A DNA stretch of 64,000 nucleotides from Octopus sinensis (Eukaryota), in NCBI RefSeq assembly GCF_006345805.1, contig NC_042998.1, forward strand, positions 154,132,001-154,196,000, written 5' to 3'. Positions 1 through 64,000 of the stretch are shown here, piece by piece (within the stretch, counting starts at the first letter, position 1; each line of letters opens with the position of its first letter). The position numbers and the translations under genes were made by a program. The notes under the pieces are model-generated. The model had not been told where the DNA came from and did no database searches. It worked only from the letters and a program-made list of their open reading frames with translations.

Positions 1-230
1 TGACCTAAAGGAATCAAAGTTTGGATATATGTGAATATGGATTATGATTATGTCAAAAAATTAGATCTGCTTTTAATATACATTCATGCAAACTCTGGAT
101 GGCAAGAGGTAATAAGCATTAACAATACAGAAGCAGAAATAGTTAGGCAGATATTGAGAACTGTATTTTTCAGAAATGGTGTTCCAGAAACATTATTGCA
201 CAGTTTTTCACTCAAGAAAACTTCTTAAGC
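1..230 (+). pseudogene. Decayed LTR-retrotransposon (Gypsy-like) integrase core fragment
   Basis: ORF 31-228 reads ...LLLIYIHANSGWQEVISINNTEAEIVRQILRTVFFRNGVPETL, matching the integrase pattern LvvvDxxSxWpEv...Lr.iF.r.GvPe.l; catalytic D residues appear lost. Confidence 0.45.
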
Positions 231-738
231 CACTGGCTTTATGAATAGACAAATATAGTGACTGGTAAGAATGTCTTACGAAACTACTACTCAAATTTAG
301 TATCACTGTGAAGAAAATGTCAAACCACAACTGGATTTTCATTCCAAGCAAGAAATAATAATACAATTGCAATTTTTAAGGGTGAACACAATATCCTTCA
401 GATCAAATAAGCTATGATATAAATATGCAGAATTATCCCCTCAAGCTTTAAATGTTATTTAGATAACTTACTAAAAATTGTGATTTGATAATTGATACAG
501 AATCAAGCAATACAAATAGTATTAGATATAGTTCTCAAAAAGCAAAAGGAATTAAACCAATTCCTCTTTATTTGAATTGTACCTGTCTTTAGATTTGTGT
601 TTGACTATCTGTACTTCATAAATCCACTTTCAATATTGGTTTACTTTCTTCAAAAAGATTATGTAAAACAAAATAAGTGAATAAAAAATATTTTTGTTAT
701 AAGATATTCCACAGGATGATTTTCTTTTTTCTTTTAAG

Positions 739-811
739 GAGAGTGCCAGATGGTTGTGCTTCAAAAAGTCCAGCTGAGAAAGGAGCTTCACCTTCTTATG
801 TACCAACTATG
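739..811 (+). CDS. SH3BP2: Internal coding exon of an SH3BP2/3BP2-like SH2 adaptor ([x]RVPDGCASKSPAEKGASPSYVPTM)
   Basis: Polypyrimidine acceptor tttctttttt cttttaag at 721-738; donor gtttgt at 812; 73 nt, phase 2 to phase 0; joins the next exon in frame; contains the (R)RVPDG motif. Confidence 0.6.
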
Positions 812-1398
812 GTTTGTTTTGTTTGTTTGATATTCTTTTTTTGTAAAGATTTCAAAATTAAAATCTAAAATATTGTTTTGAAAAATTAATATATTTATTT
901 TTAGTTCTTGTTGTGCAGCCTTAGGTCATCTCCAGTTGATTAGACATATGACATGTTGTCTGAATGACCAAGTGCAATCCACAGACATGCTAGTTCCCAA
1001 TATATAAATAAGGGTTATCAAAAAATATACTGCACACTCTGACAATCTATGGTTGATTAAATGTTGTACAGTGTTGCCGTCTAAACAATTTGTGCTCTGT
1101 CAACTGTCTAATCTGATTCTCTGTGTCTGTGGTTTTTGATGATAATCACAAAAGAAGCATGTAAGGTGAACTCAGTGTGACGTTGGCAACCACTGCTCCT
1201 CAAAACTTATTACTGGTGCTGTGCATCCTAGCATAATGTTTCTGGTAAATAATACAGTGCATAAGTACTTGGAGAAGTCAGTTCAGCTGATTGTCTTGGT
1301 TTCCTTTATTTACCCCATTAAAGTACTTCTATTATTATCATTACTTTAATGAGCTTCATTATTGTTATTTCATTAAAGAACTGATTTTCTTGTTATAG

Positions 1399-1434
1399 AT
1401 AATATCTGATGAACCTCCAACAACCACCATGAAA
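1399..1434 (+). CDS. SH3BP2: 36-nt coding exon (IISDEPPTTTMK) of the SH3BP2-like gene
   Basis: Acceptor ttttcttgttatag; consensus donor gtaagt at 1435; phase 0-0; open frame continuous with the flanking exons. Confidence 0.6.
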
Positions 1435-1948
1435 GTAAGTAATTTATTTTGTATAAAGTTTTCTGTTCATTTAAAATCAACCTTTCTATGATCCTCCATT
1501 CAGTACTGTGTTGTGATTTTATATGTGTATATATCTCTATATATATAAAACTGAGAATGTGTCTGTCTGTCTGTGTGTTTCCCTAAAACTTGAGAACTAC
1601 ACAACCAATTTCATTCAAATTTTACACATGCCTTACTTAAGGTCCGGGGAGTGTCATCGAAAAAAAATTTTTAACTTTTTCCCTAGGGCGACCCTACATC
1701 AATATCATATCTTCTCCACTATTTCAGTATTACGTGTTAAAAGTGAAACAAAAACATCTCTCTATTGTGATGCAGACACTTTCACTTTAATACTGAAACT
1801 ATTAAAGTGAAAGTATTATATAACAGGGATGAACCATTAACAGTGGTCATCCATTTTGCTAGAAGAAGATCCGCTATGGTCTTATATGCTACACCACTGG
1901 TTTTCAATTCATATTAATCAAACTAATATTCAATTTTTCACCCTTATT

Positions 1949-1981
<33 letters not shown>

Positions 1982-2552
1982 TAGCAATTCGTATAAAATT
2001 GCATCAATGACTTGAACTTGAATAAGTGGTTTCACATAAATGGGGATAAATTAAAAAGGTTTGTTGTTATTATTATTACTGTTTGACTATTGTAATCACA
2101 TTTGTTGGTTCCTCGTCAGGGAAACGTTGTTGTGTTGCATTTGTTAAATAATTGTAAACCGTAACCATCCCCCTTTTGGAGAATGGGCTTTGGTTATTGT
2201 TTAAAAATTGAATTGTGTCCCTGTTTGGGGAAATTGACAATATTTTCACCGTCTTTACGGAAGCATTTTTGTTAAAATGCCTTCGATAGAAGAAAGTCCA
2301 AAAAGGAATTTCGCTGCAGCCGTACACTTCTATACAAGAGGGAGGACAAGATACAATTGATCGAAATTGCAAGAGACGAACCTACAATTCCAGTCTGTTA
2401 TATATTTTGAGTATTGTTATCACTAGCGATATCAAGATATAACTTTGTATTTTGTATTTTATGTGTAGATGTATATATATAGATGTACATGTAATATGTA
2501 CACATATATAGATGCATAATATATCTACCCATACACACATACACACACACAT

Positions 2553-2700
2553 AGGGGAAAGTGTGACTGTGTGGTAACAAACTACGTTCCAAACACATGG
2601 TCCTGGGTTCAGTCCCACTGTATGGTGACTTGGCATGTGTCTTCTGCTGTAGCCTCAGACCAACAAAAGCCTTCTCAGTGGATTTTGTACATATATACAG
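2553..2700 (+). mobile_element. 5' part of a tRNA-derived SINE within the Helitron span
   Basis: A-box-like tgactgtgtgg and B-box-like ggttcagtccc; homologous to the full SINE copies at 43555-43938 etc. Confidence 0.7.
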
Positions 2701-3059
2701 GCATACATACATATATATACACGCATACGTACATATTCAGCATAAACACTCTACCACTACAACTAATAACTGTTGGGAACACTTTCAAACCTGCCTTACA
2801 TTCGAACCAGAATCTCAAAAACATTGTCGCCTTACATCTCATTCTCATTTCATTACCAACACAGGGAAATAAAACTTACTTCTCACTACGGGACAATGGA
2901 TGATGGTAACAGATATTTACCACATGCTACCTTATCAAGTGAAGTATATTGTCATCCACTTCACCTCTAACCTTCATAGCGTACAGACAATTCAAACGAC
3001 CCACATCACTATACCACCACTGATACCTTCCAGACCAGCTGCAGGCCTACAGAACTATT

Positions 3060-4240
3060 CTTAACAGTGTACGCCAACGCGAGGGACGAATCTTCTTCCT
3101 CGATGCTCCTGGAGGGACAGGAAAAACATTTATTACAAAGCTTCTCCTTGCAGAAGTTAGGCAGCATCAGGACATTGCAGTAGCTGTAGCCTCCTCTGGC
3201 ACTGCAGCTACTTTGTCACCCAGTGGCAGGACAGCACACTCAACTTTTAAACTCCCTCTCAATTTAGCAGCATCCGAAATGCCTTCATGCAACATCAACA
3301 AAAGCTCAGATCAGGGACAAGTACTTAAAATGTGTCATCTAATTGTCTGGGATGAGTGAACTATGACTCACAAGGGAGCTTTGGAAGCATTAGATAGAGC
3401 CCTGAAAGACATCTGAGACTGTCAGGCTCCAATGTGAGGTGTAACGCTTCTGTTGTCAGGTGATTTCAGGCAAACTCTTCCTGTCATTCCGAAAGGCACT
3501 AGAGCAGATGAAGTCCAAGCATGCCTAAAGTCCTCTACCCTGTGGTATCATGTTACAATTTACAGTCTCACCACTAAAATGAGAGCTCAGCTACACGGTG
3601 ACAAAATGTCCACAAAGTTTGCACAGGACATTTTGACACTTGGTGAAGGCAAGATGCCTCTCAATGCTGCAGGACAAATGGAAGTGTGGTCATTTTCCTC
3701 TGTTGTTAATTCTGTAGATGACCTCAAAAACAAAGTCTTTCCCAACTTCACACAAAACTACCAAAATCACAATTGGCTGTGTGAAAGAGCAATATTAGCT
3801 CCAAAAAACGTCGCTGTTAACAAAATTAATCAACAGCTAATGCATTCTCTTCCCGGCACTATACACACTTACAAGTCTGTTGATACAATTCCAGATATAA
3901 ATGAAGTTGTGAACTATCCTCCTGAATTTCTCAATTCACTGGAGCTTCCGGAAAAGGTGATGATGTCTTTATTCCAAGAATTCCTCTTACTTCATCAGGA
4001 ACAGAAATTCCATTTACATTCAGAAGACTGCAATTCCCTCTTCGTGTCAGCTTTGCCATGTCCATTAACAAATCTCAGGGTCAAACCCTCTCTGTACCTG
4101 GTCTTCTCTTGGAAGAGCCCTGCTTCTCGCATGGGCAACTGTATGTTGGCTGCTCAAGAGTAGGAACCAAAAGAAACCTTTTTGTATATGCTCCACAAGG
4201 AAAAACAAGGAACATTGTTTACAACGAGGTGTTATAATCT
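3060..4240 (+). pseudogene. Helitron RepHel helicase domain pseudogene
   Basis: IFFLDAPGGTGKTF (Walker A), AVASSGTAATL, GRTAHSTFKLPL, GDFRQTLPVIPKG, WLCERAILAPKN; in-frame stops near 3357-3440. Confidence 0.9.
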
Positions 4241-4443
4241 TAACAGCCAGGAGATATATACATGATCCCCTTTTTTTTAACAAACTTCATGTACTTTCAT
4301 GTATTTATATTAATATACATATATAGGTGTGTATGTGTGTGTGTGTATCAATATATATATAACGGAAAAGTCTAATTCTTCAATTGAATGTAACTGGACA
4401 ACACCGGGTATCTCTGCTAGTATTATATATATTTATATTTGTA

Positions 4444-5727
4444 TTGGGTTGTCCGGAAAGTTTGTGCCAATTTTTAAAGGAAAGTAAAAGGTCAATAAAT
4501 ACTTGCCATTACATTTTTAATCAATCAAATATGAACCATTTTGTTGCACAATGCGTCTCCATCTTTCCTTTAACTTGAAAATACCCTCTTCTCAGAATTG
4601 AGGTGGTTTCATGGCAAATAATTCATCGAGGTATCTTTTTACATCATCCAAGTAATTGAAATTTTTACCATTAAGACTATTCTGCAGAGACCTGAATAAG
4701 TGGAAATCCGAAGGAGCAATATCTGGTGAATATGGAGGGTAGGGTAACACATCCCAGTTAAGCTGTAGCATTTTTGCCTGGTTCCCAAAGAAATATGCAG
4801 TCTTGCATTATCATGTTGGAAAACAACACCCTTCCTGTTGGCCAATTCTGGACGTTTCTCTTGAATTGCTGCTTTTAACTCATCCAGCTGTGTGCAATAT
4901 TTCTCAGAATTAATTGTCTGGTTACTTGGGAGAAGCTCACAGTACAGAATTCCTTTCCAATCCCACCAGACACAAAGCAAGACTTTTTTAGGGTGAAGAC
5001 CCGCTTTTGAAGTGGCTAAGGGTGGCTCATATCACTTACTCCAGGATCGCTTTCTCTGAACATTTTGGTAGATAATCCATTTCTCATCACCTGTCACAGC
5101 TATTTTTAAAAAAGGTGCGTTTTTATTCCATTTATAAAGTGAATCACAGATGGAAATGTGATCCAAAAGGTTCTTCTCACTCAACTCATGTGATAGCCAA
5201 ACATCGTAGCGATTTGTATACCCAAGCTTTACTAGGTGCTCATGAATGACGAATTTTGATACGTTGAGTCTTTCTGCCAATTCTCAGGTTGTGCAATATG
5301 GGTTATTCTCAATTAATGACTTGATTTGGTAATCATCTGTAGTGCATGGTCTGTCTGATCGCTCTTAATCAATAAGGCTACGATCTCCACCTCGGAACCT
5401 TGTGAACCACTTCCATACAGTTCTTTCGGATAAAGAAACATCACCGTAAACTGCGCATATTTATTTGGCTGCTTGTGAAGCATTTTTCCCTTTATGGAAA
5501 AAGAAAAGCATCAAGTGCCAAAAATGAACTTTCTTATCTTCCATTTTAAAGGGTTACAGAATTAACACAGGTTATAGGAACACAAACCTTCTTCCATAAA
5601 AAGATAGCTTAAACTGTGTTCTATAATGGAGGTGTAGTCAAATCCTATTTCATGGACTCAACCATGTTCTAAAATAAGTCGAAAGGTAAGCTACTATAAA
5701 TCGGCAAGAACTTTCTAGACAACCCAA
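4444..5727 (-). mobile_element. Mariner (DD34D) DNA transposon, full length, defective transposase
   Basis: TIRs TTGGGTTGTCCGGAAAGTTTGTGCC / reverse complement at 5701-5727; TA at 4442-4443; 1284 bp; motifs VTGDEKW, QHDNAR, YSPDIAPSDFHLFRS split by frameshifts. Confidence 0.95.
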
Positions 5728-5764
5728 GATTATAGATATATCTATCTATATATAACTGCGGAAT

Positions 5765-7070
5765 CTGTGTCATCTTGAAAGAAGGATCAGAATTTATACT
5801 GGAACAAGGCCACCAGTTCACCATTAGAACAAACTTCACCTGCGCATCAGAAAACTTAATTTACGTCATAACATGCGCAGGCTGCAATAGGCAGTATATA
5901 GGCCATACAAAAAATAGCTTACGTAACAGGATGGCGGTGCATAAATCACAAATTAGAAACCCTGATTACCGCAAAATACCGGTCAGCGGACACATAGATA
6001 GATGTGCTGGAAATGTAAATCCGAAATTTACAACTAACCCGCTTTATAAATTCAGTGACAACGCAACCTTCACACAACGCCAAAATAAAGAACTATACTT
6101 CATAAAAAAATTTAGACCAAGTTTAAACACCCTGGGCCAGGAATACTAAAACAAAAGATAAGTCCTCCGAAAAGGAGAACCAAATTTCACCACGGCCGCT
6201 ACTTCAAACAGACACTCACTCTGACGGAAATATGCCTTAGTAAAAAAGGGAAAAAAATTCTTTCGTGCAAATCTGACCCTGATACATACGATACAGCTAA
6301 GGGTCAGACCCGATTCTGATTGGTCAACAAGTTGATGACGTCTAGCTCTGCTAGAATGGACAGGATACAAACAGGGGACAGTCATTAGTCAGAATATTGA
6401 TGACGTCCTTTTCTGCTTGAATAGTCACCTAACAAGTACAGACAGGGGGCAGATCTAATGTAGCTATAAGTCGTGATTGGGCAGAATCTGGATGACGTCC
6501 CGCTATGCTTGACTAACGAAGCGACTGGTCAAGACAGGAAACAAACAAGAGGGAGTTATAATGCAGCGATTGGTCAAAATAATGATGACGTCCCGTTCCA
6601 CTTGGTTAAAGCCACCTAACAAAACGATTGGTCAAAACATTGATGACGTCACGCTACGCTAGATTGACCACCTAACAGGCATTATAAAACCGAGCATTTC
6701 ACAAAAACTCACTAGAACCACCCAGCGAACTTCCACCATGGGTCATCACAATTGCTTAGGTAAAAATGAATTCCTCGCTCTTTCGGAAACATCAATCTTC
6801 TGTATTGACCGCTTTCCACCACTTTGATCTGTTTTTTGTATTGAATACGTATCGCCACCGTGGGCCACTGCATCGAACACTTTGAACATATACTTCAAAC
6901 TATATATCAACTATACATGAACTATATATCAACTATACATGAACTCTAAGATGTCTGACTCCGTTGTGTATTATAAATGAATTTCTTGTGTTTGACGGCA
7001 TGAGCTGTCTCTTTTTATATATAACTTTTTTTGATAAGGTTCATTTCAGGAACTGAAACATGTTATAATG
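5765..7070 (+). mobile_element. 5'-truncated Penelope-like element: GIY-YIG endonuclease C-terminus plus pseudo-LTR
   Basis: ORF 5775-6149 has NLIYVITCAGCNRQYIGHT...RMAVHKSQI...RQNKELYFIKKFRPSLN (GIY-YIG with CCHH-type residues); long 3' region with promoter motifs, ending in a degenerate hammerhead-like motif at ~7030-7066. Confidence 0.8.
6318..6713 (+). promoter_or_regulatory. Pol II promoter-like array: 5x (inverted CCAAT + N12 + TGACGTC), TATA box, Inr-like
   Basis: GATTGG(N12)TGACGTC at 6318, 6383 (cattag variant), 6475, 6568, 6626 (last with full TGACGTCA); TATAAAA 6683-6689; TCACT 6709-6713. Confidence 0.6.
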
Positions 7071-7130
7071 TATATATAAAAATTAAAAATTGTATAATAC
7101 AGCAGCATTTTCGAACTTCATTTTTTACAA

Positions 7131-7138
<8 letters not shown>

Positions 7139-7194
<56 letters not shown>

Positions 7195-7222
7195 TGTGTG
7201 TGTGTGTGTGTGTTGTGTGTGT
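7139..7222. repeat. (TG)n microsatellite
   Basis: Direct reading. Confidence 0.95.
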
Positions 7223-7615
7223 GATGATGATGATATATATATTTATATTATATATATCTATTATGTAAAATCTGTTCTGTCTGTCTGTGTGTGTGTCTTC
7301 TAGGATCTTGGGCATCCTCCATCCGATTGCGCTCAGATTTGATATGTAGATACTGATGGTATCAGGGCGTGTATAAGTCTTGAAAAAATTACAAAAATCA
7401 ATTCCAGATGAGAATGTGATTGATAATGCCTTCTTTGGAATAGAAAAAAGTCTATCTTTATTTCTTCTTTTGCTGGTGTCTCAAATTTAGTTTAAATCAA
7501 TGTTTCTCAAAGGGGAGGCCTATGGCACGGTCGGGCAAGTTGATTTGAGAAAATTTGACTTAAATGTTTGAGAACTCAGCACTGTCCATTGGACGGGGGG
7601 GGGGGGGGCGTTTTG

Positions 7616-7669
<54 letters not shown>

Positions 7670-7771
7670 GGAGTAATCGCATAAATGGGAAACAAAGCGG
7701 AAAAAAGAGTACTCAAATACCAGTGGTAGAGTAATATGCTTTATTTAAAGCAGCAGAAAATTCAACAAAAT

Positions 7772-7809
7772 CTGTTACTCTGAGTTTCTCGTTGCCGTTC
7801 ATCAGACAG
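7772..7809 (-). ncRNA. Minimal type I hammerhead ribozyme motif in a PLE pseudo-LTR
   Basis: CUGU-CUGAUGA-ACGGCAACGA-GAAA-CUCAGA-GUA-ACAG: stem I CUGU/ACAG, intact core, palindromic stem III ACUC-A-GAGU; stem II only CG/CG with a GCAA loop and an A.A closing mismatch. Confidence 0.65.
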
Positions 7810-10189
7810 TTTTTGCTAGAATGGAACCGATATATCAATTCAATCTAGACTCTTACAAACGCTACACCTTTAAAAAAAATGGACTTGTTTGATTGGCCCT
7901 TTAGAAATAACGGTCAATCTTCGAGCGATAAACAAAAAAAGCTCAAAAATATATGTATATATATATATAAAAATTATAAAAATTATAGAAATTATAAAAT
8001 TCGAGGAAAAAACCTTACATTGAATAAAATACATATTGACGTTAATGAAGAAAATATAATTAATGCATAGAAATTAAAACTTATAAATATTACACTGCAA
8101 TACATATTCATATTAAAGTGTACATATATATATCAACATACACAGAAGGATGTGTGCAAACGCCATACACATACAGACGTATAAATATAAATATAAAATA
8201 TACACACAAATGCATGCATACATATATGTATGCAATCTATCTCGCACGCAAGTTAAAATCATCGATGTAGCGTTTCTCATTTACTGAGTAAAGCTTAAGT
8301 AAGGGGGATGTAAAGTTGTATCAGTATCAGTTAGAGAAAAAAAACGAAAGAAACGAAGAGAGAGAAGAAGGGGGAAGGAAAAAAGAAAAAGGAGGGGTGG
8401 GGAAAAAAACGAAATAAGAAAAATTATGTAACAAACTGTGTAACCGCGTTATTGACATATATGGAGACAAGTATACAAATACACAAGTTCGAATGGATAC
8501 ATACACATACAGTCGTGTATTGTCTTTGAATAAAATGTACAGTTTTTCTAATAGGCAAAGCTTGCATTTAAAATTATTTCTGTGTGCTCCATGCCTGTAT
8601 GGTGCCGCTCTGTCCAGAATGCTCCATGTCACGTTGAAAGGTGGGGTTTCCTTTTCTTTTAGTTCCCAGACATATTTTGCTAGGCTGGTCCTCTTCCTAT
8701 TCTCTGGGTATTTAAATGAATTTTTATGTGAATAAAATCGTGTTTTAAATTAATTTTCTGAAGTCCCTGTGTATGTCTTGTATTCCAATGAGCCTTCTAT
8801 TTGCACTTTGGCTCTATAAACTACTCCTTTCACTAGACATTTCCCTTCTAACGAACAGGAGTTTTCGTTTTTGCAATTGCATTTCTTAATGGGCTCGGCA
8901 CCATGTCTAATCTCAATCAGATTCCTATTATGTTGGCTAATGTAAGAGGCGAAATTTCTGCAACAAGAATAGCTAACCTTCAGGGTTCTTCTATTAAATA
9001 TCCTATAGAATTTATGACCCTGCTTAAAATGCTTAGAGACTAATCTCAAAAATTCCTTACCTATATTAGTCTTTACGGCCAAATTGAAAGCCGGGTTGAA
9101 CCACAAAACTTTCCTGGTCCTAGTTCTTCGTGCAGTATTATTACCAGCATTAAGCTGGTTGTACTGAATCTTCTCAGAGAATCCACTATTCTTTAATGCA
9201 CTATCGTAATAAGGTGCAGCATTATGGAATGCTGCCTCGTCCAAAGAAATTGAAGATATTCTTCTACTTACATTGCTGACTAAGTTCCTAAGGATAACTG
9301 GTGGATGGTTCGAATCTTTGCTAATATACGATAGCTTTTCATTGGGCTTACGGAAAGGTCTAAATCTATCCGACCTTACATTAAAATTTACGTCTAAAAA
9401 ATCTACACTATTCAGGTTAGCATCTATTGTAACCCGTAAGCCCATCCTTTGAAAGAAAGCAATAATGTCCTTCCTAAGTCTATCTGATTCATGGCCGTTT
9501 AGATTATGCGTGGCTATAAGGCCGTCATCCCTATATAAACCTGCATCTATAAATGTTTGTGCTTAAGCACACACATACACAACTGTATGTGTATGTTTGT
9601 GCTTAAGCACACACATACACGACTGTATGTGTATGTATCCATTCGAACTTGTGTATTTGTATACTTGTCTCCATATATGTCAATAACGCTGTTACACAGT
9701 TTGTTACATAATTTTTCTTATTTCGTTTTTTTCCCCACCCCTCCTTTTTCTTTTTTCCTTCCCCCTTCTTCGTTCCTTTTCCTTTCTCTTCCTTTCTTAT
9801 GTTTTTTTTTCTCTAACTGATACTGATACAACTTTACGTCCCCCTTACTTAAGCTTTACTCAGTAAATGAGAAACGCTACAGAGATGATTTTAACTTGCG
9901 TGCGAGATAGATTGCGTACATATATGTATGCATGCATTTGTGTGTATATTTTAGATTTAGATTTATACGTCTGTATATGTATGGCGTTTGCACACATCCT
10001 TCTGTGTATGTTGATATATATATGTACACTTTAATATGAATATGTATTGCAGTGTAATATTTATAATAAGTTTTAATTTCTATGCATTAATTATATTTTC
10101 TTCATTAACGTCAATATGTATCTTATTCAATGTAAGGTTTTTTCCTCGAATTCTATAATTTTTATATATCGGTTCCATTCTAGCAAAAA

Positions 10190-10227
10190 CTGTCTGATGA
10201 ACGGCAACGAGAAACTCAGAGTAACAG
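10190..10227 (+). ncRNA. Minimal type I hammerhead ribozyme motif (inverted copy)
   Basis: Same 38-nt sequence as 7772-7809, on the + strand. Confidence 0.65.
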
Positions 10228-10261
10228 ATTTTGTTGAATTTTCTGCTGCTTTAAATAAAGT

Positions 10262-11380
10262 AGATGTCTCGGGAAAGACACCAATAGCAAGCGGGGTGCC
10301 ACAGGGCACAGTCTTGGGACCCTTGCTGTTTTTGGTGGCGCTCTCTGACATGCCCTTGGTAGCACAAACAAAATCCCTCACTAGCTATGCTGATGACACA
10401 AAGGTAGCACAGGCAATCAAAAAACCCAGCTGATGCTGACCTTTTACAACAAGATCTGGATGCCATATACAAATGGGCTGAAGACAACAATATGCAATTT
10501 AATGCTGGTAAATTTCAAGCCTTACAATATCAAGCTGTAAACACATATACATTACAACACAACTATACTGGTCCAGGAGGGATCGAAATCCCAGTATCGA
10601 AATCAATACGGGACCTGGGGATAGACATGAGTGACGATGCATCTTTTTCTTCACACATCGCGAAGGTGGCGACAATGTGCAGACGACTCACTGGCTGGAT
10701 CCTGAGGACATTCCGGACAAGAGACTGCGAGACCATGTTGACACTATGGAAGACATTTGTCCTAAGCCGCCTGGACTACTGCTCCCAACTGTGGTCACCG
10801 CATAGTGTCAAACTAACCACAGAGCTTGAGACAATCCAAAGACATTTCACCAAGAGGATTTCCACCATGAAAGAAAAGAACTATTGGGAGAGGCTTAGGG
10901 AACTCAATTTGTACTCCTTGGAACGAAGACGAGAGAGATATGCAGTGATATACATATGGAAAATCCTGGAGGGACTAGCACCAAATTTTGGAATTGAGAG
11001 CTGTTCCAATCCCCGTACAGGACGTCACTGTGTGGTGCCAAAGGTCCCGTCTTCCACATCCAGGGTAAGGAGCAGATACTGTAATAGCCTGGGGTTCAGG
11101 GGCCCTCAGCTGTTCAACAAACTGCCAAGAAAACTAAGAGATCTACATGATGCGGATGTGGACATTTTCAAAAAACATCTAGACAAGCTGCTTTCCGGGA
11201 TCCCAGATGAACCCACTGCAAGGTACGAAGGTAACCTAAGGGCAGCAGCTACAAACTCTCTCTTAGATCAGTGGCCAGCCACGGCAAACTGGACTTAGAG
11301 AGGGTAGCAACAAGGGCGGTGCCCCAGCATGGCCTCAGCCGGATGGCTGAAACAAGTAAAAGAGTAAAAGAGTAAAAGAG
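10262..11380 (+). mobile_element. 5'-truncated CR1/L2-group LINE (RT C-terminal half plus 3' tail)
   Basis: SGVPQGTVLGPLLF, SYADDTK, MQFNAGKF, RDLGI, SRLDYCSQLWSP, SLERRRER; 3' stem-loop cagcc-ggat-ggctg and (GTAAAAGA)3 tail. Confidence 0.9.
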
Positions 11381-11441
<61 letters not shown>

Positions 11442-11626
11442 ATTTTTATTTTATCTAGTTTCAGCTCACGAGCTGTGGCCATGCTGGGGCACTGCCATCA
11501 TGTATATATATATTATATATCTATATTTGTATATATATATGTATATATATATGTATATATATATGTATATATATATATATATATAATATATGTTATATAT
11601 TATATATTATATATACTTATTTGTAT

Positions 11627-11663
<37 letters not shown>

Positions 11664-11829
11664 ATGTATTATATATATAGAGGGTATAAGAGATATTGGT
11701 GTCAAGAAGGCCCAAAGGTGTCAGGTAATGCTGAGTAAGTACTATGGATAGACTATAGTTAAGCTTCAGGTTCGATAATGATATGAATGAGAAATCTAAC
11801 ATAGGTCATGTATTAGCAAGCATCTGTAT

Positions 11830-12180
11830 AAAAATTAACAGAATGAGATAAAAAATCCAAGGCTGTGAATAGTATTCAGAACATTTATAAAGAGAAGGTC
11901 TTACAGCTGTTTCCAGGATATTTTATATATCCCTTCATCAGAGACAGTGCGAGAAAATGTGAAATAGAGGAATGAAAAGACGTGAAATATGTAAGGATAT
12001 TGTATTTGCAGTTCCATTATTTAAGCAGAATGGTATATGTATAAGTTTCCTTTACCTTGTGTTTGAGTCTCTGATACAGGGATGTATAAAATATCCCGAA
12101 AACAGCTGTAAGACCTTCTCTTTATAAATGTTCTGTAAACTATTCATAGCCTTGGATTTTTGATCTCATTCTGTTAATTT
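11830..12180. repeat. Inverted pair of ~115-bp PLE-type pseudo-LTR fragments, each with a hammerhead-like motif
   Basis: 11832-11945 is the near-exact reverse complement of 12067-12180; ~120-bp spacer. Confidence 0.75.
11898..11945 (-). ncRNA. Minimal type I hammerhead ribozyme motif
   Basis: GUCU-CUGAUGA-AGGGAUA(UAUAAAA)UAUCCUG-GAAAC-AGCU-GUA-AGAC; stem I 4 bp, stem II ~6 bp, palindromic AGCU loop in stem III. Confidence 0.7.
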
Positions 12181-12202
12181 ATATATATATTATATATATA
12201 TA

Positions 12203-12533
12203 CATCATTGTCATCACCATCATCATCATCGTTTAATGTCCGTTTTCCATGGTGGCATGGGTTGGATGATTCGACTGGGGTCTGGGAAACCAGAAGGCTG
12301 CACCAGGCTCAAGTCTGATCTGGCAGTGTTTCTACAGCTGGATGTATTTCCTAACATCAACCACTCTGGGACTGTAGTGGGTGCTTTTTACGTGTCACTG
12401 GCACAGGGGCCAGAGGAGGCTGGCAATGATCACAATCAGTTGGTACTTTTTATGTGCCACAGGCATGGAAACCAGTCAAGGTGGCGCTGGCATCAACCAC
12501 ATTCGGATGGTGCTTTGTATGTGCCACTGACAC

Positions 12534-12535
<2 letters not shown>
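12203..12535 (-). mobile_element. RTE LINE 3' UTR fragment
   Basis: (CAT)n then gtttaatgtccg...ttccatg, matching the 3' end of the RTE at 20440-23948. Confidence 0.85.
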
Positions 12536-12583
<48 letters not shown>

Positions 12584-12799
12584 CAAAGATACAAGTACAA
12601 TATATATAATACAAAGTATACACATACATATATATACTGTTGTGTGGGGAAGGTCATTCTATTTTAGTGCCTTATAATTTAACACACGGGTAAAATTTCC
12701 ACTCATTTACTTATTTATTTTTCTAAAGTTTTTGATGCGTCTTGCAACCTTTTCAATAGTTGTTGACTTGGTCCGTTATCCAAGTTGCATTCTTTTTGT

Positions 12800-13320
12800 T
12801 TATTTGTGCGCATGTGTGTGGGTCAGTGTGTGTGCGCATGTACATTTATGTATACATGTATGTGTATGTATGTATGTATGTATGTATGCTTGCATGTGTG
12901 TGTATGCATATATGTATGAGTGTGTGTGCGTATGTACATGTATATATGTGTGTAGATTTGTATGTATGTATTCAGTATATTCATGTGTTTGTGTATTTTA
13001 TGTGTGTGTTTGCATGTGCGTTTGTGTGTACCTCTGTCTGTGTGTGCATGTCTGTGTGTGTGTTTTTGTGTATATGGGTTTTTGTGACTATGTACTATGT
13101 CTGTATGTATGAATGTGTATCTCCATATGTGTGGATGTGTGTATATGATCATGTGTTTCAGTCTTTATCTGCATATGTGTGTGAGTGCTTGTCTGTTCAT
13201 ATTACCTATGTACTTACCCGTCTGTATGTCTATCTGTTTACTCTCATATCCATGTGTCTACATACATGTGCATATACATATACATATACACACAGACACA
13301 CATACATACATCTACATAAC
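12800..13320. repeat. Degenerate TG/TA compound microsatellite
   Basis: Direct reading; source of the spurious C/V/Y/M-rich ORFs. Confidence 0.85.
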
Positions 13321-13399
13321 AGCTCACTAACTATTCTACCTATATATGAAATATAAACTGTGGGTGTGGGAGTATGATTACCTACTACATATATTTCCT

Positions 13400-14960
13400 A
13401 TTTAGTACTGATGGTGTTTCATTTATGAGGTTGTACTCCTGTATTTTGCCTGAGGGTTGGGTCTTTTGGGTGCTTGGATAAAATGCGGGTGTCAAATTGA
13501 CCCAAATTACCCCTTGGTATGTTGGTAGAGTATGGAGGTCTGTTTTTTGTTGTCATATTGTCTCAAATGTTTATTTAGTCTTTCTGCAATGCCCCTAGAT
13601 ATCTCCCCTATGTATGTCATGGTCATGTCTTTACAAGCACCTTCTATGCATCTTATACTGTAGACTACATTTCTAGTTCTACAGTTAATGCCAGGGCTAA
13701 TCCTATATACCATGCAGTTGTCATTGATGCATGTGGTTTTCACAAAGGGGTACGTCCTACATAGTTGTGATCTGATGGAGTTCCCTGTCTTTTCAACAAT
13801 CTCAATGCTGAGTTTGGTCTCCTTGAGAGCTTTCCTAAATCTATGGGCTAGTTCTTCATGGGCTGTGGCCTCTACAAACATCATTCCTTGATATTTGTCT
13901 TTTACACCATGTGTTCACCCTCTTTGCTTTGTCACAAGCTCTTTGCTTCTATATCCAGTTTTTGCTTCTATACCTAGGGAAGGTACTACTTGTTTCATTA
14001 CATATAATGTTATCTAACTTCTTTCTAGCAACCTTGTATACTCAAACCCTATCTTTTTGATCATATCCAGAGAATTGCATGTGGTGCAGGAATTTCTATA
14101 CATGTTTCTTCGTTTCATAGGGTTTGCATAGTGGAGACACATTGTTCATTATCCAAACTAAGTCTGCTATTAGTATGTTAATTTTCATGTTGTGTGACAA
14201 AGCTGAGTTTTTGTGAACAACATATTTTGAAGCTATGGGTTTCATGTAATAGGAGTGGAGGAGCTGCACTCCATTGTTCACAGTCTCTGACCAAATTCAG
14301 TATCCAAGTTTATTGTTGGGGTGCCTAGTGTGGTAATCTTGGTAATCTATAGTTACCTTGATATTTTGATGGATGGAGTTAGCTACTTGCTGGACACGCT
14401 CCATTATGTTCCTCTTAGTTTCTACATTACAGTTACTAGAGTTGGTCTTAGCTAAGATATTAATGTCATCTACATACCTACTGTAAAGTAGAAGAGTTGT
14501 GAACAGATCTGCTAAGGGATGTTTATGTTTTCTGTCCCACCAGGTCATGAAGATAACGGCCACATTCCCAGCTATACTGACACCAATAGCTGAACCTTCA
14601 ACCTGCATGTATAGTTTCTTGTTAACCTTTACTATGTGGTTCTTCAAGGTGGTTCTTATGCTAGCCCCCATTGTATGAGCAATCATTCCTTTCACCTGCT
14701 TATTGTTCTCAGGGTCTTGTATGGGTACAGTCTAGCCCCTCCAGTGTTCTGTGGTGCTTTTCTTCAATGCTGAGGTGATGGTGGTTGGTTTTCTCCTCTC
14801 TGACCTGGTGTGGGAGAATCCACTGAGGTCATGGTTATCTAAATAGTTGCTGACATGAGTTAAATTATAAAGCACTAACAGAGAATGACTCTCCCCAGAC
14901 ACAACAGAATATGCTTCAGCACACAAACTCACATAAAGAATCTTGCATACCATTTTCAGC
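13400..14960 (-). mobile_element. Decayed Penelope-like element (RT plus GIY-YIG)
   Basis: LYMQVEGSAIG...YSRYVDDINIL (14297-14695), HSYYMKP (14096-14281), CRTRNVVYSIRC...TYIGE...ERLNKH (13507-13884); frameshifted. Confidence 0.85.
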
Positions 14961-15069
14961 ATGGTGGTAGATACCCTAATTTATAATTTTAATAATCATT
15001 ATCTTTGAAGGTTATTTTTTCCGTGCTGACCACTTGATAAGTTCGTATATTTTAAATTAGACATACTTG

Positions 15070-15120
<51 letters not shown>

Positions 15121-15122
<2 letters not shown>

Positions 15123-15826
15123 TCATCTTCATCATTGTTTAACGTCCGCTTTCCATGCTAGCATGGGTTGGACGATTTTGACTGAGGGCTGGTGAACCAG
15201 ATGGTTACACCAGGCTCCAATCTTGATTTGGCAGAGTTTCTACAGCTAGATGCCCTTCCTAATGCCAACCACTCCGAGAGTGTAGTGGGTGCTTTTTACG
15301 TGCCACCGGCACGGGGCCAGTCAGGTGGTACTGGCAACGACCTCGCTCAAATCCTTTTTACACATGCCACCAGCACAGGTGCCAGTAAGGCAACTTTGGT
15401 AACGATCACGCTTGAATGGTGCCCTTTTACATGCCACTGGCATGGAAGCCTGTTGGCTGCTCTGGCAACGATTACACTCAGATGGTGCTCTTGGCACCCT
15501 ACTAGCACGGGCACAAGTGCCAGTAAGGCAACGCTGGTAACGATCACGCTCGAATGGTTCCCTTTAAGTGCCACTGGTACAGAAGCCGGTTAGCCGCTCT
15601 GTCAATGATCACACTCGTATGGTGCTCTTTGCACCCTGCCAGCACGGATGCCAGTCATCGAATTTGATTTTGATTTTGCTTTGATTGATTTGATTTCACT
15701 TGCCTCAACAGGTCTTCGCAAACAGAGTTTTAGTGACCAAGGAAGGAAAAGGTTATGCATAAGTGAGCTGGTTATGTCCCTGGCATAGGCCATGAGATTA
15801 TGGTTTCATTTGGCTTGCCGGGTCTT
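15121..15826 (-). mobile_element. RTE LINE 3' end with internal tandem repeats
   Basis: (CAT)n tail, conserved ttccatgctagcatggg palindrome, tandem 3' UTR units. Confidence 0.85.
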
Positions 15827-15837
15827 ATATATATATT

Positions 15838-16092
15838 ATTATCATCATCATCATTTAACGTCTGTTTTCCATGCTAGCATGGGTTGAATGGTTCAACCGG
15901 GGTCTGGTAAGCCATGGAGGCTGCATCAGGCTCTAGTCTGATTTGGCAGTGTTTCTACAGCTGGATGCCCTTCCTAACGCCAACCACTCCATGAGTGTAG
16001 TGGGTGTTTTTTACGTGCCACCAGCACCAAAGAAGGCTGGCAAACGGCCACAATCGGTTGGTGCTTTTACGTGTCACTGACACAGACGCCAG

Positions 16093-16095
<3 letters not shown>
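15838..16095 (-). mobile_element. RTE LINE 3' UTR fragment
   Basis: Same 3' terminal sequence. Confidence 0.85.
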
Positions 16096-16128
<33 letters not shown>

Positions 16129-16139
16129 CACACACACAC

Positions 16140-16175
<36 letters not shown>

Positions 16176-16179
16176 CATA

Positions 16180-16537
16180 CAGTAGAACTTCACAGTACAA
16201 GTGTACCATTATATAAATAATTTGTTGTATGAGCTGAGACTCCTGCGAATTTTTGTCTTGAAGTATGAGTGGAAATCTGCAGTATGAGTGCACAAGTCGT
16301 CTCTAAGGTAATTCAGTTAATAAAACTGGTTTACATGTTTCTTTTGCATTCTCTTTTTTATAACTGTCATTTTACTTAAAACCCTTAAAAAATTATTTTT
16401 GAATGCTTTTAGGGGGCTGGAATGGATTAGTTATATTTTAGTTAATTTCAATGGGAAAAACTGATTTGTAAAACGAGTAAACCGTAAGATGAGCTCGGTC
16501 ATGGAACGAATTAAACTTGTACTGCAAAGTATCCCTG
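16180..16537. mobile_element. Pogo/Tigger-like MITE
   Basis: TA|CAGTAGAACTTCACAGTACAAGT ... ACTTGTACTGCAAAGTATCCCTG|TA: imperfect ~23-bp TIRs, TA on both sides. Confidence 0.6.
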
Positions 16538-17160
16538 TATATCTATCCCACTTTTTTTTTTAATCAAGCTTCTTTGTGTTTTTTCCCTTCTTGTTCTTTG
16601 TCATTTTCTCACAGCTCAGTGTCCTGGTTTATAAATACATTTAATGTATGAACTGAGCCTGAAAGATTGCTTGGAAAAACATGGCATGTTTTATAAATCT
16701 GCCAATTTAAATTAAAGTTAAACATAAAACTAGCTGCAGCCCTTTCATAATCGTGTATTAAATTGAAATTCATGTCGCATTAGATGGAGTATTTTTTTTG
16801 TTGATTCTATCTATATATGATCTCTACGTTAGCTACTACACTCATTTTTTTCTCTCTTTGTTTCTCTCCTTGTTTTTTTCTGTGTATCTTTCTGCTGAAG
16901 AGCATAGGCTTGAAACGTAAAAGACTTTTTCAATTCCTGAACGCTATACTAATACATTTGTTTGTTTGTACTCCACCTGCCTTCATCTTTTGTTTATTTT
17001 CGTAAACTTTCCCTATATATATATCGCCATGACCGACCAGACTATCAGATGTTGCTACACATCGCTGGTCACAATGCGCTTCGCATTGTTTTAGCCTTCA
17101 AATGACGCCACCCCGCTGGCTAAGCGAGCAGGGCAATATATATATATATATATATATATA

Positions 17161-18279
17161 CTAGCATTAAAGACCCGTCGTTGCCAGGTCATAATGCTAG
17201 TGCATGTATATATGTGTATATATATGTGTACATATTACATGTACATCTATATATATACATCTACACATAAAATACAAAATACAAAGTTATATCTTGATAT
17301 CACTAGTGATAACAATACTCAAAATATATAACAGACTGGAATTGTTAGCCCGTCTCTTGTAATTCGATCAATGTATCTTGTCCTCCTCTTGTATAGAAGT
17401 GTGGCTACAATCCGACGGCTGCAGCGAAATTCATTTTTGGACTTTCTTCTATCGAAGACATTTTAACAAAAATGCTTCCGTAAAGACGGTGAAAATATTG
17501 TCAATTTCCCCAAACAGGGACACAATTCAATTTTTAAACAATAACCAAAGGGGGAGGGTTACGGTTTACAACATTTTAACAAATGCAACACAACAACGCT
17601 TCCCTTACGAGGAACCAACAAATGTGATAACAATAGTTAAACAGAAATAATAATAACAACAAACCTTACGGTAAACCAAAAAGCAGTACTCTGTTGAAGC
17701 TATAGGCCTTTATGGATCAGAAATAAACCAACAGCGGTACTCAGTAGAATGCTTAATGCTAGCTAATTAGCAAAAAATCTAATGTAAAAGCTGTGCACAC
17801 CTCCATCTGGACTATTCCATTTCTGCACTTAAATTTGATTTTTTATTTATTCCCATTCATGTGAAACCACTGATTCAAGTTCAAGTCATTGATGCAATTT
17901 TATACCAATTGCTATATTTTTACTTTTGTTATGTTACGATAATATTATACTTTAGTTTGATTTTAATTATTACTTACTACATATAATTCAATTATTATTA
18001 TTTTTATAGTTAAAGTGAAAGTATCTGACATAAAATAGAGAAATGTTTTTGTTTCACTTTTAACATGTAATACTGAAATAGTGGAGAAGATATGATATTG
18101 CTATGGGATTGCTCTAGGCAAGAAGTTGAACATTTTTTTTTGCCTATGAAACTACATGGACCCTAAGTAAGGCATGTGTAAAATTTGAATGAAATTGTTT
18201 GTGTAGTTCTCAAGTTTTAGGGAGACAGACAGACAGACACACACACACACACACATTCTCAGTTTTATATATATAAAGA
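17161..18279 (-). mobile_element. Non-autonomous Helitron, complete
   Basis: Minus strand A|TCTTTATATATATAAAACTGAG at 18279; 3' hairpin (gacc...ggtc) and CTAG|T at 17161; inserted in an AT dinucleotide. Confidence 0.85.
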
Positions 18280-18284
18280 TTTAT

Positions 18285-18590
18285 CAAGGTAAAGATCCCC
18301 TTTGGCCATAAAGGACCATGGGATTGCACCCAGAAAGTTCCCTTCCGAGGCACATGTCCAGGTAAGATTGTTTATGGAAGACTACCAGTCACCCATACAT
18401 ATCAGGCCTCTCCTGTGCACGCCACCAATATTATCCAAGGGAAAGGCAAAGGGGCCGATACAGCTTGGTAACAGTGATGATGCAACTCATTTCTACAGCT
18501 GAGTGAACTGGAGCAACATGATATAAAGTGTTTTGATGAAGAACACAACACAGCCCAGTTTGGGAATCGAACTCACTACCTCATGATTGA
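18285..18590 (-). mobile_element. Second tRNA-derived SINE family
   Basis: B-box-like gagttcgattccc on the minus strand; central ttctacagctgagtgaactggagcaac block recalled as typical of conserved-core SINEs. Confidence 0.6.
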
Positions 18591-18827
18591 GTTGGACAGT
18601 TTGATAGTACTTGGCAAGGATGGGATCACACAAGAGTCCATAGTCCTTTTTGGTTTGGTTTCTACAGTTGGACACCCTTCCTAATGCCAACTGCTATACA
18701 CAGTGTACTGGTGGTTTTTATGTAGCAACAGCACCAGTGCTTTTTACATGGCACCAGCACCAATGCTGTGAATATACATGCAAATATATATTTACAAATC
18801 ATATTCCCAATAAAAAAATTTTAAAAA

Positions 18828-18830
18828 CTC

Positions 18831-18861
<31 letters not shown>

Positions 18862-18871
18862 TTATATATAC

Positions 18872-18956
<85 letters not shown>

Positions 18957-19052
18957 TATATATTATATATACGTATTATATATATATATATATATAGATA
19001 TATATATATATATATATATTACATATACATGTATATATACACATATATATAT

Positions 19053-19085
<33 letters not shown>

Positions 19086-19116
19086 TACATATACATATAT
19101 ATACACATATATATAT

Positions 19117-19153
<37 letters not shown>

Positions 19154-19211
19154 TACATATACATATATATACACATATATATATTATATATACATATATA
19201 TATATATATAT

Positions 19212-19249
<38 letters not shown>

Positions 19250-19285
19250 TATACATATATAGATATATATATATATATATATACT

Positions 19286-19328
<43 letters not shown>

Positions 19329-19362
19329 CGTATATATAACATATATATCTATTATATATATA

Positions 19363-19402
<40 letters not shown>

Positions 19403-19456
19403 TTTATATATATATATTATATATACGTATATATATATATTTTATTTATATATATT
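18828..19456. repeat. Long interrupted (TA)n array
   Basis: Direct reading. Confidence 0.95.
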
Positions 19457-19830
19457 ATCATCATCATCATCATCATCATCGTTTAGCGTCCGTTTTCCAT
19501 GCTAGCATGGGTTTGACGGTTCTACTGGGGTCTGTGAAGCCAGAAGGCTTTATCAGGCCGCCAGTCAAATCTGGCAGTGTTTCTACGGCTGGATGCCCTT
19601 CCTAACGCCAACCACTTCGTGAGTGTAGTGGGTGCCTTTTACGTGCCACCCGCACTGGTGCCAGACAGAGCTGGCAAACGGCCACGAACGGATGGTGCTT
19701 TTTATGTGCCACCGGCACGAGGGCCAGGCGAGGCTGGCAACGGACACGAAACGGGGCGGTGCTGGCAACGGTCGCGAAACAGAAAGTTCTCTTACATGCC
19801 ACCGGCACTGGTAACACATCTGCAATTTCC
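19457..19830 (-). mobile_element. RTE LINE 3' UTR fragment
   Basis: (CAT)n tail plus conserved terminus and ~61-bp units. Confidence 0.85.
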
Positions 19831-20439
19831 ATAACCACCACCCTATATAAACTAATGCACACATTATAGCTCCCTATTTCGATTCCAATACCTTGGCTGT
19901 AAAACTACGAACGCAAAAGATGACGCATTCCATATAAGAATTCTTTTAAATTCAACCCGTTTAACTACCTTGTATTACTGCGGGCTTGATTAACCCTTAT
20001 TAGTTTATCTCTATTCTGTTTTACTCTGTCTATTTCAGCTCCATGTTATCATGTTAAATATATTGCTCTATAGTTCCGTCTTACTTATCGATGTCTAAGG
20101 TAACCTTAGCTCATGCATTTCCCATTAATCTGCAACATATTCCCTCACTCATGAAAGTCCATCACAGAGTCATTCGTCTCCAATTTTGTCTTAGACTGGC
20201 TCTCAGATTCTTAAATTCTATTTACTATTATCAACATTTGCTGTCCCGTTAAATTAACTATGACACTCCCACGGGTAGCACCCTCTCTCACTCTCTCTCT
20301 CTCTGTCTTAATTATATCTCTTAATACCTACAACAAAAGAATACGTTCCCCAAGAGATGCGCTCCTTTATAGTTGCTAGTTCACGGTGCGACTGCCCTCC
20401 CACCACCTCCACCTGTACCAGAAGTCCCTATTTTGTCAT

Positions 20440-23400
20440 CTTTGGTTGTCTCCCATGAACACTTCTAAAGGCTTTATGCCACCCCCACCCCCTACTGTAT
20501 AAGGTAGTGATCATACAGTGCAAAATATGATAGTGTAGTGTACGCAGGTTGAACTTAAGACTATAGTTTTTCGTCTATGAATCCTGCCAAATGCGAGCTC
20601 TCTTTTCAGGTACATGACACCGCTGTCCCCAGCCCCAGGGTCTCAAGGGCCCATACCTCCCACACCCTCAGAGTTGGCACGCTCAACGTCGGCACACTGA
20701 AAGTTAGGTCTGGTGAAATTGCTGAGATGCTTGAATGGAGATGTGTTGATATGTGCTGCATCCAAGAAGTTAGGTGGAGAGGAGGTTCTGCTAGATTCCT
20801 CACAGGCAAAGAACACAGGTACAAGATTTTCTGGACAGGGAACACTGACGGGGTTGGGGGTGTGGGTATACTTCTTGCAGAGAAATGGGTAGATAAGGTG
20901 ATTGAGGTAGTCAGAGTATGCGACAGAATACTTAAGATTAGATTAGTGCTCCATCATGGGTTAGCAACCATTATCTTGGCCTATGCCCCTCAGCCAGGGC
21001 TACCTGATGGACTGAAAGGCTGATTCTATGACACCCTCTTGCAAACTACCGCATTGACGAATGACAGGGACCTTCCCTTTGTGGCTGGTGACTGCAATGG
21101 ACATGTTGGACAACTTGTCGGGGGTTTCCATGGCATACATGGAGGCTACAATTTTGGCTCTTGCAATGAGGAGGGAACCAGGCTGCTGGAGTTCTGTAAC
21201 ACAAATGATCTTATGGTTTGCGATACTAACTTCAGAAAACCTGAAGGAGGGAACAGAGTTGTTGACAAGGCTATTAGACAAAAGAAACAGGCTTAGAAGG
21301 ACTGGAAGAATGGTGGTAGCAGGGAAGTGTATCAGACTGCCAGAAGGGAAGCTAGGAGGCAGGTTTATTTAGCCAGAGGGGAAGCAGATAAGAAAAAGTT
21401 AGCCAATGTTCTGCGCTGTGAGGACCAAAGACTTTAGGTATTTCGTGTTGCAAGACAGTGTGTGAGAGAGAATCGTGACGTGGTAGGAGAGAAATGTGTT
21501 CGCAAGGATGACGGTTCACTTGCGATAAATGAGGATGCAAAGAGAGAGGTTTGGAGATGCCACTATGAAAGGTTGCTGAATGAGGAAAATGAATGGGATA
21601 AAGAGAGTCTGCTGAATGTTGACCCAACAGAGGGACCAGATATCCGAGTTGAGAGTACCTTGATAGATAAGGCAATTAGAAGTATGAAGACAGAGAAAGC
21701 CCCAGGTCCATAGGAATTACTGCAGAGATGCTCAAAATATCTGCCATTGTCAGCTATAGCCTAGTCACCTGCATAGTTAACAAGGTGATACACGAAGGAG
21801 TAATACCCAATGACTGGTGTAGCAGCATAGTAGTCAACTGCTACAAAGGTAAAGGTGACACTCTAGATACAAATAATTACAGAGGTATCAAGCTGTTGGA
21901 TCAGGTAATGAAGGTTACAGAGAGGGTCATAGCCCAACTGATTAGGGAGAGAGTCAGCTTGGATAAGATGCAGTTTGGTTTCATGCCAGGGAAAAACACC
22001 ACTGATGCCATATTTCTGGTAAGACAGCTGCAAGAGAAATACCTAGCCAAAGATAAGCCCCTGTACCTGGCTTTCGTTGACATAGAGAAAGCCTTTGACA
22101 GATTCCCCCAACCTCTTTTCTGGTGGTCAATGAGGAAACTAGGGATAGATGAATGGCTAGTGAGAGTTGTGCAAGCCATGTACAGGGACGCTGTAAGTAA
22201 GGTAAGGGTTGGCAATGAGTACACTGAAGAATTCAGGGTAGAGGTAGAGGTCCACCAAGGTTCAGTCCTCAGCCTCCTCCTATTTATCATTGTCCTCCAG
22301 GCAATAACGGAGGAATTCAAGACAGGATGCTCCTGGGAGCTCCTCTATGCTGATGACCATGCTCTAATTGCTGAGTCACTATTGGAACTAGAGGAGAAGT
22401 TTCAGGTGTGGAAACAAGGATTAGAATCGAAGGGCCTTAGAATCAACCTAGCTAAAACCAAAGTCCATATAAGTAGGAAGGCAGGCAAACCACAAATCCC
22501 TTCAGGTAGATGGCCCTGCTCGATCTGTAGTAGAGGCATAGGTAGAAACTCTAAAAGATGTACCCAGTGTAAGCTATGGATACATAAGAGGTGCAATCTA
22601 AGGAAGGCTAACTGGGAAGATAGTTTTTGTATGTGACAGATGCTCAGGAGCAATAAGCACTGAAAATGCGCAGAGAACAACTTCTGCCACATTCCAGGGA
22701 GGAAACGAGAAGTAGTTGATAGCTTCTGTTACCTAGGTGACCAAGTCTTTAGTGGGGGAGGGTGTGCTGAAAGTGTAGCTGCTAGAATAAGACTAGCTTG
22801 GGCAAAGTTCAGAGAGCTCTTACCTCTGCTGGCGACAAAGGGCCTCTCGCTCAGAGTAAAAGGTTGACTGTATGACTCATATGTACGAACAGCCATGCTA
22901 CATGGCAGTGAAACATGGGCTGTGACTGCTGAGGACATGTGTAAGCTCGCAAGGAATGAAGCCAGTATGATCCGATGGATGTGTAATGTGAGTGTGCATA
23001 CTCGACAGAGTGTAAGTACCTGGAGAGAAATGTTAGACCTAAGAAGCATCAGATGTGGTGTGCAAGAGAGACGACTGCACTGGTATGGTCATGTGGTGAG
23101 AATGGATGAGGACAGCTTTGTGAAAAAGTGCCTCAGCCTAGCGGTTGAGAGAACCTGTGGAAGAGGTAGACCCAGGAAGACCTGGTATGAAGTGGTGAAG
23201 CATGACCTTCAAACTTTGGACCTCACTGAGGAAGTGACTAGTGACCAAGACTTTTGGAAATATGCCTTGCGTGAGAAGAACCGGCAAGCCAAATGAGACC
23301 ATAATCTTATGGCCTATGCCAGAGGCATAACCAGCCCACTTATGCATACCTTTTTCTTCTTTGGACATTAAAACTCTACTTGCAAAGACCTGTTCAGGAA

Positions 23401-23948
23401 AGTGAAATAAAAAATCAAAATCAAATTCAATGACTGGCATCTGTGCAAGCCAGATGCAAAGAGCACCATACAAGTGTGATCATTGACAGAGCGGCTGACC
23501 GGCTTCCGTGCCAGTGGCATCTGAAAGGCACCATTCGAGCATGATCATTACCAGCATCACATTTCTGGCACTCGAGCCCCATGCTAGTAGGGTATTAAGA
23601 GTACCATCCGAGCGTGATCATTGTCAGTGCGGCTATCTGGCCTCCATGCCGGTGGCACATAGAAGACACCATTCGAGCGTTACCAGCATCGCCTTACTAG
23701 CTGTGCTGGTGGCATGTGTAAATGATTCGAGTGAGGTCGTTGCCAGTGCCGCCTGACTGGCCCCGTGCCGGTGGCACGTAAAAGCACCCACTACACTCTT
23801 GGAGTGGTTGGCATTAGGAAGGGCATCTAGCTGTAGAAACTCTGCCAGATCAAGATTGAAGCCTGGTGCAGCCATCTGGTTCACCAGCCCTCAGTCATAC
23901 GTCCAACCCATGCTAGCATAGAAAGCGGACGTTAAACGATGATGATGA
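20440..23948 (+). mobile_element. Near full-length RTE-clade LINE (APE + RT), defective, internal deletion at ~21243
   Basis: VGTLNVGTL...CIQEVRWRGG (APE), GDCNGHVG, YRGIKLL, QFGFMPG, AFVDIEKAFDR, VHQGSVLS, LLYADD, PHD-like Cys cluster, HGSETW, RGRPRKTW; (GAT)n tail. Confidence 0.95.
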
Positions 23949-24640
<692 letters not shown>

Positions 24641-25222
24641 GACCCGGCAAGACTAGTCAGTCCACCTGTGCATACCTTCCTTCTTGTGACACTTGTGAAG
24701 ACCTGTTGAGGCAAGTGAAAATCAAATCAAATCAAAATAGATGAACATCAATGGAATTTGTATCTTTGTGGTACCAGTGCCTGTGGCACACAAGAAATCC
24801 ATCCGAACGTGGCCGTAGTCAGTACCGCATCGACTGGCCATCGTGCTGTGGGCGCGTAACAAACACCATCCGATCGTGGCCGTTTGCCAGCCTCATCTGG
24901 CACCTGTGTCGGTGGCACATAAAAACACCATCCGAGCGTGGCCGTCTGCCAGCCTCGTCTGGCACCTGTGTCGGTGGCACATAAAAAACACCATCCGAGC
25001 GTGGCCGTTTGCCAGCCTCGTCTGGCACCTGTGTCGGTGGCACATAAAATCACCCACTACACTCTCGGAGTGGTTGGCGTTAGGAAGGGCATCCAGCTGT
25101 AGAAACACTGCCAGATCTGACTGGACTGGTGCAGCTTTCGGGCTCCCCAGACCCCAGTTGAACCGTCCAACCCATGCTAGCATGGAAAGCGGACGTTAAA
25201 TGATGATGATGATGATGATGAT
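24641..25222 (+). mobile_element. RTE LINE 3' end (young subfamily)
   Basis: Near-identical to 42515-43023; (GAT)n tail. Confidence 0.9.
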
Positions 25223-25619
25223 ATTGTATGTGTATATATGTTATATGTATATTATATATATATATGTATATCATATATATGTATATATATATTGTATGTA
25301 TATATATATGTTATATATATGTTATATATGTTTATTATATATATATATATATTTATATAGATCTATATATATATATGTATATATATACATTATATATATA
25401 TATATATATTATATGTATGGTGATGATGATGATGATAATATATATATATAATATATAATATACATATATGTAATATATATATATATATATATATAATATA
25501 CATATATGTAATATATATATATATATCATATTATATATATATATATATTATATATATAATATATAAACGTGTATATATTTGTCGTGCAAGAATTTTTATG
25601 TGAAGTCGTGTGTTGAAAC

Positions 25620-26465
25620 AGATATTATATATTTCGGAATGGTCATTTTGCCAGTTTAGCCAATAAAAACACACACACTTTTTATATGTGTTACTTTGCT
25701 TCAGTGTTATTTTTGCCAGAATTGTTTCGTCACACTCCTGTGACCGCATCAGTGGTCCTTTGTTTTCTTCTTTCTTATTTGTGTCTCTCCTTACTAACCG
25801 TCAGCCATTTTGTATTTCTATTGTATGTCTTTATTTGTGCATGCTTATATCTCTATGTGTGTCTATGTTTATTTAGTGTGTGTGGGGGGGATGCCTGTAA
25901 TATTTGTATTTTGTTTATATATGTTCATGTAATTTGTTTTTGTTGTTGTTGTTTTTGTTTATTCTTATTTTGTTCATGTGTTTACATCCACTTGTTTTTA
26001 TGATCATTACGTATGCTTGCATGTATGTATGTATAACAACAATACTAATAATAATAAGAAGAAGAAGAAATAAAAAAAATCTTTTAGATTAAACAAAAAA
26101 AACTCATATTACAGGCATCCCCCCCCCACACACACACTAAATAAACATAGATGCACAAATATTACAGGCATCCCCCCACACACACACACTAAATAAACAT
26201 AGACATAAATAGAGATATAAGCATGCGCAAATGAAGACATACAATAGAAATACAAAATGGCTGACGGTTAGTAAGGAGAGACACAAATGAGAAAGAAGAA
26301 AACAAAGGACCACTGATACAGTGTGTGACGAAAGAACTCTGGCGGAAATAAGATTAAAATTAATGTAAAAAATAAATAATACTGAAGCAAAGTAACACCA
26401 AATATATAGTGCGTGTGTTTTTATTGGCTAAACTGGCAAAATGACCGCTCCGAAATATAACAATA
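25620..26465. repeat. Fold-back element: ~280-320-bp inverted arms with ~250-bp spacer
   Basis: 25620-25895 is the reverse complement of ~26145-26465; third copy at ~32400-32900. Confidence 0.8.
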
Positions 26466-26558
26466 TATATATATATTATAATATATATATATAATATTAT
26501 ATATATATATATATTATATATATATATATATATACACACATATATACATATATATCAA

Positions 26559-28944
26559 CATCATCATCATCATCATCGTTTAACGTCCGTTCTCCATGCT
26601 AGCATGGGTTGGACGGTTCAACCGGGGATCTGGGAAGCCAGAAGGCTGCACCAAGCTCCGATCTTATCTGGCAGTGTTTCTACAGCTGGATGCCCTTCCT
26701 AACGCCAACCACTCCGTGAGTGTAGTGGGTGCTTTTTACGTGCCACCTGCACTGGTGCCAGGCGAGGCTGGCATCGGCCACGGTCGGATTGGTGCATTTT
26801 ACGTGCCACCTGCACGGAAGCCAGTCGAGGCGGCACTGGCTTCGGCCACGATTCGGATGGTGCTTTTTACGTGCCACCAACACGGAAGCCAGTCGAGGCG
26901 GCGCTGGCATCGGCCACGATTCGTATTGTGCTTTTTACGTATCTCCAGTCCAGGGGTCCTGGCATAGGATTGGTTCAATTTCAATTCCGATTTCGATTTC
27001 ACTTGCCCCAACAGGTCTTCGCAAGCAAAGGGGTGTTGGCATAGGTGCCTGTCGTCGGATGAGGTTCGATATCGACTTCGCTTGCCTCAACAGGTCTTTG
27101 TGTGTCCAAGGGAGGAAAGGCATGCATAAGTGGGCTGGACTCACTTGTCCTGCCTGGTCTTTTCACGCACAGCATATTTCCGGTCTCGGTCGCTGGTCAT
27201 TTCCTCAGTGAGACCTAAAGTTCGAAGGTCGTGCTTCACCACCTCATCCCAAGTTTTCCTGGGTCTACCTCTTCCACGGGTTCCCTCCACTGCTAGGGAT
27301 TGGCACTTTTTCACACAACTATCTTCATCCATTCTCGCCACATGACCATACCAGCGCAATCGTCTCTCTTGCACACCACAACTGATGCTCCTTCGGTCCA
27401 ACATTTCTCTCAGGGTACTAACGCTCTGTCGAGCATGCACACTGACATTACACATCCATCGGAGCATACTGGCTTCATTTCTCGCGAGCTTACGCATGTC
27501 CTCAGCAGTCACGGCCCATGTTTCACTGCCATGTAGCATGGCTGTTCATACACATGCATCATACAGTCTGCCTTTTACTCTGAGCGAGAGGCCTTTAGTC
27601 ACCAGCAGAGGTAAGAGCTCCCTAAACTTTGCCCAGGCTATTCTTACTCTAGCCGTTACACTTTCAGCACACCCACCCCCACTACTGACTTGGTCACCAA
27701 GATAACGGAAGCTATCAACTACTTCCAGTTTTTTCCCCTGGAAAGTGACGGAAGTTGTTTTCTGCAGATTTTCAGAGGTTAATGTTCCCGAGCATCAGCC
27801 ACATACAAAAACCATCTTCCTAGTTAGCCTTCCTTTGACATTGCTGCACCTCTTATGTGTCCATAGCTTACACTTGGTGCATCTTATAGAGTTTCTACCT
27901 ACACCTTTTCTACAGATAGAGCAGGGCCATCTACCTGGAGGCGTTTGTGATTTGTCTACCTTCCTACTTATTACGACTTTGGTTTTAGCTAGATTGACTC
28001 TAAGGCCCTTCGATTCTAAACCTTGCTTCCACACCTGAAACTTCTCCTCCAGTTCTGATAGAGACTCAGCAATTAGAGCATGGTCATCAGCATAGAGGAG
28101 CTCCCAGGGGCATCCTGTCTTGAATTCCTCCATTATTGCCTGGAGGACTATGATAAATAGGAGGGGGCTGAGGACTGAGCCTTGGTGGACCCCTATCTCT
28201 ACCTGGAATTCTTCACTGTACTCGTTGCCAACCCTCACCTTACTAGCAGCGTCCCTGTACATGGCTCACACAGCTCTCACTAACCATTCATCTATCCCTA
28301 GTTTCCTCATTGACCACCAGATATGGGATCGGAGGACCCTGTCGAAGGCCTTCTCCATGTCAACAAAAGCCAGGTACAGGGGCTTATCTTTGGCTAGGTA
28401 TTTCTCCTGCAGCTGCCTTACCAGGAATATAGCATCAGTGGTACTTTTCCCTGGCACGAACCCAAGCTGCATCTCATCTAAACTAACTCTCTCTCTAATT
28501 AGTTGGGCTATGACCCTCTCTGTAATCTTCATTACCTGATCCAACAGCTTGATACCTCTGTAATTATTTGTATCTAGGGCGTCACCTTTACCTTTGTAGC
28601 AGTTGACTATTATGCTGCTACACCAGTCATTGGGTATGACTCCTTCGTGTATCACCTGATTAACTATACGGGTGACTAGGCTATAGCCAACACTACCAGA
28701 TATTTTGAGCATCTCTGCAGTGATACCTGATGGGCCTGGGTCTTTTCCTGTCTTCATGCTTCTCATTGCCTTAACTACCAAGGAACTATCAACTCTGATA
28801 GCTGGTCCCTCTGTTGGGTCAACATTCGGCAGACTTTCTTTATCCCATTCATTTCTCTTTATTCAGCAACCTTTCATAGTGGCATCTCCAAACCTCTCTC
28901 TTTGCATCCTCATTTAGCGCAAGTGAACCATCTTCCATGCGAAC
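26559..28944 (-). mobile_element. 5'-truncated RTE LINE (RT plus 3' UTR)
   Basis: ORFs 28266-28781, 27795-28262 and 27141-27539 with RT motifs, separated by stops/frameshift; (CAT)n tail. Confidence 0.95.
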
Positions 28945-28953
28945 ATATATATA

Positions 28954-28984
<31 letters not shown>

Positions 28985-29780
28985 AACTATAATATATATA
29001 TATATACATATACATACATATATACACATATACATACATATATATATATACATATATACATACATATATACACATATACATACATATATATATATATACA
29101 TATATACATACATATATACACATATACATACATATATACATATATACATACATTTATACATATGTACATATATATATACATATTTACATACATATATATA
29201 TACATATATACATATACATATATATATATATACATACATATATATATATATATTGTATGTATATATATATTATATATATGTATATTACATATTATATATA
29301 TGTATATTATATATATTTATTGTATGTATATATATATGGCCACAGCTTGTGAGCTGAAACTAGATAAAATAAAAAATAAATAAAAAATAAAAATAAAAAT
29401 GTATATTATATATATATATTGTATGTATATATATATTATATATATGTATATTATATATATATATATATATATCATATATATGTATGTATGCATATATATA
29501 TGTTATATATATATTATATATGTATATTATATATATGTATATTTTATATATATATATATTATTATATATATTATATATATGTCGTATATATGTATATATA
29601 TATATATTATTGTACGTATATATATATATTATATATATGTCGTATATATGTATATATATGTATTGTATGTATATATATTTTATATAAATATATATAGATA
29701 TTATATATATATATAATATCATATATATGTATATATATATATATATATATATTGTATGTATATATATATTTTATATAAAT
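28945..29780. repeat. (TA)n/(TACA)n arrays with a short LINE/SINE 3'-tail remnant at ~29337-29372
   Basis: Direct reading; ggccacagcttgtgagctgaaactagataaaat resembles the tail at 11315-11380. Confidence 0.9.
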
Positions 29781-29781
29781 A

Positions 29782-30135
29782 CTAGCAGTATCGCCCGGCG
29801 TTGCTCGGGTTGTAAGGGAAATAACTATTTAAGCATTTTTAGAGAGTTATAGCCTAAAAATAGCAAAAAAATGCATTAAAAATTGAAAAAAAATTAAGGT
29901 AAATTTTTTTTTTAAATCGTTGACACATCGTAGATATTTTTAGAGAGTTACTTCCCTTATATAAAAGCGAAAAAAATGCATTAAAATGGAAGATGCGCGC
30001 TAATACCCAGAAAGGCTCGATATGAATCACGACTATAAGATACCCGGTTTTGGTTAAACTGCACCGCAAAATGTGGGAGTAGTTACGAATCTAAATCGTA
30101 GGAGACAGACACACAACTTCACTCTTATATAAAGA
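29782..30135 (-). mobile_element. Short non-autonomous Helitron
   Basis: A|TCTTTATATAAGAG at 30135; hairpin cccgagcaacgccggg and CTAG|T at 29782. Confidence 0.75.
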
Positions 30136-30982
30136 TGCTTTTTTTTTCAGTCATAGAGTTAGATTTATGAAGGTCTTCAGTAGAAAATCCTTCGAATTCT
30201 GACTCGCTGCTTGATATAATGAAATTCGTATCCATTTTTTGTCAGAATTACAAATTTTGAAAACACGATAGGAACAAATTTCGGAAAAAAATCTCCCATA
30301 ATTCACGGAATTAAAATTACACATCGATTTTTGTACAAAACTGTATTTGAAGTGTTTACGAAGTATAATACGTGTTTTCACGAACGTACTAAAGAGATTT
30401 ACTCTGATATTCTCATTTAAATATGAATAGGTAAATTCGGGCGGTTTGGTAACGAAAGGGTTGAACGGATGCATACATAACTATATATAAGTGTCGTCTG
30501 TTTATACATAAACACTGTTTCATACTTTCAGTTTAGTCTTCCTCAAATCACTCTGTCGCTATTTACTCTCTTCCAAGAACATTTTCACTCACTCTTATCT
30601 CTTAGCCATACATTTTATTCATGTATCTATCAGCGTGATAGACAGAAACAAATATTACATCGCCAACGCCATCGCATTCTATTGTCTACCTGTCAACACA
30701 CACGCAGTAAATTAGTTTCACTTTATTCGTTGCACACTGTGTGTGTGCGTTTGCGTGTGCTGTAAACCAAACTAAGAAAAGCATTTGACATACACACCAG
30801 AATGTGAGTTTTCTGTAAATTTTGCTTAATTGGAGTTTAAATTTTAAAAACTGGACCTGGCATGACCCGATGCATTCTACTCTTAAAAATGCTAGGTAAA
30901 TTGTAATTGAAGAAATCCTATATTGTAGATTTCTATAAGTTACAAAGGGAGGCAGATAAAATCTGGCCTTTTAAATAAGAGA
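30136..30982 (-). mobile_element. Helitron-like 5' segment with no 3' end of its own
   Basis: A|TCTCTTATTTAAAAGG at 30982; no hairpin/CTAG seen before the next Helitron starts. Confidence 0.45.
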
Positions 30983-31030
30983 TATATATATATCATATAT
31001 ATGTATATATATATATATATATTAGTATTG

Positions 31031-31066
<36 letters not shown>

Positions 31067-31093
31067 TATATATATATATTTGTTATATATATA

Positions 31094-32361
31094 ATCATCA
31101 TTATCATTTAGTGTCCGTTTTCCATGCTTGCATGGGTTGGACGGTTCAACTGGGGTCTGTGAAGCTGGAAGGCTTCATCAGGCCCAGTCAGATCTGGCAG
31201 TGTTTCTACGGCTGGATGCCCTTCCTAACGCCAACCACTCCGTGAGTGTAGTGGGTGCTTTTACGTGCCACCAACACGGGGGCCAGACAGAGCTGGCAAA
31301 CAGCCACGAAACGGATGGTACTTTTACGTGTCACTGGCACGGGGGCCAGGCGAGGCTGGCAACGGACACGAACGGATGGTGCTTTTACATGCCACCGACG
31401 CGGGGGCCAGACAGGGCTGGCAGACGGCCACGAACGGATGGTGCTTTTACGTGTCACCGGCACGGGGGCCAGACAGAGCTGGCAAACGGCCACGAACGGA
31501 TGGTGCTTTTACATGTCACCGGCACGGGGGCCAGGCGAGGCTGGCAACGGACACGAACGGATGATACTTTTACATGCCACCGACACGGGGGCCAGACAGG
31601 GCTGGCAAATGGCCACGAATGGATGGTGCTTTTACGTGTCACCGGCACGGGTGCCAGACAGAGCTGGCAAACGGCCACGAATGGATGGTGCTTTTACGTG
31701 TCACCGGCACGGGGGCTAGGCGAGGCTGGCAACGAACACGAACGGATGGTGCTTTTACGTGCCACCTGCACGGGGGCCAGGCAAGGCTGGCAATGGACAC
31801 GAACGGATGGTGCTTCTACATGCCACCGACATGGAGGCTAGAAGGGGCGGTGCCGGCAACGACCACGATCGGATGGTTCGCTTAACCACAGCTGCAATTC
31901 CCACTGATGTTGATCGACCTCAATTTGGTTCTGCTTTCTGATATATGAATTGATTTGGTTTGATTTTGATTTTGACTGTTCTCACTGGTCTTGCCTGGTT
32001 TTCTCACGCACAGCATACTTCCAAAGGTCTCGGTCTTTGGTCATTTCCTTGGTGAGACCTAAAATTCGAAGGTCGTGCTTCACCACCTCAACCCAGGTTT
32101 TCCTGGGTCTACCTCTTCCACAGGTCCCCTCAAATGCCAGGGTGTGGCACTTTCGCACACAACTATCTTCAGCCATTCTCATCACATGACCATACCAGCG
32201 CAAACGTCTCTCTTACACACAACAACTGATGCTTCTTAGGTTCAACTTTTCTCTCAAGGTACTTACACTCTGTCGATTATGAACACTGACGTTACACATC
32301 CATCAGAGCATACTAGCTTCATTTCTTGCGAGCTTACGCAAATCCTCAGCAGTCACAGCCC
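31094..32361 (-). mobile_element. RTE LINE 3' portion with an expanded ~61-bp minisatellite
   Basis: RWYGHVMRM...RGRPRKTW (31982-32203); ~10 tandem units at 31257-31870. Confidence 0.9.
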
Positions 32362-32399
32362 AATATATATATCATATATATGTTTACATACATATAATT

Positions 32400-32900
32400 T
32401 GTTTACATGCATACATACATACGTAATAATAATAATAATGATAATAATAATAATAAAAATCATAATAATAATAATAATAATAAGTAGGTGTAAACACATG
32501 AACAAAATAAAAATAAACAAAAACAAAAACAAATTACACAAACATATATAAACAAGAGATACAAATATTACAGGCTCTTCCCCCCACACACACACTAACT
32601 AAACATAGACACACATAGAGGTATACGCATGCGCAAATGAAGACATATACAATAGAAATACAAAATACAAAATGGCTGACCATTAGTAAGGAGAGACACA
32701 CAAATAAGAAGATAGCAAAGGACCACTGACGCGGTCACAGGGGTGTGACAAAAGAACTCTGGCTGAAATAAGGTTAAGATTAATGTAAAAAATAAATAAC
32801 ACTGAAGCAAAGTCACACCAAATATATAGTACATGTGTTTTTATTGGCTAAACCATTCCTAAATATAACAATATCTGTTTCAACACACGATTTCACATCA
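32400..32900 (-). repeat. Single copy of the fold-back element arm plus spacer
   Basis: Reverse complement of ~25600-26040. Confidence 0.75.
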
Positions 32901-33275
32901 AAAATCTTGAAAGAAAAAACCACCTTTTATTAATTCAACAAGAAAAAATTAAATTATTCCATATAGAAAAAAATTACATTCTATAGAAAAAAGTTAAAGA
33001 TAAGAAAAAAAACATATAGCAATGATTAAGTACTGTGCAAAATAATAAATAAAACATAGTTAAATCTTATTCTAATTAAGTAATATATACTAAAAAAACT
33101 TCATGTTAAATTATATACATAATGCTTGTGCAATCTATAAATATTAGAATTAAAAATAGAAATTGGCAACCGAATAATTGTCACATATTATATTGCAAAT
33201 GAATTCTTCTATTTAAATAATATTGAGGTCACATCCATTCTTTTGTTGTCATAATATTATATATATATCTTTTAC

Positions 33276-33650
33276 TCTGGAGCACCGCATTTAGTCGAGC
33301 AAATCAACCCCAGGACTTATTCTTTGTAAGCCTAGTACTTATTCTATCGGTCTTCTTTGCCAAACCGCTAAGTTACGGCGACGTAAACACACCAGCATTG
33401 GTTGTCAAGCAATTTTGGGGGGACAAACACAGACACACAAACATATACACACACATACATATATAAATATATATACATATATACGATGGGCTTCTTTCAG
33501 TTTCCTTCTACCAAATCCACTCACAAGGCTTTGGACGGCCAAAGGTTATAGTAGAAGACAATTGCCCAAGGTGCCATGCAGTGGGACTGAATCTGGAACC
33601 ATGTGCTTCATAAGCAAGCTACTTACCATGCAGCCACTCGTGTGCCCATT
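33276..33650 (-). mobile_element. tRNA-derived SINE
   Basis: Homologous to 43555-43938; A/B boxes on the minus strand. Confidence 0.85.
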
Positions 33651-33732
33651 AATATATATGTTATATACATATTTATTATATACGTTACATATATATTATA
33701 TATATCATATATTTTATATATGTATATATATA

Positions 33733-34290
33733 AACATAATCAAAAAGGGTAATAACATAGGTTATTATTACCAGTGGCCTAGCACAAAAGACAAATTAGT
33801 CATTAGACAAAATATTATTCATATAGAAATATAATAAAAGGCTCCCAAATAATGAAGCTTAGTGCTAGAGACACAAAGAGGGATAAATTCGTGGAGAGAG
33901 TGAAAATCAAAAACATTTACCATTAACGATATATCCCGGACTGATCAGTTTCTACCTCTTTCTAGCAAAACAGACAGAATATGTTTGCCAAGGCAAGGTT
34001 CATCAGCGGGACGCCTTCCTAATTCTAGATGCACAGAGCGTTAGAGCACATGTTGGTCTAACAATTTGTATATCTTAACTTTTCAAACCTCTGCGCAGAC
34101 GCAAAATATACCCGGCGACATAGGGCATGCCAGTAAAAAATTTTACGAACAAATTTATCAAGTAATATGTGAACATAATCAAAAAGGGTAATAACATAGA
34201 TTATTATTACCAGTGGCCTAGCACAAAAGACGAATTAGTCATTAGACAAAATATTCATATAGAAAAATATTATTCATATAGAAATATATA
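33733..34290. repeat. ~105-bp direct repeats flanking a ~330-bp unique segment
   Basis: aacataatcaaaaagggtaataacatag...cattagacaaaatatt at ~33733 and ~34172. Confidence 0.7.
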
Positions 34291-34294
34291 TTTC

Positions 34295-34331
<37 letters not shown>

Positions 34332-34442
34332 CATATATATATGTATTATATATATATTTTACATATATATATATTATATATATTATATATTATAAACTTA
34401 GATATATATAAATACATGTATAATATATATATATATATTACA

Positions 34443-36929
34443 TGTTTGTTTGTTTGTTTGGCATCCTTTCTGTCTCGGGAGACAATGGAGTTGCGCATTT
34501 TTTTTTTTTTTTTTTCTAGGTCTAGTCCGGCTGTTATATTTTATTTCCTGTTACATTTCTTGCTGTGGCTGTGTAGTCCTATCCTGGACAAACACTCCCT
34601 CTGGCAGGTACTGCAAATGTAGCGAAGACTGTTCCTGGCTGATTGTAGTGCCATGGTCTCTTGTTTATGTCTCTTCCTTTCATTCCATTTCTCCTCTCTC
34701 TTTCTGTCACTCCTCTGTATACCCTCTTTTACTGTACGTCGCCATTCTCCACGGTTGCCGGCGACTGCCTCCCAACCGCTAATGTTGATGTTGCAGGCCT
34801 TCATATCCCTTTTGCAAACATCCTTGTAACGCAAGATCGGTCTACCCACAGACCTAGTACCCCTAGCAAGCTCTCCGTAGAGTATGTCCTTGGGGATTCT
34901 GCCATCTTTCATACGGCTAACATGCCCAAGCCATCTCATACGTCTTTGTGTGAGGAGTGCAAACATGCTTGGTATTCCTGCTTGCCTGAGGACATCTTTG
35001 TTGGGGATATGATTCTGCCATTTGATGTGGAGGATTTTTCGGAGGCAGCGCAGGTGAAAGATGTTTAGGCGACGTTCTTGGCGTGTGTATAGCGTCCAGG
35101 TCTCGCTTCCATACAGTAGAGTGCTGAGTACACATGCCTGGTAGATCTTCATTTTTGTGGTCTTGGTCAGCTTATTGTTGTCCCAAGCCCGTTTGGAGAG
35201 TTGGGCCATCGCAGCAGCTGCCTTGCCAATGCGTATATTGAGCTCAGCGTCAAGGGATAGGTTGTAGGTGATGGTAGAGCCCAGATAGGTAAACTTCTCC
35301 ACCTCTTGTAATCTGTGGTCTCCAATATGTATGTTTGGGATGTCCGATGTAGCCTGGCCCATGATGTTGGTCTTCTTAAGGCTGATAGCTAAGCCAAAGT
35401 CGTTACATGCTTGCTCAAAACAGTTAATGAGCCTTTGGAGGGCTTCTTCTGTGTGTGTTACCAGAGCGGCATCATCAGCAAATAACATCTCCTTGATCAG
35501 GACGTTTCTGATTTTGGTCTTGGCACGCAGGCGCGAGAGATTGAACAGTTTCCCGTCACTTCTACTGTGCAGAAACACTCCATCATCTGATGTCTGAAAG
35601 GCATGTGACAGCAAGAGTGAGAAGAAGATGCCAAACAATGTAGGAGCGAGGACACAGCCTTGCTTTACCCCGTTTTTTATTTGGAAGGCGGCTGATGTTG
35701 AACCGTTGTGCTGTATGGTGCCTTGCATGTCATCATGGAAAGACTTGATGATCCTCAGCAGCTTTGGTGGACATCCGATTTTTTGGAGCAGGAGGAAGAG
35801 GCCTGTTCTGCTTACCGAGTCAAAAGCCTTTGTTAGATCAATGAAAGCCATATATAATGGCATTTTCTGCTCTCTGGACTTCTCCTGAAGTTGGCGTATG
35901 GAGAATATCATATCGATAGTTGATCTGCTTCTTCTAAAGCCACACTGCGATTCCGGATAGATTCGAGAAGCAAGTAGTTGTAGCCTGGCCAGGATAACGC
36001 GGGCAAGGTCTTTCCAACAGTGCTTAGAAGGGATATACCACGGTAATTGTTACAATCACCACGGTCACCTTTGTTTTTGTAGAGTGTAATGATGTTGGCA
36101 TCCCGCATATCCTGAGGGACTGTACCCTCTTCCCAGCACTGACACAGAAGCTCATGAAGGTGCCGAAGCAGGATGGTGTTTTTGCCGGCTTTGATGATCT
36201 CTGAGGGGATGCCGTCTTTTCCCGGAGCCTTATTTCTTGCTAGGGAGTCAACAGCCTTGGTGAGCTCTGCTATAGATGGCGGACTGTCAAGTTCGCACAT
36301 GACTGGCAAGATCTTGACACTCTCGACTGCAGCCTCAGCCACTGTGGTCTCCCGTGAGTAGAGATCCTGGTAGTGCTCCACCCATCTATCCATTTGCTTG
36401 CCTTGATCCCTGATGAGATCTCCAGTAGTTGATTTCAGAGGGGCTGACTTGGTTGCGGATGGACCGAGGGCCTTCTTCAAACCAGCATACATCCCACGGG
36501 TGTCGCCCCTGTCAAGGGTGAGGATTCTCCCTAAAAAAGTCCATCGCTCCAAGAAAGTGGGCCGACCACGCATCAACACCGCCAGAACCTCGGACCCTAC
36601 ACTGCGAAAATGTTTTGCTGCTTCTATCAAGGTTGCCCTCAGTAGCTGCCCAACCTCCTCTGCTGAAAGTAGGTGGGACTATATCAGGGAAGCCTTGTAC
36701 ACGACATCATTGGATACTTTCGGCATGAGAGAAAGGCAAAACCCAGATTGGTTCAATGCTGGGCTCTCAGAGCTGGAGCCAGTTATCGAAGCAAAGCGTG
36801 CAGCTCTGGTGCAATACAAGAGTGACTCTTCTACAAAGTCACTCGAAGAACTCAGAAAGGCACGAAATAAAACCCAACTGACAGCCAGATGCTGTGCAAA
36901 TAGGTATTGGCAGGAAATCTGTCAGAGTA
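34443..36929 (-). mobile_element. RTE LINE of a second family (BovB/Expander-like), 5'-truncated with a 5' inversion
   Basis: ORFs 35908-36630 and 34541-35911 (AFIDLTKAFDSV, GVKQGCVLAP, LFADDAAL, C-terminal CxxC...HxxxC finger), one frameshift at ~36005; 3' stem-loop tgtctcccgagaca and (CAAA)n tail; 36511-36929 encodes the upstream linker on the + strand. Confidence 0.92.
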
Positions 36930-37167
36930 TATATATTACATATATACATATATATATTATATATATATATTATATATATAAATACATATGTATATTATAT
37001 ATATATATATATATTACATATATACATATATATATTATATATGCATATATATTATATATATAAATACATATGTATAATATATATATATTACATATATATA
37101 TATTATATATATTATATATATATTATATATGTAGATATATATATCATAAATGTAGATATATATATAT

Positions 37168-38389
37168 GTCAATGTCAAAGGAAGGCTAACTAGGAAGATG
37201 GTTTTTGTATGTGGCAGATGCTCAGGAACAATAAACACTGAAAATGCTCTGAGACCAACTTCCGTCACTTTCCAGGGAGAAAAACTAGAAATAGTTGATA
37301 GTTTCCGTTACCTAGGTGACCAAGTCAGCAGCGTGGGCGGGTGTGCTGAAAGTGTAACTGCTAGAGTAAGAATAGCTTGGGCAAAGTTCAGAGAGCTCTT
37401 ACCTCTGCTGGTGACAAAAGGCCTCTCGCACAGAGTGAAAGGCAGACTGTATGATGCATGTGTACGAACAGCCATGCTACATGGCAGTGAAACATGGGCC
37501 GTGACTGCTGAGGATATGCGTAAGCTCGCAAGAAATGAAGCCAGTATGCTCCGATGGATGTGTGATGTCAGTACTCATACTCGGCAGAGTGTAAGTACCT
37601 TGAGAGAAAAGCTGGACCTAAGAAACATCAGTTGTGGTGTGCAAGAGAGACGTTTGCGCTGGTATGGTCATGTGGCGAGAATGGATGAAGATAGTTGTGT
37701 GAAAAAGTGCCACACCCTAGCGGTTGAGGGAACCTGTGGAAGAGGCAGACCCAGGAAAACCTGGGACGAGGTGGTGAAGCACGACCTTCGAACTTTAGGT
37801 CTCACTGAGGAAATGACTAGAGACCGAGACCTCTGGAAGTGTGCGGTGCGCGAGAAGACCCGGCAGGACAATAAGTCCATAACCCGTGGCCTTCTACATG
37901 GGATGGAGCCAGCCTACGTATGCATACCTTCCCTTCTTGGGACACAAAACTCTACTTGTGAAGACCTGTTGAGGCAAGTGAGGATCAGAATCGAAATCGA
38001 TCAATGGAAATTGCGGATGTGTTACCAGTGCCGGTGGCATGTAAGAGAACCTTCCGTTTCGCGACCGTTGCCAGTGCCACCCCGACTGGCCTCGTGCCGG
38101 TGGCACGTAAAAAGCACCATCCGTTCGTGTCCGTTGCCAGCCTCGCCTGGCCCTCGTGCCGGTGGCACATAAAAAGCACCATCCGTTCGTGGCCGTTTGC
38201 CAGCTCTGTCTGGCACCTGTGCTGGTGGCACGTAAAAAGCACCCACTACACTCACGGAGTGGTTGGCATTAGGAAGGGCATCCAGCCGTAGAAACACTGC
38301 CAGATTTGACTGGGCCTGATGAAGCCTTCTGGCTTCACAGACCCCTGTAGAACCCTCCAACCCATGCTAGCATGGAAAACGGACGCTAA

Positions 38390-38445
<56 letters not shown>
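37168..38445 (+). mobile_element. 5'-truncated RTE LINE 3' portion
   Basis: ORF 37198-38172: VFVCGRC, FRYLG, HGSETW, RGRPRKTW; long (GAT)n tail. Confidence 0.95.
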
Positions 38446-38446
38446 A

Positions 38447-38781
38447 TACTTTATTTAAAGCAGCAGAAAATTCAACAAAATCTGTTACTCTGAGTTTCTC
38501 GTTGCCGTTCAGACAGTTTTTGCTAGAATGGAACCGATATATCAATTCAATCCAGACTCTTACAAACGCTACTGTTTAACCGTTTGTAGTGTTTGTAAGA
38601 GTCTAGATTGAATTGATATATCGGTTCCATTCTAGCAAAAACTGTCCGATGAACGGCAACGAGAAACTCAGAGTAACAGATTTTGTTGAATTTTCTGCTG
38701 CTTTAAATAAAGCATATTACTCTACCACTGGTATTTGAGTACTCTTTTTTCCACCTTGTTTCACATTTATGTGTTTACTCC

Positions 38782-38784
<3 letters not shown>
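38447..38784. repeat. Near-perfect palindrome of PLE pseudo-LTR (125-bp arms, 13-nt loop) plus distal pLTR segment
   Basis: 38448-38572 is the reverse complement of 38586-38712; same family as 7655-7865. Confidence 0.9.
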
Positions 38785-38822
<38 letters not shown>

Positions 38823-38961
38823 TAAATGTAGATATATATATGTATATATATATATTATGCATATATATTATATATATATATATATATATGTATATATTAT
38901 GCATATATATATATATATATATATTCTATTTTCATATTAGGTATATATATTAGATATATAT

Positions 38962-39004
<43 letters not shown>

Positions 39005-39287
39005 TATATCATATTGTAAGAATTTACAGATAAAGAAAAGATGAAGATGGGTATGTAAAGAACAAACAGATGTCTTAGTTTAACGGTCAAGAAGTAAGAA
39101 AGTCTTACATTTCAAGCCCACACTCTTGACAGAAAGGAACACTGAAATAAATAGGGAGACAAAATAGAAAGTCGTTTTGTGGCTATTGATCTATCATGGT
39201 GAATGCCAAACAGACACATCACACAGGAGGCCTAGGAAGAAGGTGAAATAAATAATGTAATGGTGATAATAAAGCAGTTGTGATTTC

Positions 39288-40900
39288 AGTCATCCCTCCC
39301 TCGTCAACCTAAGGGATACGTATGGACTGCAGTTTCTAGGTATTGACCTGTCGTCGGCGTACGACAATCACCGGTTTTCGATGAAGGGATCTCCCAATGC
39401 AAATACTTTTAACGTTTTCCAGTAACTTTTTCGTCACTGATTTCGAAAAACTATCTACAAGCTATAATAAACCTCTGAACGAGGTATAAACAGTAACTGC
39501 ACGACAATGTGAGGTATACTTGCCATCTCAATATGGCTAACCACTAAGAGTGGGTGTTACTGTAGCTTCTAGCCCCAGGAGAACATCGTCTCCGGCTGGC
39601 TTTAGGCACACTTTCTGTGCCCTTATGGTATTTGCAAAGGGAGGTCATCCCTCCCTCGTCAACCTATGTGATACGCCCAGACTGCAGTTTCTAGGTATTG
39701 ACCTGTCGTCGGCATATGACAATCACCGGTTTTTGATGAAGGGATGTCCCGGAGACGATGTTCTCCTGGGGATACAAGCTACTGTAACACCCACCCTTAG
39801 TGGCTAGCCATATTGAGATGGCAAGTATACCTCACATTGTCGTGCAGTTACTGTTTATACCTCGTTCAGAGGTTTATTATTGAATTGTATGTCATTATCC
39901 AGTAAGATTTGGGAATTGAGTTTAGCCTCAAATGGGAAATAATAAGAAAAGCACAGCCTTATGGAAATAGCCAATATGGGTGCGAGCTTTGCTCTATAGA
40001 AACATTTATTTATTTATAAAATTATTCTAAGTTTTTGTATCTCTATAAATTCATACTTAGCTTATATAAAACTATACTGATATATTCACTACTTATAAGA
40101 AAACTGCTTAGATTAAAATTTTATTAATATATCAATAGCATGTTCTTTTACCTCAATACTCTTTAATACCAGTAAATATCATTTAATCAATATTCACAGA
40201 TACCATCTGATGAGTTAGTATATAAGTATACAATATGTATAAATATTAAACTATTTCTATATAATTTCTTTTCCTCCCTCTATTGTGGTATAAAAGTTTG
40301 ATATATACTCATAAGTATTCATAAATTTCTATCCTTTTGTTACAATATTCTCAATAATCTCTTGAATAACCCTAAACTTCAACTGTATATTTAACTATAA
40401 TACTACATGATAAGACTTACCCTGTTTCATTTTCAATAGTCTGCTAATGGGCAACCCCTTAATTATCAGCTAACATCTTGTTTTAAGTTTTACCTTACTA
40501 AACCTTATGACATTGCTTCTAATAAATCTTGATTCTTATGACTATACTATCTAGAATGTGTACATACTCCCTCAGCCCTACCCCAAACAAATATGGCCCT
40601 CTGTTCTCTCAGCCTTAAATATACAAGGGATTTGATAAACTAGTCTATAAATTAAAACTAACCCTATAAAAAATCAAAAAATCAGTGACAGGCAGTGTCT
40701 CCTTGAAAATTTTAGTTACGACTATGCTGTTGTAGGTACAATATGTTCTTTGTCTATCTCCTTAACTTCTTGGAGATTTTTAGGTATAATTATACTAATG
40801 TGTCCATCTGTTCTAATTTAATTAAATTCTATGTCTTTGTACAGCTGAAGATTGCTCTACATTTTAAATTGATATAATGATTGCATTGTTCAATTAAATG
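39288..40900. mobile_element. Decayed PLE-like remnant with direct and inverted pLTR pieces
   Basis: ~105-bp direct repeats (39288, 39645); inverted arms ~39470-39600 / 39747-39880; WEIIRKAQPY..CELC endonuclease C-terminus at ~39935-40005 (+); possible RT trace YISNFYTTI (minus) near 40290. Confidence 0.5.
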
Positions 40901-41014
40901 GAGTTGCATGAAACAATCCTACTGCATTACCTCTGGATATCCTTATTGCTTATTTTGATTATACATTATATATATATATATACATATATATATATTGTAT
41001 ATATATATATATCA

Positions 41015-41068
<54 letters not shown>

Positions 41069-41161
41069 TATATATATATATATCATATATATATATATAT
41101 CATATATATATATATCATATATATATATATATATATATCATATATATATATATATATAATA

Positions 41162-41195
<34 letters not shown>

Positions 41196-41228
41196 CATAT
41201 ATATATATATCATTATATATATATATAT

Positions 41229-42027
41229 CATCATCATCATCATCGTTTAACGTCCGCTTTCCATGCTAGCATGGGTTGGATTGTTCAACTGGGGTCTGGC
41301 AAGCCCGAAGGCTGCACCAGGCCAGTCAGATCTGGCAGTGTTTCTACAGCTGGATGCCCTTCCTAACGCCAACCACTCCGAGAGTGTAGTGGATGATTTT
41401 ATGTGCCACCGACACAGGTGCCAGACGAGGCTGGCAGACGGTCACGCTCGAATGGTGTTTTTTATGTGCCACCGACACAGGTGCCAGACGAGGCTGGCAG
41501 ATGGCCACGCTCAGATGGTGTTTTTTATGTGCCACCGACACAGGTGCCAGACGAGGCTGGCGAACGGCTACGATCGGATGGTGTTTGTTACGTGCCCACA
41601 GCACGGGGCCAGTCGATGCGGTACTGGCTACGGTCCCGTGCAGATGGTTTTCTTATGTGCCACCGGCACTGGTACCACAAGGATACAAATTCCATTGATG
41701 TTCATCTATTTGATTTGATTCGATTTGACTTGACTTTCACTTGCCTCAACAGCTCTTCACAAGTGTCACAAGCAGGAAGGTATGCACAGGTGGACTGACT
41801 ACGTCCCAGGTAGTGGCCATGGGTTATGGCTTCACTAGTCTTGCCGGGTCTTCTCACGCACAGCATACTTCCATAGGTCTCGGTCTCTAGTCATTTCCAT
41901 GGTGAGACCTAACGTTCGAAGGTCGTGCTTCACCACCTCGTCCCAGGTTTTCCTGGGTCTACCTCTTCCACGGGTTCCCTCAACTGCTAGGGATTGGCAC
42001 TTTCTCACACACCTATCTCCATCCATC
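41229..42027 (-). mobile_element. RTE LINE 3' portion
   Basis: (CAT)n tail; RGRGRPRKTWDEVV (41835-42068). Confidence 0.9.
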
Positions 42028-42063
42028 ATATATATATATATATTATCATATATATATATATAT

Positions 42064-42106
<43 letters not shown>

Positions 42107-42344
42107 TATATATATCATTATATATATATATATATATATGATATATATATATATATGATATATATATATATATGATATATATATATATATATCATATATA
42201 TATATATCATATATATATATGATATATAATATATATTATATATCATATATATATATATAATAATATATATATATATATTATATATATATATCATATATAT
42301 ATATATGATATATATATATATATATATCATATATATATATATAT

Positions 42345-42379
<35 letters not shown>

Positions 42380-42514
42380 TATATATATATGATATATATA
42401 TATATATATATCATATATATATATATATATATCATATTATATATATATATATATATCATATATATATATATATCATATATATATATATTATATATATATA
42501 ATATATATATATAT
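42028..42514. repeat. Interrupted (TA)n array
   Basis: Direct reading. Confidence 0.95.
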
Positions 42515-43019
42515 AAAAATCAAATCAAAACAAATCAAAATAGTTGAACATCAATGGAATTTGTATCTTTGTGGTACCAGTGCCGGTGGCACGTGGCACA
42601 CAATAAAACCATCCGAACGTGGCCGCATCGACTGGCCTCCGTGCTGTGGGCACGTAACAAGCACCATCCGATCGTGGCCGTTTGCCAGCCTCATCTGGCA
42701 CCTGTGTCGGTGGCACATAAAAACACCATCCGAGCGTGGCCGTCTGCCAGCCTCGTCTGGCACCTGTGTCGGTGGCACATAAAAAACACCATCCGAGCGT
42801 GGCCGTTTGCCAGCCTCGTCTGGCACCTGTGTCGGTGGCACATAAAATCACCCACTACACTCTCGGAGTGGTTGGCGTTAGGAAGGGCATCCAGCTGTAG
42901 AAACACTGCCAGATCTGACTGGACTGGTGCAGCTTTCGGGCTCCCCAGACCCCAGTTGAACCGTCCAACCCATGCTAGCATGGAAAGCGGACGTTAAATG
43001 ATGATGATGATGATGATGA

Positions 43020-43023
<4 letters not shown>
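42515..43023 (+). mobile_element. RTE LINE 3' UTR
   Basis: Near-identical to 24700-25222. Confidence 0.9.
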
Positions 43024-43060
<37 letters not shown>

Positions 43061-43063
<3 letters not shown>

Positions 43064-45260
43064 TTTATTTAAAAGTAGAAGAAATATAACAAAAGCTGTT
43101 ACTCAGAGTTTCATGTTCCCGTTCGTTGGACAGTTTTGTTAAAATAGAACAGAAATAGTGATATCAAAACTAGTTAAAGGATACACCTTTAAAAATGGAT
43201 TTGTTTCATTGGTCCTTTCAAATAACGGACTTAAGCATGCGATAAACAAAATAAATGAATTCAATATAAATTCATCCTATTATAAAAAATCAAAGAAAAA
43301 CCTTAAATCGAAGAGCGGATTCAAAATACATATTGTCATTAATTATATATGAAATATAATTCGATTAATTCAATTAATACATTAAAAATTGAAATATTTT
43401 ACAACAGTATATACTCATACTAAACCATCAATATACATATATACATCAAAATACACAGATGGATATACACAGACCACATTCATATGCAGATATATATATG
43501 TAAGATGTAAATATACACACAAATACACATATACATTTTCTTTCTTTTTTCTTTTATTCTTTTACTTGTTTCAGTCATTTGACTGCGGCCATGCTGGAGC
43601 ACCGCCTTTAGTCGAGCAAATTGACCCCAGGACTTATTCTTGTAAGCCCAGTACTTATTCTATCGGTCTCTTTTGCGAAACCGCTAAGTGACGGGGACGT
43701 AAACACACCAGCATCGGTTGTCAAACAATGCTAGGGGGACACACACATGCATATATATATATATACATATATACGACGGGCTTCTTTCAGTTTCCGTCTA
43801 CCAAATCCACTCACAAGGCTTTGGTCGGCCCGAGGCTACAGTAGAAGACAATTGCCCAAGGTGCCACGCAGTGGGACTGAACCCGGAACCATGTGGTTGG
43901 TAAACAAGCTACTTACCACACAGCCACTCCTGCACCTATACATATGTACACAATCTTGCCCACATGCAAAAATCACTTGGTGTATACATTTAGACTAGAA
44001 GTAAAACGTAGAGAGGGGGAAGAAAAAGAAAAGGTAAAGTAAGGATCATATAAGCAACAGTTAGCTAAAGAAGTGAGTAAGAGAAGGGGAGGGGGCATAG
44101 AGAAAAAATACTTTTCCATAACAAAAGAAAGGAAGAAAGAAAGAAGTCTGAATATGCATAACAAATGTACACAAAATAAAATTACGTATACAGGTGTATA
44201 TAAAAGTGTATATTAGCAGTAAATCCACATATAAGAACACATATATAAATATATAGAGATAAGTACGTAAATACACATCCACATAAATTCAAGTGAATAC
44301 ATGCATACATATACATCCATGTAGGTATGTGCATAAGTATAAACATACACGCTTACTTACACATATACATAGGCGCATACATACGAATACATATGCATGC
44401 CAACAATACAAATATCCACATAAAAGCATGTCTAGGTCCTGATGTATATACAAACAACATTATTTTTAAAAATTGCTGAGTGCATAATAATAAAATTCGG
44501 ATAAATGACATGCAAAATAGAACACCCCATATCGAATTATCTATAAATTAAACGATTAAAATGGGTTTATAAAATACAATAAAATGAAATAAAATAAAAG
44601 CAGAATCTTTAAGAAGAAAATAATATTTGCATATAACAGTCGAAGGTTTTCCTTAAGAAATATGTCGAAATATATACAATAACTTTGTGATGCGGAATAA
44701 ATCATGCATAATAAGAAACAAATCCAACAATGTGATTAAAAACCAGTCTAAGAATCAAAAATATATGCTATCCATAAGGTATATTGCTAGCCAACAGTTT
44801 AAATTTAGCTGCGTGTCTGCAGGAATTCAAGAGTTTGCTTCTTTGATTTAAAGAGTTTTTGTCCTGGAATAAAATGAAATATTTTTCCAGCAGGCATAAA
44901 TCACACTTGGTGGGTCTTTTATGTGCACCGTGCCTGTATGGTGTAGCTCTATCCAAAATACTCCATGTCACGTTGAAAGGTTGGGCTTCTTTTTCTTTTA
45001 ATTCCCAGACATATTTCGCCAGGTTGGTCTTCGTCCTATTTTCGGGGTATCTGAAGGAATTTTTATGCGAATAGAATCAGGTTTTGAAAAAATTTTCAGA
45101 AGCCCTTATAAAGTTCTATATTCGCGTGAGCCTTCTATCTGCACCTTGGCTCTATACACGATTCCTTTCTCCAGACATTTCCCTTCCAATGGACAGGAGG
45201 ACCCATCTTTGCAATTACAATTCTTAAGAAGAGAATCAGCACTTTTGCTGAAAAGAAGTA
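43061..45260 (-). mobile_element. Second Neptune-type PLE 3' fragment (endonuclease C-terminus plus pseudo-LTR), interrupted by a SINE
   Basis: KNCNCKDGSSCPLEGKC at ~45230; TWSILDRATPYRHG...CDLCLLEK...CRHAAKFKL (44768-44971); pLTR homologous to 7740-8300 with a degenerate hammerhead (CCAACGA) at 43096-43133. Confidence 0.8.
43555..43938 (-). mobile_element. Full-length tRNA-derived SINE
   Basis: Head ggagtggctgtgtggtaag...ggttcagtccc; 3' tail shared with the CR1-like LINE. Confidence 0.9.
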
Positions 45261-46528
45261 ATTGATGCTAAGCATAATACAAAATATGGAAAATCATGAT
45301 GTCTATAAATAAATATGTGCCCTATCTGGGTCAGAAAATGATAGCAAGATGGGTGATTACTGCAAAAAAACAAGACTAATATATAGATTATAAAGGCCCA
45401 TCTTGTGGCACATAGCTATGAGGGAGATTCAAGTAATCTAAAAACATACACTTTGAAGCCATAAATTTAATAATGTTAATCGTGTCACTTATGAATTGGT
45501 GAGTACAGACTCTTAATTTCATCTCAGTATTTTTGCAGGATGATATACTGGAGAGAGAGTTGTTCTTTATGCATGTCAAAAGTAAGCTGAGGAAATGCAT
45601 CTATGGATTGAATGATGCATGTTGGTCATCAAATTGAGAGGATTAGTGAATGTTTACAACAATATTTTATTTATATGGCATGATGCAAGTAAGATGGGCA
45701 ATATCAAAAACACTTTGGGAGTATATGACTCTTGGTTACTGTAAACTTATTACTAAAGGCTTCTGAACAAAAACTTACAAAGAAAAGAAATTTCTTTGAA
45801 TAAAGAGAGCACAAATGAAATAAAGAAATGTTTAGTAGAATTGTTAGTATTTCTAGTGAAAATGTTGGATTGGAAAATATGTTGCACTAGAAATAGGAAA
45901 CAGTCACTGTTTTAGTAGTACATGAACAGAAGGTTTCATCTCCATTTTTACCCAACATTTATTAATGTCATTAATAAAAGAAAGAACCTCACTCTCTCTC
46001 TCTGTCTCCCTCTCTCTGTTTTTAAATGCAATATAGAGAAGAAGAATAATGGTACTGATAACAAAAAATAAAGACAAATACTATTTATTTCAGTTGTTAC
46101 TGTTGTTGTAATTGTTGTGACAGCATGTGTGTAGGTGGCAAGAGCAATCATATCACTATAACACTAATACTGCTGCAAATTATTTAGTGTCTAAAAATAA
46201 TCAGATTTGGCTAGTATGGAAAAATAGAAGTAAAATAATGTTAAAAAGTCCCCCTAGACATTAACACTATTTCAGGGTAACAACTATCACAAGCAATTCC
46301 CACTGATCAGGAATTAAAATGACAATAGTTAGATTTTGTTAACTTTTTCATATCTGGTATAGAATTTAAAAGATGATTTCATTTTGCTGTTTGGTGAGGA
46401 GATGAAAAGTTAGATAAATTTAAAGCATCAGCAAATAATTTATTTCCTATTCAGTCTTTCTTCAAATCATGTAACATATAAAAAAATACACAAAATTTAC
46501 TGTTATTTATTTTATTTGCTTCTGACAG

Positions 46529-46590
46529 GCTATGGTTGATGATTATTGGAAAGCTTTTGAGTTCAATGGCCCCAAAGAAGTTTCTATGAA
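46529..46590 (+). CDS. SH3BP2: Coding exon (AMVDDYWKAFEFNGPKEVSM[K]), start of the SH2 domain
   Basis: Acceptor tttatttgcttctgacag; donor gtaagt at 46591; 62 nt, phase 0 to 2, completing AAG with the next exon. Confidence 0.8.
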
Positions 46591-46764
46591 GTAAGTATAA
46601 TGTACTTACTATAAGTATAAATATAATGAGAAAAGACAGCCATTTCATCAGCCAATTTGCTGTGTTTATTAAAATATACTATATATCTAAAATTATTAAA
46701 GTAAAACTGTTTACAACAAATTCAAAGTATATGAGAGTATGCTGGAACCATACAAAATAAAGTA

Positions 46765-48028
46765 TTGGGTTATCCCATAAATAATGCAGTTTTCTCAATT
46801 GCATGAACTAAAAGTCGGAGTGGGGGCAGGATAAACTACCTGCATCAACTTGCTATAAAAGCGGGTAGTAATTTTACCTTCTGCTTATTCTTAGTGTGTG
46901 TTTTTAAGAGTGGGATTTGATTTTAACAGTTATTTTTTTCAAAGTTATAATGGAAGTGACAAAGGAGCATATTCAGTATATTTTGCTTTATCAGTTCAAT
47001 AAAGGCAACAGCACAATGGAAAGTGCAAGGAATATTAAGGCAGTATATGAGGATTGGACAATAAGTGTTAGCCAGCGTCAACGGTGGTTCCAGAAATTCT
47101 GAGCTGGAAACTACAGCCTAGAAGATGAGCCTCATCCTGGAAGATCTGTAGAGCTTGATGAGGATGTCTGCAAACCCTGGTGGAACAAAATCCCATCATA
47201 ACTGTTGAGGAACTAGCAGAGAAGCTTGGATTTGGTCATTCAACCATTCATTGACACCTGCATGCCACCAGAAAATTCATCAAATTGAGTCAATGGGTTT
47301 CTGAGTCTAATCATGCACAGAGAGGGAAATGTGCTCTTCTTTGCTGTCACATCTCATAAATGAATCTTTTTTGGACTGTATAGTGACTGGTGTCAAGAAA
47401 TAGATTCTCTATAAAAATGTCAAGTGCCAAAGACAATGGGTAGAGAAAGGAGAAACACTGACACACCAGGCTAAAGGTCTTCACCCATGTAAGGTGTTGT
47501 TATCTGTTTGGTGGGATATGAAAGGTTTAGTCCATTTTGAACTTTTAAACCCAAACCAAATGATAACAAAGATGTACTATAAGTAGCTTGAGTGGTTTAA
47601 GTCAACACTAGAAGAAAAATGACCATCTTTGGTTTCAATACGAAAGGTGTTCTTCCATCAGGATAATGCTTGGCCACATACAGTGAGGATGACTTTCCAA
47701 AGGCTGGGGCAGTTTGAATGGGAAACGATACCCCACCCACCATATTTGCCAGACATTGCCCCATCTGATTATCATTTATTCCATAGTCTTCAAAATCATT
47801 TGAACAGAAAAAATTTGTGGTCAGAACAGTATTGGAGGAATATTTTTCGTCATGGACAAGTGAATTTTGGAAGAGGGGCTTTGCAGTCTACCACATAGAT
47901 TCAAGCACATTATAGAAAATGAAGGAGAGTATATTTTAGATTAAAAAAGAACTTTGTTTATCTTAATTTTGAAAAATACAGCATTATTTATGTAAAAAAA
48001 ATGCAGCATTATTTATGGGATGACCCAA
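46765..48028 (+). mobile_element. Mariner DNA transposon, full length, defective
   Basis: TA|TTGGGTTATCCCATAAATAATGC ... GCATTATTTATGGGATGACCCAA|TA; 1264 bp; FFHQDNAWPH, PDIAPSDYHLF. Confidence 0.95.
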
Positions 48029-48430
48029 TATATCACAAAGTTTTTGTAAAATGTGTCAAAGATAGATGTTTGATGACTACTCCACACTATGAATAATTTT
48101 CAAGATACATTATTAATATAGCCAACACTATATACTATCACTACTTTAGCATCAGCATCACTTCCTATTTTCATGCTTTTTTTTAGGGCAAATGAATTGT
48201 ACTACATCTCCTCATTGAAAAAAGTACACAAGATTTAATGAATATGCTGATCATTTTAGCCCTCTTTCACTTAAGATTTAATTCAAATCTTATACTAGAA
48301 TTTATATATATATATATATATATATGTTCATTTAAAGTTCTTAGTTTTCCTGCTTTGGGTGTTTGTAATTCAGTAAAATGAATTTATTAAAATTCTAAAT
48401 TTATTAAGCCAGTCAGTACACCAACAATTA

Positions 48431-49504
48431 ATCATCATCTGCTTTCCATGCTAGCATGGTTGGACGATTTGACTGAGTACTGGCAAACCAGATGGCTGCA
48501 CCAGACTCCAATCTGATCTGGCAGAGTTTCTACAGCTGGATGCCCTTCCTAATGCCAACCACTCCGAGAATGTAGTGGGTGCTTTTACATGCTACCGGCA
48601 TAAAGGCCAGTCAGGCAGTACTGGCAATGGCCATGCTCAAATGGTGTTTTTTACATGCCACCTGCATAGGAGCCAGTCCAGCGGCACTTGCAACGACCTC
48701 GCTCAAATGTTTTTCACGTGCCACCAGCACAAGTGCCAGTAAGGCGATGCTGGTAACAATCATGCTCAAATGGTGCTTTTTATGTGCCAGTTTGTTGCTC
48801 GGACAACCATCACACTCAGATAGTACTCTTAGCGCTCCACCAGCATGGATGCCAGTCATCGAATTTGATTTCGATTTCGATTTCACTTGCCTCAACAAGT
48901 CTTCGCAAGCAGTGTTTAGTATCCAATGAAGGAAAGGTACACATAAGTTGGCTGGTTACACCCCTGGCATAGGCCACGAAGTTATGGTCTCACTTGGCTT
49001 TCCAAGTCTGCTCAAGTACAGCATATTTCCAAAGATCTCGGTCACTAGTCATTGCCTCGGTGAGGCCTGATGTTCGAAGGTCATGCTTCACCACCTCATC
49101 CCAGGTTTTCCTGGGTCTACCTCTTCCACAAGTTCCCTCAACTGCTAGGGTGTGGCACTTTTTCACACAGCTATCCTCATCCATACTCGCCACATGGCCA
49201 TAACAGTGCAGTCATCTCTCTTGCACACCACATCTGATGCTTCTTAGGTCCAACTTTTCTCTCAAGGTACCTACACTCTGTTGAGTATGAACACTGACAT
49301 TACACATCCATCGGAGCATACTGGCTTCATTCCTTCCAAGCTTATACATGTCCTTAGTAGTCACGGCCCATGTTTCACTGCCATGTAGCATGGCTGTTCG
49401 TACATATGTGTCATACAGTCTACCTTTTACTCTGAGCGAGAGGCCCTTTGTCACAGCAGAGGTAAGAGCTCTCTGAACTTTGCCCAGGCTATTCTTATTC
49501 TAGC
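48431..49504 (-). mobile_element. 5'-truncated RTE LINE 3' portion
   Basis: HGSETW (49212-49454), RGRPRKTW (48990-49193), conserved 3' end. Confidence 0.9.
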
Positions 49505-50384
49505 GTTGTAATTAATTTTGCTCTTTAAAACTCAGTCTTCAGTCAGTGACTTCTAAAGTTTTGAAACCATAACTTTGTGTATCTGTTTTATATAATTGAA
49601 AGGGAATGGATTGGCGATCCATATGCTGAAAAGATTAGTAGTTGCCATTACCATACTGTCTTCAATGCTTTCTGATTCAGTCTATCTAGCTGTAAGCAGG
49701 TACAGCGCTTGACAGTATGCAACATAAATATTGTATAATTAGCAAATATTCCATTAGCATACAATGCTGAGTTTATATCTTCCTATGAATTTGGACCATG
49801 TTTGCTTGTACTTGATTTAGTTTCATGCAGTGGACTTAATATGAACAATCACTGTATTTCTGAACCAAATTCTTTTAAATTATAATGTAAATTTCTAAAA
49901 AAGCAATTTAAGTAGAACATGCTAAATCTGTTACAAGCACTATCAGTTCTATGTCCCTCAAAAGGATTTCATAAATAAGTGATAATAGTATATGTAAATC
50001 TGAATTACTAATGTTTTTGATTACATTTAAGAGCAATACATTATTAGTATTTATTGTTGTGTAACCTTTATCAAGCAAACCTGAAGGAGATTTAGCTTAT
50101 TCAAATATACTGGGTGATTGCATAGGCGCTCCTTCATTATTATTTTGTCTGAGGAGTAAAGACATTGCAGTTGTTGGCTTGATGTACATCTAATAGAAGA
50201 TTGAGGTGCTGAAGTTTCTGCAAAACTGAAGAATTTAAGGTTAGTGTTTTGCAAGAATACACTAGAGAGCCAAGTGTCCTTGGAAAGAAGGACTACATAT
50301 TGTATTCAGTGCAATGTTTAAGGAAAGTAATATAATATTGTTGGTAAGAATCATAATACCTTTTCAAATAGCTATTTCTTTTAT

Positions 50385-50692
50385 TGTTTACTTGTGTCAG
50401 TCATTAGACTGTGGTCATGCTGGAGCACCACCTTGAATAATTTTAGTCAAACAAATCAACCCCATGACTTTTTTTTAAAAGTTTGGTAGTTATTCTGTTG
50501 GTCTATATATAAGACAGGCTTCTATTGGGTATATATGACAGGCTTCTTTCAGTTTCCATCTACTGAATTTATTCACAAGGCTTTGGCTAGCCCAAGACTT
50601 TAGTAGAAAACACTTGCCCAAGGTGCTACACAGTGGGACTGAACCTGGAACCATGTGGTTGGGAAGCAAACTTCTTATCACACAGCCATGCT
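50385..50692 (-). mobile_element. tRNA-derived SINE (decayed)
   Basis: Homologous to 43555-43938. Confidence 0.8.
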
Positions 50693-50906
50693 TGGAAATT
50701 CTGAAAGCTTCTGTCTGTTAAAATATCCATAAAAGCTAGAGAAAGAAAGAATAGAGGAATTTGGTGAGCCAGATATTGACTTTTCTTAAATGAGATGAAC
50801 TGATCTGATAGGGGACATTCTTAGGGATATAGTGAAGAGAACTTTAATTGTCTGATGGGCGAGTTCTGCAGTTATTTTCTTTGTAAATTTTATTATGCTA
50901 ATACAG

Positions 50907-50976
50907 GTTGTTGACTGCACTTGAGGAATCTGGAGCTTACATGGTTAGAGAGAGTGAAAATAAAGTAGCCCCCAAG
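50907..50976 (+). CDS. SH3BP2: Coding exon (LLTALEESGAYMVRESENKVAPK), SH2 betaB strand with the FLVRES-type Arg
   Basis: Acceptor ctaatacag; donor AAG|gtaatc; 70 nt, phase 2 to 0; GAYMVRES. Confidence 0.88.
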
Positions 50977-51317
50977 GTAATCTGCTATTTCTTTTGTTCT
51001 GTGTGGAACAAGTAATTCCTTTCAGATTATTTGTTTCCTTTTTATATTGACATTAAAATTGTTTAAACTTTTAATTATTTTGGATTCATTGATTTTCAAT
51101 AACGAAGAGATTCATTTTTACTCGATAGTTCCAGTTGAAGAATTCTTTGCTTTAGCTGTTAGTCATATTAAAGAACATATACAGTGTTCAAATTTTTATA
51201 ACTCTGTATGATACTATGGTATTCAGTCTATAACATGTGTTGAGATAGGAAGTAAGAGTTAAGGTAAATTGCAATGACAATCATCATGGTAATTTTAATG
51301 TTTCCTTTTTTCCCTAG

Positions 51318-51386
51318 ACCTTACTTGTTTACTGTGCTGAATTAAAAAGAACTCAAAAGTATCAAATCTTTTATGAAAGTACTCCA
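51318..51386 (+). CDS. SH3BP2: Coding exon (TLLVYCAELKRTQKYQIFYESTP), SH2 betaC/betaD
   Basis: Acceptor tttccttttttccctag; donor gtaagt; 69 nt, phase 0-0. Confidence 0.88.
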
Positions 51387-52025
51387 GTAAGTTGAATATT
51401 TATGTTTTAGAGGTTTATCTTTATTTAAACTCTTATACATTGTCAGTTAAATAATTGAATAAGTACTTTGTGTCTCATCTTCAGCATCTCACATTATCAT
51501 CATCATCATCATTTAATGTCCGCTTTCCATGCTGGCATGGGTTGGATGGTTTGACTGAGGACTGACATGCCAGGAGGTTGCACCAGGCTCCAGTCTGATC
51601 TGGCAAGTTTTCTACTGCTGGATACCCTTCATAACATCAACCGCTCCAAGAGTGTAATAGGTGCTTTTTACCTGCCACTGGCATGGGAGCCAGTCAGGTG
51701 GCACTGGCATGGACCATGCTTGAATGGTGCCAATCAAATGACACTTGCATCAACTACGCTCAAATGGTGTTTTTTTTTACGTGCCACCAGCATGCGAGCC
51801 AATCAAGTAGCACTGGCATTGACCTCGCTTGGATGGTGTTTTTAACGTGCCACTGGCATGGGTGTCAATCAGGCAACACTGGCATTGGCCACGCTTGGAT
51901 GGTGCTTTTTACGTGCCTATAACACAGGTGCTAGTCAGGCAGTGCTGGCATTGGCCAGGACTATGATTTCGCTTGGCCCAACAGGTCTTCTCAAGCATAG
52001 CATATTGCTCAACGTTTAATGGGTA

Positions 52026-52443
52026 TGTAACGTGAAAGGATCTATCATCGAAGCACTGGCAGGGTGTCGAGATCCTTTCTAGTCACATACAATAATTCTT
52101 GTAGAAAACAAACAGACGAAACTCAGGTTAAAGGTGAACAGACAACTTGGTTTATTGATTCATGGTTGTACGTTGTCTGATGGGGGAATAGACAGCCTCT
52201 GAGATACTGCTGGTGTTGGTCGTTGAGGTTGGTTGAAGTTGGTTGAAGCTGGTGTGTGGCTGTCAGAGCCAGGAAAACCGTGACCGATCGCAGTGCTGTC
52301 TTGAGCCGAAGAGAGAGATTTGAGGTTCGCGGGCTCGAGAGATGTTTTCCCGCACATGCGCATGGGGAAGACTTCCGGTGGCCACCCGGAAGTAGTCCCA
52401 TTCTGCGCATGCGCGCCGAACCCTACACTGTAGCATCACTACA
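52026..52443 (-). repeat. Complete 3' LTR
   Basis: TGTAGTGATG...TCACGTTACA on the minus strand; AATAAA at 52151-52156; preceded by the PPT. Confidence 0.92.
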
Positions 52444-52568
52444 GGGCTCCCCTCCGAGTGCGAAGTACGGCAACCAGAATATTGTGGTGGTGCTGCAGAA
52501 AACAGAAGGCTTGCCGATCCCCCAGAAGACTTGGTACATACTATTATACAATAAGAAACATTTTAAAG

Positions 52569-55100
52569 TTAAATGTAAATTGTTTTTGAAAGTTTCTTGG
52601 GCCAATGCACTGTTCTGCCCGACTTTGTAACATACGGTGTGCTCGGGGCACCCGTTGACGGCGAGGGTGGTGTTGTAGGAGCCGGTGAAGGTGTTTGTGC
52701 AGGTGAAGGCGTTTGTGCAGGTGAAAGTGTTGTTAAAGGTGCATAGGTGGGTGTGTCAAGGTTGTCATCAAAAGATGAAGACGTCTCAAAATGTGCCTTT
52801 TTTAAACGGTCCACGGAAACGGTCTCCGAACGACCATTTATCTCAATCGTGAAAACCTTTGGTGTGCGAGAAAGCACACGAAAAGGTCCTTTATAGGGAG
52901 AAACAAGTGGGCCCTTCACAGAATCGTCCCGAACAAAAACATGCGACCAGGTGTTCATATCCGGTGGAAGATGGGACGGTGGAGATTGCTTTCTGGGAAG
53001 CATGGGCGGAAGGTTTGAAAAATATTCCCGCAGTCTGGTGACATAGGTCGCCGGATCATGGGGCGGGGAAGTGTCTGGCACCAACATCGTACCGGGCAAT
53101 GCCAGTGTGGTACCATACAGCAGCTCTGCAGCAGAAAACCCCAGGTCTGCCTTGACAGCAGTCCGACAGCCGAGAAGCACAATGGGCAGAAATTCGATCC
53201 AGGACTGTGGGTCCGAAGAGGCACGAAGAGCGGCCTTGAGCTGTCTATGGAACCGCTCAACCAATCCATTAGACGCTGGATGGTAGCTTGTGGTGTGGAT
53301 ATGGTGCATACCCAAAATTCGCGACAATTCGCGAAATAGCGAGGCCTCAAACTGTCGTCCACGATCAGTTGTCAATCGGGACGGGACTCCGAAGCGAGAA
53401 ATCCAGTTTGAAACGAAAGCTCGCGCAACAGTCTCAGCAGAAATGTCTGCTATCGGAATGGCTTCTGGCCAGCGGGAGAAACGATCGACACAAGTTAATA
53501 GATAAGAGAACCCGCGACTCACAGGCCATGGTCCAACCAGATCGATGTGGACATGGCGAAAACGGGCCTCCGTGGGGGGAAATTGTCCAAGCGGGGCACG
53601 AACGTGCCGTTGAATCTTGGATCGTTGACACTTGGAGCAGGTGCGTGTCCAACAAGTAATTGTGCGACGCATATTCGGCCAGAAAAACCGAGCAGTGATT
53701 AGTTTGAGGGTGGCAGCGATGCCAGGATGTGATAAGGAGTGCAGTGCTTCAAACACTGAGCGTTGATGGGTCTCAGGCACCAGTGGCCTGGGAGATCCAG
53801 TTGAAGTGTCACAAAGAATGGTGCCTTCGGCTGACGGAAGCGGAAGGTAGGAAAACTGACAACAGGAGAACTTGGGAGAAGTTAAATCTAACGACGCCAA
53901 AGGTGGCTGCTCCTGCGATATGGCAGCTAAGTCGATAGCAGCAGGAGACGAAAGGGCGCAAACTGGAAGGCGAGAGAGAGCGTCAGCAGGAACGTTCTCT
54001 TTTCCAGGTATGTGTCGAATGTTGCTAGTAAATTGAGAGATAAAATCCAGGTGCCGAAAAGCACGGGGTGAGAGTTTGTCCGTTTTTGAAAACAGGGCAA
54101 ACGTAAGGGGCTTGTGATCCGTATAGATCACAAAATCTCGCCCTTCAAGTTGATGCTGGAAATGACGAACCGATAGGTAGATCGCTAGGAGCTCACGATC
54201 AAAGGTGCTGTATCGTCGTTCAGCTGGTTGCAGTTGACGGGAAAAGAAGGCTAGAGGTCGAACATGGTCATCCACTGTGTGTTGTAACACAGCGCCAATC
54301 GCAGTGTCCGATGCGTCCACAGTCAAAGAGAGAGAAGCACCAGGAACTGGATGTGCAAGCAAAGAAACAGAAGCCAGCTCCTTCTTAATGGACTCAAAGG
54401 CTGTCACTGCCTCAACAGAGAGGGTGACTTGACTGTCCTTTCTAGGAGAGTCCTTTAACAGCCTGGTGAGAGGTAGCAGCTTATCTGCACAACCGGGAAT
54501 GAAGCGTCGGTAGAAATTGACCATCCCTAGATAATGCCTGAGCTGGCGCAAGGAAGTGGGGGGTGCGATGCGTTGAATGGCATCGACTTTTGACGAGAGG
54601 GGGCTGATTCCAGTCGAATCAATATGATGCCCTAGAAAATCTAGGGAAGAGCGTCCGAAAACACACTTGTCGGGGTTTATGCGTATGCTATACGCGCGAA
54701 GACGCTGGAAGAGTTGAGAAAGGTGCCGGAGATGATTTTCTCGTGTGTCGCTCGCAATGAGTATGTCATCGACATAGGCAAACACAAAATCAAGACCGCG
54801 GACAACCTCATCAATGAAACGCTGGAAGGTGCTAGTAGCATTCCGCAAACCGAAACTCATGTACAAAAACTCAAAACACCCAAACGGGGTAGTGATTGCA
54901 GTTTTTGGAACGTCGGCTGGGTTGACCGGTATTTGGTGGTAAGCGCGTATCAGATCGACCTTCGAAAAAATGGTACAACCATGGAGATTTGCTGTAAAGT
55001 CCCGGAGATTTCTAATCGGATAGCGATCGGCTATTGTGACGGCATTGAGGCGTCGATAGTCTCCAACCGGGCGAAAATCAGACTCGCCCTTTCGCGCCAA
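52569..55100 (-). CDS. pol: Gypsy pol remnant: RT-RNase H-integrase, uninterrupted 843 aa (frame open to ~55127)
   Basis: [61 protein letters not shown] (HSLSH/CSKC), HIDL...TDRG...[14 protein letters not shown]. The annotated start is a non-ATG codon. Confidence 0.9.
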
Positions 55101-55130
55101 ATGAAGGGGAGATGCCCATGGGCTGGTTGG

Positions 55131-55317
55131 TGGCTGTCAGAGCCAGGAAAACCGTGACCGATCGCAGTGCTGTCTTGAGCCGAAGAGAGAGATTTGAGGT
55201 TCGCGGGCTCGAGAGATGTTTTCCCGCACATGCGCATGGGGAAGACTTCCGGTGGCCACCCGGAAGTAGTCCCATTCTGCGCATGCGCGCCGAACCCTAC
55301 ACTGTAGCATCACTACA
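55131..55317 (-). repeat. Truncated 5' LTR (U3-proximal part only)
   Basis: Matches 52257-52443; fused directly to the RT coding sequence. Confidence 0.92.
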
Positions 55318-58300
55318 GGTACTTTTAAATGGGCCAGTTATGTGACTCTGGCATTGGCCACGGCTACAATCTTACTTGGCTTACCGAGTCTTCTCAAGCA
55401 CAGCATATTTCCAAAGGTCTTGGTCTCTTGTCATTGCCTCTGTGAGACCTAACGTTCAAAGGTTGTGCTTCACCACCTCATCCCATGTCTTCTTGGGTCT
55501 GCCTCTTCCACAGGTTTTCTCCACTGTTATCCTCATCCGTATGCAACACATGGCCATACCAACGCAGTCATTTCTCTTGTACACCACATTTGATGCTTTT
55601 TATGTCCAACTTTTCTCTCAGGGCGCTTACACTCTGTCATGTATGCACACTGACATTACACATCCAGTGGAGCATACTAGCTTCATTTCTTTCAAGCCTA
55701 CACATGTCCTCAGCAGTCACAGTCCATATTTCACTGCCATATAGCATGGTTGTTTGCACATGTGCATCAAACAGTCTACCTTTCACTCTCTGTGAGAGGC
55801 CCTTTGTTACCAGCAGGGGTAGGAGCTCTCTGAAGTTTGCCCAGACTATTATTCTTGCAGCTATGCTCTCAGAGCATCTGCCTCTGCTACTGACTTGGTC
55901 ACCTAGGTAATGGAAGCTATCAGCTACTTCTAGTTTTTTCCATCTAGATGGAAAACAGATGGAATCTGTTTTCTGTACATCTTCAGTATTTATTGCCCCT
56001 GTGCATCTGCCACACACAAAAAGTGTCTTCCTGGTTAACCTTCCTTAGATATTGCTGCACCTCTTATGTGTCCATAACTTACACCAGGTACATCTTATAG
56101 AGTTTCTACCTATGCCTTTTCTACTGATTGAGCAGGGCCATCTACCTGAATGCACTTGTGATTTGTCTGCCTTCCTACTTACTAAGTAGTTTTTGCTAGA
56201 TTGACTGTAAGGCCCTTTGATTCTAGACCTTGCTTCAACAACCTAAACTTCTCTTTCTCTGGTAGTGACTCAGCAATTACAGCAAGGTCATCAGCATAGA
56301 GGAGCTCCCAGGGGTATCCTGTCTTGAATTCCTCTGTTATTGTCTGGAGGACTATGATGAATAAGAGGAGACTGAGAACTGATCCTTGGTGAAGCCCTTC
56401 TACCCAGAATTCTTCTCTATACTCATTGCCAACTCTCACCTTACTGACAGCATCCCTGTACATGGCTTGTACATCTCTCACTAACCATTCATCTATCCCT
56501 AGTTTCCACATTGACCACCAGATAAGTGATGGGGGGGGGGCGCTGTTAATGGCTTTCTCCATGTCAATGAAAGCCAACTACAGAGGTTTATCTTTGGCTA
56601 GGTATTTCTCCTCCAGCTGTCTTACCAGAAATATAGCATCAGTGATGCTTTTCCCTGGCACAACCCCAAACTGCATCTCATCTAAATTAACTCTCTCCCT
56701 AATTAGTTGGGCTATGACCTTCTCTAGGACTTTCATGACCTGATCCAACAATTTTATATCTCTGTAATTATTCATATCTAATGCATCACCTTTACCTTTG
56801 TAGCAGTTGACTATGGCACTGCTACACCAGTCATTGAGTATGACTTCTTCATGTACCACCTGGTTGAATATATGGGTGACTAGACTATAGTTGACACTGC
56901 CAGATATTTTAAGCATCTCTGTGGTGATTCCTGATGGGCCAGGGGCCTTCCCTGTCTTCATACACTTAATTGCTGTATCTACCAAGGTACTGTCAATTCG
57001 GGTAGCTGGTCACTCATTTGGGTTGACATTCAACAGACTCTCTTTTCCCCATTCATTCTCTTCATTTAGCAACCTTTCATAGTGGCGTCTCCAAGTCTCT
57101 GTTTGTAGCATCATTAAATGCAAGTGAGCCATCATCCATGTGAACACATTTCTCTCCTATGACATCACGATTCTCTTACACATACTGTCTTGCAATACAA
57201 AATATTTCAAGTGTTTGGTCCTCACGATGCAGAACATTAGCAAATGTTTTCTTATCTGCTTCCCCTCTGGCTAAGTAAACCTGTCTCCTAGCTTCCCTTC
57301 TGGAAACCCGATACAGTTCTCTGCAACCACCACACTTCCAGTCCTTCCATGCCTGTTTCTTTTCCTTATTGGCCCTGTCATCTACATTGTTTCACAACCA
57401 CATTACCTTAGGTCAAGAGGGGACTTGCACCATCCACAGATCTGGTCAGTAGCCCTCAACAGGTTGTCCCGTAGGAACCTCCAGTTGTCCTCCACATTAT
57501 GTGATGCGATATCCTCTTTTTTGTCAAAAGCTTCAAATAATATATCTCTAAATCTCTGTCCATTCAGTGGATCCTTAAGCTTCCAGACCCTTCTTTTTCA
57601 TGCTGGTCATCTTCTAGGCATCTGTTAGCTCTGATCATGAAGTCACTAACTACTAACCTATGTTGTGGGGTGCATTCTTCACCTGGGAAGGTTTTGGCAT
57701 GTATAAGTAGCCATCTTTCCCGTTTCCTGGTGAGAATGTAGTCAATCTGACTTGTGTGCCCACCAGACTGGTAGGTGAACAAGTGAGACGGGCAGGTTTC
57801 CTGAAGTTATTATTACAGATTATAAGACCATTTGCATCACAGAACTCCAGCAGCCTGGTTCTCTGCAGAAACCAAATCCATTGCCACCATGTACACCATG
57901 GAAGCTCTCTGGATATTGTCCAATATGCCCGTTGAAACTGCCAGCCACAAAGAGAAGGTCTCTGTCATTTGTCGATGAGGTAGTCTGCAAGAGGGTGTCA
58001 TAAAATCGGTCTTTCTGTTCATCAGGTAGCCCTGGCTGAGGGGGCCTAGGTCGAGATAATGGTTACTAATCCATGTTGCAGCATTAGTCTAAGCTTAAGT
58101 ATTCTATCACAGACTCTTATTTCCTCAATTTAACTCATCAATCCATTTCTCTGTAAGGAGTATACCTATGCCCCCAACCCCATCAGTGATCCCTACCCAG
58201 AAAATCTTATACCTATGTTCTTTGCCTGTGAGGAGCCTAGCAGAACTTCCTCTCCACCTTACTTCTTGACTTCTTGGATGCAGCACAAATTGATACATCT

Positions 58301-60929
58301 CCATTGAAGCCTCTCAACAATCTCACCAGACCTACCTTTCAATGTGCCATCAATAAGTGTACCAGCTCTGAGGGTATGAAAGGTGTGGGCTGGCAAGACT
58401 CTGGGATCGGGAACAGCAGCATTATGCATATGAAATGAAAGCTTGCATATGGCAGATTTCATAAGCATACAAATAGCCTTCAACCTGCATACACTACACC
58501 ATCATTTTATTCGCTTCATAATCTCTACATTCAACAGGAGATAGACACTAGGTAGGGATGGAGGGAGAAGAGAGGGGGGAAGGTGCTCCATATAGTAAGC
58601 CATTTGAGGTGCTCAGGAGTAAGACATTCGGTAGAGATCAGAGGATAAAGACTTCCAGTATAGGTGGCATGAGTGGGATGGGAGGGTACAAAGCAAATAG
58701 CAAAGGACTGTGGCAGCCTTATTCCCTAGCAAAAGCTGATGTGACATAGCCACAGACAAAGCAAGTTACTGATTAACAATCAACATGGGAAAAGTATGTG
58801 GTTAACAAAACAGAGACGGGGAGAGCAGTGAAATTTTCCAGAATTAGGGCTGGTCAAGGAAACAGTGGGTCATTTGGATAAGATAGCAGGTAACAAAACA
58901 GAACATGAAGAGATGGAATTTTTGAGATTTAGAGTAAGAGTAAACAGAATTGAACAATTGGATTTCTTAACTTTCCTATAACATATTGCTAAATGAATAA
59001 CAATAATAATTATAGAGAACACTATAGAGTGAAACAGAATTGAACATTTGCATTCTTGACTTTAACTATAGCTATAACTATAATATACAGTATGGAGTAA
59101 GTCAAACTCTGTGACAAAAATAGATAAATAAATGAATGAATAACAATAATAATAATTATAATGAGCATTAAAGTGAGAGAGAATTGAATTGAACTTAGGA
59201 TTTCTTAAGTTTACTATAACATATGGCATGAAATAAATGATACTGTGTGAGTACATAGATAAATTAAATTAACAAATAATAACAGTAATTATAATTTGCA
59301 CTGTAGTAAAGAAAATTAGCCTTTAGTCCATCTAGTTAGGAATAAGTGCTGTGTAGAAGTGCAGTTTACTGCTATAAGTAGTATATCTCTGTGTAACTAA
59401 TATTTCATTATCTTGAACTGAATTCTTCCCATAGACATAGCTCATGAATGCACTGGTCAATTGAGTTAATCATGCACTAATGACTGCATCTTATTGTGAA
59501 TGTAAATCAGTTGATATTTTTTTTATAATACAGTGAAAGAGGTGAAATAAATATCAGAGATGCTTTTCCCCACACAGAAACTGCAGGAGCTCTTCTAAAT
59601 CCATCGCAATGCTGAAAACCCTACCATATCATTATTATTGATTGATTCATAAAATTTGATTTAAATAGTCTTCAACCCAATGAAGACTATAATACTGACA
59701 TATGAATGGACAATACTGTAAAGCATTTAGTAGCACTCTATCATTATTGCTAACTTCATTTGCAGTAATACTGAAGGGATTGAGTGTGCTGGTAGCTAGG
59801 GGAGAGAAAGAGAAAAAGGGAGAGAGAGAGAAGATGAGAAAAATTTTGTTGTTTTTTTTTGGTGGTTTTTGTGCTATATATTAGAAGAGAAAGAATTCTG
59901 GACGTTTCTGGAGAGGAAGTATTGGGAAGTGTTTATTGAGTCTAGAGAGGGATGATAGGAAAAGTTGAGTTGGATAGAGAGAGTGTAATTAGAATTGTGA
60001 GGCCTAGCAGTTGTTGTGATTTTGACTGTCTCAATTGTGTGCAGTTCAAGCATAATGTTGCATCATTGTTTACTTGATAGGTGTAGTGCTTCTTGATGCC
60101 AGTTAAGAAATTCAAATTATGTTCTATTTGGGACAAGATTTCTGCTCAAGCATGTATGGCACAAGGTGTCTATGCTGCATGTGGATAATACCTATATAAG
60201 AAATGTAAAGAAGGAGTGTGGATTAAACGGTGGCGGGGGGCTATAATTAATACACATTGCAACAAAGCAGACTGGTAAGAAACAGCAAAGCTTTGAGAAG
60301 GCACTGGATCATGGTGTAGAGTCTTCACATAGGTAACTTAGCTAGGAGGTACTCATGGTTAATGATGATTGTTTACAACAGTTTCTGTTAGCTCTGTGAA
60401 TGGTGAGAATTAGGTGAGAGTTAATAGAATCAGAGAACTTGACCTTGTAGTAGATGAGATACACAGTCACACATTTCTGCAAAGTGGAATAAATAGATGG
60501 TTATAAAATTCTAACAGACACTGATAGTAATGGAAGGAACACCATCAGAACTGGCTTCATCTACAGGTATGCTGCTTTACAGAGTTAACTTGTAAATCAG
60601 CTTGCATCATCAATACACGAAGCACCCTGTTTTCCTGACAGGTATTCTGTAAGCATTGTGGAAGTGACTAAACTTCTCACTGGTGATGCTGAATGATTTT
60701 CTGCAGGTGTCTAAATTGTTGTGCATGAACCACCTTGGGAGTTAGGATTATGTCCTTTAATTATGAGGTGTATACAGGGACATACCTAGAGGATGGTTTC
60801 AGTCACCTACTGTCCTACTTTTGATGCATCTTAACCCAAGTGCATTTATTGCCAGTGTTAATCAGCATAGAACTAATCAGTTGCAGAGAGTTCAATAGGA
60901 AGGGATTATGTTTTCAGTGGATTAGGCAT

Positions 60930-61560
60930 CCACCTCTTTTTCCAGGATATCCTGTGGAATTATGGTTTCTGTTAAGTGAGATCTACAAGAGACTGTCCTC
61001 TGTTTCACTCACTAGTGGGCTTTTCACTCTCAATATATTTGGTGAAAATAAGTACCTGTTATCAGCAAAGCATTCTATTGTGTTTGATATGCAAATTTCT
61101 TAGTTAAACTATTTTCCTATGTACTTCATCTGTCTGTTGTCTCTTGGGTCAGAAATTTCTGTACAATTACATCATAGTACCATGTGCTGGTAAGGTCTCT
61201 TTGACCCACATTTTGTCACCTTTGAAGTGCTCCAAGGTTTGGTATGGTCCCTAACATTCATCCTCCTATACATCAATAATCTACTTTCCTAAACTGCTGC
61301 ACCTATAAAAGAAACAATTCAATACACCACTCACTCATAAACATGAATATGTGACTAGAATTCTAAGGCTGCTACAGTATCACTTCAGAGCCAGAAAATA
61401 CTTCAGCTCCCCAAACTAAGTAACAATTTTAAAAATGCATATGAAACCCACATGTCACCAGACAGATTGGTATGAAGTCACTTGCCAACTTAGTCTTACT
61501 GATGTACTGTCTCATCAATGTGTATTCCTTACTGTAGAAATTCTGCATTTCAACCATAAA
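60930..61560 (+). pseudogene. Heavily decayed CR1/Jockey-group LINE RT remnant
   Basis: ISKAF..V...NFLVKLFSY...VVSWV.NF and a frameshifted VPQG...LLYINNL-like motif at ~61040-61285. Confidence 0.5.
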
Positions 61561-61750
61561 TGACCAACATTTTAAATTCCATAATTGGAGCATCAACCCT
61601 ATCTATTCTTGCTTATTTTAACCTAGAGAGATTGTACCTAACAGGTTAGGGCAATATACCTGTCTTCTTCCAAAATAATAATTAACAGCTAAAAGCTTGT
61701 GGAGTTTCAGTGCTGACATCTAAAATTTATTTATTTTTTTCTTTTTGCAG

Positions 61751-61924
61751 AAACCAAAATATTATCTTAAAAAAGGAATTGAGTTCAACTCTTTAGAAGA
61801 GCTTATTTATCATTATTTTTATCATAGCATATCAAATGAATATGAGTCAAAGCTGTTGACACCTTATACATATATACCAAACTGGGAAGCTGTTCTTGAA
61901 AAATGTATGCAAGAAGAAAACTAA
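61751..61924 (+). CDS. SH3BP2: Terminal coding exon (KPKYYLKKGIEFNSLEELIYHYFYHSISNEYESKLLTPYTYIPNWEAVLEKCMQEEN*), SH2 C-terminal half
   Basis: Strong acceptor ttttttctttttgcag; phase 0; YYL...F.SL.ELI.HY...L..PY SH2 signature; TAA at 61922-61924. Confidence 0.9.
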   Translation, partial: KPKYYLKKGIEFNSLEELIYHYFYHSISNEYESKLLTPYTYIPNWEAVLEKCMQEEN

Positions 61925-62051
61925 CCAAATCAAAGATGTTTCACAGTGTTCGTGTCTATAAACATCTTTATCATATCCTCAGTATTGACTTATCTAATGA
62001 GGTATCACACTTTGCTTAATACTAAGACATCTGAAATACTTTTTAAATAGA

Positions 62052-62239
62052 AATAAATGAAACAGTAATAAATGAATACATCAAAAAGTTTAAATAATTA
62101 GTATATTTATGGTATTCCTTAAAAAAAAACTATGGAACTAACTATTGCTTATTTGGGGTCTTTATTGATGATTAATGCCTTACTGACTTAATTGCTAATA
62201 AGCACATCTACACTGGAAAATTAATACAGTTCTAATAAA
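62052..62239 (+). terminator. Candidate polyadenylation signals (AATAAA at 62052, 62067, 62234)
   Basis: Downstream of the stop codon; the AT-rich context makes chance matches likely. Confidence 0.4.
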
Positions 62240-62699
62240 AGTTCATCATATAAGAAAAGCTCTGGACTTATTTAAGAAAATAAAGCTATTTAAAGAATCT
62301 AGTACCTTAAATATTCATAACAAGTTAGCCAAATCAATGACATGGAATAAAATAAACAGATATTGAACATTGGCATATGAGATATCTTATTCAGTTATGT
62401 AAATTGTTGTGAAAAGCAACAGAAACATTTATTGACTTAGGTGTGGATGATAATGATATAGATTCAAGGAAATTCTACTATATAGGCTAAACTTCTCAAA
62501 ATGCCAGCAAGTTTTAATAAAATTTAATCAATAATTATTTTAAAAACTACATTTTTCAATGAAAATTATTTTTTCTTAAATAAAGTATATAGTATAAAAC
62601 ATTGACTTTTCGTGATTATATATTTTTCAGGTAATTCACTGTTCCAAAACTTTTTAACCTCCTGTAGGCATCTTTTTACATTCACTTTTCCCTACTAGC

Positions 62700-62945
62700 A
62701 TATCACTACTTGTTGTAGTCTTCTGTGTGGCCCGAGATCAGATCTCATCACTTCTTCCCATATCTCCCTATTCTTGCACTTTTCACCCATTTTGCATATG
62801 CATAACATACCCAGTGCAGTCATCTCTCTTGCATACATATCCAGTGTTTTCCAGCTTTTGCATAGCTCCAACATTCAACACCCATGTCTTGCTACTATGT
62901 AATATTACACACCATACACAAGGCCTTTACTTGGAGAGGTCAACA
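62700..62945 (-). mobile_element. Decayed RTE C-terminal fragment
   Basis: Reverse complement resembles the LYDACV/QERRLHW/TWEEVVRSDL region. Confidence 0.55.
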
Positions 62946-63469
62946 GAGGCTATCAATTAGTTTTAGCAAGGTTTTGGGGGAATTGAAAGATTTCAGTTCT
63001 TGGGTTTGCTTGTTTCTGAACATCTGTTATATATGAAATCCTTTTTCGACCCATTATTGGTATAGAATTCATACCTGTTGACTTTCTACATACTGGGTAT
63101 TGCTACTTCCCAGGTGATTGTAGTGTTCTGTCTTATTTTCTAAGACTTTCATTAACTTTTATGTGTCTTGATTTTAAACACTGCATCTATGTTTGGAACT
63201 TTTACTGTAATTCTTTGACTTATATGGCTAAGAGAATTAAATCACTGAAATAAAGGAGATGCCAACAACAGACTTGAACCTTTGTGTTATAGTCTGGGTA
63301 ACTATAATAAATGGAAAGAGATTGAGAGCTAAGCTCTGATAGATATCTGGTTGCACACTAAATTGCTCACTGATCTTAATACCAATGCTTTGTTGACAGT
63401 ACTCTTCTATATGGCTTACATGCCTCTCACAAACTATTCATCAACCTCAAGATTTCTTAGTGACCACTA

Positions 63470-63842
63470 GCCTATCTTTTACCTTTTATTTGTTTCAGTC
63501 AGTGGACTTGCCTGTGCTGGGACACCTTGAAGTGTTTTTAGTTAAACACATTGACCCCATTTTAAAATCTGAGTCTTGTTCTATCAGTCTCTTTTGCCAA
63601 ACCTCCAAGTTATGGGGATATAAACAAACCAATGCTGGTTGTCAAGCAATGGTTGGGGACAAACAGTCACAAAGACACATGCAAACACACACACATTTAC
63701 AATGAACATCTGTCTATCAAATTCACTAACAAGATATTGGTCAGCCTGGGGAAACACTTGTCCAGGGTGCCATGCAGTGAGACTGAATCCCAAACTACAT
63801 GGTTGCAAAGCAAGCTTCTCCTTAACCACACAGCCATGTCTG
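63470..63842 (-). mobile_element. tRNA-derived SINE (decayed)
   Basis: Homologous to 43555-43938. Confidence 0.8.
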
Positions 63843-64000
63843 GGCCTATGGAAAATATGGAGGAAAACAATAATACAGCTGCTTAAAATTACTAGATCTT
63901 AAAACAGAATCAATTAGTAAAAGACTCTAAAAAAAAGCAATTCAGAACAGTGGCACATCATCACTAACAAAAACATTCCAGCGTCTGGCCCACAGGAGAA

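What the first reader, a model, noticed from the sequence alone, without database searches (positions are those of the whole stretch)
739..760. Probable tankyrase-binding degron (R)RVPDG at the position equivalent to the cherubism hotspot
Seen: the exon begins G|AGA GTG CCA GAT GGT = x-R-V-P-D-G. If the upstream exon ends in AG or CG, the split codon is Arg, giving RRVPDG. Established: tankyrase binds RxxPDG; human 3BP2 has RSPPDGQS upstream of its SH2, and cherubism mutations there (R415/P418/G420) block tankyrase/RNF146-dependent degradation. Inference: this degron circuit may be conserved in a mollusc.
Basis: partly seen in the sequence, partly recalled or inferred. Interest (0 to 1): 0.7.

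Follow-up and report, generated by a model that had tools for sequence, protein, structure and literature searches.

The report
Degenerate tankyrase motif in octopus SH3BP2
The flagged bases start a real coding exon of the octopus version of the adaptor protein SH3BP2, but the codon across the splice junction is leucine, not arginine, so the peptide reads LRVPDG and lacks the arginine that tankyrase needs: it looks like an eroded copy of a degron that other molluscs, a brachiopod and a ribbon worm still carry intact.

Summary
Window 739-810 (+) is a coding exon beginning G|AGA GTG CCA GAT GGT. My six-exon splice model from the window (739-810, 1399-1434, 46529-46590, 50907-50976, 51318-51386, 61751-61924) matches residues 139-298 of RefSeq XP_029658105.1 (Octopus sinensis LOC115232387) at 100%. 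[quoted passage not shown]

The junction codon is Leu, not Arg. All five O. sinensis isoforms and an independently annotated O. vulgaris protein read KAKGN-L-RVPDG. The O. vulgaris DNA shows a 20-nt micro-exon ending ...AAC TT|GTAAGT, about 9 kb upstream and outside the window. The octapeptide is therefore LRVPDGCA, which lacks the essential position-1 Arg (TTS 0.40 against 0.79 for RRVPDGCA). In Argonauta the homologous exon has no PDG.

The site is positionally right. Sepia, three gastropods, Lingula and Lineus carry canonical RxxPDG/RxxGEG motifs before the SH2 domain. Octopus keeps a different canonical motif, RSLPEGSS, just after the PH domain and outside the window.

Verdict: a real exon and a real SH3BP2-like gene, but the proposed degron is most likely a decayed relic. 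Interest is low to moderate.

The parts
717..738 (+). Polypyrimidine tract and AAG 3' splice site of the intron before the exon
   Evidence: tgattttcttttttcttttaag. The exon start at 739 is fixed by the 100% match of the spliced model to XP_029658105.1.
739..739 (+). Third base (G) of the split junction codon. With TT from the upstream micro-exon it gives TTG = Leu.
   Evidence: RefSeq and O. vulgaris proteins read ...KGN-L-RVPDG. O. vulgaris micro-exon L001:21277-21296 is CTGAAGGCAAAAGGTAACTT|GTAAGT.
740..760 (+). Codons for R-V-P-D-G-C-A, positions 2-8 of the octapeptide LRVPDGCA: a degenerate tankyrase-binding motif with P4, D5 and G6 kept and R1 lost
   Evidence: TTS score is 0.40, against 0.79 if position 1 were Arg (matrix from PMC10706912 Table S2).
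739..810 (+). Coding exon Ea: (L)RVPDGCASKSPAEKGASPSYVPTM, part of the disordered linker before the SH2 domain
   Evidence: Identical in O. vulgaris (L001:30469-30540).
1399..1434 (+). 36-nt micro-exon Eb: IISDEPPTTTMK
   Evidence: ttatag|ATA...AAA|gtaagt. Confirmed by the 100% protein match.
46529..46590 (+). Exon Ec: AMVDDYWKAFEFNGPKEVSM + AA, the start of the SH2 domain
   Evidence: acceptor tgacag, donor AA|GTAAGT. Confirmed.
50907..50976 (+). Exon Ed: (K)LLTALEESGAYMVRESENKVAPK, the SH2 'FLVRES' region
   Evidence: Confirmed.
51318..51386 (+). Exon Ee: TLLVYCAELKRTQKYQIFYESTP, central SH2 strands
   Evidence: Confirmed.
61751..61924 (+). Last coding exon Ef: KPKYYLKKGIEFNSLEELIYHY...MQEEN, with stop TAA at 61922-61924 (C-terminal end of the SH2 domain and of the protein)
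   Evidence: Confirmed.
713..714 (+). Unused in-frame alternative AG acceptor (ccacag|G), 24 nt upstream. If used, the exon would read L-MIFFFLL-RRVPDG and give a canonical RRVPDGCA.
   Evidence: in-frame read-through LRRVPDGCA. None of the five RefSeq isoforms or the O. vulgaris model uses it.

Best explanation
Window 739-810 is an internal coding exon of the Octopus (sinensis/vulgaris) SH3BP2-like adaptor gene LOC115232387, which encodes a PH domain, a proline-rich disordered linker and a C-terminal SH2 domain. The exon encodes linker residues about 40 aa before the SH2 domain. Its first full codons, R-V-P-D-G, together with a split Leu codon (TT from a 20-nt micro-exon about 9 kb upstream, plus G739), give the octapeptide L-R-V-P-D-G-C-A. 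This is most likely the eroded remnant of an ancestral pre-SH2 tankyrase-binding motif (R-x-x-P/G-D/E-G) that is intact in decapodiform cephalopods, vetigastropod and caenogastropod snails, a brachiopod and a nemertean. In the octopod lineage the essential position-1 Arg is gone (Octopus), or the motif is destroyed altogether (Argonauta). By the published sequence rules this site should therefore not act as a canonical tankyrase/RNF146 degron. If the octopus protein is still controlled by tankyrase, the better candidate is the canonical RSLPEGSS motif five residues after the PH domain, encoded outside the window. Shown: the exon, the gene model, the junction codon, the motif scores and the pattern across species. 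Inferred: homology of the relic with the ancestral motif, and loss of binding.
For: Gene model: the six window exons spliced together are 100% identical to residues 139-298 of XP_029658105.1. Pfam finds PH and SH2 domains in isoform X1. The best single-SH2 PDB match is human SH3BP2, 2cr4. Relatives are named SH3BP2(-like) by NCBI.

Junction codon: KAKGN-L-RVPDG is read in isoforms X1-X5 and in O. vulgaris CAI9717469.1. The O. vulgaris micro-exon is CTGAAGGCAAAAGGTAACTT followed by a consensus GTAAGT donor. A 20-nt exon is unlikely to be annotated without transcript evidence (inference).

Motif rules: Arg1 and Gly6 are essential (PMC6082341). TTS is 0.40 for LRVPDGCA, against 0.80 for human RSPPDGQS and 0.79 for hypothetical RRVPDGCA.

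Positional homology: the pre-SH2 motifs are RSPGEGQP (Sepia), RGAAEGRP (a decapodiform-like transcriptome protein), RGKPDGDS (Gigantopelta), RGTPDGAS (Haliotis), RGSPDGSS (Nucella), RKSPDGQS (Lingula) and RSEPDGRS (Lineus). There are 14 motifs with TTS >= 0.6 in 13 linkers, against 0.75 +/- 0.85 in shuffles.

Relaxed constraint in octopods: the homologous Argonauta exon reads LKPHEYDY (GAT GGT has become GAT TAT, plus two extra codons).

Alternative site: RSLPEGSS is conserved in Octopus and Argonauta and aligns with RTTADGSS, RTLGDGQE, RSKPDGES and RPPGDGKD.

Tankyrase is present in O. bimaculoides (PMC9688111).
Against: The junction rests on predicted proteins from two annotation pipelines and on O. 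vulgaris DNA. I did not see O. sinensis transcripts or its micro-exon DNA (the gene range was too long to fetch).

Tankyrase-binding motifs without Arg1 have been reported: EBNA1 EGGPDGEE (validated) and GRB14 LPLPDGTR (proposed). LRVPDGCA scores slightly above GRB14's motif, so weak binding is not excluded.

In isoforms X2/X4 an Arg lies 12 residues before the Gly, the same spacing as the looped second motif of Axin1.

An in-frame alternative acceptor at 714 would create RRVPDGCA.

Alignment of short motifs in fast-evolving linkers is loose, so homology of the relic with the ancestral motif is an inference. PDG could be here by chance (about 2%).
Confidence: 0.72

Rival explanations
1. Weak or auxiliary non-canonical tankyrase-binding site. 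LRVPDGCA would still contact an ARC domain without Arg1 (GRB14-type LxxPDG), or would use a distal Arg (KRK upstream; spacing R-12 in isoforms X2/X4, as in the second Axin1 motif). It would add avidity to the canonical RSLPEGSS site on the multivalent tankyrase scaffold.
For: P4-D5-G6 are the preferred residues and there is no Pro at position 7. TTS is 0.40, at or above the lowest validated scores (0.38) and above GRB14's LPLPDGTR at 0.38. Extended motifs with a looped-out insert are documented. RVPDG is retained in O. bimaculoides, O. vulgaris and O. sinensis.
Against: Positional scanning found Arg1 essential, and the cherubism hotspot named in the finding includes R415 (finding text). The TTS is additive and does not enforce essential positions. 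The three Octopus species are too close for retention to mean constraint. Argonauta lacks the motif entirely.
Confidence: 0.15
2. An intact canonical degron RRVPDGCA is made in some transcripts. This could happen through the in-frame alternative 3' splice site at 713-714, which would insert MIFFFLLR, or through an unannotated upstream exon ending in AG/CG.
For: The genomic read-through is in frame and reads LRRVPDGCA. The site ccacag|G is a consensus CAG acceptor 24 nt upstream. O. bimaculoides XP_052834347.1 shows that annotators can join other upstream exons to this exon (W at the junction).
Against: None of six annotated products uses it. The extra segment would be translated from the polypyrimidine tract (FFFLL), which is odd for a disordered linker. 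The tract before 714 is weaker (12/20 pyrimidines against 17/20). The upstream part of the O. bimaculoides model looks like a spurious first exon of a gene split into two models.
Confidence: 0.05
3. Pure coincidence. RVPDG never was part of a tankyrase-binding motif, and the ancestral pre-SH2 motif was lost elsewhere in the octopod linker.
For: Linkers are poorly alignable. PDG arises in about 2% of shuffled linkers. The Argonauta exon shows rapid turnover.
Against: P-D-G are exactly the preferred residues at positions 4-6. The distance to the SH2 domain is about 43 residues, within the 20-54 range seen in most relatives. MAFFT places the peptide next to the RxxPDG column. An Arg is displaced by only one residue.
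Confidence: 0.08

Closest known systems
Human SH3BP2 (3BP2) tankyrase-binding motif RSPPDGQS (residues 415-422), the cherubism hotspot
   Same: Same protein architecture: PH domain, proline-rich linker and C-terminal SH2. The SH2 domain is the best single-SH2 PDB match (2cr4). The motif lies a few tens of residues before the SH2 domain, with identical P-D-G at positions 4-6.
   Different: Position 1 is Leu, not Arg, which is the same position as the cherubism-associated residue R415. TTS is 0.40 against 0.80. The motif is split by an intron after a 20-nt micro-exon. The octopus linker is much shorter.
Lophotrochozoan SH3BP2-like proteins (Lingula XP_013383314.1, Gigantopelta XP_041371048.1, Haliotis XP_071098906.1, Lineus XP_064630841.1, Acanthosepion CAE1289024.1)
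   Same: Orthologous family at 31-38% identity, with alignable PH and SH2 domains. They share the post-PH motif column (RSLPEGSS in Octopus).
   Different: They keep a canonical pre-SH2 motif (RKSPDGQS, RGKPDGDS, RGTPDGAS, RSEPDGRS, RSPGEGQP). Octopus has LRVPDGCA and Argonauta has none.
GRB14 proposed unconventional tankyrase-binding motif LPLPDGTR
   Same: The L-x-x-P-D-G pattern in an adaptor protein with a C-terminal SH2 domain, with nearly equal TTS (0.38 against 0.40).
   Different: GRB14's motif is only proposed, binds weakly and may need a distal Arg. It belongs to an unrelated protein family.
Axin1 second (extended) tankyrase-binding motif
   Same: An Arg 12 residues before the Gly with a looped-out 7-residue insert. 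Octopus isoforms X2/X4 (KRKKAKGNLRVPDG) have the same spacing.
   Different: In isoforms X1/X3/X5 the spacing is 13. There is no evidence that the octopus segment loops out. The Arg sits in a generic basic patch.

Membership tests
SH3BP2-like adaptor proteins | N-terminal PH domain | tested here: met
   Pfam PF00169 on isoform X1, E = 1.8e-10. The PH domain is encoded upstream of the window and the RefSeq models are N-terminally truncated.
SH3BP2-like adaptor proteins | SH2 domain at the extreme C-terminus | tested here: met
   Pfam PF00017, E = 2.4e-9. It is encoded by window exons 46529-61924, with the stop 17 residues after the PYTY.
SH3BP2-like adaptor proteins | SH2 domain closest to that of vertebrate SH3BP2 | tested here: inconclusive
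   2cr4 is the best single-domain hit (24.7 bits; 50.8 bits with the family profile). PLC-gamma nSH2 scores similarly. No reciprocal search against a full vertebrate proteome was possible.
SH3BP2-like adaptor proteins | Proline-rich SH3-binding linker | not tested
   RPLPETP and PPLPIIKRK are visible in isoform X1, outside the window. No binding test was done.
Canonical tankyrase-binding motif (R-x-x-[small]-[D/E]-G-[not P]-x) | Arg at position 1 | tested here: not met
   Position 1 is Leu (TT|G) in six annotated proteins and in O. vulgaris DNA.
Canonical tankyrase-binding motif (R-x-x-[small]-[D/E]-G-[not P]-x) | Gly at position 6 | tested here: met
   GGT at 752-754.
Canonical tankyrase-binding motif (R-x-x-[small]-[D/E]-G-[not P]-x) | Small or hydrophobic residue at position 4, Asp/Glu at 5, no Pro at 7 | tested here: met
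   Pro, Asp and Cys respectively. Rules are from PMC6082341.
Canonical tankyrase-binding motif (R-x-x-[small]-[D/E]-G-[not P]-x) | Physical binding to tankyrase ARC domains, PARylation and RNF146-dependent turnover | not testable with these tools
   Needs peptide binding and cell assays.
Unconventional (Arg-less) tankyrase-binding motif | Gly6 present and octapeptide TTS at or above about 0.38 | tested here: met
   TTS is 0.40. The criterion is permissive and its authors warn that it is prone to false positives.
Tankyrase-RNF146 degradation circuit in the host | Tankyrase gene present in Octopus | not tested
   Taken from the literature only: XP_014782906.1, tankyrase-1-like, O. bimaculoides (PMC9688111). 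RNF146 was not examined.

The most novel reading that the evidence does not exclude
Lophotrochozoan SH3BP2-like proteins ancestrally carry two tankyrase-binding motifs, one just after the PH domain and one before the SH2 domain. Octopods have naturally lost the essential Arg of the second one, the residue equivalent to cherubism-associated human R415. What remains, LRVPDG, may still act as a weak Arg-independent or distal-Arg site whose strength differs between splice isoforms (R at -12 in X2/X4, -13 in X1/X3/X5). That would make degron strength tunable by alternative splicing at a micro-exon.
Probability: 0.1. Interest if true: 0.5.

Novelty: new member of a known kind. Interest (0 to 1): 0.22.

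Why it matters
The tankyrase-3BP2 degron is a textbook case of a short linear motif whose loss causes a human disease. This window shows that the gene and the motif position exist in an octopus, but the motif itself has lost its essential arginine. That corrects an attractive but wrong reading. It also illustrates how a splice-junction codon decides the fate of a short motif. The side result is modestly useful for the evolution of tankyrase substrates: canonical motifs at two conserved positions in brachiopod, nemertean, gastropod and cuttlefish orthologues, with loss of one or both in octopods and heterobranch snails. The published survey (PMC9688111) covered SH3BP2 only in chordates and Nematostella. 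It suggests octopus and heterobranch proteins as natural degron-loss variants.

Tried and rejected
1. The first homologue search, with exon peptides joined by X's, returned nothing although the protein is in the database. This was a limit of the word index, not evidence of absence. The exhaustive HMMER search found the protein.
2. I looked for the upstream exon inside window 1-738. The only donor giving Arg (GAG|GTAATA at 109) has a 10-codon open frame with no acceptor, and I judged by eye that it overlaps a decayed transposon-like ORF (4-225, no Pfam hit). Rejected.
3. The candidate SH2 N-terminal exon at 45175-45257 (FAEKK) was rejected as part of a repeat. The true exon is 46529-46590.
4. 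Fetching the O. sinensis gene DNA failed because the gene range is about 197 kb. The O. vulgaris locus L001, 97-99.6% identical to the window in collinear blocks, was used instead.
5. The O. bimaculoides locus L003 has no recognisable micro-exon within 10.5 kb upstream of the exon, so the junction could not be checked in that species.
6. A NAGNAG-type shift (aag|gag|ag, 736-743) was considered. Using the GAG acceptor would delete the Arg (L-VPDG) and would not create a motif.
7. A-to-I RNA editing cannot turn TTG into an Arg codon.
8. The family-profile search of the PDB does not single out SH3BP2 over PLC-gamma. Orthology therefore rests on architecture, the best single-SH2 hit and source names.

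Full report
OBSERVATION. On the + strand the window reads ...tgattttcttttttcttttaag|G AGA GTG CCA GAT GGT TGT GCT..., with G at 739. The frame stays open to ...CCA ACT ATG|gtttgt (donor at 811). This is the only one on the gene's strand that follows a splice acceptor.

GENE MODEL. A search bounded by splice sites added 51318-51386 and 46529-46590. Together with 739-810 and the 36-nt exon 1399-1434, this gave a 160-aa product.

An exhaustive HMMER search of 1.84 billion representative proteins returned P0001 (298 aa), which is 100% identical over residues 139-298. P0001 is XP_029658105.1, [quoted passage not shown]. All six exons and their phases are therefore confirmed.

Pfam finds a PH domain and an SH2 domain in isoform X1. 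The SH2 domain ends the protein. Its best single-domain match among solved structures is human SH3BP2, 2cr4 (24.7 bits; 50.8 bits with a family profile), although PLC-gamma nSH2 is close. [quoted passage not shown] The window is 97-99.6% identical to the O. vulgaris locus in collinear blocks, which is consistent with an O. sinensis origin.

THE JUNCTION CODON. Nothing in window 1-738 can serve as the upstream exon. The proteins settle the point. Isoforms X1-X5 of O. sinensis and the independently annotated O. vulgaris CAI9717469.1 all read ...K(L)KAKGN-L-RVPDGCASK....

In the O. vulgaris locus L001 the preceding exon is a 20-nt micro-exon, ttttttaaag|CTG AAG GCA AAA GGT AAC TT|GTAAGT, at 21277-21296. 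It lies 9.2 kb upstream of the RVPDG exon at 30469. That places it about 8.5 kb beyond the start of the window. The split codon is therefore TT+G = Leu.

Caveat: these are annotation products plus DNA from the sister species. I did not see transcripts.

IS LRVPDGCA A TANKYRASE-BINDING MOTIF? The published rules say that Arg at position 1 and Gly at position 6 are essential. Position 4 should be small (G, P, A, C), position 5 should be Asp or Glu, and position 7 must not be Pro (PMC6082341).

I took the normalised scoring matrix from PMC10706912 (Table S2) and reproduced the published scores: RSPPDGQS 0.80, LPLPDGTR 0.38, EGGPDGEE 0.44. On the same matrix LRVPDGCA scores 0.40 and the hypothetical RRVPDGCA scores 0.79.

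So the peptide has ideal P-D-G but lacks the essential Arg. The neighbouring Arg is one residue too close (R to G is +4 instead of +5), and no Arg lies at -6 to -8 as an "extended" motif would need.

Two loopholes remain. First, Arg-less motifs have been reported (EBNA1 validated, GRB14 LPLPDGTR proposed). Second, isoforms X2/X4 place an Arg 12 residues before the Gly, the spacing of Axin1's looped second motif. I give these about 15%.

An in-frame alternative acceptor at 713-714 would yield ...LLRRVPDG, but no annotated product uses it and it would translate the polypyrimidine tract. I give this about 5%.

COMPARATIVE EVIDENCE. Thirteen family members were aligned and scanned. Two motif positions recur.

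- Five to sixteen residues after the PH domain: RSLPEGSS (Octopus and Argonauta, 0.65), RTTADGSS/RTIADGSS (cuttlefish and a decapodiform-like transcriptome protein, 0.76), RTLGDGQE (Gigantopelta, 0.96), RSKPDGES (Lingula, 0.80), RPPGDGKD (Lineus, 0.95).
- Twenty to 110 residues before the SH2 domain: RSPGEGQP (Acanthosepion, 0.80), RGAAEGRP (0.64), RGKPDGDS (Gigantopelta), RGTPDGAS (Haliotis), RGSPDGSS (Nucella), RKSPDGQS (Lingula), RSEPDGRS (Lineus), all about 0.78-0.79.

In all there are 14 motifs with TTS >= 0.6 in 1,903 linker residues, against 0.75 +/- 0.85 (maximum 4) in 2,000 shuffles. The sequences are related, so this overstates independence. Transcriptome-derived proteins P0033 and P0034 confirm the decapodiform motifs.

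Octopus LRVPDGCA lies about 43 residues before the SH2 domain and sits next to the second motif column in the alignment. Argonauta's homologous exon (L002:25326-25403) reads x-LKPHEYDYPSE... At the DNA level, CCA GAT GGT corresponds to CCA CAT GAA TAT GAT TAT, so the Gly is gone as well. Heterobranch snails (Biomphalaria, Bulinus, Aplysia) lack both motifs.

A supplement of PMC9688111 shows RLRPEGKS before the SH2 domain of Nematostella SH3BP2. It also shows that no mollusc was included in that survey. The same paper reports a tankyrase gene in O. bimaculoides.

INTERPRETATION. The pre-SH2 tankyrase-binding motif is old and widespread, so its presence in molluscs is expected rather than surprising. 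In the octopod lineage it has decayed: Arg1 is lost in Octopus and the whole motif is lost in Argonauta. The PH-proximal motif is retained in both. The flagged peptide is therefore best read as a relic (about 0.72). Weak non-canonical function, an intact motif in rare isoforms and pure coincidence are the minority readings.

NOVELTY AND SCORE. The exon and gene are already annotated in RefSeq. The specific hypothesis fails its stated test. The two-site pattern across Lophotrochozoa, and its erosion in octopods and heterobranchs, is a small new comparative observation. Interest is 0.22.

Noticed in passing
outside the window; P0028 residues 82-89; O. vulgaris L001:6438-6461: A canonical tankyrase-binding octapeptide, RSLPEGSS (TTS 0.65), lies five residues after the PH domain in Octopus and Argonauta. 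It aligns with RTTADGSS (Sepia), RTLGDGQE (Gigantopelta), RSKPDGES (Lingula) and RPPGDGKD (Lineus). This looks like a second, conserved candidate degron site in lophotrochozoan SH3BP2-like proteins.
   Followed up: partly
window 1399-1434; L001:21277-21296: The linker is encoded by very small exons: a 36-nt exon inside the window and a 20-nt micro-exon upstream of it. Isoforms differ by one Leu (KRKLKAKGN against KRKKAKGN) and by optional upstream exons.
   Followed up: partly
window 736-743: Tandem AGs at the acceptor (aag|gag|ag). Use of the GAG acceptor would delete the Arg codon in frame (L-VPDG). No annotated isoform shows this.
   Followed up: no
window 52572-55136 (-), within 52026-55317: An uninterrupted 855-aa ORF with reverse transcriptase, RNase H, integrase zinc-binding and integrase core domains (LTR-retrotransposon pol). 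The 3.3-kb segment that holds it is absent from the otherwise 99.5%-identical O. vulgaris locus, so it looks like a recent insertion in the SH2-domain intron.
   Followed up: partly
window 3024-4234 (+) and 4595-5283 (-): PIF1-like helicase fragments (Helitron-type, E = 6e-30) lie next to a mariner-type transposase fragment (PF01359, E = 4e-25), inside the large intron after exon 1399-1434.
   Followed up: partly
window 7729-8520 and 9615-10270: Inverted repeat arms of 100-264 nt, 95-99% complementary, flank a 270-aa ORF on the minus strand (8753-9562) that has no Pfam match. The adjacent 296-aa ORF at 10408-11295 (+) also has no Pfam match.
   Followed up: partly
window 55640-58313 (-): Fragmented non-LTR-type reverse-transcriptase ORFs (RVT_1 hits at 56185-57009). 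Related copies elsewhere in the window (about 20.6-23.4 kb and 27.3-28.9 kb) are 82-86% identical.
   Followed up: no
O. bimaculoides L003 and proteins P0025/P0026: In O. bimaculoides RefSeq the gene is split into two models: XP_052834348.1 (PH half, running into an intron) and XP_052834347.1 (SH2 half). The second has what looks like a spurious first exon that puts Trp at the junction before RVPDG.
   Followed up: partly
proteins P0004, P0009, P0010: Heterobranch gastropod orthologues (Biomphalaria, Aplysia, Bulinus) have neither tankyrase-binding motif. The Aplysia orthologue is named 'interactor protein for cytohesin exchange factors 1', probably from PH-domain similarity alone.
   Followed up: no
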